IMG/VR virus record: IMGVR_UViG_3300026885_000050
Location: 1 to 13,958 of that record
Direction: 5' to 3' (one strand)
DNA: 13,958 nt
Shown here: positions 1 through 13,958 of the stretch, piece after piece
How positions within the stretch are numbered: position 1 is the stretch's first letter
How the letters are laid out: each line of letters opens with the position of its first letter
Notes under the pieces: generated by a model
What the model was told of the DNA's origin: nothing
The model's database searches: none
The model's input: the letters and a program-made list of their open reading frames with translations, nothing else
Program-made: the position numbers and the translations under genes

Positions 1-2
1 TT

Positions 3-335
3 TGGGCTCAAAGAAATGGCGCACCAGATCAGTTTTATACATATATATCAGGCAGTTATACTGGATATGTGACGTGGCCATATTCTATTGATGGAAATAT
101 ACACATATATACTTTAATAGTTGGCCCAAATGTTAATCCATTAATAACTGAAAGAGATTATACAATTGAAGAAAATTTCACGGGAATGTCAACTACATAC
201 ACTTCTGGTCATTTTGGCCCAAGAGCACATACGGGAACTACGTTCTGGCAATGGGTCAGAGTAAGGGCTTATCCCCCAAACGGGGTAATGCCTTCAAATT
301 CTCAGCTACAAAAGACAATAGTTCTAGTTGCGTGA
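3..335 (+). CDS. 3' end of a large virion structural/terminal-fibre protein (SIRV2 ORF1070-like), truncated by the window start
   Basis: The frame is open from nt 3 (WAQRNGAPDQFYTYISGSYTGYVTWPY...) to TGA at 333-335, so the track's GTG at 69 is internal. Beta-rich T/G/Y/W composition. Position directly before the ORF564-like gene matches recalled rudivirus gene order. Confidence 0.7.
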   Translation, partial: WAQRNGAPDQFYTYISGSYTGYVTWPYSIDGNIHIYTLIVGPNVNPLITERDYTIEENFTGMSTTYTSGHFGPRAHTGTTFWQWVRVRAYPPNGVMPSNSQLQKTIVLVA

Positions 336-342
336 GCTAAAA

Positions 343-2133
343 ATGTCTTCAAATTATTGTATTCAATTAAATCTAAGTTTTTTAAAACCTATTCTAGTAA
401 TATCCATGATGACACCAAAACCCATAAATTTTACATCTTTACAATTCTCATTATCTGTAAATTCTTTAGTTATATTTCTATTTTCAAAATATCCATTCAA
501 TTTTGGAACTGCCAATGCTATTTGTATAAATCAGGACGAATTTGGATTTGCCGAAGTTGGGACAAATTTCAATATAGATTTATCAAATTATCAAGGATAT
601 TATATGCTAATTTTAATTTATCCGCAAGGAATTCATCTCTATGGTGTTGGTGGTTATCAAGTTGTTCCAAATTTTATAATGACTTTTCAAAATACAACAA
701 TTTCGCCAATTAAAAGTGAAACTATAATTAGTAATTTTGATTCACAAGGAATAATCGGTTTTTGTAAATGCTATTATGGACAAAATGTTACACTAGAAAC
801 TACACCTTCATATTCAGATTTTGTTCCAGCAATTTCATTAAATAATCTAAATAATCAATTAGTAATTTTAAATTGTCAAACATTTTATCCTACAAGTAAT
901 ACAACTGTAGAATTTGTAACACCGCTTACATGTCCTTATTATGGTACAATTATAACAGCACCAATAATATTTAGTGCAAATCAATCAGTTATAGATTTTC
1001 TAAATTCAAACAATATATCATATTCTATTTTATCATCTACAACATGTCAATTGACTTCTAAATTATCACCATGTTTTTTACCATGCAAATCCATTAATCA
1101 AATTACAAAATTATTAACCCCTCCAAAACCATATTCTTTAATTTCCTCAAAACTTTGGAACGAAATTGTCTCGGATTTATATCTAGCTTATAGTGTTTAT
1201 AAATATATAAACTATTTATCACAATTTCCATATATGCAAAATATATATCATGCAATTTCAGATTTCTATAATTTCTATGAAAACTTTCAACCTTATGTAT
1301 TTAAACCGCTTATTCATGCTAGAAAAGGTCTTCCATTAACAGCCGATTATTTCAATTCCTTAATTGATGCAATTATAGAATTAGCGAATTTTGCAAATAT
1401 ACAATTACAAAAAGGACTTTCACATGTACAATCTGATCAAATCGTAAAATCTTTACAATTTGACAATATAGTATATGATGTTAATCAATTTTTAACTTTC
1501 AATTATCATCAGTACTTTTTATTTAGTTGTGATGGATATTTATTTTATTATTATTTATATTATCTTACCACATTTTTGAATGTATTAATTGCAAATTTAG
1601 ATTATGGAATTACAATTCCAAATAATGTTTATATTAAAAATTTACTAATTTATAATATTAGACAACCAATTGATATTTTTGGAACAATAGACAAATTTAT
1701 AGTTGTACAGAATAATTGGAGTATTACAATTGATAATAATTCTTTTGTAAATGTATTAAAAATTAATAATAATAATAATGAACTTCTAATTAATGATAAT
1801 GTTAATGTAAATATAATACAAATTGAAAATAATAATTCAATAATTGAAACTAATTTTAATGATTTAATCACAATTTTTGAAATTGAAAATAACAATGGCG
1901 TAATTGCATTACATGGAAATACACAAATTCAATATTTTTATGTTAATCAAAATTTTGGTACTATTAGTGTAAATGATAATGTTGATATAGGAACATTAAT
2001 AGTAGAATATAATAATGGTGATATCCAGATTAATGGTTATAATGTAATAGAAAATTTAATTTGTAAACAAAATAGCGGAAGTATAACTATTGCATCTACA
2101 GTTACAGTTATAAACAATTATTGTACTTCATAA
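343..2133 (+). CDS. Virion structural protein (SIRV2 ORF564-like) with C-terminal 20-aa repeat beta-solenoid
   Basis: Long ORF. ATG at 343 (MSSNYC), 7 nt after the upstream stop, is preferred over TTG at 328. Asn/Ile-rich periodic C-terminus. Synteny with fibre gene, methyltransferase and glycosyltransferases as recalled for rudiviruses. Confidence 0.75.
   Translation: MSSNYCIQLNLSFLKPILVISMMTPKPINFTSLQFSLSVNSLVIFLFSKYPFNFGTANAICINQDEFGFAEVGTNFNIDLSNYQGYYMLILIYPQGIHLYGVGGYQVVPNFIMTFQNTTISPIKSETIISNFDSQGIIGFCKCYYGQNVTLETTPSYSDFVPAISLNNLNNQLVILNCQTFYPTSNTTVEFVTPLTCPYYGTIITAPIIFSANQSVIDFLNSNNISYSILSSTTCQLTSKLSPCFLPCKSINQITKLLTPPKPYSLISSKLWNEIVSDLYLAYSVYKYINYLSQFPYMQNIYHAISDFYNFYENFQPYVFKPLIHARKGLPLTADYFNSLIDAIIELANFANIQLQKGLSHVQSDQIVKSLQFDNIVYDVNQFLTFNYHQYFLFSCDGYLFYYYLYYLTTFLNVLIANLDYGITIPNNVYIKNLLIYNIRQPIDIFGTIDKFIVVQNNWSITIDNNSFVNVLKINNNNNELLINDNVNVNIIQIENNNSIIETNFNDLITIFEIENNNGVIALHGNTQIQYFYVNQNFGTISVNDNVDIGTLIVEYNNGDIQINGYNVIENLICKQNSGSITIASTVTVINNYCTS
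1573..2130 (+). repeat. Protein-level tandem repeat, about 9 units of about 20 aa (Asn-ladder beta-solenoid)
   Basis: Units in register: IDKFIVVQNNWSITIDNNSF / VNVLKINNNNNELLINDNVN / VNIIQIENNNSIIETNFNDL / ITIFEIENNNGVIALHGNTQ / IQYFYVNQNFGTISVNDNVD / IGTLIVEYNNGDIQINGYNV / IENLICKQNSGSITIASTVT, plus two degenerate units upstream. Confidence 0.85.
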
Positions 2134-2610
2134 TTTGCAAAATACAAATTCTCTATTATCATCTGTAATAAAAGTTAGAACAGTTCCGTAAAGTTTTCGC
2201 ATTAAATCAAAACGGTTTTTTGTCCAATCATGAATTGCAATACAGAATTGTTTGTATTTCTGTAATTGAGAAAAATCTAATTTAGCCTCACAGCCTTCAC
2301 AATCCATAACTAGAATGTCAGTGTTTGGATATTCTATACCTTTCCATTCTCCATTTATATCAACTTTGTCACAGATATTGAAATCTTTACAAACAATTTC
2401 CTTAAATTTCTTGTTTAATTGTTCTTCTTTTTCGTAACCGATTATTCTCTTAGCACCTTTTAAGAGGAAATATAAAGCTGAACTTCCGCAATCGTTACCG
2501 ATTATCGTTACAGTTCTATCTTTCACATCTAATTTTCCATAAGCTAAATCAAACTCATGCCAATAACAACATTCTAACTTACAAAAATAATCTTTAAAAT
2601 TTATAGGCAT
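2128..2610 (-). CDS. SAM-dependent methyltransferase, FkbM-like (SIRV ORF158-like)
   Basis: Motif I-like TVTIIGNDCGSSALYF, then GAKRIIGYE (acidic residue ending beta2) and ILVMDCEGCE (FkbM-type D-x-EG-x-E). ATG overlaps the upstream TAA (TAATG). Confidence 0.8.
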   Translation of the reverse strand: MPINFKDYFCKLECCYWHEFDLAYGKLDVKDRTVTIIGNDCGSSALYFLLKGAKRIIGYEKEEQLNKKFKEIVCKDFNICDKVDINGEWKGIEYPNTDILVMDCEGCEAKLDFSQLQKYKQFCIAIHDWTKNRFDLMRKLYGTVLTFITDDNREFVFCKL

Positions 2611-3536
2611 TATTGAACAACCTCAAATAATGCATAAACTTTACACTTTCCTGTAGCCCATGCATAAACATTAGCTGGATTATTTACATGAATTTCCAAA
2701 CTATCATTTGGCAAAATTGGGAAATTATTGTATAAATTATTTCCAATATAGACAATATAATTACTCAAATTCTGAAGAATTATTCTTACAGTTTCAATTG
2801 GCGGGCCAGTGTATAACTGTGAAGGTGTTGTATTTACATCTAATTGAAGTCCTTCTATTGTTGGAGGCGATAAATACAAAGAAAGTTTATTTAACGTATT
2901 AACTAATCCGACTGTGGCTAAATAGACATATGTAAGCGTATAAGCTATAGAATCAGCAATAAAATAAATCGCATTTTGTAACGGAATTCCTAATCTTTTA
3001 GCTATTGAATCTATTAATTCATAAAATGAAGTATAGAAATTCTGTAAATCTTCTTTTATTATAGTTCTAGCTTGTTCAACATTTGAAATTAAATAATTTA
3101 CAACATTATAAATTGTCTCATATAAAGCGGTTGTATCTTTCTCTAAAATTGAAGTGGCAGTCGGAACAGCAACTATAATTTTTTCATAAATTTCTTCTGG
3201 TAACTTAACAATTGAATAGTATAACTGTTCATTCGAATACAGAATTGCATTTATTTGTTGTCCAGCTGTAGCTATAAATCCAGCGATATATATCGGGTCT
3301 TCTTCTGTAAGAACTGGCTGTCCAGCTACATAAATTTCATCATAAAAATTTCCAGAACTGGCAATTATAGAACCTGGAATTGTTAGATTTCCATTTTGTA
3401 GAATTGAAGTTACAGCATTACCGCCAGTTAAATAAAGTTCGGTCAAAAGTAGAACTGCAGTGTTCCACATTCCAGATGTCAGTCTCTGGAAAGGTGATGC
3501 TAATAAACTTGAGATTGAGGCATAAGTAATGCTCAT
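2610..3536 (-). CDS. Conserved rudivirus protein (SIRV2 ORF309-like), possibly virion-associated
   Basis: 308-aa ORF with its own TATA-GTCAT promoter 17 nt upstream of the ATG, translationally coupled to the methyltransferase. Size and position match recalled SIRV order. Confidence 0.7.
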   Translation of the reverse strand: MSITYASISSLLASPFQRLTSGMWNTAVLLLTELYLTGGNAVTSILQNGNLTIPGSIIASSGNFYDEIYVAGQPVLTEEDPIYIAGFIATAGQQINAILYSNEQLYYSIVKLPEEIYEKIIVAVPTATSILEKDTTALYETIYNVVNYLISNVEQARTIIKEDLQNFYTSFYELIDSIAKRLGIPLQNAIYFIADSIAYTLTYVYLATVGLVNTLNKLSLYLSPPTIEGLQLDVNTTPSQLYTGPPIETVRIILQNLSNYIVYIGNNLYNNFPILPNDSLEIHVNNPANVYAWATGKCKVYALFEVVQ

Positions 3537-3550
3537 AATTTTAAATTCCT

Positions 3551-3570
3551 AAAATGACATAAATAAGATC
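3551..3570 (-). promoter_or_regulatory. TATA-GTCAT promoter for 3536-2610
   Basis: Minus strand reads GATCTTATTTATGTCAT, 17 nt before the ATG (leaderless spacing). Confidence 0.65.
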
Positions 3571-3630
3571 ACAATTCTTATTTAACATATAATGTATATT
3601 TGCTGATTTCATTGTTCTCACAAAAAATTA

Positions 3631-3650
3631 TCAATATTTTAATTTGTCAT
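3631..3650 (+). promoter_or_regulatory. TATA-GTCAT promoter for the glycosyltransferase operon
   Basis: ATATTTTAATTTGTCAT, 17 nt before ATG 3668. Confidence 0.65.
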
Positions 3651-3667
3651 GAAACTGAAAATTAATT

Positions 3668-4273
3668 ATGAAAGTTTTCACTTTTGCGGGCTATACAAAA
3701 CATCTTCCAGAATTAGATTTTGATTATGTAGTTGTAGATAAGACATTTAACGATTTAACTCCAAAGCTAGAGCAAAAATTTAGAGATAAGATAATCTGGA
3801 ATGAAACAAACAGTGAAATCAGATGGGTCAGAATAGCTAAACAATTGTTGAAAATTTTAGATATAGCTAAAACTTTAGATGATGACATTTTTGCAATAAT
3901 TGATAGTGATTTAATAGTCCCAAAATTGCGTGAAATAGACCCTTTAAATAGAATTCTCACGCTTTGTTACTGGCTTTATTATAGTTGGGCTAACGAAATT
4001 AGACCATTTTGTTCTGGAACTAATTATATATTTAGAAAAAATCAAATTCCAATTTTTGAAATTATATTAAATACTTATTTGGAAAAAGAATATTACAAAG
4101 AAATTCCAGTAGATATTTTCATTCATGACCATATTCTCCATGTAAATGTGGCTAAATTAGGGACTATACATTATGTGAAAACTCCATGTGATGAAAAGAA
4201 AATGGAATTTAAATTTGAAGATATACCACAATTGTTTGAACATATTCCAGAATTTGTATTAATAATTTGGTGA
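3668..4273 (+). CDS. Putative GT-A fold glycosyltransferase
   Basis: DYVVVDKT, a DxD motif after a hydrophobic strand (IFAIIDSDL), FCSGTNYIF and PVD..IH. Adjacent to a GT-B gene, as in SIRV. Confidence 0.7.
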   Translation: MKVFTFAGYTKHLPELDFDYVVVDKTFNDLTPKLEQKFRDKIIWNETNSEIRWVRIAKQLLKILDIAKTLDDDIFAIIDSDLIVPKLREIDPLNRILTLCYWLYYSWANEIRPFCSGTNYIFRKNQIPIFEIILNTYLEKEYYKEIPVDIFIHDHILHVNVAKLGTIHYVKTPCDEKKMEFKFEDIPQLFEHIPEFVLIIW

Positions 4274-4281
4274 GGTCAAAT

Positions 4282-4398
4282 ATGGAGTTCTTTAATTCAA
4301 AATTAAGACCGAACCAATGCAAATTTGAAATTATGAGTTTGAAAGTTATGGAAATGGTTTCAAATTATAAACTCAAAATTAAGCACATGGTGAAATAA
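4282..4398 (+). CDS. Small 38-aa hypothetical protein (MEFFNSKLRPNQCKFEIMSLKVMEMVSNYKLKIKHMVK), not in ORF track
   Basis: Strong archaeal SD GGTGAGGT (4269-4276) overlapping the upstream stop, ATG 4282, TAA 4396-4398 ending 2 nt before the next ATG. Fills the gap almost exactly. Confidence 0.55.
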   Translation: MEFFNSKLRPNQCKFEIMSLKVMEMVSNYKLKIKHMVK

Positions 4399-4400
4399 AA

Positions 4401-5465
4401 ATGGCAAATATTATATATTACGTTTATCCACAACATCATGATGTTAGTTTTAAATTTGTAGCTAAAGAACATATAAAAATGCTAAAAGAGAGATATACAG
4501 TTTACGAAATCCCAGCTTTATCTTTCTATCAATTTACTCCTTTTCGTTACCCGATTTCTATAATTCATCCGTTCTTTTATTCAATGTGGCATTGGGGAAA
4601 AATAGAATTTTCTTTCTTTGAGCAATATAGAACTAAAACAAGTGCAATAATAGGCGTTGAAGTTGCTGACAGTGACAGAATTTCCGAGAAATTCATAGAT
4701 TATGCTAATAACTATGCTGATAGACTAATTGTAAATTCTGAATGGTCAGTTAAAACATTCAAGAACTCTGGTCTGAAAATTCCAATATTTAAAGTTGTAC
4801 ATAACTTTAACGAGAGACTTTTAGTAAAAGATGAGGAACTAAAAGTTGATGAACAAATTCGTTATATTGAGAAAATCAAAAATGAGAAGAAAATAAAACT
4901 AATTTTCATATCATTATGGCATTCTGATTATAGAAAAGGTGCAGATTTATTCCACAATATAGCTAGACAACTTCAGAAGGAAAGGAATGACATTTATTTT
5001 TTAGTAAAAAGTGGTGGGCCGAGGACAGATTTTCAAGACTTAAGAATGTTCAATCTGACTGGAAATACAGATTTTGATAACATTGTAAAGATGTATAGAA
5101 TTTCTGACTTATATCTTCTAACTAGCAGAGGTGGGAGTTTCGAGTTAAACGGTCTGGAAGCTTTTGTGTCAAAAATTCCAACAATCGCCACAAAAGGCGG
5201 GGCATGGGAAGAATATTTTCCTCCACAATTGAAAGATTTACTAATTGATTCTTGTAATTTCCCAACAATTCTTCCAAATAATCCAATTCATATAGGAAAA
5301 GGCGTAGAAATATGTATTGACAAAGCTGTGGATAAAGTTCTTGAAGTTTTAGACAATCTTGATGAATATAAAGCTAAAATTGAGGAAAATTATAATTTCT
5401 GGATTGAGAATTTTAGTTATAAAACTGTAAAAAAACAACTTTTTAATTCTTTAGATGGACTTTAA
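4401..5465 (+). CDS. GT-B (GT4 / group 1) glycosyltransferase (SIRV2 ORF356-like)
   Basis: ADRLIVNSEWS, RKGADL, SDLYLLTSRGGSFELNGLEAFVSKIPTIATKGG (GT4-type C-terminal donor-binding motif). SD GGTGA at 4389-4393. Confidence 0.9.
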   Translation: MANIIYYVYPQHHDVSFKFVAKEHIKMLKERYTVYEIPALSFYQFTPFRYPISIIHPFFYSMWHWGKIEFSFFEQYRTKTSAIIGVEVADSDRISEKFIDYANNYADRLIVNSEWSVKTFKNSGLKIPIFKVVHNFNERLLVKDEELKVDEQIRYIEKIKNEKKIKLIFISLWHSDYRKGADLFHNIARQLQKERNDIYFLVKSGGPRTDFQDLRMFNLTGNTDFDNIVKMYRISDLYLLTSRGGSFELNGLEAFVSKIPTIATKGGAWEEYFPPQLKDLLIDSCNFPTILPNNPIHIGKGVEICIDKAVDKVLEVLDNLDEYKAKIEENYNFWIENFSYKTVKKQLFNSLDGL

Positions 5466-5816
5466 AAATTCATGAACTTTTTGTAATTTATCTATATCTT
5501 TATTCTCCACTAATTTCTTAATTTCTTCATTTATCTCATCATATAAATTATTGATTTTGATTAATTCTAAAACTTCTTGAATTAACAAAATTGAGAATTT
5601 GTGAGTTTGTTCAACTATAGTATGGATTTTCTTAGCTAACTTTTCGCTATTGAATTTGTCAAATTCTATAGACAATACGGTATACGAATATTTTGCAATT
5701 ACTTTTTTCTCATTTAAAGTTATAAAAAGTCTGTATTTGTCTTCTACTATTATCTCAGCTTTATTGTTATTCAATCTTACGATTGTATTTTGTCTTAACT
5801 TTAATTCCCTAGTCAT
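5451..5816 (-). CDS. Hypothetical protein, 121 aa (start revised to MTRELK)
   Basis: The track start at 5882 is the GTCAT of the divergent promoter. A TATA-GTCAT element lies 18 nt upstream of ATG 5816. Overlaps the GT4 gene end by 15 nt convergently. Confidence 0.7.
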   Translation of the reverse strand: MTRELKLRQNTIVRLNNNKAEIIVEDKYRLFITLNEKKVIAKYSYTVLSIEFDKFNSEKLAKKIHTIVEQTHKFSILLIQEVLELIKINNLYDEINEEIKKLVENKDIDKLQKVHEFLKSI

Positions 5817-5834
5817 CAATATAATAAAAATATT

Positions 5835-5882
5835 ATGACATTTATATCTCTTTAAATTTTGAGTAATTCTTAAATTGGTCAT
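5835..5882. promoter_or_regulatory. Divergent pair of TATA-GTCAT promoters
   Basis: Minus strand: GATATAAATGTCAT (5835-5848) to ATG 5816. Plus strand: TTCTTAAATTGGTCAT (5867-5882) to ATG 5900. Confidence 0.7.
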
Positions 5883-5899
5883 AAAAACAAACCCATAAT

Positions 5900-7090
5900 A
5901 TGGAATATAAAAGACAAAGTTCGGGAATAATTAAAAGCTTTAATTCTCTAGATATTTTTTCTATAAATCTTTTGTACATGGGCATTATAAGCGGAATAAG
6001 TTATCCAATTTTTGTTTCTCAAATGATGAAAAATGTAAATCTATTAATTGCGGTCTTAATCGGTGCAATTTTCGAAATTCCGTTACTTGTAATGTATTAC
6101 ATTCTAACTAAGAAAATCCCGCTTAACGGCGGTGATTACGCATATATTCGAAACACATTTTCTCCAAAATTTTACACAATTTTCGGAATCTCTTTATGGT
6201 TAATTTATGTATTCTCAGCACCAATTTTAACAGATTTAGTACTTATGAATTTCAATATTCCTCTAATTCAGAAATTCTTAATTTCAGAACTATTATTTGC
6301 TATCGGTTTATTTAGTGTTGTTAAAAAAACAATTTATGCATATATAGTAGACGGATTAGCAATTTTACAAATAATTGTATCGCTAATTTTGCCAATTTCA
6401 AGTTTTCATTTCCAGATACAAAACTTTACAATATCAAATACTTTACTTTCAGCTTTACTATTTGACTTGTCAATGTTTCTCTTCATAAATGCGATTAGTT
6501 ATATAGCCGGAGAAACTAAAAATGTAGATAAAAATGCAAAAATCGGATATTTCTTGAGTTATTTTGTAGTTACCATATTAGCAATATTAGACAGTTTTTC
6601 AAACCTAAATATTCTATTTGTTCTATTTCCAATCTGGTATATGAGTTTCATTTTCGTAAATTCTATAATTCAAACTCGATTAGTCCAAAATATGACGTTT
6701 GATAGAATTCTTCCGGAAAAATTCACGAAAATTACCCCCAATATTTTATTGCTAATCTTCAGTGCAGATACAATTGCTAATGTTCTAGAAAATATCTTAG
6801 GATTTTCAATATCGTTTGGTTTCTCCGGATTGTTATTTATCTTCTGGAACTTCTTAATTGTCAGTTTCGCATTTTTGAAATTGACAAACAATAAACTATT
6901 ATTTTCAACTGTATTAATTAGTTTAATATTGCAGATATTTCTATTCTTCTACTTAGGACTACAAAATCAAATATTCTATAATTTCGTAATAGAAGGAAAT
7001 GCCATATTTACAATATTAAGAATATTGATAATGCCGATAATTGGCGGAATTATATACTTGTTAAGGAGAAAGACAATCCATGGAGAGTAA
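5900..7090 (+). CDS. APC-superfamily amino-acid permease-like membrane protein (SIRV2 ORF399-like)
   Basis: Many hydrophobic TM segments. PLNGGDYAYIRNTF (APC P..GG.Y.Y motif), SYIAGETKN (AGE.KN motif), RLVQNMTFDRILPEKF. Confidence 0.85.
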   Translation: MEYKRQSSGIIKSFNSLDIFSINLLYMGIISGISYPIFVSQMMKNVNLLIAVLIGAIFEIPLLVMYYILTKKIPLNGGDYAYIRNTFSPKFYTIFGISLWLIYVFSAPILTDLVLMNFNIPLIQKFLISELLFAIGLFSVVKKTIYAYIVDGLAILQIIVSLILPISSFHFQIQNFTISNTLLSALLFDLSMFLFINAISYIAGETKNVDKNAKIGYFLSYFVVTILAILDSFSNLNILFVLFPIWYMSFIFVNSIIQTRLVQNMTFDRILPEKFTKITPNILLLIFSADTIANVLENILGFSISFGFSGLLFIFWNFLIVSFAFLKLTNNKLLFSTVLISLILQIFLFFYLGLQNQIFYNFVIEGNAIFTILRILIMPIIGGIIYLLRRKTIHGE

Positions 7091-7092
7091 AA

Positions 7093-8028
7093 ATGAAGTT
7101 AGTTTTCGGACTAAGTTCGCCGACTTCTTATATTTTAAAGACAAATTTTCCAATTCTAATTAATCAATTAAGATTTAGAACAAAGACATGGAAAAATGAG
7201 ACTTGGGTCGACAGCGGGGGCTATCAAATTACAATTCATGGTCTAGAAATCTCAGTTGATGACGTCTTACAAAAATACAAAATGATAGACGCTTATGCAT
7301 TTTTTTCTCTAGATATACCTAGCATATTTTCTCCACTTGATAAAAAGAATTTCGAATATTTCGAATATCTTTATACAAAAATTGAGTATATAGAAAAAAT
7401 TATACCAGTAATTCATATTTATCCAATTCAAGATATAGATGAAGCTATAGATTTTTATAAACAATATACTTATTATTTTGCAGTTGGAGGACTTATAGCA
7501 TCTTCAAAAATGAAAATTTTGATATATACTTTTCCGTGGATCTATTACATAAGGAGGAAGGTTCCATATCTTCACGTTCTAGGAATGTCAGCACCATATT
7601 TTATTCAAGCCTTTGACTTTGCTGAGAGCATGGACACAGCTACATATAGCAAAGTAACGGGCTATAGAGATATTTTTTGGTTTGATGGGTCTAGAAGATA
7701 TGTAGGCAATCAAAAGACAGTTAGGGAAAAATATAAACTTACTGAGGAAGAGAAAGAGAAACTTTTCGAATTTCTGGACAAGATTAATTTCCCATTCGAA
7801 TATGATTTATCAAACAGAAAAATTATAGAAGTTATGAACGCTTATATTCTAATATACAATAATTGGAAGATTGATAATAAATATACAAGATATGCTGACA
7901 AACTTAGGAAAATGGGACTAGACAGCCTTGTAATGGAGTTAATTAGAAATTATAAAATTGCTAATGAGATATTGAAAGAGAAAAGGAAAATAAAGAAAGA
8001 AGAAGATGAATTAGAACTTGAGATATAA
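7093..8028 (+). CDS. tRNA-guanine transglycosylase-like / DpdA-like protein (SIRV2 ORF310-like)
   Basis: TGT catalytic signature VDSGGYQ, then SLDIP, IIPVIH, FAVGG, LHVLG, SMDTAT (second catalytic Asp). Starts 2 nt after the permease stop. Confidence 0.85.
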   Translation: MKLVFGLSSPTSYILKTNFPILINQLRFRTKTWKNETWVDSGGYQITIHGLEISVDDVLQKYKMIDAYAFFSLDIPSIFSPLDKKNFEYFEYLYTKIEYIEKIIPVIHIYPIQDIDEAIDFYKQYTYYFAVGGLIASSKMKILIYTFPWIYYIRRKVPYLHVLGMSAPYFIQAFDFAESMDTATYSKVTGYRDIFWFDGSRRYVGNQKTVREKYKLTEEEKEKLFEFLDKINFPFEYDLSNRKIIEVMNAYILIYNNWKIDNKYTRYADKLRKMGLDSLVMELIRNYKIANEILKEKRKIKKEEDELELEI

Positions 8029-8045
8029 AAATTCATATTTTCACA

Positions 8046-8624
8046 TCATTCTTCTTCAACATCAACATCACTAACATCAATATCATCAATAACATTTTCA
8101 TCATTAATAATCTTGATAGCATCTTCTATTTTATCTTTAAATTCTGCTTTAATTTCCTCAGAGCTTAACAGACCATAAACTTCATTACTTAAAGCTTCAG
8201 AAATTGTATCTACATTTATTTCTTCTAAATTTACAAAAATACATAAATCCAAATATCCATAAGCCTCTAGTATATTATCTATGTATCTTTTGACAATTCT
8301 CTTTTTTTCTTCTTCTGGAAAATCAAATTCAACAATAACTTCTTCAAATGCATAATTTAATTCATCAATTTGTTTGTTTAATTGTATCATAATTTTAGAA
8401 TTTTTCATGAATGCATTGAATAATTCTTGTAATTCCTTTTCATCAAAATATTGTAAATTCCAATTATCTTTTTCTACAATTTCTGAAATCATTTGGATTA
8501 TTGCATCTGCTACAATATCTTTAAAATTTGTATAACAATTTTGAATAATATTATCAACATTTAACCATATAACAATATTTTTCTTAAATCTTTCTTTATC
8601 TAATCCTCTTAAAACTATACTCAT
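8046..8624 (-). CDS. Highly acidic hypothetical protein, 192 aa
   Basis: Intact ORF, D/E-rich with tail DENVIDDIDVSDVDVEEE. Upstream TTTTTAAATATGTCAT promoter (8650-8665, minus) and SD-like GTGA. Confidence 0.8.
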   Translation of the reverse strand: MSIVLRGLDKERFKKNIVIWLNVDNIIQNCYTNFKDIVADAIIQMISEIVEKDNWNLQYFDEKELQELFNAFMKNSKIMIQLNKQIDELNYAFEEVIVEFDFPEEEKKRIVKRYIDNILEAYGYLDLCIFVNLEEINVDTISEALSNEVYGLLSSEEIKAEFKDKIEDAIKIINDENVIDDIDVSDVDVEEE

Positions 8625-8649
8625 ATCACATCATTCTTCTTTTTCGAAT

Positions 8650-8666
8650 ATGACATATTTAAAAAC
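8650..8666 (-). promoter_or_regulatory. TATA-GTCAT promoter for 8624-8046
   Basis: Minus strand TTTTTAAATATGTCAT, 25 nt before the ATG. Confidence 0.6.
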
Positions 8667-8688
8667 ATTTTTACTCTTATTTTTAAAT

Positions 8689-8868
8689 ATGATAATTTAT
8701 TCCAAGAATGGAAATAGGATAATTGTCAAAGTAATTTTTGAAATAGAAAATATGAATAATGATGACAATTTGAATGAAATAATAGCTAATTGTTTGATTA
8801 ATTTAGCAAATCGGATAAAAGAAAATAAAGTTAGAATTTATAATTCTAAAGATTTAGGAACATATTAA
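8689..8868 (+). CDS. Small hypothetical protein, 59 aa (probable start MIIYSK)
   Basis: Fills the gap between divergent genes. The track ATG at 8650 is part of the minus-strand GTCAT motif. TTTAAAAA at 8658-8665 is at leaderless spacing from ATG 8689. Confidence 0.45.
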   Translation: MIIYSKNGNRIIVKVIFEIENMNNDDNLNEIIANCLINLANRIKENKVRIYNSKDLGTY

Positions 8869-8882
8869 CTTTTTAATGTCAT
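8868..8882 (+). promoter_or_regulatory. TATA-GTCAT promoter for 8907-9617
   Basis: CTTTTTAATGTCAT, 24 nt before the ATG. Confidence 0.6.
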
Positions 8883-8906
8883 AAAACAAATACAATTTGA
8901 CCTAAA

Positions 8907-9617
8907 ATGAGGAAATTCCATACACATACAAACGAAATTAAAGTTGATACATCTATACCACAAAACGCGAATCTTCTATGGCAAAATGACAAATTAGCGT
9001 TATATTATAACTACAATTCTTTCCAAGGAAAAGTAGATTGGATAATGCAAAACAAAACTAATTCTCCAATACTTGTATCGCTTTTACGTGGCGGGATATT
9101 AAGCGAAAATAACCAAATGTACACAATTCCAAATTATCTTTTTGGCAATGCTTTCGCTGAAGTTTACTTTGCTAATGAACTCTCAAGCTTTATAACTAAT
9201 TTGCAAAACATTCCGCTTTATTCTCTAGCTATTGTTAGAGACAAATATTACGATAGAACTATAGCTTTTGTCTTCCAAATTCCAGCAAATTCTGTGATAA
9301 TAGCTCCAGAATATGGATTTACTGGGTTACAAAGTTTGTTTGGCGAATTACTAGAAGTAACTCCAATTAATCAAAATCTATTTACAATAGTTTATGATTT
9401 TGCGGAAATTATAGAATACGAATATCAAAGCGGGATTTTAGTAAATTATCCTCCAGACCCATATATAGTTCAAAGCTTTGAATTTCTAATAGATAAATTA
9501 GGAGAAATAATGACTCCAAGATTAATATTAGAAATACCAGAAACTGATATAAATACTGTAAAATCTTTAGTTTCAGATATACAAAAAATCATAGACAGAT
9601 TGAAGAAGATATTTTAA
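8907..9617 (+). CDS. Hypothetical protein, 236 aa, predicted beta-rich with amphipathic C-terminal helix
   Basis: Intact ORF with own promoter and downstream T-tract. No motif recognised. Confidence 0.8.
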   Translation: MRKFHTHTNEIKVDTSIPQNANLLWQNDKLALYYNYNSFQGKVDWIMQNKTNSPILVSLLRGGILSENNQMYTIPNYLFGNAFAEVYFANELSSFITNLQNIPLYSLAIVRDKYYDRTIAFVFQIPANSVIIAPEYGFTGLQSLFGELLEVTPINQNLFTIVYDFAEIIEYEYQSGILVNYPPDPYIVQSFEFLIDKLGEIMTPRLILEIPETDINTVKSLVSDIQKIIDRLKKIF

Positions 9618-9656
9618 GCAATACAATTTGTATTTTTTGAAAATCAAAGTTCTCTT

Positions 9657-9675
9657 AAAGTTTTATATTTGTCAT
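9657..9675 (+). promoter_or_regulatory. TATA-GTCAT promoter for the wHTH gene
   Basis: AAAGTTTTATATTTGTCAT (purine-rich BRE, TATA, GTCAT). Confidence 0.65.
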
Positions 9676-9702
9676 ATTTCTTTTTTATATATTTGATATA
9701 AA

Positions 9703-9948
9703 ATGACTGAACCACAAGGAAAAAAAATTAGATTAGGAAAAAAAGAAAAAGAATTATTAGATTTTTTAAAAAAATATCCAGACGGAATTTGGAGAGACGA
9801 ATTAATAAAACATTTTGTTCATAGTACCGATTATTATGACTTTTTTATGGACAGATTGTATAATTTGGAGCAAAAAGGATTTATAGAAATAAAAAAGGTA
9901 ACAAATCCAGAAACTGGAAGAAAAAAATTACGTGTTTATTTGAAATAA
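9703..9948 (+). CDS. Winged helix-turn-helix DNA-binding protein, 81 aa
   Basis: LGKKEKELLDFLKKYPDGIWRDEL...RLYNLEQKGFIEIKK...GRKKLRVYL is a typical MarR/ArsR-like wHTH pattern with a basic wing. Confidence 0.8.
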   Translation: MTEPQGKKIRLGKKEKELLDFLKKYPDGIWRDELIKHFVHSTDYYDFFMDRLYNLEQKGFIEIKKVTNPETGRKKLRVYLK

Positions 9949-9951
9949 TGA

Positions 9952-9965
9952 TTTTTTTGTTTTTT
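9952..9965 (+). terminator. Oligo-T terminator after the wHTH gene
   Basis: TTTTTTTGTTTTTT a few nt after TAA 9948. Confidence 0.55.
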
Positions 9966-10158
9966 AATGATGGAAACAATGACTCCATAAATCTACAAAA
10001 ATCCCGGTTATAATTATCAATTGAAAAATCACAATCAATTTTAGAATCTCGTTTTGAACAGAAAAGTAGAGAATAAAAGATAGAATAAAGAGAATTACTA
10101 AGCCATAAAGATCATGAGTTTTCCCGTGAAGGAAATAATATCACATTCTACAACTCAT
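9964..10158 (-). pseudogene. 64-codon two-TM membrane protein gene interrupted by in-frame TGA at codon 6 (pseudogene, sequencing error or readthrough)
   Basis: Translation MSCRM*YYFLHGKTHDLYGLVILFILSFILYFSVQNEILKLIVIFQLIIITGIFVDLWSHCFHH. TGA at 10141-10143. TATA-GTCAT promoter 16 nt upstream of the ATG. Confidence 0.7.
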
Positions 10159-10174
10159 AAATACAAGTTTAAAA

Positions 10175-10190
10175 ATGACAATTAAAAAGC
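10175..10190 (-). promoter_or_regulatory. TATA-GTCAT promoter for the interrupted 10158-9964 gene
   Basis: Minus strand GCTTTTTAATTGTCAT, 16 nt before the ATG. Confidence 0.65.
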
Positions 10191-10194
10191 TATT

Positions 10195-10209
10195 AAAAAA
10201 TTAAAAAAA
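10195..10209 (-). terminator. Oligo-T terminator of the five-gene acr operon
   Basis: Minus strand TTTTTTTAATTTTTT directly after TAA at 10212. Confidence 0.55.
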
Positions 10210-10211
10210 GA

Positions 10212-10535
10212 TTAATCTTCATAATATTCTATAATAAGTCTGTTTATCGGTATATCGTTTTCAGTTACTATTTTCATTGTTTCTCTTGGCTTTAAAACTA
10301 GCAATTGGAATAATTCGTCTAGATTTTTAACTCCTAATTCTTCATATGGTATAAAATAAATATCGAAAATTCCACGGCTATCTTCATGTTGGACTAGGCA
10401 ATATTTGTCTTGATAATCTGAGATATAACATGTATATTCATTAGTAAAGATAATTTCAAAATTATTCTTATGTTTAAAAATTATAATATCTCCAACTGTA
10501 TCGGCTAATTCAAAACATAATTTATAATTTCTCAT
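10212..10535 (-). CDS. Hypothetical acidic protein, 107 aa (anti-defence candidate)
   Basis: SD GGTGAG shortly before the ATG. Last gene of the operon with the AcrIIIB1-like genes. Confidence 0.8.
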   Translation of the reverse strand: MRNYKLCFELADTVGDIIIFKHKNNFEIIFTNEYTCYISDYQDKYCLVQHEDSRGIFDIYFIPYEELGVKNLDELFQLLVLKPRETMKIVTENDIPINRLIIEYYED

Positions 10536-10548
10536 TATCTCACCACAT

Positions 10549-10776
10549 TTATCTTTTACAAATTACATATTTCCAACCGTTATCATTTACTAATACAACT
10601 TCTCTTTTATTTTCTGGACATTGATCAATTGTTGATAAGGGTAATGCATAAGCTTTATAGTGATCACAACTATTTGTAAGCGGGAAATAATTAGACGTTT
10701 TTATTAATAATTCCCTATGACATATCGGACATTTATAAACAATTAAATCTCCAAATTTCTCAACTTTTAATTCCAT
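10549..10776 (-). CDS. Small putative Zn-binding protein (CPIC...SCDH), paralog 1, 75 aa
   Basis: SD GAGGTGA (contains the track's GTG) precedes ATG 10776 (MELKVEK). Motif shared with 13076-13330 and 13526-13801. Confidence 0.8.
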   Translation of the reverse strand: MELKVEKFGDLIVYKCPICHRELLIKTSNYFPLTNSCDHYKAYALPLSTIDQCPENKREVVLVNDNGWKYVICKR

Positions 10777-10788
10777 AACTTTCACCTC

Positions 10789-11481
10789 TTATTCTTGTTT
10801 TTTAGATTTTAAATATATAATTAAGTAATGTTTTTCCGGATTTAACATCACTTTGTTTTCTTGATTATCTGGAGTTTTTATTGTTAATTCTTTAACTCCT
10901 TTAGCATACATAAAATATGCTATATTCGGCTTTGAGATTAGACCGGTTATCTCAACATTTTTCGAAAACTTTAGCTCATAATTCTCAATTGTTAGTTCAT
11001 TTTTAATATCAAAATTAAGTTCATTGGTATATTTTAGCATTGGAGTTTCGTAAATTTCTAATTGCCTATTCTTATAAATCAACGGGAATTGGTATAATTG
11101 TCCTTTCACATATTTATCTAAAATCATTATTTGTTTTTCATCATAATTAATGAGCAATCTTTTTTCTTCCAAATCATAAAATTCTATAATTCTCATAATG
11201 AGGTCTGTCAAATCATTTAGATTTTCAGCAAATCTTCCACGTGAAGATATAAAGATTTTTGGCGGTGCAGTTATATAATATATGCCCCTAGCTTCTGCTA
11301 AAGCATAATTAATTAATTCATAACAACCGCTGAACTTTCTTCCAGATTTAGAAATATATTTTGCACAATCAATATAATCGCCTTGAACTGTACTAATCTT
11401 GGTAACTTGACCTTCTATATGTTTAACCATAAAGACTTTTGGAAGGTAATTTAGATATTTTAGAATTTTTACCTCAGACAT
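10789..11481 (-). CDS. acrIIIB1: Anti-CRISPR AcrIIIB1-like protein (SIRV2 gp48 family), paralog B
   Basis: EVKILKYLNYLPKVFM, DCAKYISKSGRKFSGC, RGIYY, LLINYD..I.ILDKYVKGQLYQFPLI match motifs I recall from SIRV2 gp48 (EVK.IK.LN.LP.VF; NCA.Y.SRSG....GC; GIYFTP; YD.Y.KG..Y.FPL). Full-length similarity to 11767-12489. Confidence 0.8.
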   Translation of the reverse strand: MSEVKILKYLNYLPKVFMVKHIEGQVTKISTVQGDYIDCAKYISKSGRKFSGCYELINYALAEARGIYYITAPPKIFISSRGRFAENLNDLTDLIMRIIEFYDLEEKRLLINYDEKQIMILDKYVKGQLYQFPLIYKNRQLEIYETPMLKYTNELNFDIKNELTIENYELKFSKNVEITGLISKPNIAYFMYAKGVKELTIKTPDNQENKVMLNPEKHYLIIYLKSKKQE

Positions 11482-11487
11482 CTTAAC

Positions 11488-11757
11488 TCACTCTTCTTCT
11501 ATTTCTTCTTCTACATCTTTTATATATTCTAATGCCATCTTTATTGTATTCTCGAGATTGTCAATTATTTCATGGAAAAAGTAATCTAAAATATCGTTTT
11601 TAACAAACGTAATAAGTAGATATTGTTTTCCTTCTTTGTCAACTGTAATTTGGGCAGTCCAAATTTCCACATCTTTTGGAAAATCTGGAAATTCTTTAAC
11701 CATCTTCATGACTTCTTCCCTTACATCTTTTATTGGGTTATATTTATATTCAACCAT
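11488..11757 (-). CDS. Small acidic hypothetical protein, 89 aa (anti-defence candidate)
   Basis: SD GGTGAG overlaps the upstream TAG. ATG 11757 (MVEYKY) preferred to GTG 11766. Tail DVEEEIEEE. Sandwiched between the two AcrIIIB1-like genes. Confidence 0.8.
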   Translation of the reverse strand: MVEYKYNPIKDVREEVMKMVKEFPDFPKDVEIWTAQITVDKEGKQYLLITFVKNDILDYFFHEIIDNLENTIKMALEYIKDVEEEIEEE

Positions 11758-11766
11758 ATTTCTCAC

Positions 11767-12489
11767 CTAAGTCCTAGGTTTTGGGTGAGTTATTAAATAG
11801 TATTTGTTAACTTTTAGCATAACTGTATCTGTAGAACTTGTTGGCGATTTTAAAGTCAATGTCACTTCATTTTCCGGATGTATTAAAAATGCCACGCCGG
11901 GGTCTGAATATAAATCTCTAGTTAATGTAGGACTGGAAAACTGTATTTCGTGATGATAAATTGTTAGGCTATTGGAATGATTAAAACTAAGATTTAAATC
12001 ATTATTTATTGGCGGAACTTCATAAATTTCTAGATAATCTTGGTTGTATATTAGGTTAAATTGGTACAATTGACCTTTAATATAGTAATCGTAAATTGTT
12101 ATCGAATAATTATCATAGGAAATCAATAATTCTTTAAATCTGAGGTTTAGAAGTTCTATCTCTTTTAGTATAATGTTTTTCATATCCTCAAGACTTCTAG
12201 TAATTTTACTTCTTTTGTTAACTGAAAATATCGGTGGTGCTGGAGTATAATATATGCCTCTGGTCTGTAGAAGCTCATCTTCAAGATATTTAAAACAACC
12301 GCTGAAAGTTAATCTAGATCTTGAAATATAATTTGTGCAATTTTCGAAATATTTTGCTAATATTGAGATCTTGGTAACCTCACCATCAAGATGTTTTATC
12401 ATGAAGACTGATGGCAGATATTCTATTTGCTTTAGTATTTTTACTTCATATTTTTTAGTTTGACTTTCTTGACTTGAATTTTGAGACAT
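11767..12489 (-). CDS. acrIIIB1: Anti-CRISPR AcrIIIB1-like protein (SIRV2 gp48 family), paralog A
   Basis: EVKILKQIEYLPSVFM, NCTNYISRSRLTFSGC, GIYYTP, LLISYDNYSITIYDYYIKGQLYQF, PGVAFLIHPE and C-terminal THPKPR (recalled gp48 SHPRPR). SD GGGTGA upstream. Confidence 0.85.
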   Translation of the reverse strand: MSQNSSQESQTKKYEVKILKQIEYLPSVFMIKHLDGEVTKISILAKYFENCTNYISRSRLTFSGCFKYLEDELLQTRGIYYTPAPPIFSVNKRSKITRSLEDMKNIILKEIELLNLRFKELLISYDNYSITIYDYYIKGQLYQFNLIYNQDYLEIYEVPPINNDLNLSFNHSNSLTIYHHEIQFSSPTLTRDLYSDPGVAFLIHPENEVTLTLKSPTSSTDTVMLKVNKYYLITHPKPRT

Positions 12490-12522
12490 TTAATCTATCA
12501 CCCGCAAAATAACATATGCATT

Positions 12523-12545
12523 ATGACAAATTTAAAACTTCTTTT
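12523..12545 (-). promoter_or_regulatory. BRE-TATA-GTCAT promoter of the acr operon
   Basis: Minus strand AAAAGAAGTTTTAAATTTGTCAT, 33 nt before ATG 12489, with an SD in the leader. Confidence 0.7.
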
Positions 12546-12582
12546 ATCTTTCAAAAATTTTAACATTAATCATCATGACTTT

Positions 12583-12648
12583 GAATTTCTATGAATTTCG
12601 AATTTTTATCTACAAACTGAGAAAAATCGCTGATAGCTTTAGCTAAAT
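12583..12648. repeat. Partial copy of the intergenic cassette repeat
   Basis: GAATTTTTATCTACAAACTGAGAAAAAT...GCTAAAT versus GAATTTTTATCACAAAACTGAGAAAAAT (about 12998-13025) and GGCTAAAT (about 13493). Confidence 0.75.
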
Positions 12649-12707
12649 ATGGCCCGAAAAAAAGCAAACTAATGACTTTGAACTTGAAAACTAAAAAAAC
12701 GTTTAAC

Positions 12708-12875
12708 TTACCAACAGTCAGATAAATATTTCCTAACTGTCCTCTCTGTAACGCCTAAAAATGAGGCGATCTCTGCAATGCTATAACCTTGTCTTGCAAG
12801 CTCATGGACTATTGAAATCATATCGTCTCTCGAATTTATGTAATACTTTGTCTGACCGATTTGCACAACTTTCAT
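12708..12875 (-). CDS. HTH DNA-binding protein, SIRV1 ORF56a / SIRV2 Gp1 family, 55 aa
   Basis: MKVVQIGQTKYYINSRDDMISIVHELARQGYSIAEIASFLGVTERTVRKYLSDCW has a clear HTH and matches the recalled family pattern (YY..S.DD..S..HELA..GY....IA..LGV.ER.VR.YL..C). ATG 12875 preferred to TTG 12890. Confidence 0.85.
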   Translation of the reverse strand: MKVVQIGQTKYYINSRDDMISIVHELARQGYSIAEIASFLGVTERTVRKYLSDCW

Positions 12876-12910
12876 TTTCCTTTTCCCCAATTTACATTTT
12901 CATTTGCCCC

Positions 12911-13068
12911 TTTATAAAATTTTCTTTATGCTTTTGCCTTTACAAACTACGATTTCTTTATCGCTAAACACGTTATCTCTCAATTTCTTAACTTTCTGAA
13001 TTTTTATCACAAAACTGAGAAAAATTAAGCATAATTTAGGCAAATTAGAATTAGAAAAAATAAAAAAA
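12911..13068 (-). repeat. Intergenic cassette repeat copy A (terminator + conserved core + BRE/TATA promoter)
   Basis: Aligns end to end with 13365-13523 with a single 1-nt gap. Shared blocks TTTATAAA.TTTTCTTT, CGAT.TCTTTA.CGCTAAACA, TGAATTT.TATCACAAAACTGA.AAAAATT, GAATTAGAAAAAATAAAAAAA. Confidence 0.9.
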
Positions 13069-13075
13069 TATTAGC

Positions 13076-13330
13076 TTAAGATGGGCTTTGTTTGGGATAT
13101 AAAATATAAATGCTTGTTCCAGACCAAATCCTCAGTACAGCGTTTTTATTGAGTCTTTGTGCGTTCAATTCATAATAAAGATTACCAAACTCTCTCCACT
13201 CAAAATGCTGACATGAAGATTTTATTACGCCACCATCATATTCATTTGTCCATGCTAGCTCTGTGTTATCAATTGGACAATAATAGACTATAATTTGACC
13301 GTGATATTTCTCAATTGGACGTATTACCAT
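13076..13330 (-). CDS. Small putative Zn-binding protein (CPID...SCQH), paralog 2, 84 aa
   Basis: Own promoter (13365-13381), GGGGG SD-like tract and terminator. Motif shared with the two paralogs. Confidence 0.8.
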   Translation of the reverse strand: MVIRPIEKYHGQIIVYYCPIDNTELAWTNEYDGGVIKSSCQHFEWREFGNLYYELNAQRLNKNAVLRIWSGTSIYILYPKQSPS

Positions 13331-13364
13331 TTATTTCCCCCAATATTAATTATGTAACTTCTCA

Positions 13365-13523
13365 TTTATAAATTTTTCTTTGCATTTTTACATTTGCATT
13401 TTTCGATCTCTTTAACGCTAAACATGTAAACTCTGAATTTCTCAATTCTTTGAATTTCTATCACAAAACTGAAAAAAATTTCCCAGAATTATGGCTAAAT
13501 TGGAATTAGAAAAAATAAAAAAA
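13365..13523 (-). repeat. Intergenic cassette repeat copy B
   Basis: See copy A. The minus strand starts with terminator TTTTTTTATTTTTTCTAATT right after the 13526 stop and ends in AAAGAAAAATTTATAAA. Confidence 0.9.
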
Positions 13524-13525
13524 AC

Positions 13526-13801
13526 TTAACTTTTACGAGGAACGATAAAACTTACATACTTTTTGAACTCAAACTTCATTACCGCTTTCGCTTCATATTT
13601 TGGAATATTCTGAGAACTTTTCGGGTCACGATATACATCAATGATTTCAAAATGACTGCATGAAGATAACGGTTCAACAACATCTTTATGGAATTTTCTA
13701 AGAAAATATTCTGGATCGTTCGTAGCTAATATGTCTCCACAAATTGGACACTTGATATAGATTTTCTTGTCCACATGTTCAACTTTTAGTTGATACTTCA
13801 T
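13526..13801 (-). CDS. Small putative Zn-binding protein (CPIC...SCSH), paralog 3, 91 aa
   Basis: Intact ORF with own promoter and terminator. Motif shared with the two paralogs. Confidence 0.8.
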   Translation of the reverse strand: MKYQLKVEHVDKKIYIKCPICGDILATNDPEYFLRKFHKDVVEPLSSCSHFEIIDVYRDPKSSQNIPKYEAKAVMKFEFKKYVSFIVPRKS

Positions 13802-13808
13802 TTTAGAT

Positions 13809-13857
13809 CAACATAATTTATGTTGTTTCTTATATTTAAATTTTTCTTTATGCTTTT
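13809..13857 (-). promoter_or_regulatory. Cassette-class promoter (partial repeat copy) with palindromic operator-like site
   Basis: Minus strand AAAAGCATAAAGAAAAATTTAAATA; the block TTTTCTTTATGCTTTT is identical to copy A. Palindrome CAACATAA-T-TTATGTTG at 13809-13825. Confidence 0.7.
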
Positions 13858-13958
13858 ACGCTTTTACTTTTTGACTTTTCGATTCTCTGAATTTTTCTCT
13901 TCTAGAAAATCTTTTCCGGACAATGAATAACTTTCTATACTGCTTAACGTCGAACTTC

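What the first reader, a model, noticed from the sequence alone, without database searches (positions are those of the whole stretch)
5900..8028. Permease coupled to a zinc-less TGT/DpdA-like enzyme: possible base-salvage and modification module
Seen: one promoter and a 2-nt gap between the genes. The enzyme keeps both catalytic Asp motifs (DSGGYQ, SMD) but has no cysteine at all, so it lacks the CxCxxC...H zinc site of canonical tRNA TGTs, and it is too short for the C-terminal PUA region of typical archaeal TGT. Known: TGT/DpdA enzymes exchange guanine for 7-deazaguanine bases, viral DpdA proteins modify DNA against restriction, and SIRVs carry both genes. Inference: the compact motif layout looks more like viral DpdA. 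The APC-fold partner may import a precursor, giving a two-gene genome-modification or host-tRNA-editing system. No preQ0 synthesis genes are in this window.
Basis: partly seen in the sequence, partly recalled or inferred. Interest (0 to 1): 0.65.

Follow-up and report, generated by a model that had tools for sequence, protein, structure and literature searches.

The report
Rudivirus permease plus DpdA gene pair
Two neighbouring genes of a Sulfolobus rod-shaped virus encode a host-derived amino-acid-type membrane transporter and a DpdA-type enzyme that probably swaps guanine in DNA for a 7-deazaguanine base. Both genes were already catalogued, and I found no good evidence that the transporter feeds the enzyme.

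Summary
ORFs 5900-7090 (396 aa) and 7093-8028 (311 aa) are 2 nt apart. The second has DSGGYQ and SMD, no cysteine, and no room for PUA domains.

The window is a 43%-complete SIRV-like rudivirus fragment. The enzyme folds as a TGT barrel (pLDDT 92; Z 21 to arcTGT/TGT). It falls in phrog_887 together with the proven DNA transglycosylases DpdA of phages 9g and CAjan. Those are also about 310 aa and lack CxCxxC, so "zinc-less and short" is normal for phage DpdA1. Hutinet et al. 2019 already list the SIRV orthologues as DpdA.

The partner is a compact 12-helix APC permease. Its nearest relatives are Sulfolobaceae amino-acid-type permeases and SLC7-like structures.

The tandem pair is fixed in all 23 SIRV-like contigs and both genes are under purifying selection. 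Elsewhere the two separate:
- SSRV1 and ARV2 keep the permease without DpdA.
- STSV1/2 and Sulfolobales chromosomes pair DpdA with an ArcS-core gene, not a permease.
- Sulfolobales hosts encode QueC and arcTGT themselves.

So the DpdA reading is supported but known. The salvage-import reading is unsupported but not excluded. Side finding: a conserved chromosomal DpdA-like/ArcS-core/HerA/NurA array.

The parts
5869..5876 (+). TATA-like box (CTTAAATT), about 27 nt upstream of the permease ATG. Candidate archaeal promoter for a leaderless or short-leader transcript.
   Evidence: Read from the sequence. The block TCTTAAATTGGTCATAAAA is conserved in SIRV4/5, and SIRV2 has TTTATTTA at the same place. 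Function is inferred. AT-rich genomes give such motifs by chance.
5900..7090 (+). APC-superfamily permease, 396 aa, 12 predicted TM helices with broken TM1 and TM6. Orthologue of SIRV2 gp14/ORF399.
   Evidence: phrog_8289, E 4.6e-193. AF2 model pLDDT 88. Foldseek: AdiC 3e-8 with TMq 0.7, also GkApcT, ApcT and LAT. The family profile hits GkApcT at 1.6e-23. 24 of 28 homologues match PF13520. dN/dS 0.08-0.17.
7082..7085 (+). GGAG Shine-Dalgarno-like motif, 7 nt before the second ATG and inside the 3' end of the permease ORF.
   Evidence: Present in the window and SIRV5 but not in SIRV4 or SIRV2, so it is weak evidence for translational coupling.
7093..8028 (+). DpdA-type guanine transglycosylase, 311 aa, TGT TIM barrel plus a C-terminal helical region, no zinc site. 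Orthologue of SIRV2 gp13/ORF310. Proposed roles: D40 general acid/base, D74 and H108 base recognition, D181 nucleophile.
   Evidence: phrog_887, E 5e-65; the same PHROG holds 9g and CAjan DpdA. AF2 model pLDDT 92. Z 21.4 to arcTGT 1IQ8. Invariant residues in A1. hhalign to DpdA1 94.9% and to arcTGT 93.4%. dN/dS 0.07-0.12.
8029..8045 (.). 17-nt spacer to the convergent gene 8046-8624(-), containing a short T run (8038-8041). Possible end of the transcription unit.
   Evidence: Sequence only. Weak.

Best explanation
The locus is a two-gene accessory cassette of an SIRV-like rudivirus, probably transcribed as one unit.

Gene 2 is a DpdA-family DNA guanine transglycosylase of the phage DpdA1 architecture (about 310 aa, no zinc subdomain, no tRNA-binding domains). 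Inferred mechanism: Asp181 attacks C1' of a target deoxyguanosine and Asp40 acts as general acid/base. [quoted passage not shown] Guanine is exchanged for a 7-deazaguanine base, most likely preQ0 or a close derivative taken from the host's own archaeosine pathway. This would give low-level modification of viral DNA after replication, as a shield against host nucleases.

Gene 1 is a compact 12-TM APC permease captured from Sulfolobales hosts. It most likely takes up an amino-acid-like or organic-cation substrate as an auxiliary metabolic function.

Shown here: the folds, family placement, conserved residues, gene order and selection. Inferred: the chemistry, the DNA target, the substrate of either protein, and co-transcription. 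A functional link between the two proteins is not required by the data.
For: Enzyme:
- TGT fold.
- Invariant D40/D74/H108/D181 across viral and chromosomal relatives.
- phrog_887 is shared with experimentally validated 9g and CAjan DpdA and hits 0 of 14 cellular control genomes.
- hhalign to DpdA1 spans residues 22-252, including the region that replaces the zinc subdomain. The arcTGT alignment stops at residue 190.
- 9g and CAjan DpdA also lack CxCxxC.
- The family's usual neighbour is an ArcS-core (DUF5591) gene, in STSV2/STSV4 and on Sulfolobales chromosomes. This ties the family to 7-deazaguanine chemistry.
- STSV2 DNA carries dCDG: PMC10516641.
- The SIRV proteins are listed as DpdA and S. 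islandicus has FolE/QueD/QueE/Gat-QueC/arcTGT: PMC6884629.
- QueC and arcTGT were found in the Sulfolobales genomes tested.

Permease:
- APC fold and profile.
- Nearest cellular relatives are Sulfolobaceae APC permeases in metabolic neighbourhoods.

Both genes are under purifying selection.
Against: - No rudiviral DNA has been analysed for 7-deazaguanines in the literature I could search.
- The only tested relative, STSV2, showed just 0.04% of G modified, with an unexpected base.
- P0002 gives no hit to Pfam TGT or to PADLOC DpdA models. Its N-terminal half is slightly more similar to arcTGT (24% against 17% identity in hhalign).
- The H108-to-Gln/His mapping differs between two alignments.
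- P0001 itself does not reach Pfam AA_permease_2 at E<=1, so its substrate class is an extrapolation.
- The strict permease-DpdA tandem in 23/23 SIRV-like contigs and their adjacency in SRV would also fit a functional link.
Confidence: 0.6

Rival explanations
1. Salvage module. The permease imports a free 7-deazaguanine base or precursor (preQ0, CDG, preQ1, queuine) that the co-transcribed DpdA inserts into viral DNA.
For: - Tandem with a gap of -4 to 8 nt in all SIRV-like genomes, over 66-100% protein identity.
- The two genes are adjacent, though convergent, in SRV.
- Both are under purifying selection.
- The source of the 7-deazaguanine in STSV2 is an acknowledged open question (PMC10516641).
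- Hutinet 2019 proposes that DpdA-only phages may rely on uptake.
Against: - Complete SSRV1 and ARV2 genomes have the permease but no DpdA-like gene in a profile search at E<=1.
- STSV1/2 and at least 10 chromosomal loci have the DpdA-like gene without a permease.
- In SBRV1 the genes lie 4.6 kb apart on opposite strands.
- The nearest sequence and structure relatives are amino-acid/polyamine transporters, not nucleobase carriers.
- There is no match to known preQ0/queuosine-precursor transporter families (Pfam scan empty).
- Sulfolobales hosts make preQ0 themselves.
- All tandem cases belong to one viral lineage, so they count as about one evolutionary event.
Confidence: 0.12
2. tRNA-directed enzyme. 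The TGT-like protein acts on host tRNA (G15 or another position), as its RefSeq name 'queuine tRNA-ribosyltransferase' implies, to retune translation during infection.
For: - The best solved-structure sequence hit is arcTGT (1IQ8, E 1.3e-4).
- The N-terminal motifs (DSGGYQ, LDIP) resemble arcTGT more than DpdA1.
- From memory, not checked here: the PUA domain of arcTGT is reported to be dispensable for archaeosine formation.
Against: - It lacks the zinc subdomain and all C-terminal tRNA-binding domains.
- The host already has a full arcTGT.
- It groups with DNA-acting phage DpdA in phrog_887, which hits no cellular TGT.
- The relative in STSV2 is associated with modified DNA.
Confidence: 0.1
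3. Unrelated neighbours, or a repurposed enzyme. The two genes merely share a variable genome region. The TGT-like protein may have a non-nucleic-acid target (for example protein deazaguanylation, as for the TGT-like Cap10 of type IV CBASS) or an anti-defence role.
For: - In SIRV2 the pair sits among small accessory and anti-CRISPR genes.
- A TGT-family enzyme that conjugates a 7-deazapurine to protein has been described (bioRxiv 10.1101/2025.04.06.647259, abstract seen).
- Chromosomal relatives sit next to HerA/NurA genes.
Against: The full catalytic triad of Asp residues and the DpdA-type His are invariant. No QueC-like Cap9 partner is present in the window. Nothing in the data points to a protein substrate.
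Confidence: 0.05

Closest known systems
Phage DpdA1 (Enterobacteria phage 9g, Escherichia phage CAjan), DNA guanine transglycosylases
   Same: Same PHROG (phrog_887). Same size (306-317 against 311 aa). No CxCxxC...H zinc site. The Asp/Asp/His/Asp set is conserved. The C-terminal 'L-x-E-x-E...L..FLE..gF.FE...N.W' region is homologous (hhalign 94.9%, residues 22-252). Found in a 'DpdA-only' genome that must use host precursor.
   Different: Only about 17-21% identity. The N-terminal motifs are arcTGT-like (DSGGYQ, LDIP instead of DSGAFS, LDGIG). The host is a crenarchaeon. No activity data exist.
STSV1/STSV2 DpdA (Bicaudaviridae) with ArcS2; STSV2 DNA contains dCDG
   Same: Same zinc-less Sulfolobales family, about 40% identity. 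Archaeal hyperthermophile virus.
   Different: The STSV gene overlaps a DUF5591/ArcS-core gene and has no permease. The rudiviral clade is separate and monophyletic (98/99 support).
Archaeosine tRNA-guanine transglycosylase (arcTGT; P. horikoshii 1IQ8; Sulfolobales about 500 aa)
   Same: TIM-barrel catalytic domain (Z 21.4, 261 residues, rmsd 3.5 A). The three Asp are conserved. Profile hit E 1.3e-4. hhalign 93.4%.
   Different: No zinc site and no C1/C2/PUA domains. His replaces the base-reading Gln in two of three alignments. Not detected by Pfam PF01702. The similarity ends right after the nucleophile Asp.
Bacterial DpdA of the Dpd restriction-modification system (Salmonella Montevideo, 7UI4)
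   Same: DNA-acting TGT paralogue with Asp95/Asp130/His181/Asp256. His181 aligns with H108 (PMC10164549).
   Different: bDpdA keeps the CXCX2CX22H zinc site and has large insertions. It scores only E 0.2 against the A1 profile. PADLOC models do not hit P0002. No DpdB or DpdC here.
APC/SLC7-type amino-acid transporters (GkApcT 5OQT, AdiC, ApcT, LAT1/2) and uncharacterised Sulfolobaceae APC permeases
   Same: LeuT-type 12-TM fold with broken TM1 and TM6. Family profile E 1.6e-23 to GkApcT. Shares the GGDY and AGExK motifs. Clusters with 483-488 aa Sulfolobus permeases.
   Different: About 90-140 residues shorter than the cellular relatives. P0001 alone falls below Pfam detection. Substrate unknown.
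Known 7-deazapurine transporters (YhhQ/COG1738 preQ0 importer; ECF-type queuosine-precursor S-components, the latter from memory)
   Different: Different fold and family. The Pfam scan of P0001 returns none of these families. Hutinet 2019 searched viruses for YhhQ and found no correlation with DpdA groups.

Membership tests
TGT superfamily (tRNA/DNA guanine transglycosylase fold) | (beta/alpha)8 barrel of the TGT type | tested here: met
   AF2 model pLDDT 92.1. Foldseek arcTGT 3e-8. VIA Z 21.4 to 1IQ8, 21.3 to human QTRT1, about 20 to Z. mobilis TGT.
TGT superfamily (tRNA/DNA guanine transglycosylase fold) | Three active-site Asp (general acid/base, base-binding, nucleophile) | tested here: met
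   D40, D74 and D181 are invariant in 26 sequences. They align to the DSG, LDIP and FDSASY motifs of arcTGT and to DpdA1.
TGT superfamily (tRNA/DNA guanine transglycosylase fold) | Match to Pfam PF01702 (TGT) | tested here: not met
   No hit at E<=1 for the protein or at E<=10 in the six-frame window. The same model finds arcTGT at about 1e-75 in Sulfolobales genomes.
Canonical tRNA TGT / arcTGT | Structural zinc site CxCxxC...H | tested here: not met
   0 Cys in P0002 and no CxCxxC in any family member. The host arcTGT has CSCIIC.
Canonical tRNA TGT / arcTGT | C-terminal tRNA-binding domains (C1, C2, PUA) in arcTGT | tested here: not met
   311 aa in total. The structural alignment covers only chain residues 34-358 of the 577-residue 1IQ8 chain.
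Phage DpdA1 | Profile membership together with experimentally validated DpdA (9g, CAjan) | tested here: met
   phrog_887: P0002 5e-65, 9g 2.5e-100, CAjan 2.3e-98, 0 of 14 cellular controls.
Phage DpdA1 | Architecture: about 300-320 aa, no zinc subdomain, conserved C-terminal helical region, His at the base-reading position | tested here: met
   The H108-to-His141 (9g) alignment is.
Phage DpdA1 | Inserts preQ0 or a derivative into DNA | not testable with these tools
   Needs LC-MS/MS or an in vitro exchange assay. No published data for rudiviruses were found.
Bacterial Dpd system DpdA | Zinc site and DpdA-specific insertions; DpdB/DpdC partners | tested here: not met
   No zinc motif. PADLOC gives no hit for P0002. 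7UI4 scores only E 0.2. Neighbours are unrelated.
APC superfamily, AA_permease_2 (PF13520) | LeuT-type fold, 5+5 inverted repeat with unwound TM1 and TM6 | tested here: met
   Model pLDDT 88, with helices broken at residues 27-29 and 193-198. Foldseek AdiC, GkApcT, ApcT, TMq 0.64-0.72.
APC superfamily, AA_permease_2 (PF13520) | Pfam PF13520 match | tested here: inconclusive
   P0001 alone: no hit at E<=1. 24 of 28 aligned homologues match, best 5e-23. Some 84%-identical proteins carry a precomputed PF13520 hit. The profile against PDB APC chains gives 1.6e-23.
Known 7-deazapurine importers (YhhQ/COG1738 and others) | Sequence or fold membership | tested here: not met
   The Pfam scan of P0001 is empty and the fold is APC.

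The most novel reading that the evidence does not exclude
The rudiviral permease is a new, APC-type importer of a 7-deazaguanine base (preQ0, CDG or a related scavenged purine). Together with the co-transcribed DpdA it would form a self-contained 'import and insert' DNA-modification cassette. That would also suggest where Sulfolobales viruses get their 7-deazaguanine when the host pool is limiting.
Probability: 0.1. Interest if true: 0.75.

Novelty: new member of a known kind. Interest (0 to 1): 0.35.

Why it matters
If SIRV DNA does carry 7-deazaguanine, the best-studied crenarchaeal virus model would gain a DNA-modification layer. SIRV2 has gene-editing tools, so this could be tested directly against Sulfolobus restriction and CRISPR systems.

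The cassette itself is not new. The genes are annotated in RefSeq and listed as DpdA in a 2019 survey.

What this analysis adds:
1. The "zinc-less, short" architecture is the phage DpdA1 norm, not an anomaly.
2. The Sulfolobales family mixes arcTGT-like N-terminal motifs with a DpdA1-like C-terminal half.
3. The comparative data argue against an obligate permease-DpdA partnership.
4. The chromosomal relatives sit in a conserved DpdA-like/ArcS-core/HerA/NurA array. This could be an archaeal counterpart of the bacterial Dpd modification-restriction system.

Tried and rejected
- Single-sequence phmmer of both proteins against PDB found nothing useful.
- Pfam and NCBIfam gave no hit for either protein.
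- PADLOC gave no hit for either protein or for the chromosomal DpdA-like/ArcS-core genes.
- Literature searches for SIRV together with deazaguanine or DpdA, for ORF399/ORF310, and for gp13/gp14 found no text on function, expression or knock-outs. Expression timing and dispensability therefore remain unknown to me.
- The sequencing-run search found only DNA metagenomes and no RNA, so read laying was not used and co-transcription could not be tested.
- I asked whether the 207-aa ORF downstream of the permease in SSRV1/ARV2 is a degenerate DpdA. Foldseek gave a weak match to the ARV2 protein (E 0.013, TMt 0.51). hhalign showed no signal (probability 0.9%). Left unresolved.
- The tree cannot root the family. 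arcTGT and DpdA1 attach on branches of 3.7 and 4.5 substitutions per site, so I make no claim about which is the ancestor.
- The sigma-70 promoter scanner was not used because it does not apply to archaea.
Full report
**What the window is**

The 13,958-nt window is the whole of an IMG/VR record that CheckV rates 43% complete. At the DNA level it is 77-82% identical to Sulfolobus islandicus rod-shaped viruses SIRV4-11 and to Yellowstone SIRV isolates. It is therefore a fragment of an SIRV-like rudivirus from a hot-spring metagenome. Near-identical sequence occurs in several hot-spring DNA runs, and no RNA runs hold it.

**Checking the observation**

- Two ORFs lie on the + strand: 5900-7090 (396 aa, P0001) and 7093-8028 (311 aa, P0002). 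They are separated by 2 nt.
- P0002 contains DSGGYQ (residues 40-45), LDIP (73-76) and SMD (179-181). It has no cysteine.
- The pair is flanked by opposite-strand ORFs, 5451-5882 and 8046-8624.
- A TATA-like CTTAAATT (5869-5876) lies about 27 nt before the first ATG and is conserved in SIRV4/5.
- A GGAG lies 7 nt before the second ATG.
- Leaderless first genes and SD-led internal genes are usual in Sulfolobales (general knowledge). One transcription unit is therefore plausible, but it is not demonstrated.
- The window has no match to QueC, QueD or DUF5591/ArcS, and no Radical_SAM match above the cut-off. FolE was not searched.

**The enzyme: fold and conserved residues**

- Pfam, NCBIfam and PADLOC give no hit. 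PHROGs places the protein in phrog_887 at E 5e-65.
- An alignment of 26 relatives (A1) shows these invariant positions: D40-S-G-G-x-Q, D74, H108, G132, H161-x-L-G and D181. There is no conserved Cys or His that could form a zinc site.
- The A1 profile hits P. horikoshii arcTGT (1IQ8) at E 1.3e-4 and Salmonella DpdA (7UI4) at E 0.2.
- The AlphaFold model is confident (pLDDT 92.1, pTM 0.89).
- The model superposes on arcTGT (Z 21.4, 261 residues, rmsd 3.5 A, catalytic domain only), on human QTRT1 (Z 21.3) and on bacterial TGT (Z about 20).
- It is therefore a TGT-superfamily barrel with the full Asp set.

**The enzyme: which branch of the superfamily**

- phrog_887 also contains the DpdA proteins of phages 9g (E 2.5e-100) and CAjan (E 2.3e-98). 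Both are shown experimentally to put preQ0 into DNA (PMC6884629).
- The model hits none of 14 cellular control genomes.
- 9g and CAjan DpdA are 317 and 306 aa, and they too lack CxCxxC.
- hhalign of A1 against these two gives 94.9% probability and E 4.6e-8 over residues 22-252. This includes the region after the nucleophile Asp, where both families share an L-x-E-x-E...FLE..gF.FE...N.W pattern.
- Against Sulfolobales arcTGT the match is of similar strength (93.4%, E 2.6e-7). It ends at residue 190, just before the arcTGT zinc motif CSCIIC.
- The invariant H108 aligns with the base-reading His of bDpdA and DpdA1, and with Gln of arcTGT in the hmmsearch alignment. One hhalign alignment shifts this by five residues, so the mapping is probable rather than certain.
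- Bacterial DpdA keeps a CXCX2CX22H zinc site (PMC10164549).
- Conclusion: "zinc-less and short" separates this protein from tRNA TGTs and from bDpdA, but it is the normal state of phage DpdA1. The N-terminal motifs are arcTGT-like, so the Sulfolobales family looks intermediate in sequence.

**The enzyme: what is already published**

- Hutinet et al. 2019 list SIRV1-11, SRV and STSV1/2 proteins as DpdA homologues in the "DpdA only" class. They also report that S. islandicus encodes FolE, QueD, QueE, Gat-QueC and arcTGT.
- The 2023 follow-up found dCDG at 0.04% of G in STSV2 DNA and left the source of the base open.
- No paper text that I could search links SIRV with 7-deazaguanine.

**Relatives of the enzyme and their neighbours**

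- The family is confined to Sulfolobales viruses and chromosomes.
- In the tree, all rudiviral copies form one clade with 98/99 support: SIRVs as sister to SBRV1 plus SRV. The STSV copies nest among Saccharolobus and Aramenus MAG copies. arcTGT and DpdA1 join on very long branches, so the root is open.
- In STSV2 and STSV4 the gene overlaps a DUF5591 (ArcS-core) gene.
- The same overlap occurs on chromosomes of Acidianus manzaensis, A. brierleyi, a Saccharolobus MAG and others. There it is often followed by a HerA-like ATPase, a protein of about 1,010 aa, one of about 230 aa and a NurA nuclease.
- In Stygiolobus sp. CP850M a NurA-domain gene follows the TGT-like gene directly.
- Four of the five genomes tested have a separate canonical arcTGT, and all five have QueC.
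- The recurrent ArcS-core partner ties the family to 7-deazaguanine chemistry. It also shows that the family's usual partner is not a permease.

**The permease**

- P0001 matches phrog_8289 ("aminoacid permease", E 4.6e-193) but no Pfam model by itself.
- A full scan of 1.84 billion representative proteins gives only 55 hits at E<=1e-3. These are rudiviral permeases (SBRV1, SSRV1, SRV) followed by Sulfolobaceae chromosomal APC permeases of 483-540 aa.
- The cellular hits sit in ordinary metabolic neighbourhoods, for example next to an M20 peptidase.
- 24 of 28 aligned homologues match PF13520.
- The family profile hits GkApcT at 1.6e-23, and also CAT1, LAT2 and AdiC.
- The model (pLDDT 88) has 12 helices with broken TM1 and TM6. 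It matches AdiC, GkApcT, ApcT and LAT at TMq 0.64-0.72.
- In the tree, the rudiviral permeases and a cellular Sulfolobus subgroup form one clade (support 98), and SSRV1 sits beside the cellular members. This points to capture from, or exchange with, hosts.
- Nothing links this subfamily to nucleobases.

**Are the two genes coupled?**

For a link:
- The tandem is present in SIRV1-11 and in 23 of 23 SIRV-like IMG/VR contigs, with gaps from -4 to 8 nt, across 66-100% (DpdA) and 69-100% (permease) identity.
- In SRV the two genes are adjacent but convergent.
- Both genes evolve under strong purifying selection (dN/dS 0.07-0.17, with dS near saturation).

Against a link:
- The SIRV cases are one lineage.
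- In SBRV1 the genes are 4.6 kb apart on opposite strands.
- The complete genomes of SSRV1 and ARV2 keep the permease but have no DpdA-like gene in a profile search at E<=1.
- STSV1/2 and all chromosomal loci have the DpdA-like gene without a permease.
- The hosts make preQ0 themselves.

It is not excluded.

One loose end remains. The 207-aa ORF that follows the permease in ARV2 and SSRV1 gave a weak Foldseek match to the DpdA model (the hit was to the ARV2 protein; E 0.013, TMt 0.51). There was no profile similarity.

**Conclusion**

- The locus is an accessory cassette: a host-derived APC permease followed by a DpdA1-type transglycosylase.
- The most likely function of the enzyme is post-replicative exchange of guanine in viral DNA for host-made preQ0 or a near derivative, by the Asp-nucleophile double-displacement mechanism established for TGT and DpdA. 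This is inferred from homology only.
- The permease most likely imports an amino-acid-like solute.
- A precursor-import role is possible. I put it at about 0.1.
- The finding is a new metagenomic member of an already catalogued gene pair.
- The more interesting lead is the chromosomal DpdA-like/ArcS-core/HerA/NurA array.

Noticed in passing
L003:8001-15735 (Acidianus manzaensis CP020477); also L004, L018, L019, L021, L023, and L024:10001-12207: Chromosomal relatives of the viral DpdA-like gene head a conserved same-strand array: TGT-like (about 295 aa), overlapping DUF5591/ArcS core (about 180 aa), HerA-like DUF87 ATPase (about 540 aa), an unknown protein of about 1,010 aa, an unknown of about 230 aa, and NurA (about 335-359 aa). 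In Stygiolobus sp. CP850M a 422-aa NurA-domain gene follows the TGT-like gene directly. Of five genomes checked for arcTGT (those of L019, L021, L023, L024 and L028), four have a separate canonical copy. This is a candidate archaeal Dpd-like modification/restriction island. PADLOC recognises only the HerA part.
   Followed up: partly
L015, L016, L017, L020 (genome contigs): Contigs encoding proteins 69-73% identical to the SIRV DpdA-like protein are filed in bacterial assemblies (Streptomyces gamaensis, Planomonospora alba JCM 9373, Paenochrobactrum glaciei JCM 15115, Nocardioides koreensis JCM 16022). This is most likely rudivirus DNA contaminating those assemblies. It also explains a RefSeq 'MULTISPECIES ... 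[Bacteria]' name on the SIRV3-like protein.
   Followed up: no
L013:4264-4887 (SSRV1) and L014:4264-4887 (ARV2): In the two hoswirudiviruses, the slot directly downstream of the permease (where SIRVs have DpdA) holds a conserved 207-aa ORF with no Pfam hit. The ARV2 protein gave a weak Foldseek match to the DpdA model (E 0.013, TMt 0.51), but hhalign shows no sequence similarity. It is unresolved whether this is a degenerate barrel.
   Followed up: partly
window 10789-11481(-) and 11767-12489(-); also 10549-10785(-), 13076-13330(-), 13526-13801(-): Two neighbouring ORFs of 230 and 240 aa are clear paralogues (shared KILK..YLP.VFM.KH..G.VTKIS...RGIYY..APP start). Three small ORFs of 78-91 aa share a CPIC/CPID...C.H zinc-ribbon-like pattern. 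This looks like a repeated gene module near the fragment's right end.
   Followed up: no
window 5451-5882(-): A 143-aa ORF (phrog_21700, unknown function) lies on the opposite strand between the glycosyltransferase and the permease, overlapping the glycosyltransferase 3' end by 15 nt. In SIRV4/5 the glycosyltransferase is followed by the permease after only 26 nt. This ORF is therefore a lineage-specific insertion, which makes the permease-DpdA pair a separate unit here.
   Followed up: partly
L037:2110-4235 (IMGVR_UViG_3300026906_000071): A second IMG/VR contig (10,945 nt) encodes proteins 100% identical to both P0001 and P0002, so the same virus was assembled at least twice.
   Followed up: no
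window 5900-8028: Both proteins of the pair lack cysteine entirely (0 of 396 and 0 of 311 residues), while the neighbouring methyltransferase ORF 2128-2610 is Cys-rich. The zero-Cys state of the enzyme is therefore not by itself a signal of a lost metal site.
   Followed up: partly

What the first reader, a model, noticed from the sequence alone, without database searches (positions are those of the whole stretch)
9964..10158. Hidden membrane-protein gene with TGA exactly where a CxxC cysteine is expected
Seen: a TATA-GTCAT promoter sits 16 nt before an ATG, close to the 17-18 nt spacing of four intact genes here. The frame reads MSCRM*YYFLHGKTHDLYG-TM1-QNEILK-TM2-DLWSHCFHH with a single TGA at codon 6 and no other lesion. 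One base change (TGT/TGC) gives CRMC. Cys/His clusters at both termini would fall on the same side of a two-TM hairpin, suggesting a metal-binding membrane protein. Inference: a recent knockout, a sequencing error, or programmed UGA readthrough. The gene is invisible to ordinary ORF calling.
Basis: partly seen in the sequence, partly recalled or inferred. Interest (0 to 1): 0.65.

Follow-up and report, generated by a model that had tools for sequence, protein, structure and literature searches.

The report
Overlooked rudivirus membrane gene, nonsense allele
The hidden frame is a real, conserved 64-codon membrane-protein gene of rod-shaped archaeal viruses, and in this one hot-spring strain a tryptophan codon (not a cysteine codon) has mutated to a TGA stop, so this is most likely an ordinary recent knockout.

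Summary
The sequence is as described: ATG 10158-10156, TGA 10143-10141 (codon 6), TAA 9966-9964 on the minus strand, behind an A/T-rich box plus GTCAT promoter.

**It is a real gene.**
- The 58 codons after the stop match phrog_26913 (the AFV2 ORF202 family) at E 1.6e-19.
- Nine GenBank usarudiviruses and about 75 metagenome loci carry the same frame intact.
- Variable sites concentrate at third codon positions, and dN/dS is 0.05-0.10.
- The nine GenBank records leave the gene unannotated.

**The CxxC idea fails.**
- Codon 6 is TGG in 50 loci and TTT in 17. It is never Cys.
- TGA occurs in one strain only, found as three 100% identical contigs.

**The stop is real DNA.** Contigs from four sequencing runs cover it without a difference; two of those runs are not possible sources of the window.

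**Nothing supports recoding.**
- No downstream RNA structure, SECIS element or tRNA gene was found.
- TGA ends four other genes in the window.

**Best reading:** a recent TGG-to-TGA nonsense mutation in an accessory two-helix membrane protein. The family's invariant His and Asp residues suggest a metal site at the membrane surface. Leaky UGA-to-Trp decoding remains an untested minority option.

The parts
10175..10189 (-). Promoter: A/T-rich TATA-like box (TTTTTAATT) directly followed by GTCAT, 16 nt before the ATG. This spacing predicts a leaderless or nearly leaderless mRNA.
   Evidence: The block AATTGTCATTTTT is invariant in the window and nine GenBank relatives. A GTC element downstream of the TATA box is described for SIRV1/SIRV2 promoters (Kessler et al. 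2004, as cited in PMC5569661). The transcription start is inferred, not mapped.
10156..10158 (-). ATG start codon
   Evidence: Conserved as ATG in all 9 GenBank usarudiviruses and in all 37 short-form metagenome loci.
10141..10143 (-). In-frame TGA at codon 6, replacing a conserved aromatic residue (Trp or Phe)
   Evidence: Relatives have TGG or TTT here. The stop is present without a difference in contigs of runs X1, X4, X5 and X6 and in two further identical JGI contigs.
9967..10140 (-). Remaining 58 sense codons of the gene (residues 7-64)
   Evidence: phrog_26913 E 1.6e-19. 84-91% identical to the usarudivirus orthologues. dN/dS against the nearest alleles is 0.05-0.10.
10102..10125 (-). 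N-terminal motif GKTHDLYG (residues 12-19) at the start of helix 1
   Evidence: G12, T14, H15, D16, L17, Y18, G19 are invariant in 58 distinct viral sequences. G12, H15 and Y18 are invariant in the wider superfamily too.
10060..10110 (-). Transmembrane helix 1 (about residues 17-33)
   Evidence: Hydropathy of the nearest intact orthologue L040. The AlphaFold2 model, also built on that orthologue, has a helix at 15-33 with pLDDT above 90 in the core.
9994..10047 (-). Transmembrane helix 2 (about residues 38-55)
   Evidence: Hydropathy of the nearest intact orthologue L040. The AlphaFold2 model, also built on that orthologue, has a helix at 37-63.
9967..9996 (-). C-terminal motif VDLWSHCFHH (residues 55-64), which ends the protein
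   Evidence: Invariant in the viral family except S/A at position 59. D56 and H60 are invariant and H64 nearly so in the wider superfamily.
9964..9966 (-). TAA stop codon
   Evidence: The protein ends directly after HCFHH in all nine GenBank usarudiviruses (TAA), in the IMG/VR loci (TAA, TGA or TAG) and in nearly every parsed metagenome locus.

Best explanation
Window 9964-10158 (minus strand) is a genuine, transcriptionally independent small gene of a Yellowstone-type rudivirus (genus Usarudivirus, near SIRV8). It belongs to the uncharacterised 'transmembrane protein ORF202' family (phrog_26913), which is found in rudiviruses and lipothrixviruses. The normal product is a 64-residue hairpin of two membrane helices. 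Its two ends lie on the same side of the membrane and carry the invariant polar residues H15/D16 and D56/H60/H64, plus C3, C61 and H63 in the viral branch. I infer that these residues form a metal-binding or catalytic site at the membrane surface. In this strain the sixth codon, a conserved Trp codon TGG, has changed to TGA by one G-to-A transition (C-to-T on the plus strand). The change is real in the DNA. It is private to one strain, and the rest of the gene has not yet decayed. With no in-frame start codon before codon 41, the allele most likely makes no protein. It is therefore a recent knockout of a dispensable accessory gene in the variable arm of the genome. Shown: the gene, the family membership, the Trp/Phe identity of the site, and the reality and privacy of the stop. 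Inferred: leaderless transcription, loss of function, the metal site, and dispensability.
For: 1. The gene is real.
- The frame is open, with conserved ATG and TAA and no indels, in nine GenBank usarudiviruses.
- Variable columns by codon position are 20/9/37.
- NG86 dN/dS of the window allele against its nearest alleles is 0.05-0.10, and the pooled pN/pS is 0.20.
- Matches: phrog_26913 E 1.6e-19; family profile against the window E 1.7e-36, single copy, one TGA inside.
- Annotated homologues exist: ARV2 ALG96891, ARV3 gp22, SMRV1 gp31 and the AFV2 ORF202 C-terminus.

2. The lost residue is aromatic.
- Of 78 metagenome loci, codon 6 is TGG in 50, TTT in 17 and TGA in 3.
- Every short-form (rudiviral) allele with Arg at codon 4, as the window has, carries TGG.

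3. The stop is private.
- The three TGA loci are the window itself and two contigs that are 100% identical to it over 2574 nt.
- No other locus has any in-frame stop.
- The nearest other strain (92.9% nucleotide identity) is intact.

4. The stop is real in the DNA.
- Contigs with depths of 6.65-277 from four runs of four samples cover 10141-10143 with zero differences.
- X5 and X6 are not flagged as possible sources.
- The X6 contig diverges from 10604 onward, so a second genomic background carries the same TGA.

5. TGA is a normal stop here.
- It ends 4 of the 19 other ORFs, and Trp is written TGG 36 times.

6. No recoding apparatus was found.
- RNA folding downstream of the stop gives z = -0.48.
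- There is no tRNA gene and no Rfam or SECIS match.

7. Structure.
- The AlphaFold2 model on 58 sequences has pLDDT 82 and helices at 5-10, 15-33 and 37-63.
Against: - The allele shows no decay beyond the stop, which a translated gene would also show.
- It is the abundant form in several samples and sits in two genomic backgrounds, so it is not being purged quickly. That fits dispensability, but it equally fits residual expression.
- Logan contigs drop rare variants, so a minor TGG subpopulation cannot be excluded.
- The contig is only about 43% of a genome, so an intact second copy elsewhere is not excluded, although complete relatives carry one copy each.
- There are no RNA or protein data.
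- The metal-site function rests on conservation alone.
Confidence: 0.8

Rival explanations
1. Leaky or programmed UGA readthrough. The host tRNA-Trp (anticodon CCA) occasionally decodes the UGA at codon 6 and restores exactly the ancestral Trp, so a low level of wild-type protein is still made and the allele is tolerated or even selected.
For: - TGA is one step from TGG, so near-cognate decoding would rebuild the native protein.
- The frame after the stop is undamaged, with dN/dS 0.05-0.10.
- The allele is abundant in four runs and stands in two genomic backgrounds.
Against: - The stop is not conserved: 3 of 78 loci carry it, and all three are one identical strain.
- There is no stimulatory structure (z = -0.48), no suppressor tRNA and no Rfam element.
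- TGA terminates four other genes of the same contig.
- In Archaea, readthrough has been demonstrated only for Sec and Pyl insertion (review PMC8211752).
- An undecayed frame is also what a very recent mutation would look like.
Confidence: 0.1
2. Sequencing or assembly error: the true sequence is TGG and the gene is ordinary.
For: A single-base difference in an A/T-rich metagenome contig. The runs are available only as contigs, which hide minor variants.
Against: - The same base stands in contigs of four runs at depths 6.65-277 with no alternative letter reported at a 1% threshold.
- It also stands in three separately assembled JGI contigs.
- Two of the runs (X5, X6) are not possible sources of the window.
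Confidence: 0.02
3. One reading: the UGA stands for a cysteine of a CxxC metal motif, either as a lost Cys codon or as selenocysteine.
For: C3 is invariant in the viral family, and TGA is one step from TGT or TGC.
Against: - No relative has Cys at codon 6; they have W, F, or rarely M/I/V/L/R.
- No SECIS-like element was found.
- From general knowledge, selenocysteine machinery is not known in Sulfolobales.
- C3 and C61 are not conserved in the wider superfamily.
Confidence: 0.01
4. Chance open frame in an intergenic spacer, conserved only as DNA (promoter or terminator region), not as a protein.
For: An open run of 58 codons arises in 13% of shuffles of this gap. The region is unannotated in nine GenBank genomes.
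Against: - Variation concentrates at third codon positions, 20/9/37, and dN/dS is about 0.05-0.2.
- There are no indels in 64 codons across relatives that differ by about 20% in nucleotide sequence.
- Protein-level homologues at 48-59% identity occur in other genera and another family, where they are annotated genes.
- The same module forms the C-terminus of 188-202 aa proteins.
Confidence: 0.01

Closest known systems
phrog_26913, the 'putative transmembrane protein ORF202' family (AFV2 ORF202 CAH69436; ARV2 ALG96891; ARV3 gp22 QJF12335, annotated 'putative viral structural protein'; SMRV1 gp31 YP_006990109)
   Same: The same 60-65 residue module: C-x-M-(W/F)-x-Y-F, GKTHDLYG, two hydrophobic helices, and a VDLW(S/A)HCFHH C-terminus. 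E-values are 1.6e-19 to 5e-133 against the PHROG model. The family occurs only in Ligamenvirales viruses and a handful of metagenome clusters.
   Different: The window copy carries a stop at codon 6. The usarudivirus orthologues are not annotated at all in GenBank. AFV2-type members are 188-202 aa, with about four extra helices and a second conserved motif. No member has a tested function. I could not trace the basis of the ARV3 'structural' label.
Rudiviral promoters with a GTC element after the TATA box (Kessler et al. 2004, as cited in PMC5569661)
   Same: An A/T-rich box directly followed by GTC(AT), invariant among relatives and shared with at least eight other ORFs of the window.
   Different: The spacing to the ATG is 16 nt here, against 17 nt in three genes and 24-33 nt in five. 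No transcription start has been mapped for this gene.
Near-cognate UGA suppression by tRNA-Trp and stop-codon recoding in Archaea (Sec, Pyl; review PMC8211752)
   Same: A UGA at a position where relatives have UGG.
   Different: The stop is not conserved, no cis element was found, no archaeal precedent exists outside Sec and Pyl, and there is no expression evidence.
Distant small two-helix proteins with H-(D/V)-x-Y-G ... D-L-W-A-H-x-x-x-H, including hypothetical proteins of Thermoplasmatales MAGs and one genome (for example OWP56498.1, QRF75240.1)
   Same: The same hairpin layout, with invariant G12, H15, Y18, L20, D56, H60 and nearly invariant H64.
   Different: Only 31-42% identical. They lack C3, C61 and H63. 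Some are tandem duplications of 129-145 aa. The Thermoplasmatales members lie on contigs of up to 1.96 Mb, that is in cellular genomes. All are uncharacterised.

Membership tests
phrog_26913 / ORF202 transmembrane protein family | Significant profile match over the whole module | tested here: met
   E 1.6e-19 for residues 7-64 against profile positions 145-202. Family profile A4 against the window: E 1.7e-36 over positions 1-64.
phrog_26913 / ORF202 transmembrane protein family | Invariant motifs GKTHDLYG and VDLW(S/A)HCFHH, the latter at the extreme C-terminus | tested here: met
   Both are present unchanged in the window.
phrog_26913 / ORF202 transmembrane protein family | Two hydrophobic helices between the motifs | tested here: met
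   Hydropathy peaks at residues 17-34 and 38-55 of the nearest intact orthologue L040. The AlphaFold2 model, also built on that orthologue, has helices at 15-33 and 37-63 with pLDDT 82.
phrog_26913 / ORF202 transmembrane protein family | Uninterrupted reading frame | tested here: not met
   TGA at codon 6. All other 75 readable metagenome loci and nine GenBank genomes are intact. The window copy is therefore a member by descent but a disrupted allele.
Programmed stop-codon readthrough | The stop codon is conserved at the site among relatives | tested here: not met
   TGA occurs only in three identical contigs of one strain, against 50 TGG and 17 TTT.
Programmed stop-codon readthrough | A stimulatory RNA element or special tRNA | tested here: not met
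   Folding z = -0.48. No tRNA gene. No Rfam family.
Programmed stop-codon readthrough | A full-length product is made | not testable with these tools
   No RNA run holds the stretch, and no proteomic data are available.
Selenoprotein / CxxC (CxxU) redox or metal motif | Cys in homologues at the UGA position, plus a SECIS element | tested here: not met
   Homologues have W or F, never C. No SECIS match.
Rudivirus TATA + GTC promoter | An A/T-rich TATA-like box immediately followed by GTC, upstream of the start codon | tested here: met
   TTTTTAATTGTCAT ends 16 nt before the ATG. It is invariant in ten genomes. The motif is described in PMC5569661.
Rudivirus TATA + GTC promoter | A mapped transcription start downstream of the box | not testable with these tools
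   No RNA data are available.

The most novel reading that the evidence does not exclude
The UGA at codon 6 is decoded as Trp by near-cognate host tRNA-Trp often enough to keep this small membrane protein functional. That would make it a natural example of non-Sec, non-Pyl stop-codon readthrough in a crenarchaeal virus, tolerated at high frequency in a hot-spring population.
Probability: 0.07. Interest if true: 0.6.

Novelty: new member of a known kind. Interest (0 to 1): 0.3.

Why it matters
Three modest points.

1. **Annotation.** A conserved 64-codon gene with its own promoter is missing from the nine GenBank usarudivirus records examined (SIRV4, 5, 6, 7, 8, 11, V3, V60, V65). In SIRV8 an opposite-strand ORF is annotated over it. 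Comparative studies of SIRV core and variable genes have therefore not counted it.

2. **A small family to characterise.** The family is tiny, with 37 representative clusters among 1.84 billion proteins. It spans rudiviruses, lipothrixviruses and some Thermoplasmatales. It has an invariant His/Asp set at the ends of a two-helix hairpin. That makes it a compact candidate for a metal-binding or catalytic membrane module in archaeal virus biology.

3. **A natural knockout.** The nonsense allele is abundant in several hot-spring samples. It offers a natural test of whether the gene is dispensable, and a convenient natural substrate for measuring UGA leakiness in Sulfolobales.

None of this overturns current understanding.

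Tried and rejected
- **Pfam.** No family was near its cutoff for the short or long form, and none for ten neighbouring proteins.
- **Foldseek of the short-form model against the PDB.** No match at E 0.001 or better, only generic helical hairpins.
- **AlphaFold2 of the 188-aa long form.** pLDDT 68.6 and pTM 0.45, too poor for a fold search, so none was run. The Atlas structure neighbours all had TM 0.5 or lower and no names.
- **Split-gene idea.** I tested whether the upstream 107-aa gene (10212-10535) or SMRV1 orf30 matches the N-terminal half of the long form. They do not (hhalign probability 0.1).
- **Recoding signals.** RNA structure after the stop, tRNA genes and Rfam families all gave nothing.
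- **Bacterial-type promoter and terminator scan.** Not informative for an archaeal virus.
- **Literature.** No paper holds both 'ORF202' and 'AFV2'. The ARV3 preprint does not explain the 'structural protein' label. The V3/V60/V65 paper does not mention nonsense mutations or small ORFs.
- **Word-based protein search.** It found only seven unnamed clusters.
- **Genetic code.** I did not read the TGA through under another genetic code, because the genome gives no sign of one. Searches used the 58 codons after the stop or intact orthologues by reference.

Full report
**What the window is.** The 13,958-nt window is a whole IMG/VR record, about 43% of a genome. It has 22-30% G+C and belongs to a rod-shaped virus of Sulfolobus, genus Usarudivirus. 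The stretch around the finding is 80-88% identical to SIRV8, SIRV4-7, SIRV11 and the Yellowstone isolates V3, V60 and V65. The finding lies in the variable right-hand part of the genome. Its neighbours match only PHROG families of unknown function or none at all.

**The observation.**
- The minus strand reads ATG AGT TGT AGA ATG TGA, then 58 sense codons and TAA. The coordinates are ATG 10158-10156, TGA 10143-10141 and TAA 9966-9964.
- No ORF of 40 aa or more is listed between 9949 and 10211, so the gene is invisible to ORF calling.
- After the TGA, the first in-frame ATG, GTG or TTG is the TTG at codon 41, so a shortened product is not plausible.
- The upstream gene ends at 10212 and is followed by T-runs. 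Then comes TTTTTAATT-GTCAT (10189-10175), 16 nt before the ATG.
- The same box-plus-GTCAT arrangement precedes eight other ORFs of the window. It sits at 17 nt in three of them and at 24-33 nt in five.
- A GTC element after the TATA box is the published hallmark of SIRV1/SIRV2 promoters (Kessler et al. 2004, as cited in PMC5569661).
- An open run of 58 codons in this gap is not improbable by itself. It arises in 13% of shuffles.

**It is a real gene.**
- Nine GenBank usarudiviruses align over the whole block without a single indel in the 64 codons. All have a conserved ATG, a conserved TAA and an invariant AATTGTCATTTTT promoter core.
- Variable alignment columns fall 20/9/37 on codon positions 1/2/3.
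- Nei-Gojobori dN/dS between the window allele and its nearest alleles is 0.05-0.10. The pooled pN/pS over 29 distinct alleles is 0.20.
- The 58 residues after the stop match phrog_26913 at E 1.6e-19. A profile of 58 distinct family members finds the window at E 1.7e-36, as a single copy with one TGA inside.
- tblastn finds homologues at 48-57% identity in ARV2, ARV3, SMRV1 and the lipothrixvirus AFV2. Against the window's own 58 residues these are 48-59% identical. There they are annotated genes: a 60-aa hypothetical protein, gp22 'putative viral structural protein', gp31, and the C-terminus of ORF202.
- None of the nine usarudivirus records annotates the gene. SIRV8 instead has an opposite-strand 'ORF55' lying over its 5' part.

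**What stands at codon 6.**
- The GenBank relatives have TTT (SIRV4-8, SIRV11) or TGG (V3, V60, V65).
- Among 18 IMG/VR loci and 80 metagenome loci, 78 can be read at that codon. The counts are TGG 50, TTT 17 and TGA 3, plus a few ATG, ATA, GTG, TTG, CGG or CGA in distant long forms. Cysteine never occurs, so the CxxC premise fails.
- All short-form (rudiviral) alleles with Arg at codon 4, as the window has, carry TGG. The ancestral codon was therefore almost certainly TGG. The lesion is one G-to-A transition, which is C-to-T on the plus strand.
- In the model, residue 6 lies in a short N-terminal helix (residues 5-10) rich in aromatic residues. I infer that this is an interfacial anchor.

**Is the stop real, and how widespread is it?**
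- The three TGA loci are the window itself (Ga0208662_100536) and two contigs from other assemblies (Ga0208683_100854, Ga0208314_101107). All three are 100% identical over 2574 nt, so they are one strain.
- The next nearest strain (L040, 92.9% nucleotide identity) is intact with TTT.
- No other locus has any in-frame stop.
- Contigs from four public runs of four samples cover 10141-10143 with zero differences. Their depths are 129, 277, 33 and 6.65.
- X1 and X4 may be the source of the window, but X5 and X6 are not flagged as such.
- The X6 contig departs from the window from 10604 onward (18 differences and 2 indels), so the same TGA sits in a second, recombinant genomic background.
- This excludes a read or assembly error. 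Contigs can still hide a minority TGG variant. No RNA run holds the region.

**Recoding?**
- TGA terminates 4 of the 19 other ORFs of the window, and Trp is written TGG 36 times.
- The 100 nt from the start codon onward fold no better than shuffles (z = -0.48).
- There is no tRNA gene and no Rfam match, which includes SECIS families.
- In Archaea, readthrough has been demonstrated only for Sec and Pyl insertion (PMC8211752).
- The stop is private to one strain, which is the opposite of what programmed readthrough predicts.
- What remains in favour of residual decoding is weak. Near-cognate tRNA-Trp would rebuild the native protein. The downstream frame is undamaged. The allele is abundant in several samples. 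A young null allele of a dispensable gene explains the same facts.

**What the protein is.**
- The family has two architectures. One is a 60-68 aa form in rudiviruses. The other is a 188-199 aa form in other contigs from the same springs, which I presume to be lipothrixviruses. The long form resembles AFV2 ORF202 and carries the module at its C-terminus.
- Within 58 distinct viral sequences, C3, G12, T14-L20, F54-W58, H60, C61, F62, H63 and H64 are invariant.
- An exhaustive profile search of 1.84 billion representatives finds only 37 clusters. These include hypothetical proteins of Thermoplasmatales and tandem-duplicated forms.
- Across this wider set, G12, H15, Y18, L20, D56 and H60 are invariant, and G19, L57 and H64 nearly so.
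- Hydropathy and an AlphaFold2 model (pLDDT 82) give a hairpin of helices 15-33 and 37-63 joined by a three-residue turn. H15/D16 and D56/H60/H64 therefore lie at the same membrane face.
- I infer a metal-binding or catalytic site there. It is not tested.
- Pfam, PDB fold search and Atlas neighbours give no functional lead. The long-form model is too poor to search.

**Verdict.** The finding is a real, overlooked gene of a known but uncharacterised viral family. In this strain it carries a genuine, private TGG-to-TGA nonsense mutation at a conserved aromatic residue. The most likely mechanism is simple loss of an accessory membrane protein (confidence about 0.8). Leaky UGA-to-Trp decoding is a minority alternative (about 0.1) that only expression data can settle. 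Novelty is low: a new, broken member of a known kind plus an annotation gap in nine published genomes. 

Noticed in passing
L007:341-487 (SIRV8 KY744229.1 33377-33523) and the homologous blocks in L006-L014: The intact 64-codon orthologue is unannotated in all nine GenBank usarudivirus records examined. SIRV8 instead has a 48-aa 'ORF55' annotated on the opposite strand over the gene's 5' part, which is probably a miscall.
   Followed up: partly
L026:1111-1677, L030:1111-1677, L081:811-1374 and others (alignment A5): A long architecture of 188-199 aa carries the same module at its C-terminus. It also has a second invariant motif (S-M-x-x-E-D-x-x-Y-W ... Y-A-W-Y-Y-P-V-x-x-H-I-P-x-x-D) in about four extra helices. 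Shorter ORFs of 127-133 aa also occur, running from the first ATG.
   Followed up: partly
Proteins P0026, P0027, P0028, P0031, P0041: Distant relatives of 129-145 aa hold two tandem copies of the hairpin module. In the second copy the C-terminal motif is degraded to R-F-Y-H.
   Followed up: no
P0019 cluster: A 73-aa distant relative sits in Thermoplasmatales MAGs and on a 1.96-Mb contig. The superfamily therefore reaches cellular (or proviral) genomes of another archaeal phylum.
   Followed up: no
window 10604-10700: In run X6 a contig is identical to the window from 10061 to 10603, TGA included. It then differs at 18 positions plus 2 indels within gene 10549-10785, which looks like a recombination junction between strains.
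   Followed up: no
window 10789-11481 and 11767-12489 (minus strand): Two paralogous genes of phrog_6092 (230 and 240 aa, E 5e-46 and 2.5e-78) are separated by a 92-aa ORF. The SIRV8 layout differs: there the hidden gene is followed directly by the 240-aa type.
   Followed up: no
window 7093-8028 (plus strand): A 311-aa protein matches the queuine tRNA-ribosyltransferase PHROG (phrog_887, E 5e-65), the rudiviral tRNA-guanine transglycosylase-like core gene.
   Followed up: no
window 12490-13075 and 13331-13525: Two further stretches lack any long ORF. Window 12681-12951 matches, at 67-73% nucleotide identity, genes of relatives annotated as hypothetical, helix-turn-helix or (in RefSeq) 'terminase small subunit'. 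The 68-aa ORF at 12761-12967 (plus strand) may be that gene.
   Followed up: partly
window 5839-5835 (minus strand): An A/T-rich box plus GTCAT lies inside the annotated 5' part of ORF 5451-5882, with an ATG 22 nt downstream. This may be an internal or alternative promoter and start.
   Followed up: no

What the first reader, a model, noticed from the sequence alone, without database searches (positions are those of the whole stretch)
10549..13801. Three-member family of small CxxC/D...SCxH proteins: candidate anti-defence family
Seen: three ORFs (10549-10776, 13076-13330, 13526-13801) share (V/I)E-x4-5-I-x2-3-CPI(C/D)-x3-L, a variable-length loop, SC-x-H(F/Y) and a C-terminal (A/V)V(L/M)...Y...(K/R) hairpin, with little similarity elsewhere. 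One lies inside the acr operon and two in repeat-flanked cassettes. One has Asp in place of the second Cys. Inference: a Zn-stabilised scaffold with a hypervariable loop between the ligand pairs, diversifying against different host targets. I do not recognise a characterised member.
Basis: partly seen in the sequence, partly recalled or inferred. Interest (0 to 1): 0.7.

Follow-up and report, generated by a model that had tools for sequence, protein, structure and literature searches.

The report
Small metal-site anti-defence candidate family
Three small genes at the end of this Sulfolobus rod-shaped-virus genome are real paralogues with a likely zinc site and an unmatched predicted fold; they sit among anti-CRISPR genes, parts of the family are already listed as predicted (untested) anti-defence genes, and their target is unknown.

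Summary
The three minus-strand ORFs (75, 84 and 91 aa) are homologous: pairwise BLASTP gives E 2e-5 to 8e-4, and HMMs built without window sequences cross-detect them.

The family has about 40 clusters (50% identity) in 1.84 billion proteins. C, C/D, C, H and F/Y are invariant. I found members only in rudivirus-like contigs and the element YNP1.

The window is the terminal 14 kb of a Usarudivirus-like genome. The 91- and 84-aa genes are single-gene cassettes that share a BRE/TATA promoter with aca8. The 75-aa gene lies inside an operon with two AcrIIIB1 paralogues and an ADG.22-family gene.

Bhoobalan-Chitty et al. 2024 (PMC11065993) already list relatives as predicted anti-defence genes under three separate names: ADG.20, ADG.12 and mADG.08. 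None has been tested.

New here:
- these clusters and the operonic subfamily are joined into one superfamily;
- the conserved metal-site signature is defined;
- the confident AlphaFold models have no PDB neighbour.

The "hypervariable loop" claim is only partly right. The insert differs between subfamilies but is conserved within them.

Anti-defence function is inferred from context only. Zinc binding is inferred from conservation only.

The parts
13526..13801 (-). 91-aa family member (long-insert subfamily; orthologue of mADG.08 / L7G90_02800)
   Evidence: ORF. It is 77% identical to P0005, which is L7G90_02800. AF2 model pLDDT 84.6.
13076..13330 (-). 84-aa family member with Asp at the second ligand position (ADG.20-like subfamily)
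   Evidence: ORF. tblastn hits to the SIRV V3 and V65 ORFs that PMC11065993 lists as ADG.20. AF2 model pLDDT 90.4.
10549..10776 (-). 75-aa family member, an internal gene of the AcrIIIB1 operon; five Cys
   Evidence: ORF. SD GAGGTGA 5 nt upstream of the ATG. Orthologues P0008 and P0011-P0020. Same position in L004, L013 and L024.
13833..13849 (-). Class-1 BRE/TATA core (AAAGAAAAATTTAAATA), 32 nt upstream of the 91-aa ATG
   Evidence: Pattern search: 3 hits in the window, and 0 of 200 shuffles reach 3. Alignment A4.
13365..13381 (-). Class-1 BRE/TATA core, 35 nt upstream of the 84-aa ATG
12911..12927 (-). Class-1 BRE/TATA core, 36 nt upstream of the aca8 ATG
12708..12875 (-). aca8 (55-aa HTH; putative repressor of the early anti-defence promoters)
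   Evidence: 65% identical to SIRV9 2935..3102, which PMC11065993 lists as Aca8. Pfam HTH_23 and Sigma70_r4_2.
13497..13532 (-). T-rich 3' repeat (likely terminator) after the 91-aa gene
   Evidence: Repeat D4, 89% identical to 13042-13077. Alignment A7.
13042..13077 (-). T-rich 3' repeat (likely terminator) after the 84-aa gene
   Evidence: Repeat D4.
12522..12536 (-). Class-2 promoter core (TTTAAATTTGTCATA) upstream of the AcrIIIB1 operon that contains the 75-aa gene
   Evidence: Pattern search: 3 hits, 0 of 200 shuffles reach 3. Inverted repeat I6 with the copy at 9658-9676.
11767..12489 (-). AcrIIIB1 homologue 1 (240 aa), first gene of the operon
   Evidence: BLASTP E 2e-36 to SIRV2 gp48 and 4e-109 to SIRV9 gp52, which PMC11065993 lists as AcrIIIB1.
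11488..11766 (-). 92-aa protein with an acidic tail, second gene of the operon; function unknown
   Evidence: Conserved in L004, L013 and L024.
10789..11481 (-). AcrIIIB1 homologue 2 (230 aa), immediately upstream of the 75-aa member
   Evidence: BLASTP E 9e-20 to SIRV2 gp48 and 5e-64 to SIRV9 gp52.
10212..10535 (-). 107-aa ADG.22-family protein, immediately downstream of the 75-aa member
   Evidence: E 1e-27 to the SIRV V3 ORF compl(34359..34643), listed as ADG.22. That cluster also holds a 535-aa ADG.22-AcrIIIB1 fusion.

Best explanation
The three ORFs are diverged paralogues of one small-protein superfamily (75-105 aa) found in mobile elements of Sulfolobales, mainly Usarudivirus-like rod-shaped viruses. 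Shown: homology, purifying selection, the conserved signature, the gene contexts and the shared promoters. Each protein is predicted to fold into one compact alpha/beta domain. An N-terminal beta-hairpin ends in a CPxC/D knuckle, a subfamily-specific insert follows, then a second C-x-H(F/Y) knuckle, a helix and a C-terminal beta-hairpin. Inferred: the four invariant side chains (Cys, Cys or Asp, Cys, His) hold one structural metal ion, most likely Zn, which clamps the two knuckles together. Inferred from context and from published work on the same promoter class: the genes are switched on immediately after infection. Two are transcribed from the strong BRE/TATA promoter they share with aca8. 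The third is co-transcribed with two AcrIIIB1 paralogues and an ADG.22-family gene. Inferred: the proteins act stoichiometrically, binding and blocking host defence components. The subfamily-specific insert and the variable surface charge would set which target each paralogue binds, so a genome with three copies covers up to three targets.
For: Homology. Invariant positions in 42 representatives: C 42/42; C 32 or D 10; C 42/42; H 42/42; F/Y 42/42. The odd core Cys count (3, or 2 plus Asp) fits a metal site better than disulfides. C and D interchange within one subfamily at 73% identity. Two independent AF2 models (pLDDT 84.6 and 90.4) share the same order of secondary-structure elements. BFVD models of SIRV9 gp56 and SIRV6 gp22 superpose at Foldseek probability 1.00 and TM 0.54-0.63. 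Purifying selection: dN/dS 0.16-0.59. Context: aca8 is adjacent. The class-1 promoter occurs exactly three times, upstream of aca8 and the two cassette genes. The operon holds two AcrIIIB1 homologues and ADG.22. The same architectures recur in L004, L006, L013, L016, L018 and L024 with 1-3 members per locus. The YNP1 member is the second gene behind ADG.74. Relatives are listed as predicted ADGs in PMC11065993, and that paper reports that acr and aca8 genes carrying this type of promoter are expressed immediately after infection in SIRV2. No member was found in 185,579 species-representative genomes by pattern scans. Family pI ranges from 4.2 to 9.7, which argues against a common nucleic-acid-binding surface.
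Against: No member has been tested for any activity. The anti-defence assignment rests only on guilt by association and promoter class, and early genes can serve other take-over functions. SIRV6 gp22 is a family member in the central, conserved genome region, and I did not find it in the ADG tables. Metal binding is untested, and I could not read model coordinates to check the ligand geometry. Pfam zinc-ribbon models score far below their cut-offs. The genome scans used short peptide patterns and could miss distant cellular homologues.
Confidence: 0.5

Rival explanations
1. The proteins are small zinc-ribbon-type nucleic-acid binders that regulate transcription. They could regulate viral early genes alongside Aca8, or host genes in the way SIRV2 AcrIA3 binds the host cas promoter, rather than blocking defence proteins directly.
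For: CPxC knuckles are typical of zinc ribbons, and weak sub-threshold hits go to Zn_ribbon_Top1, TFIIB ribbon, Lar, YacG and gpCom. The 91-aa subfamily is basic, pI 8.4-9.5. An Acr that works by promoter binding has a precedent in the same virus group (abstract of 10.1101/2024.04.02.587611).
Against: Family pI spans 4.2-9.7, with 22 of 42 acidic, so there is no conserved basic surface. All Pfam hits are far below their cut-offs. No PDB DNA- or RNA-binding fold matches either model.
Confidence: 0.15
2. They are early host-takeover or virus-virus competition factors unrelated to immunity. They might inhibit host transcription, replication or cell division, or mediate superinfection exclusion. 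In that case they merely share the early promoters with acr genes.
For: The promoter-based criterion only shows co-regulation with acr and aca8 genes. SIRV6 gp22 lies in the core region. The N-terminus of the conserved SIRV1 ORF156 / SIRV2 gp29 carries a weak copy of the motif at the equivalent locus.
Against: Members are patchy, multi-copy and vary between close viruses, and they are embedded between AcrIIIB1 and ADG.22 genes. This is the pattern of accessory counter-defence genes rather than core take-over functions.
Confidence: 0.2
3. The resemblance is a chance recurrence of a short CxxC...CxH pattern in unrelated small AT-rich ORFs, or the ORFs are not genes.
For: Pairwise identities are low (23-40%) and confined mainly to the N-terminal half.
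Against: Cross-subfamily HMM detection. 44 clusters found in 1.84 billion proteins with full-length alignments. The C-terminal hairpin and F/Y after His are conserved. dN/dS is below 1. Promoters and an SD are conserved. The AF2 topologies agree.
Confidence: 0.02

Closest known systems
Predicted anti-defence gene clusters ADG.20, ADG.12 and mADG.08 of Bhoobalan-Chitty et al. 2024 (PMC11065993, Supplementary Data 1)
   Same: These are the same protein family. ADG.20 (SIRV V3, V65, L7G90_02795) matches the 84-aa ORF. mADG.08 (L7G90_02800 = P0005) is the orthologue of the 91-aa ORF. ADG.12 (SIRV8 gp60, SIRV9 gp56) is detected by the family profile at E 5e-11. They share the same kind of context: aca8, a shared early promoter and the genome terminus.
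   Different: The paper lists them as three unrelated clusters with no functional prediction and no test, and 'zinc' and 'cysteine' do not occur in its main text. The operonic 75-aa subfamily has no relative in the deposited phage/virus genome records I searched, and the paper's pipeline took only single genes. The unification and the C-(C/D)-C-H signature come from this analysis.
AcrID1 family (SIRV3 gp02; multi-copy small Acr family in rudivirus termini)
   Same: Same genomic behaviour: small proteins, several diverged paralogues per genome near the termini, shared early promoter, next to aca8.
   Different: No sequence or structural relation. The profile search of PDB sequences and two Foldseek PDB searches returned no AcrID1 entry.
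Zinc-ribbon small proteins (e.g. Lar, YacG, TFIIB ribbon, phage Mu Com)
   Same: A CPxC knuckle after a beta-hairpin and a second ligand pair after a loop. Some, such as YacG, are small stoichiometric protein inhibitors (recalled from the literature, not checked here).
   Different: All Pfam and PHROG scores are far below their cut-offs (13-14 bits against cut-offs of 25-32). The second pair is C-x-H rather than C-x2-C. The domain has an extra helix and a C-terminal hairpin. No PDB fold match.
SWIM zinc finger (CxCxnCxH)
   Same: It shares the unusual C-x-H second ligand pair, and a SWIM-domain protein is also among the predicted ADGs (ADG.54).
   Different: The first pair here is C-x2-C/D, not C-x-C. 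No Pfam SWIM hit at E up to 1. This resemblance is recalled from memory and was not tested further.

Membership tests
ADG.20 / ADG.12 / mADG.08 (predicted archaeal-virus anti-defence genes, PMC11065993) | Sequence homology to listed cluster members | tested here: met
   tblastn E 2e-4 and 9e-4 to the V65 and V3 ORFs. Profile E 1e-27, 1.5e-16 and 4.7e-11 to the V65, V3 and SIRV9 gp56 ORFs. P0005 = L7G90_02800 is 77% identical to the 91-aa ORF.
ADG.20 / ADG.12 / mADG.08 (predicted archaeal-virus anti-defence genes, PMC11065993) | Strong BRE/TATA promoter within a regulatory sequence shared by several genes of the same genome | tested here: met
   The class-1 core occurs 3 times, upstream of aca8 and the 84- and 91-aa genes, and 0 of 200 shuffles reach 3. 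About 100 nt of upstream sequence align. The 75-aa gene is operonic, behind the class-2 promoter shared with two other genes.
ADG.20 / ADG.12 / mADG.08 (predicted archaeal-virus anti-defence genes, PMC11065993) | Immediate-early expression after infection | not testable with these tools
   There are no transcript data for this uncultured virus. It is inferred from SIRV2 data cited.
Anti-CRISPR / anti-defence protein (functional class) | Inhibits a host defence system in vivo or in vitro | not testable with these tools
   Only guilt by association is available: aca8, AcrIIIB1 x2 and ADG.22 as neighbours.
Zinc ribbon / structural Zn site | Four conserved metal ligands in two knuckles | tested here: inconclusive
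   C, C/D, C and H are invariant in 42 representatives. The knuckles sit at beta-hairpin ends in both AF2 models. The ligand geometry could not be measured because no coordinates were available.
Zinc ribbon / structural Zn site | Match to a curated zinc-ribbon family model above its cut-off | tested here: not met
   The best Pfam hits score 13-14 bits against cut-offs of 25-32. There is no significant PDB sequence or fold hit.
Zinc ribbon / structural Zn site | Stoichiometric metal in purified protein | not testable with these tools
   This needs ICP-MS or a PAR assay.
AcrID1 family | Sequence or fold similarity to AcrID1 | tested here: not met
   No AcrID1 chain appears among the PDB sequence hits or the listed matches (top 50) of either Foldseek PDB search.

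The most novel reading that the evidence does not exclude
The family is a new-fold, metal-clamped inhibitor scaffold. Rod-shaped archaeal viruses have duplicated and re-tooled it, through a subfamily-specific insert, into up to three paralogues per genome. Each paralogue would neutralise a different host immune component, such as subtype I-A, III-B or a toxin-antitoxin/pAgo system. The operonic 75-aa member would work as a partner of AcrIIIB1 and ADG.22. I recall no archaeal Acr with a Zn site, so this may be the first; I did not check the literature for this.
Probability: 0.3. Interest if true: 0.7.

Novelty: new member of a known kind. Interest (0 to 1): 0.45.

Why it matters
Few archaeal anti-defence proteins have been tested: the 2024 paper counted four archaeal Acrs before adding its own I-A and toxin-antitoxin inhibitors (abstract). 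Most early genes of Sulfolobales viruses have no known function. This analysis merges three separately catalogued predicted clusters and one uncatalogued operonic subfamily into a single family. The family has a defined four-residue signature, confident structure models and a clear set of point mutants to make. That turns a list of orphan ORFs into one tractable target for the existing S. islandicus / SIRV2 Acr assays. If a member proves active, it would add a new fold and possibly a metal-dependent mechanism to archaeal counter-defence. It would also give a sequence signature for finding anti-defence islands in hot-spring viromes. If inactive, it would show the limits of promoter-based ADG prediction.

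Tried and rejected
- **Pfam and PHROGs on the three proteins:** only sub-threshold zinc-ribbon-like noise. The PHROGs that hold SIRV9 gp56, SIRV6 gp22 and SIRV1 ORF156 are separate families of unknown function.
- **tblastn against 50,697 phage/virus records:** the 75- and 91-aa proteins have no hit. The 84-aa protein hits only V3, V65 and YNP1.
- **PDB searches:** the profile search of PDB sequences gave nothing below E 0.09. Foldseek against PDB with both models gave nothing below E 0.1, with poor TM and rmsd.
- **Pattern scans of 185,579 species-representative genomes with two subfamily alignments:** no relative found. IMG/VR scans returned only the window's own contig, one sister contig and YNP1. 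The full family alignment was too diverse for that tool.
- **Context look-ups for distant members P0034, P0038, P0040 and P0042:** contigs too short to be informative.
- **Is the 107-aa neighbour AcrIA3 (SIRV2 gp47)?** Only a 23-residue local match, so rejected; it is ADG.22 instead.
- **Is the 192-aa gene ADG.06?** No similarity.
- **The sigma-70 promoter/terminator scan** is not applicable to an archaeal virus and was ignored.
- **The top BFVD hit Q5W370 (SIRV1, 88 aa)** could not be mapped to an annotated ORF of AJ748296.
- **Ligand distances** could not be measured because model coordinates are not exposed.


Full report
**What the window is.** The window is 27% G+C. Its best DNA matches are Yellowstone Sulfolobus islandicus rod-shaped viruses (SIRV8, 89.5% over 610 nt). 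It is identical to IMG/VR contig IMGVR_UViG_3300026885_000050. Gene content and order match the right-terminal 14 kb of a Usarudivirus: methyltransferase, glycosyltransferase, permease, tRNA-ribosyltransferase, then small terminal genes.

**Checking the observation.**
- The three ORFs are present on the minus strand at the stated coordinates.
- For the first ORF, the ATG at 10776 is the likely start. It sits 5 nt after a GAGGTGA Shine-Dalgarno motif that contains the alternative GTG, and most orthologues begin there.
- Pairwise BLASTP gives E 2e-5, 3e-5 and 8e-4.
- A profile of the three found 26 proteins in a 5.8-billion-protein collection, falling into three subfamilies.
- An exhaustive HMMER search of 1.84 billion representatives found 44 clusters at E up to 0.001. 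About 40 of these are full-length small proteins of 75-144 aa, most of them 75-105 aa; four are long proteins with 4-9 short matches, probably spurious.
- HMMs built from each subfamily without any window sequence retrieve the other two window ORFs as their best cross-hits.
- A simple regex for the motif hits only family members, plus SIRV1 ORF156, among all six-frame ORFs of the window and 18 loci.
- Close orthologues have dN/dS of 0.16-0.59, so these are real genes under purifying selection.

**Anatomy of the protein.**
- In 42 representatives the first Cys, the third Cys, the His two residues later and the following F/Y are invariant. The second ligand position is Cys in 32 and Asp in 10.
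- Cys and Asp alternate within the 84-aa subfamily, between proteins 73% identical.
- The core therefore has three Cys plus His, or two Cys plus Asp plus His. The odd Cys count and the invariant His fit a single tetrahedral metal site better than disulfides. This is inference.
- About half of the family carries an extra pair of Cys that comes and goes as a pair (total Cys 5 against 3, or 4 against 2). This looks like an accessory disulfide or a second site.
- AlphaFold2 models of the 91-aa and 84-aa proteins are confident (pLDDT 84.6 and 90.4). Both have the same order of elements: beta-hairpin, CPxC/D knuckle, strand, insert, CxH, strand, helix, C-terminal beta-hairpin.
- Foldseek against BFVD returns independently predicted models of SIRV9 gp56 and SIRV6 gp22 at probability 1.00 and TM 0.54-0.63. 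The sequence profile also detects both (E about 5e-11 and 3e-11).
- Neither model has a meaningful PDB neighbour (best E 0.13-0.24, with poor TM and rmsd). The profile finds no PDB sequence relative.
- The insert between the ligand pairs is 17, 18 or 26 residues in the three window proteins, and 17-26 across the family.
- The insert is not hypervariable. Within subfamilies its identity (0.78, 0.42, 0.84) equals or exceeds the rest of the protein. Between subfamilies it is 0.07.
- Net charge varies widely, with pI from 4.2 to 9.7.

**Genomic context in the window.**
- The 55-aa HTH gene at 12708-12875 is aca8. It is 65% identical to the SIRV9 ORF that Bhoobalan-Chitty et al. 2024 list as Aca8.
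- The 91-aa gene, the 84-aa gene and aca8 form three tandem single-gene cassettes.
- Each cassette is preceded, 32-36 nt before the ATG, by the same purine-rich BRE plus TATA core. That core occurs exactly three times in the window, and 0 of 200 shuffles reach three. About 100 nt of alignable upstream sequence goes with it.
- The two family cassettes also share a T-rich 3' end.
- The 75-aa gene is the fourth gene of a tightly packed operon: AcrIIIB1 homologue (240 aa), a 92-aa protein, a second AcrIIIB1 homologue (230 aa), the 75-aa member, then a 107-aa protein.
- The two large proteins match SIRV2 gp48 (AcrIIIB1/AcrIA4) at E 2e-36 and 9e-20, and SIRV9 gp52, listed as AcrIIIB1.
- The 107-aa protein belongs to ADG.22. 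That cluster also contains a 535-aa fusion with AcrIIIB1.
- The operon has a second promoter type, TTTAAATTTGTCATA. This also precedes the ADG.02-like 81-aa gene and a 192-aa gene.

**Context elsewhere.**
- The same operon with a 75-aa member recurs in L004 (a 38-kb contig), L013 and L024.
- The 91 / 81-84 / aca8 array recurs in L006-L008. L014 and L015 carry 91- and 82-aa members without aca8 in view. L016 and L018 each carry three members around aca8.
- In SIRV V3 the member sits next to the ADG.22 gene.
- In the circular element YNP1 the member (gp37) is the second gene behind ADG.74, inside a run of predicted ADGs.
- SIRV6 gp22 is the exception. It lies in the central region after the glycosyltransferase gene.
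- Pattern scans of 185,579 species-representative genomes found no cellular copy. These scans have limited sensitivity.

**What is already known.**
- PMC11065993 predicted anti-defence genes in archaeal viruses from shared early promoters.
- Its Supplementary Data 1 lists the V3 and V65 ORFs and L7G90_02795 as ADG.20, L7G90_02800 as mADG.08, and SIRV8 gp60 / SIRV9 gp56 as ADG.12. No functional prediction is shown for these entries in the retrieved rows.
- 'Zinc' and 'cysteine' do not occur in the paper's main text, and these clusters are not marked as tested Acrs.
- Two further literature searches found no characterised member.
- So the anti-defence idea is not new for parts of this family. 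New here are the unification into one superfamily, the operonic 75-aa subfamily, the metal-site signature and the unmatched predicted fold.

**Most likely mechanism.**
- Shown: homology, conservation pattern, predicted topology, co-location and co-regulation signals with aca8, AcrIIIB1 and ADG.22.
- Inferred: early expression; one structural Zn (or similar metal) held by C, C/D, C and H; stoichiometric binding of host defence components; target choice set by the subfamily-specific insert and the variable surface.
- I put about 0.95 on the family being real, about 0.7 on a structural metal site, and about 0.5 on anti-defence activity.
- Rivals are a nucleic-acid-binding regulator (0.15) and a non-immune early take-over factor (0.2). 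Chance resemblance is excluded.

**Verdict.** This is a real and neatly defined family in the right place to be counter-defence. Parts of it are already catalogued as predicted ADGs, and it is functionally untested. It is a good experimental target, of moderate rather than high surprise.

Noticed in passing
window 8649-8663 (-), 9662-9676 (+), 12522-12536 (-): A second shared promoter core (TTTAWATTTGTCATA) precedes the 192-aa gene, the 81-aa ADG.02-like wHTH gene and the AcrIIIB1 operon. So the window has two distinct early-promoter classes, and only class 1 includes aca8.
   Followed up: partly
window 10789-12489 (-): AcrIIIB1 is duplicated (240 and 230 aa, both matching SIRV2 gp48), with a conserved 92-aa acidic-tailed gene between the copies. 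The same arrangement occurs in L004, L013 and L024. SIRV1 variant XX also has two copies.
   Followed up: partly
window 10212-10535 (-); L002 279-575: The ADG.22-family gene is adjacent to a family member both here and in SIRV V3, though in a different order. ADG.22 is fused to AcrIIIB1 in a 535-aa MAG protein. This hints at a functional module of AcrIIIB1, ADG.22 and the small metal-site protein.
   Followed up: partly
L009 12635-13105 (SIRV1 XX ORF156); SIRV2 gp29 begins at L026 4863 (the fetched stretch is cut there): The N-terminus of the conserved 156-aa rudiviral protein carries a weak copy of the motif (CPID...CDH; hmmsearch E 9.5e-5 in a small database, hhalign probability 41%). It occupies the same locus, after the glycosyltransferase gene, as the family member SIRV6 gp22. 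This may be an ancestral or domain-fused relative.
   Followed up: partly
alignment A5 (family-wide); window 10549-10776: About half of the family, including the 75-aa protein, has an extra pair of cysteines that is gained or lost as a pair. This suggests an accessory disulfide or a second metal site.
   Followed up: no
L006 (JAKMAA010000023.1, 9176 nt): This contig is binned as 'Candidatus Nanopusillus sp.'. It carries ThyX, a PDDEXK nuclease, rudivirus-type RHH genes, aca8 and two family members in rudivirus order. It is probably a mis-binned rudivirus genome end.
   Followed up: partly
window 12708-12890 (-): PHROG 7067 and the RefSeq annotations of SIRV2, SIRV6 and SIRV9 label the Aca8 HTH protein 'terminase small subunit'. 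This is almost certainly a propagated misannotation, since rudiviruses have no terminase-type packaging (this last point is from general knowledge, not checked here).
   Followed up: no
BFVD entry Q5W370 (SIRV1, 88 aa): This is the best structural match of the 91-aa model (E 2e-4, TM 0.62). I could not map it to any annotated or six-frame ORF of SIRV1 variant XX that carries the motif, so its identity is unresolved.
   Followed up: partly
window 8046-8624 (-): A 192-aa very acidic protein with a D/E-rich C-terminus is driven by the class-2 promoter. It is not related to ADG.06 (SIRV9 gp51), which occupies the similar position.
   Followed up: partly

What the first reader, a model, noticed from the sequence alone, without database searches (positions are those of the whole stretch)
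10789..12489. Two diverged AcrIIIB1-like paralogs in one operon
Seen: the 240-aa and 230-aa proteins are alignable throughout (EVKILK..YLP.VFM.KH..G.VTKIS; C..YIS.S...FSGC; RGIYY..APP; KGQLYQF.LIY) and share nucleotide blocks such as AACAACCGCTGAA (about 11323 and 12294), indicating a duplication. The C-terminal halves diverge: paralog A ends THPKPRT, as I recall for SIRV2 gp48, whereas B ends IYLKSKKQE. Known: AcrIIIB1 inhibits type III-B Cmr complexes. Inference: the second copy may have shifted to a different Cmr variant, a Csm complex or another host, or the two may form a heteromer.
Basis: partly seen in the sequence, partly recalled or inferred. Interest (0 to 1): 0.75.

Follow-up and report, generated by a model that had tools for sequence, protein, structure and literature searches.

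The report
Two AcrIIIB1-family anti-CRISPR paralogs, one operon
A hot-spring archaeal rod-shaped virus carries, in one early anti-defence operon, a conventional copy and a long-diverged but well-preserved second copy of the known anti-CRISPR protein AcrIIIB1, a modest extension of a known family rather than a new kind of system.

Summary
Window 11767-12489(-) encodes a 240-aa protein (A) and 10789-11481(-) a 230-aa protein (B). They are 43% identical over 225 residues without gaps (E 5e-63). Both are significant homologs of SIRV2 gp48 (AcrIIIB1; E 2e-36 and 1e-19) and fall in phrog_6092 with it. Their AlphaFold models share one all-beta fold, which matches only other family members.

A, ORF92, B, ORF78 and ORF107 are packed 3-16 nt apart. 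They lie behind a single anti-defence-type BRE/TATA promoter next to an Aca8 homolog, and end at a T-run.

A is the conservative ortholog of the single-copy Usarudivirus gene. B belongs to a separate, unannotated clade known only from metagenomes. That clade is as strongly constrained as A (dN/dS 0.10-0.21 against 0.09-0.20) but has replaced 18 of 51 ancestrally conserved residues, including the C-terminal HPxPR tail.

Related contigs carry a third (C) or even a fourth paralog in the same array.

SIRV1 already has two 42%-identical copies, so paralogy in this family is known.

Any shift in target is inferred, not shown.

The parts
12490..12707 (-). Regulatory region upstream of paralog A. It holds a distal conserved box (12600-12620) and a purine-rich BRE plus TATA box (12529-12544, AAAGAAGTTTTAAATT), about 40 nt upstream of the ATG, with a GGTGA Shine-Dalgarno-like element.
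   Evidence: It aligns with the upstream regions of ORF91, ORF84 and the aca8 homolog. The BRE/TATA core occurs 4 times in the window against 0.25 expected, only at these four places. The distal box has 3 hits against 0.03 expected. It matches the description of the anti-defence early promoter in PMC11065993.
11767..12489 (-). Paralog A, 240 aa. It is the conservative AcrIIIB1-family member and the ortholog of the single-copy Usarudivirus gene (SIRV4-11).
   Evidence: 62-64% identity to the SIRV4-11 genes that PMC11065993 lists as AcrIIIB1. 32% identity to SIRV2 gp48, E 2e-36. phrog_6092, E 2.5e-78. Keeps 44 of 51 ancestrally conserved residues and the HPKPR tail. omega 0.09-0.20. AF2 model pLDDT 90.7.
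11488..11766 (-). ORF92 (probably 89 aa from the ATG at 11757). A conserved small protein with an acidic C-terminus (EEEIEEE) and no known function. It occupies the variable slot between A and B.
   Evidence: 74-100% conserved in 8 or more related contigs. No Pfam, PHROG or NCBIfam match. Not a remnant of the AcrIIIB1 family (hhalign probability 0.7%). Its slot holds paralog C, or nothing, in other contigs.
10789..11481 (-). Paralog B, 230 aa. A member of a distinct, metagenome-only AcrIIIB1-family clade with a YLK-type C-terminus in place of HPxPR.
   Evidence: 43% identity to A. 27% identity to gp48, E 1e-19. phrog_6092, E 5e-46. The B clade is monophyletic 100/100 on a stem of about 1.1-1.2 substitutions per site. 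Orthologs are 77-94% identical with more than 100 invariant positions. omega 0.10-0.21. Keeps 33 of 51 ancestral residues. AF2 model pLDDT 91.4, with the same order of secondary-structure elements as A. Its fold hits are the same two family members.
10549..10785 (-). ORF78 (probably 75 aa from the ATG at 10776). A small C-x2-C...C-x-H zinc-ribbon-like protein, related to ORF84 and ORF91 and to predicted anti-defence cluster ADG.12.
   Evidence: Mutual BLASTP E about 2e-4 with ORF84 and ORF91. The profile hits SIRV8 gp60 at 24 bits, and that gene is listed as ADG.12 in PMC11065993. Present downstream of B in most related contigs.
10212..10535 (-). ORF107, the last gene of the operon. Function unknown.
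   Evidence: Conserved at 51-96% identity downstream of B in nearly all related contigs. No family match. Not in the gp47/AcrIA3 family phrog_21188.
10190..10211 (-). T-rich run (TCTTTTTTTAATTTTTT) directly after the ORF107 stop. Presumed archaeal terminator of the five-gene unit.
   Evidence: Read directly from the sequence. Similar T-runs follow ORF91, ORF84 and aca8. In SIRV8 the homologous downstream DNA (89.5% identity up to window position 10209) starts right after the stop of the A-type gene.
12708..12875 (-). Aca8 homolog (55 aa, HTH). Presumed repressor of the shared early promoters.
   Evidence: 58% identity, E 2e-24, to the C-terminal 55 aa of SIRV2 gp54/Aca8. HTH Pfam hits. phrog_7067, E 6e-31. 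The Aca8 re-annotation and proposed role come from PMC11065993.

Best explanation
The region is a five-gene early anti-defence operon in the right terminal arm of a Usarudivirus-like rudivirus (IMG/VR UViG_3300026885_000050). A single strong BRE/TATA promoter of the type shared by rudiviral anti-defence genes drives A, ORF92, B, ORF78 and ORF107 as one transcript. The neighbouring Aca8 homolog presumably shuts this promoter off later.

A is the orthodox AcrIIIB1 ortholog. By homology it most likely binds the host type III-B Cmr effector complex, and possibly also inhibits type I-A, as SIRV2 gp48 does.

B is a second, anciently diverged family member. It keeps the same fold and about two thirds of the family's conserved core, but has fixed a different set of residues, including a different C-terminal tail. 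It has since been held under purifying selection as strong as A's.

The most likely reading is that B is a functional inhibitor with a shifted binding specificity, for example another Cmr variant, or one of the two activities (III-B against I-A) that gp48 combines. The array would then widen the range of host CRISPR-Cas effectors the virus can block. Related viruses extend the same array with a third (C) or fourth paralog.

Shown: the homology, fold, operon anatomy, conservation, selection and recombination. Inferred: co-transcription, early timing, Aca8 control, Acr activity of A, and any difference in target between A and B.
For: Homology to gp48. All copies fall in phrog_6092 together with gp48. 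The fold is shared and family-specific.

Operon anatomy: gaps of 3-16 nt, GGTGA-like ribosome-binding sites before the internal genes, and a T-run only after ORF107. The BRE/TATA core occurs only before ORF91, ORF84, aca8 and A, and none occurs before B. The upstream regions align with each other. Aca8 homolog.

The module recurs in more than 15 independent metagenome contigs.

Selection: omega is 0.09-0.20 for A and 0.10-0.21 for B between the same genome pairs.

Divergence: B is a distinct clade (100/100) outside the A-type clade (98/98). A keeps 44 of 51 ancestrally conserved columns, B 33 and C 21. There are 16 sites conserved within A and within B but different between them, including H235->Y and P236->L of the tail.

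Literature: gp48 is expressed early, binds Cmr-alpha and Cmr-gamma, and also inhibits I-A. The Usarudivirus orthologs of A are catalogued as AcrIIIB1.
Against: No activity has been measured for any Usarudivirus homolog in the material I could read. A is only 32% identical to gp48 and B only 27%, so even A's Acr activity is an extrapolation.

No structure of AcrIIIB1 or of its complex with Cmr is available, so the changed residues cannot be mapped to an interface.

The timing of the A/B split is uncertain. The AU test does not clearly reject a duplication within this lineage followed by acceleration (p=0.084 for B plus the co-occurring A genes; p=0.038 with C added), and treekit flagged the joins as long-branch joins.

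Co-transcription is inferred from spacing only. An A/T-rich TATA-like stretch inside the 3' end of ORF92 could be an internal promoter.

The BRE/TATA pattern was derived from the four sites it then finds.
Confidence: 0.6

Rival explanations
1. A and B form an obligate heteromer. The two paralogs are subunits of one inhibitor, and neither works alone.
For: They are co-encoded in one operon, which would give matched expression. They co-occur across many contigs. Both A (in genomes that also have B) and B have lost the otherwise conserved His of the S-P-D-H motif, which could reflect co-adaptation.
Against: SIRV2 gp48 acts as a single gene product, and most family members are single-copy.

A and B have discordant histories. 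L010 and L029 have an identical B (dS 0) while their A genes differ at dS 0.50.

B is found with quite different partners. It pairs with A genes only 58% identical to the window's A (L037), and it sits next to ORF92, next to C, or directly after A.

A complex prediction could not be run with the tools at hand.
Confidence: 0.15
2. Redundant copies with the same target. B is a backup or dosage copy that binds the same Cmr complex as A.
For: Same fold and same family. 55 positions are conserved and identical in both clades.
Against: Pure redundancy is not expected to hold two copies at 43% identity under equally strong purifying selection. B has also fixed clade-specific replacements at 18 of 51 ancestrally conserved positions, including the C-terminal motif.
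Confidence: 0.15
3. B (and C) have left CRISPR inhibition altogether. They would use the AcrIIIB1 fold against another host defence, or for a non-defence early function.
For: Loss of the family-wide HPxPR tail and of a third or more of the conserved core. The operon partners are uncharacterised (ORF92, ORF107) or belong to a predicted anti-defence cluster of unknown target (ORF78 / ADG.12). The anti-defence promoter type also drives genes that are not Acrs, for example an antitoxin mimic (PMC11065993).
Against: No positive evidence for any other target. The simplest expectation for a family member in the same operon is a related target.
Confidence: 0.09
4. B is a decaying duplicate (pseudogene in the making).
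For: One related contig (L035) has a frameshifted B.
Against: B is intact and full-length in about 20 contigs from different samples. omega is 0.03-0.21. More than 100 positions are invariant. The AF2 model is confident.
Confidence: 0.01

Closest known systems
SIRV2 gp48 = AcrIIIB1 (also reported as AcrIA4). An anti-CRISPR of Rudiviridae and Lipothrixviridae that binds type III-B Cmr effector complexes.
   Same: Significant full-length sequence homology (A: 32% identity, E 2e-36; B: 27%, E 1e-19). Same PHROG. Similar length (230-250 aa). Location in the terminal anti-defence region behind an early BRE/TATA promoter near aca8. A also keeps the C-terminal HP(K/R)PR motif.
   Different: gp48 is monocistronic and single-copy in SIRV2. 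Here there are two copies in a five-gene operon. B lacks the C-terminal motif and has replaced about a third of the conserved core. gp48 carries an insertion of about 17 residues (around 'YLIYYENNEEKKELNKDL') that is absent from A and B. No activity data exist for A or B.
SIRV1 gp40 (ORF241) and gp41 (ORF252), two adjacent AcrIIIB1 homologs.
   Same: Two family members side by side on the same strand in the same genome arm, 42% identical to each other. That is almost exactly the A/B divergence. Both are catalogued as AcrIIIB1.
   Different: The SIRV1 copies are separated by 234 nt, and the published table treats each as a promoter-associated gene in its own right. Both keep the SH-x-P-(R/K) tail. 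In the tree, gp41 groups with SIRV2 gp48 and gp40 branches separately, and neither is related to clade B or C. The best reading is that the two-copy states have separate origins.
Single-copy AcrIIIB1 homologs of Usarudivirus SIRV4-SIRV11 (for example SIRV8 gp56, SIRV10 gp45).
   Same: Orthologs of A: 62-64% identity, the same 240-aa length, and the same position relative to the conserved 81-aa and 236-aa genes.
   Different: In those viruses the gene stands alone. The DNA homologous to the window's post-operon spacer begins right after its stop codon. ORF92, B, ORF78 and ORF107 (about 1.55 kb, 10212-11766) are therefore an extra block here.
The AcrID1 paralog expansions in SIRV1, SIRV2 and SIRV3.
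   Same: The same phenomenon: an archaeal-virus Acr family multiplied within one genome's terminal regions, with functional diversification suspected (PMC11065993).
   Different: An unrelated protein family (about 95-120 aa). Those copies are mostly separate transcription units.

Membership tests
AcrIIIB1 family (SIRV2 gp48-like; phrog_6092) | Significant full-length sequence similarity to SIRV2 gp48 | tested here: met
   A: BLASTP 32% identity, E 2e-36. B: 27% identity, E 1e-19. The tblastn hit lands on SIRV2gp48/ORF249. A, B, C and gp48 all match phrog_6092 (E 2.5e-78, 5e-46, 9e-41 and 8e-93).
AcrIIIB1 family (SIRV2 gp48-like; phrog_6092) | Same three-dimensional fold as other family members | tested here: met
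   The AF2 models of A and B (pLDDT 90.7 and 91.4) have the same order of strands and one helix. Foldseek against BFVD hits only the SIRV1 homolog (TM 0.81 / 0.79) and the ARV2 homolog (TM 0.67 / 0.73). This compares predictions with predictions, because no experimental structure exists.
AcrIIIB1 family (SIRV2 gp48-like; phrog_6092) | Family-wide invariant core (K40, C51, C65, Y80, F144 in A numbering) | tested here: met
   These are invariant in all 55 aligned sequences, including A, B and C.
AcrIIIB1 family (SIRV2 gp48-like; phrog_6092) | Conserved C-terminal (S/T)-H-x-x-P-(R/K) tail. This trait was observed here in gp48, gp40, gp41, SIFV and all A-type genes. It is not a published criterion. 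| tested here: inconclusive
   A meets it (THPKPRT). B does not (conserved HYLIxYLK), and neither does C. It is not known whether this tail is needed for activity.
AcrIIIB1 family (SIRV2 gp48-like; phrog_6092) | Encoded in the terminal anti-defence region behind the shared early (BRE + TTTAWATA) regulatory sequence, near aca8 | tested here: met
   The A operon is preceded by the shared regulatory sequence, with an Aca8 homolog immediately upstream (description). B has no such promoter of its own and depends on co-transcription, which is inferred.
AcrIIIB1 family (SIRV2 gp48-like; phrog_6092) | [quoted passage not shown] | not testable with these tools
   This needs infection or complementation assays and pull-downs. 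It is known only for SIRV2 gp48.
AcrIA3 (SIRV2 gp47), considered for ORF107 | Sequence membership of the gp47 family (phrog_21188) | tested here: not met
   gp47 and SIRV1 gp39 hit phrog_21188 at E 1e-61 or better, and ORF107 does not. The only similarity is a 23-aa BLAST match at E 0.008.

The most novel reading that the evidence does not exclude
The AcrIIIB1 fold is a diversifying scaffold. In this Usarudivirus-like lineage it has radiated into at least three or four functionally distinct inhibitors (A, B, C, X), arranged as a recombining cassette array. B and C would have acquired targets other than the Cmr complexes bound by gp48. One version is that they split gp48's reported dual III-B and I-A activity between them. 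Another is that they hit a Cmr variant or a defence system that gp48 cannot block.
Probability: 0.3. Interest if true: 0.55.

Novelty: new member of a known kind. Interest (0 to 1): 0.35.

Why it matters
AcrIIIB1 is one of very few characterised inhibitors of type III CRISPR-Cas, and its mechanism and structure are still unresolved. This locus offers natural, strongly constrained sequence variants on one scaffold: A (orthodox), B (tail replaced, one third of the core changed) and C (more than half changed), all co-expressed. They form a ready-made comparison set for finding which residues determine target binding. They could also show whether the III-B and I-A activities reported for gp48 can be separated. 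The array adds to the evidence that archaeal viruses expand Acr families into arrays whose members are shuffled by recombination. It does not reveal a new type of system.

Tried and rejected
1. ORF92 as a degraded family member (it contains 'KQYLLITF', which resembles the family's C-terminal 'KYYLITH'). Rejected: hmmsearch scores are about 0-1.5 bits and hhalign probability is 0.7%.

2. ORF107 as the counterpart of SIRV2 gp47/AcrIA3 (similar size, downstream position). Rejected: it belongs to a different PHROG and has only a 23-aa match at E 0.008.

3. 'Ribonuclease T1-related', the old label on SIFV0016. There is no support from Pfam, the PDB sequence search or the fold search.

4. The shared 13-mer as a sign of recent duplication or gene conversion. 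It is not beyond the codon-usage null.

5. Bacterial sigma-70 promoter and hairpin-terminator scans. They give no more hits than chance and do not apply to an archaeal virus.

6. A curated model or solved structure for the family. None exists in Pfam, NCBIfam or the PDB.

7. Showing that B cannot be a recent in-situ copy of A. The AU test is only marginal (p 0.084 and 0.038), so the age of the split stays open.

8. Looking for multi-copy arrays around other deep-branching homologs (P0037, P0061, P0063, P0074). All are single-copy in their contigs.

9. Mapping the changed residues onto the model surface.

10. A first literature query for the original 2019 paper failed on term length. That paper was not read directly, so its findings are cited through later papers.
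Full report
**What the window is.** The 13,958-base window is IMG/VR contig UViG_3300026885_000050, which is the same as JGI contig Ga0208662_100536. It is about 80% identical at the nucleotide level, over positions 250-10,200, to the right arm of the North American Sulfolobus islandicus rod-shaped viruses (Usarudivirus SIRV4-11; SIRV8 is the best match). It carries their glycosyltransferase gene (Pfam) and the regions those records annotate as amino-acid permease and tRNA-ribosyltransferase genes. The part from 10,210 onward does not align at the DNA level with any deposited virus. GC content is 22-30%.

**The observation.** The two ORFs are as described: A at 11767-12489(-), 240 aa, and B at 10789-11481(-), 230 aa.

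The 13-mer is present exactly twice and encodes the shared FSGC. I resampled B's codons from the window's codon usage while keeping its protein sequence. Runs of 13 or more identical bases then arise in 37% of trials, so the block is a by-product of conserved residues. The only residual synonymous signal is a modest excess of identical codons (57 against 46 expected, P=0.006).

Identity is 45% in the N-terminal half and 39% in the C-terminal half, so divergence is spread out rather than C-terminal.

**Homology to AcrIIIB1.** tblastn of A and B against deposited viruses hits one locus in SIRV2, and that locus is SIRV2gp48 (ORF249, NP_666582.1). Direct BLASTP gives 32% identity and E 2e-36 for A, and 27% identity and E 1e-19 for B. 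A, B and gp48 all match phrog_6092 over their full length. No Pfam, NCBIfam or PDB entry covers the family.

A profile search of 1.84 billion representative proteins finds only 81 clusters, so this is a small family. The named members seen here are all viruses or MAGs of Sulfolobales-type hosts.

gp48 ends in ...LFSHPRPRRSGND, not in THPKPRT. The shared feature is an H-P-(K/R)-P-R tail.

**Fold.** AlphaFold2 with a 55-sequence family alignment gives confident models for A (pLDDT 90.7, pTM 0.83) and B (pLDDT 91.4, pTM 0.85). Both have the same succession of about 18 beta-strands and one helix. Neither resembles any solved structure (best PDB E 0.02, TM below 0.2). In the viral predicted-structure library, both match only the SIRV1 and ARV2 family members (TM 0.67-0.81). 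The old 'ribonuclease T1-related' label on the SIFV homolog is unsupported.

**Operon anatomy.** On the minus strand the order is A, ORF92, B, ORF78, ORF107, with intergenic distances of 3-16 nt. GGTGA-like ribosome-binding sequences precede each internal gene. The first long T-run comes directly after ORF107.

Upstream of A lies a regulatory sequence of about 120 nt that is shared with three neighbouring transcription units: ORF91, ORF84 and a 55-aa HTH gene. Its core, AAAGAA-N(1-3)-TTTAWAWW, occurs four times in the window (0.25 expected), once at each of these places and nowhere else. In particular there is none before B. A distal box is shared by three of the units.

The HTH gene (12708-12875) is 58% identical to the functional 55-aa form of SIRV2 Aca8. 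This matches the published description of rudiviral anti-defence early promoters and their presumed repressor (PMC11065993).

Co-transcription, early timing and Aca8 control are therefore inferences from anatomy and from SIRV2, not observations.

**Comparison with relatives.** In SIRV8 and SIRV10 the A-type gene stands alone. The DNA homologous to the window's post-operon spacer begins right after its stop codon. ORF92, B, ORF78 and ORF107 (10212-11766) are thus a block of about 1.55 kb that is present here and absent there.

B's closest deposited relatives are those same A-type genes, at only 42-45% identity. In metagenomes, however, B has its own orthologs at 77-94% identity.

Fetching their contigs shows that the A, ~90-aa ORF, B, ~75-aa ORF, 107-aa ORF module is conserved in many independent JGI, ENA and GenBank assemblies.

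The array is also variable:
- In L024, L027, L031 and L032 (and, on contigs that are cut off, L023, L025 and L028), the slot between A and B holds a third family member, C. It is 231-235 aa, 32-37% identical to A, and abuts B.
- L029 has a fourth, divergent copy upstream of A.
- In L037, A is followed directly by B.

**Phylogeny.** In maximum-likelihood trees of 79 and 94 family members, B (100/100) and C (100/100) are separate clades on long stems (about 1.0-1.2 substitutions per site). They are weakly sister to each other (86/88). Both lie outside the clade that holds all Usarudivirus A-type genes, including the window's A (98/98).

SIRV1's two copies are placed elsewhere. gp41 groups with SIRV2 gp48 and gp40 branches on its own, so the two-copy states look independent.

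There are caveats. treekit flags the joins as long-branch joins. An AU test of 'B groups with the A genes it co-occurs with' gives p=0.084, and p=0.038 when C is included. A duplication within this lineage followed by fast divergence is therefore disfavoured but not excluded, and the tree cannot tell gain of the block from loss.

**Selection.** Nei-Gojobori estimates between the same seven genomes give omega of 0.09-0.20 for A and 0.10-0.21 for B. A further 57 B-only pairs give 0.03-0.21. The B clade has more than 100 invariant positions. Only one contig (L035) has a frameshift. B is therefore a functional gene under constraint as strong as A's.

C evolves faster (omega 0.25-0.70) and has two subtypes.

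Histories are discordant. L010 and L029 share an identical B while their A genes differ at dS 0.50, which indicates recombination inside the array.

**What changed.** I defined 51 ancestrally conserved columns as those conserved both in single-copy A-type genes and in the Icelandic rudivirus and lipothrixvirus homologs. Of these, the A genes of array-bearing viruses keep 44, B keeps 33 and C keeps 21. Sixteen sites are conserved within A and within B but differ between them. They include the two tail residues H235->Y and P236->L. Five positions are invariant in all 55 aligned members, among them two cysteines.

**Interpretation.** The evidence fits a conservative copy (A) that most likely retains the family's known activity, and a derived copy (B) that is functional and has a changed surface. 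The natural reading is a shifted binding specificity.

Known biology makes this plausible. gp48 binds Cmr-alpha and Cmr-gamma, and a 2024 preprint reports that it also inhibits type I-A, so there are several activities that paralogs could divide between them.

An obligate A:B heteromer is less likely because the partners recombine freely and B is found with different neighbours. Pure redundancy is unlikely given long-term constraint at 43% identity. None of this was tested functionally.

**Novelty.** The family, its anti-defence context and a two-copy state are already in the literature. SIRV1 gp40 and gp41 are 42% identical, and both are listed as AcrIIIB1 in Supplementary Data 1 of PMC11065993. 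That paper also notes the family is 'mostly' single-copy.

Three things are not described in anything I could read. First, the B and C clades, which are absent from all deposited virus genomes. Second, their loss of the C-terminal motif. Third, their arrangement as a recombining polycistronic array of two to four paralogs.

I rate this as new members of a known kind and of moderate-to-low general interest. It is useful mainly as a natural variant set for dissecting AcrIIIB1 specificity.

Noticed in passing
L031:3305-4000, L024:251-946, L027:295-990, L032:237-938 (also L023, L025, L028): A third AcrIIIB1-family paralog, 'C' (231-235 aa, 32-37% identical to A), replaces ORF92 between A and B and abuts B's start codon. 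It has two subtypes, lacks the HPxPR tail, and has a 4-residue deletion in the YISRSGxTFSGC motif. It evolves faster than A or B (omega 0.25-0.70).
   Followed up: partly
L029:1150-1875: A fourth, very divergent family member (241 aa, 47% identical to A, ending in HQRPRNRKID) lies upstream of A in a contig that also has A, ORF92 and B. That makes three copies, arranged differently from the A-C-B arrays.
   Followed up: partly
L010 against L029 (A at L010:1268-1984 and L029:2101-2817; B at L010:2276-2968 and L029:3109-3801): The B genes are identical at synonymous sites (dS 0) while the A genes on the same two contigs differ at dS 0.50. This indicates recent recombination between the two paralogs' positions.
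   Followed up: partly
window 10549-10776(-), 13076-13330(-), 13526-13801(-): ORF78, ORF84 and ORF91 are mutually related small proteins with a Y-x-C-P-x-C ... S-C-x-H-(F/Y) zinc-ribbon-like motif (ORF84 lacks the second Cys). Their profile matches SIRV8 gp60 at 24 bits, and that gene is listed as predicted anti-defence cluster ADG.12 in PMC11065993. Two of them have their own early-type promoter, and the third is inside the A-B operon.
   Followed up: partly
window 12708-12875(-): An Aca8 homolog. The mechanical ORF list starts it at a TTG (60 aa), but the ATG at 12875 gives the 55-aa form that matches the re-annotated SIRV2 Aca8. PHROGs labels this family 'terminase small subunit', which looks like a carried-over misannotation.
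   Followed up: partly
L041:1050-1739 and L041:1917-2717: A 266-aa AcrIIIB1 homolog (P0063) lies directly downstream of a 229-aa gene with Csa3_N and HTH domains, that is, a Csa3-like CRISPR regulator. This is of interest because SIRV2 gp47 (AcrIA3), next to gp48, is reported to resemble the Csa3b HTH domain. It is unclear whether the contig is viral or cellular.
   Followed up: no
L035:510-1185: The B ortholog on GenBank metagenome contig LAFM01000992.1 is split by a frameshift near residue 140. It could be a sequencing error or a genuine pseudogene. It is the only broken copy seen.
   Followed up: no
A numbering 217-218 (window about 11836-11841): The D-H of an S-P-D-H motif is conserved in single-copy A-type genes and in gp48-like proteins. 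The His is lost both in A genes from array-bearing viruses (KSPTS) and in B (KTPDN). This could be a sign of relaxed or shared constraint once two copies exist. It remains unexplained.
   Followed up: no
P0131 (535 aa), P0119 (404 aa), P0125 (413 aa): Longer proteins carry an AcrIIIB1-like domain fused to other sequence. The 535-aa case probably corresponds to the fusion (MCI4409744.1-like) mentioned in PMC11065993.
   Followed up: no
window 328-2133(+): A 601-aa ORF in the most AT-rich part of the window (GC 0.21-0.26) has no Pfam match. It was not examined further.
   Followed up: no

What the first reader, a model, noticed from the sequence alone, without database searches (positions are those of the whole stretch)
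12490..13958. Array of single-gene cassettes separated by a conserved ~158-bp terminator-core-promoter repeat
Seen: the HTH gene and two small Zn-finger-like genes are each independent units. The spacers 12911-13068 and 13365-13523 align end to end with one 1-nt gap, and partial copies occur at 12583-12648 and about 13834-13895. Each full copy carries the terminator of the previous gene, a core (CGCTAAACA, TATCACAAAACTGA, recurring GAATTT) and the BRE/TATA of the next gene. The spacers are more alike than the genes they flank. Known: rudiviral early/anti-defence genes near the genome ends share a conserved strong promoter. Inference: conservation extends about 140 bp beyond the promoter, so the core may be a regulator-binding platform, a small RNA, or a homology arm that lets anti-defence genes be swapped, duplicated or deleted as cassettes.
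Basis: partly seen in the sequence, partly recalled or inferred. Interest (0 to 1): 0.8.

Follow-up and report, generated by a model that had tools for sequence, protein, structure and literature searches.

The report
Rudivirus anti-defence gene cassette spacers
The repeat is real: it is the terminator-plus-early-promoter spacer that separates small anti-defence genes at the ends of rod-shaped Sulfolobus viruses, half of it already published, and related viruses show that whole genes are gained, lost and swapped by recombination inside these spacers.

Summary
Observation confirmed: 12911-13068 and 13365-13523 align at 127/159 (80%) with one gap, against 55±3% for shuffles. The flanking genes are at chance level (54%).

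The window is the right end of a Usarudivirus-like rudivirus. All the genes concerned are on the minus strand: a 91-aa gene (mADG.08 family), an 84-aa gene (ADG.20 family), an Aca8 homologue, then an AcrIIIB1-like operon.

The spacer has two separable modules.
- P (~83 nt): upstream A-rich repeats, BRE/TATA, a conserved start region and an SD. It most likely corresponds to the early anti-defence regulatory sequence published in 2024; its logo could not be read here.
- D (~65 nt): core TAT..AATTTTTYTCA..TTT...ATA.TA.TTCTA, lying after the stop codon and T-runs. I found no description of it. It occurs in Ice-, Usa-, Hoswi- and Itarudiviruses and weakly in SIFV. It follows early genes even where no promoter follows, so it is most likely a terminator or 3'-end module.

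Close relatives differ by whole cassettes, with junctions inside the spacers (window vs a 100%-identical IMG/VR contig; SIRV4 vs SIRV7). The closest analogue is the PeSL cassette of T4-type phages.

A small RNA, a small ORF and site-specific recombination are not supported.

Verdict: a known kind of element with a modest new extension. Interest is moderate.

The parts
13526..13801 (-). Cargo gene 1: 91-aa CPxC...CxH (Zn-finger-like) protein. It belongs to the family listed as predicted anti-defence gene mADG.08.
   Evidence: ORF found. Five homologues in the 5.8-billion-protein set, among them L7G90_02800 at 77% identity. That protein is listed as mADG.08 in Supplementary Data 1 of PMC11065993. 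No tblastn hit in the phage collection.
13802..13958 (-). Spacer 3, cut by the contig end. It holds promoter module P (13809-13882) with TATA TTTAAATA at 13833-13840. No D module is present.
   Evidence: nhmmer hits; sequence read.
13331..13525 (-). Spacer 2, a full copy. It holds T8 and T6 runs at 13510-13524; D module 13437-13504 (T7 run, then TCAGTTTTGTGATA); a lineage-specific linker with TGTTTAGCG at about 13416-13436; P module 13338-13418 with BRE/TATA (TTTATAAA at 13365-13372); and a GGGGG SD before the ATG at 13330.
   Evidence: It is 93% identical to L010 spacer C, with the indel junction in its first ~17 nt.
13076..13330 (-). Cargo gene 2: 84-aa protein, a distant paralogue of gene 1 that lacks the second Cys of the knuckle. 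It belongs to the family listed as ADG.20.
   Evidence: The V65 homologue at 32221-32484 and L7G90_02795 are listed as ADG.20. The family is not AcrID1 (hhalign probability 0.1%). L010 carries an allele only ~55% identical at nucleotide level, inside flanks that are 100% identical downstream and about 93% identical upstream.
12891..13075 (-). Spacer 1, a full copy. It holds T7 and T6 runs at 13055-13068; D module 12983-13049; a linker with TGTTTAGCG; P module 12886-12964; and TATA TTTATAAA at 12911-12918.
12708..12875 (-). aca8 homologue: a 55-aa winged-HTH protein and putative repressor of the early promoters. The 60-aa TTG ORF that reaches 12890 is probably too long.
   Evidence: 58% identity to the short form of SIRV2 gp01, E 2e-26. 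phrog_7067 at E 5.8e-31. Pfam HTH_23 and Sigma70_r4_2. The literature on Aca8 and on its 55-aa form was read.
12490..12707 (-). Spacer 0. It holds T7, T4 and T7 runs, D module 12585-12651, and then a diverged promoter (TTTTAAAT at 12530-12537) for the AcrIIIB1-like operon.
11767..12489 (-). AcrIIIB1-family gene (240 aa). It is the first gene of a five-gene unit without spacers, 12489-10212, which holds a second paralogue (230 aa, 10789-11481) and a third CPxC gene (78 aa, 10549-10785).
   Evidence: 32% identity to SIRV2 gp48, E 2e-36. phrog_6092. The two paralogues are 43% identical. ORFs listed.

Best explanation
What it is. The ~160-190-bp repeat is the standard intergenic module of the early, anti-defence gene arrays at rudivirus genome ends. 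It is two elements joined together.

1. The 3' module of the upstream gene. Two T-runs follow the stop codon directly. Then comes a conserved ~65-nt D element whose invariant centre is AATTTTTYTCA. This most likely acts as a multi-U-tract transcription terminator or insulator.

2. The 5' module of the downstream gene (P). It holds A-rich repeats, a purine-rich BRE, a TATA box, a conserved initially transcribed stretch and a Shine-Dalgarno site. I take P to be the published strong early promoter sequence that Aca8 is thought to repress. That match rests on the paper's text, because its motif logo could not be read here.

Each cargo ORF is therefore bracketed by P upstream and T-runs plus D downstream.

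How it drives gene turnover. The same brackets recur 5-17 times per genome and in co-circulating relatives. Ordinary homologous recombination between them deletes, inserts, duplicates and replaces single genes. This makes the array a cassette system comparable to the PeSL cassettes of T4-type phages.

Shown here: the anatomy, the distribution, the order rules, and the natural recombinant junctions.

Inferred: termination at D, repression by Aca8, and whether exchangeability is selected for or is only a by-product.
For: Identity of the locus.
- The window is about 80% identical to SIRV8 over its core genes.
- It carries an Aca8 homologue and an AcrIIIB1 homologue.
- Its cargo families are listed as ADG.20 and mADG.08 in PMC11065993.

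The repeat is a family.
- A profile seeded on the two window spacers finds 83 D and 83 P hits at E<1e-3 in 19 rudiviral loci, and none on the reversed sequences.
- It found none in about 100 unrelated AT-rich viral loci.
- In 8 complete genomes, 110 of 110 hits lie within 5.5 kb of an end and point inward.

P appears to be the published element.
- PMC11065993 describes BRE + TTTAWATA with shared flanks upstream of aca8, acrID1, acrIIIB1 and other early SIRV2 genes.
- That study analysed only 100 bp upstream of start codons.

D belongs to the upstream gene.
- 52 of 64 P elements are followed by a D after one gene length. Only 30 of 65 D elements abut a P (Fisher p 5e-5).
- D stands between convergent genes in SIRV2 (gp08/gp09), SSRV1 (gp02/gp03) and ARV1 (gp36/gp35).
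- In SSRV1 and ARV1, neither of which is among the aca8-carrying viruses listed in PMC11065993, D lies 2-80 nt after stop codons.
- Each window spacer has four T>=4 runs in its first ~65 nt.
- Archaeal termination efficiency rises with the number of U4-tracts (PMC8716108; PMC7289017).

Cassette behaviour.
- 55 P-ORF-D units carry at least 18 unrelated protein families.
- Window spacer 2 equals L010 spacer A for its first ~17 nt and L010 spacer C for the rest. This removes or adds two cassettes.
- The 84-aa gene is ~55% identical between two contigs that are otherwise 100% identical for about 5 kb.
- The single SIRV7 spacer is a chimera of the two SIRV4 spacers that flank gp50.
- 16 of 35 internal homology-block ends fall in spacers, against 5.2 expected (p 1e-5).
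- Three relatives carry different genes at equivalent positions.
Against: - No transcript 3'-end or TSS data were available. Termination at D is therefore inferred from sequence and position only.
- In Ice- and Usarudiviruses several T-runs precede D, so many transcripts may already end before it. That leaves the conserved non-T positions (TCA, ATA.TA.TTCTA) unexplained by a plain U-tract terminator.
- Homology-block ends tend to fall at the edges of conserved sequence anyway, so the enrichment test is partly circular. The chimeric-junction cases are the stronger evidence, and there are only a few of them.
- Copies within one genome are only slightly more alike than copies from different lineages (D 0.63 vs 0.60; P 0.72 vs 0.66). 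Frequent homogenising gene conversion is therefore not evident.
- The Aca8 operator has never been mapped.
- The equation of P with the published motif is my reading of the paper's text; the logo itself was not available.
Confidence: 0.72

Rival explanations
1. D is a DNA-level binding platform (operator, roadblock or looping site) for Aca8 or another viral or host regulator. On this view it controls the neighbouring early promoter and is not a terminator.
For: - Positions outside the T-run are conserved (TCA, ATA.TA.TTCTA).
- Icerudivirus copies contain short palindromes such as TTAGCTAA and TATCGATA.
- A host wHTH factor, Sta1, is known to bind about 30 bp upstream of a SIRV1 core promoter (PMC1635249).
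- T-runs upstream of D could already terminate transcription.
Against: - D is present in ARV1 and SSRV1, which are not among the aca8-carrying viruses listed in PMC11065993.
- D occurs between convergent genes and at the end of arrays, with no early promoter downstream.
- It is strictly co-oriented with the upstream gene (110/110 hits) and is not palindromic as a whole.
- The palindromic sub-motifs are not kept in Usarudiviruses.
Confidence: 0.15
2. The similarity is only the residue of recent tandem duplication of a gene-plus-spacer unit. The spacers have no shared function beyond a generic promoter.
For: - The two small genes are distant paralogues and the period is regular (454 and 468 bp).
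- The window lineage shares a private D-P linker, TGTTTAGCG. This points to duplication or homogenisation within the lineage.
Against: - The same two modules flank at least 18 unrelated gene families in four to five genera from Iceland, the USA and Italy.
- The aca8 gene is unrelated to the Zn-finger-like genes but has the same spacer.
- The genes are at chance-level nucleotide identity while the spacers are 80% identical.
Confidence: 0.04
3. The core encodes a small RNA or a small protein.
For: - Short ORFs exist in both full copies on the minus strand: 12912-13043 (43 aa, TTG start) and 13366-13464 (32 aa, GTG start). Their C-terminal parts are similar.
- A local hairpin can be drawn in the window copies.
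Against: - RNAalifold returns no consensus pairs on either strand for D, P or the whole element.
- Folding z-scores range from -0.67 to +1.0.
- No Rfam match at E<=1.
- No sense-strand ATG ORF of 30 aa or more in any of 40 non-redundant copies. Open stretches are mostly antisense, are not in a consistent frame, and are explained by pyrimidine-rich composition.
Confidence: 0.03
4. D is a site-specific recombination site, attC-like, recognised by a dedicated recombinase that mobilises the cassettes.
For: - D sits at the 3' end of each cassette, as attC does.
- Cassettes are gained and lost as units.
Against: - The mapped junctions lie at different places: in the T-run before D, in the P region, and at the TATA box and the gene's 3' end. 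This fits general homologous recombination.
- D has no conserved dyad or structure.
- No integrase-like product appears in the rudivirus annotation tables read here.
- Cassettes carry their own promoters.
Confidence: 0.03

Closest known systems
Early anti-defence-gene (ADG) regulatory sequence / Aca8 regulon of rudiviruses (Bhoobalan-Chitty et al. 2024, Nat Commun, PMC11065993)
   Same: - Single small genes at rudivirus termini, each preceded by a shared sequence with a purine-rich BRE and a TTTAWATA-type TATA box.
- aca8 carries the same sequence upstream.
- The window's genes fall in that paper's families: Aca8, ADG.20, mADG.08 and AcrIIIB1.
   Different: - That work analysed only 100 bp upstream of start codons.
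- Its main text has no occurrence of 'terminator', 'intergenic' or 'recombination'.
- The D module lies about 100-165 nt upstream of the next ATG and is tied to the preceding gene. Neither D nor the cassette-junction evidence is described there.
PeSL (promoter-early stem-loop) composite terminator/promoter cassettes of T4-type phages (Arbiol et al. 2010, PMC2839356; Comeau et al. 2014, PMC4122927)
   Same: - Short conserved terminator-plus-early-promoter motifs lie between small, non-essential, mostly orphan genes in hyperplastic regions.
- Insertions, deletions and replacements between close relatives have their junctions in the motifs.
- Recombination is homologous, not site-specific.
   Different: - There is no sequence relationship.
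- The signals are archaeal (BRE/TATA and U-tracts) instead of a sigma-70 promoter and a stem-loop.
- The arrays sit at the two ends of a linear hairpin-ended genome and all point inward.
- Mini-circles have not been looked for.
Integron gene cassettes with attC
   Same: Arrays of single-gene units, each with a conserved element at its 3' end. Cargo is variable and adaptive.
   Different: - No integrase.
- No structured attC-like site.
- Every cassette has its own promoter.
- Junction positions vary.
Archaeal U-tract terminators, often multiple per gene (PMC8716108, PMC7289017). From my own memory and not verified here: the Sulfolobus/SSV1 terminator consensus TTTTTYT (Reiter et al. 1988).
   Same: - Runs of four or more T directly after stop codons, several in a row.
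- The invariant centre of D, TTTTTYT(CA), fits the classical Sulfolobus signal as I recall it.
   Different: About 40 further positions are conserved around the T-run. A plain U-tract terminator does not need them.

Membership tests
Rudiviral early ADG regulatory sequence (Aca8 regulon) | Strong core promoter: purine-rich BRE directly upstream of a TTTAWATA-type TATA box | tested here: met
   On the minus strand: AAAGAAAAA-TTTATAAA (13365-13380), AAGAAAAT-TTTATAAA (12911-12926) and AAAGAAAAA-TTTAAATA (13833-13848). P-profile hits at E 3.5e-11, 8.8e-7 and 4e-5.
Rudiviral early ADG regulatory sequence (Aca8 regulon) | Flanking sequence around the promoter shared by several single genes of the same genome | tested here: met
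   Three P copies plus one diverged copy in the window, and five P copies plus one diverged copy in the sister contig L010.
Rudiviral early ADG regulatory sequence (Aca8 regulon) | aca8 present and itself preceded by the sequence | tested here: met
   Aca8 homologue at 12708-12875 (58% identity to the SIRV2 protein), with P at 12886-12964.
Rudiviral early ADG regulatory sequence (Aca8 regulon) | Transcription immediately after infection, followed by repression | not testable with these tools
   No expression data exist for this uncultured virus. The literature evidence concerns SIRV2 only.
PeSL-type composite terminator/promoter cassettes | Terminator and early promoter fused in one conserved intergenic motif that recurs in a variable region | tested here: met
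   T-runs + D + P in each spacer, recurring 5-17 times per genome near the ends. The signals are archaeal, so this is an analogy in function and not homology.
PeSL-type composite terminator/promoter cassettes | Sigma-70 early promoter plus stem-loop terminator | tested here: not met
   No hairpin terminators were found and no conserved stem. The promoter is of the BRE/TATA type.
PeSL-type composite terminator/promoter cassettes | Indels and replacements between close relatives have junctions in the motifs | tested here: met
   Window vs L010 and SIRV4 vs SIRV7. Enrichment of 16/35 against 5.2 expected.
PeSL-type composite terminator/promoter cassettes | Excised cassette mini-circles | not testable with these tools
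   This needs outward-facing PCR or long reads from infected cells.
Integron cassette / attC | Structured, imperfectly palindromic recombination site and a tyrosine recombinase | tested here: not met
   No conserved structure or dyad in D. Junctions lie at varying positions. No integrase-like product in the rudivirus annotation tables read here.
Structured non-coding RNA | Conserved secondary structure with covariation, or a match to a curated family | tested here: not met
   RNAalifold gives an open chain on both strands. z-scores of -0.67 to +1.0. No Rfam hit at E<=1.
Archaeal U-tract terminator | Two or more U4-tracts directly downstream of the stop codon | tested here: met
   Four T>=4 runs within about 65 nt of the stop in spacers 0, 1 and 2. 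The criterion comes from PMC8716108.
Archaeal U-tract terminator | Mapped transcript 3' ends at the tract | not testable with these tools
   No Term-seq or 3' RACE data were available.
AcrID1 family (for the two small CxxC-type genes) | Profile-level similarity to AcrID1 homologues | tested here: not met
   hhalign probability 0.1%. The pairwise hit is a 16-residue motif only. No NCBIfam hit.

The most novel reading that the evidence does not exclude
P and D together form a portable expression bracket shared across Ligamenvirales. Any ORF placed between them is expressed early, is insulated from its neighbours, and can be exchanged between co-infecting viruses by double crossover. This would be an archaeal-virus counterpart of PeSL cassettes that drives anti-defence gene turnover. 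In this reading D is more than a U-tract: it is a factor-dependent terminator or insulator recognised by an as yet unknown host or viral protein.
Probability: 0.3. Interest if true: 0.65.

Novelty: new variant of a known kind. Interest (0 to 1): 0.45.

Why it matters
Anti-defence genes of archaeal viruses are hard to find, because they are small orphan genes. The published method uses only the promoter side of these spacers.

A second conserved landmark on the 3' side would sharpen prediction of cassette boundaries. It occurs also in viruses not listed as carrying Aca8, namely ARV1 and SSRV1, with a weak signal in SIFV. It would also give a ready-made terminator part for Sulfolobus genetics.

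The natural chimeric junctions give a concrete, testable mechanism for something already observed: rudivirus terminal gene content differs between isolates from the same spring while the core genome stays stable. In this mechanism the regulatory sequences double as recombination substrates, as in T4-type phages. That would be convergent evolution across domains of life.

Tried and rejected
- Structured RNA: rejected (RNAalifold, single-sequence folds, Rfam).
- Small ORF in the core: rejected.
- Bacterial-type promoter and terminator scan: uninformative for an archaeal virus.
- AcrID1 membership of the 84-aa and 91-aa genes. A single-linkage BLAST cluster suggested it. Profile comparison rejected it.
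- Strong concerted evolution of spacers within genomes: only a slight excess of within-genome identity.
- D as a host-type element. One scan of 185,579 prokaryotic genomes with a strict D-core pattern found no Sulfolobales chromosome hit. It found chance matches and SIRV3-like contaminant contigs. The pattern matches only 21 of 62 known copies, so absence is weak evidence.
- Literature. Kessler et al. 2004 on SIRV1/2 transcript mapping is not held. A search for the TTTTTYT terminator consensus found nothing relevant, so that point rests on memory. No paper was found that describes the D element or spacer-mediated cassette exchange in rudiviruses. The library lacks most subscription journals, so this is not proof of absence.
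- The first degenerate-pattern scan of IMG/VR returned mostly unrelated AT-rich viruses. These then served as a specificity control.
Full report
**1. Observation**

Window 12911-13068 against 13365-13523 gives 127 identities in 159 columns with a single 1-nt gap. Five hundred dinucleotide-preserving shuffles give 55.3 ± 3.3% (maximum 64.6%).

The flanking genes are no more alike than chance at nucleotide level (157/290). The two small proteins are only distant paralogues (23% identity, E 8e-4).

The partial copies at about 12583-12648 and 13834-13895 are real.

All genes of the region lie on the minus strand. In the sense of transcription each spacer reads: stop codon, T-runs, conserved core, linker, BRE/TATA, short leader with a G-rich SD, ATG.

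**2. What genome this is**

The window is IMG/VR contig IMGVR_UViG_3300026885_000050. It is the right end of a rudivirus close to the Yellowstone Usarudiviruses, about 80% identical to SIRV8 over the core genes.

- The HTH gene is best read as 12708-12875 (55 aa). It is a clear Aca8 homologue: 58% identity to the short form of SIRV2 gp01, E 2e-26, and phrog_7067 at E 6e-31.
- The next gene (11767-12489) is an AcrIIIB1 homologue: 32% identity to SIRV2 gp48, E 2e-36.
- The 84-aa gene belongs to the family that Bhoobalan-Chitty et al. list as ADG.20. The 91-aa gene belongs to their mADG.08.
- Neither small gene is related to AcrID1.

**3. The repeat is a family-wide element**

I seeded an nhmmer profile on the two window spacers and iterated it. 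It finds 5-17 copies per genome in SIRV1, 2, 3, 4, 7, 8 and V65.

Split into a distal (D) and a proximal (P) profile, it gives 83 D and 83 P hits at E<1e-3 in 19 rudiviral loci. It gives none on the reversed sequences. It gave none in about 100 unrelated AT-rich viral loci that had been fetched by a loose promoter pattern.

In eight complete genomes, all 110 hits lie within 5.5 kb of an end and point inward.

The consensus in the sense of transcription is:
- D: taaTTAgCTAatttTATsnatAATTTTTyTCAnnTTtsanATAnTAaTTCTAaannTtGAaAA
- P...ATAAAAA..GAaAgATAgAaAngTAAAAanaTAGAGAAAacTTTAtATA..AGTTTtTACATAT..TGgtG, followed by the ATG.

**4. What is already known**

Bhoobalan-Chitty et al. 2024 (PMC11065993) reported a "consensus regulatory sequence" shared by aca8, acrID1, acrIIIB1 and other early SIRV2 genes. 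It holds a purine-rich BRE and a TTTAWATA box. They used it to predict anti-defence genes in 57 viruses.

Their method took 100 bp upstream of each start codon. The main text has no occurrence of 'terminator', 'intergenic' or 'recombination'. The legend of Supplementary Fig. 2C concerns motif distribution only.

P is therefore most likely the published element; I could read the paper's description but not its motif logo. D lies about 100-165 nt upstream of the next ATG and falls outside their analysis window. I found no description of it, within the limits of a library that lacks most subscription journals.

**5. D belongs to the preceding gene**

Along the arrays, 52 of 64 P elements are followed, one gene length later (178-824 nt), by a D. 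Only 30 of 65 D elements directly abut a P. Seventeen are followed by a gene with a different promoter and 12 are the last element of the array (Fisher p 5e-5).

In SIRV2, D follows gp03, gp05 and gp47, whose downstream neighbours have other promoters. It also follows gp08, whose neighbour gp09 is convergent.

PMC11065993 does not list ARV1 or SSRV1 among the aca8-carrying viruses. D is nevertheless present there, 2-80 nt after the stop codon of the last gene of a co-directional block. Twice in those genomes it lies between convergent genes. Weak D-like hits with the core TTATTTTTCTCATTTTCG occur in the SIFV anti-defence cluster.

Each window spacer has four T>=4 runs in its first ~65 nt. In archaea, transcription ends just after U-tracts, and more U4-tracts give more efficient termination (PMC8716108). 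About a third of genes have several terminator elements (PMC7289017).

The invariant centre of D, TTTTTYT(CA), also fits the classical Sulfolobus terminator consensus of Reiter et al. 1988. I cite that from memory; it could not be verified here.

I therefore read T-runs plus D as the termination or insulation module of the early transcription unit. The roughly 40 conserved positions around the T-run are not explained by this. They leave room for a bound factor.

**6. Cassette behaviour**

I took every ORF lying between a P and the next D. Fifty-five such units in eleven genomes carry at least 18 unrelated protein families. One of those clusters was later shown to be an artefactual merge.

*Window vs L010.* The sister contig L010 (IMGVR_UViG_3300026906_000071) is 100% identical to the window from about 13100 down to 7711, except for one small patch. 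Four differences stand out.
- The 84-aa gene is only about 55% identical at nucleotide level. The transitions lie at the TATA box/leader and about 25 nt before the stop codon.
- Spacer 2 is 93% identical.
- L010 has two additional cassettes, with 44-aa and 75-78-aa ORFs, each with its own D and P.
- The 91-aa gene is 83% identical.

The alignment shows that window spacer 2 equals L010 spacer A for its first ~17 nt (the T-run) and L010 spacer C thereafter.

*SIRV4 vs SIRV7.* Independently, the single SIRV7 spacer between aca8 and the AcrIIIB1-like gene is a chimera of the two SIRV4 spacers that flank the extra gene gp50. The crossover lies in the P region.

*SIRV2 vs SIRV3.* A conserved block (31530-32459 in SIRV2) ends exactly in a P at one side and a D at the other. 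The flanking cargo is unrelated.

*All comparisons.* Sixteen of 35 internal homology-block ends fall in annotated spacers, against 5.2 expected (p 1e-5). This statistic is partly circular, because block ends track conservation.

*A third relative.* Contig JAKMAA010000023.1 is binned as a Nanopusillus MAG. It has the window's order 91-8x-aca8 but a different gene after aca8.

Gene content between repeats varies, and junctions coincide with the repeats. The junctions lie at different positions within the spacer, which fits general homologous recombination and not a site-specific system.

**7. Alternatives tested**

- *Structured RNA.* No consensus secondary structure exists on either strand for D, P or the whole element. 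The window copies fold no better than shuffles (z -0.67 to +1.0). No Rfam family matches.
- *Small ORF.* No sense-strand ATG ORF of 30 aa or more exists in 40 non-redundant copies. The antisense open stretches are compositional.
- *Recent duplication.* This alone cannot explain an element shared across genera and flanking unrelated genes.
- *Homogenisation within genomes.* Copies within a genome are only slightly more alike than copies from different lineages. The 80% pair in the window and the private linker do suggest some local duplication or conversion.

**8. Comparison and verdict**

Functionally the closest described system is the PeSL of T4-type phages. These are composite terminator/early-promoter motifs between small orphan genes of hyperplastic regions. 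They mediate indels and replacements by homologous recombination (PMC2839356, PMC4122927). The rudiviral spacers do the same job with archaeal signals.

Membership in the published rudiviral early-ADG regulon is met on every feature that could be tested.

The finding is therefore a new member of a known kind, with two extensions that I could not find described: the conserved 3' module D, and direct evidence for spacer-mediated cassette exchange. This is moderately interesting to specialists, not revolutionary.

All functional statements on termination, on Aca8 repression, and on selection for exchangeability are inferences. Transcript-end mapping, reporter assays and recombination experiments in laboratory Sulfolobus-SIRV systems would settle them.

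Noticed in passing
L165/L175 (NZ_BAAAUT010000071.1), L144, L163, L172 (NZ_JBHSPB0100000-48/50/65), L131, L137, L160: AT-rich contigs (22-29% GC) that are 99-100% identical to SIRV3 sit in public 'genome' assemblies of unrelated bacteria: Planomonospora alba JCM 9373 (31,951 nt, about a whole rudivirus genome), Streptomyces gamaensis CGMCC 4.7304, Aquimarina litoralis JCM 15974, Colwellia asteriadis JCM 15608 and Paenochrobactrum glaciei JCM 15115. This looks like contamination or a spike-in.
   Followed up: partly
L165:3332-5059: The SIRV3-like contig in the P. alba assembly carries a 1,728-bp insertion of 41% GC with no rudivirus match. It interrupts the AcrID1-family gene gp37 at SIRV3 position 28068/28069. 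It looks like an IS element.
   Followed up: partly
window 10212-12489 (minus strand): Five genes follow one another without spacers. They include two AcrIIIB1-family paralogues (240 and 230 aa, 43% identical), each followed by a small gene, and a third CPxC-type gene (78 aa). This is a tandem duplication inside one transcription unit. The 90-nt direct repeat 11396-11485 / 12368-12457 is the 5' coding part of the two paralogues.
   Followed up: partly
window 12675-12774: A ~100-nt patch covers the 3' end of aca8 and the first T-runs of spacer 0. It is only 80-84% identical to L010, while everything around it is 100% identical. This looks like a short conversion tract from another lineage.
   Followed up: no
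L178 = JAKMAA010000023.1 (9,176 nt): This contig has rudiviral core genes (Cas4-like nuclease, ATPase, Rep-like) and the same 91-aa / ADG.20 / aca8 cassette order as the window. It is deposited as part of a 'Candidatus Nanopusillus sp.' MAG. It is almost certainly a mis-binned rudivirus fragment.
   Followed up: partly
L010:648-782 and L010:971-1207: The two extra cassettes of the sister contig encode orphan ORFs of 44 and 75-78 aa. They have no family match in NCBIfam. They are candidate anti-defence genes by position only.
   Followed up: no
window 13380-13415, 13848-13885; P modules generally: Upstream of the BRE, the Ice- and Usarudivirus consensus has GATAGA-type repeats about 10-11 nt apart. 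The window lineage has (G)TAAAAGC / AAAATGCAAA direct repeats there instead. This may be a lineage-specific operator that co-varies with Aca8. A similar ATAGATAG repeat is the F55 operator in SSV1 early promoters (PMC5569661).
   Followed up: no
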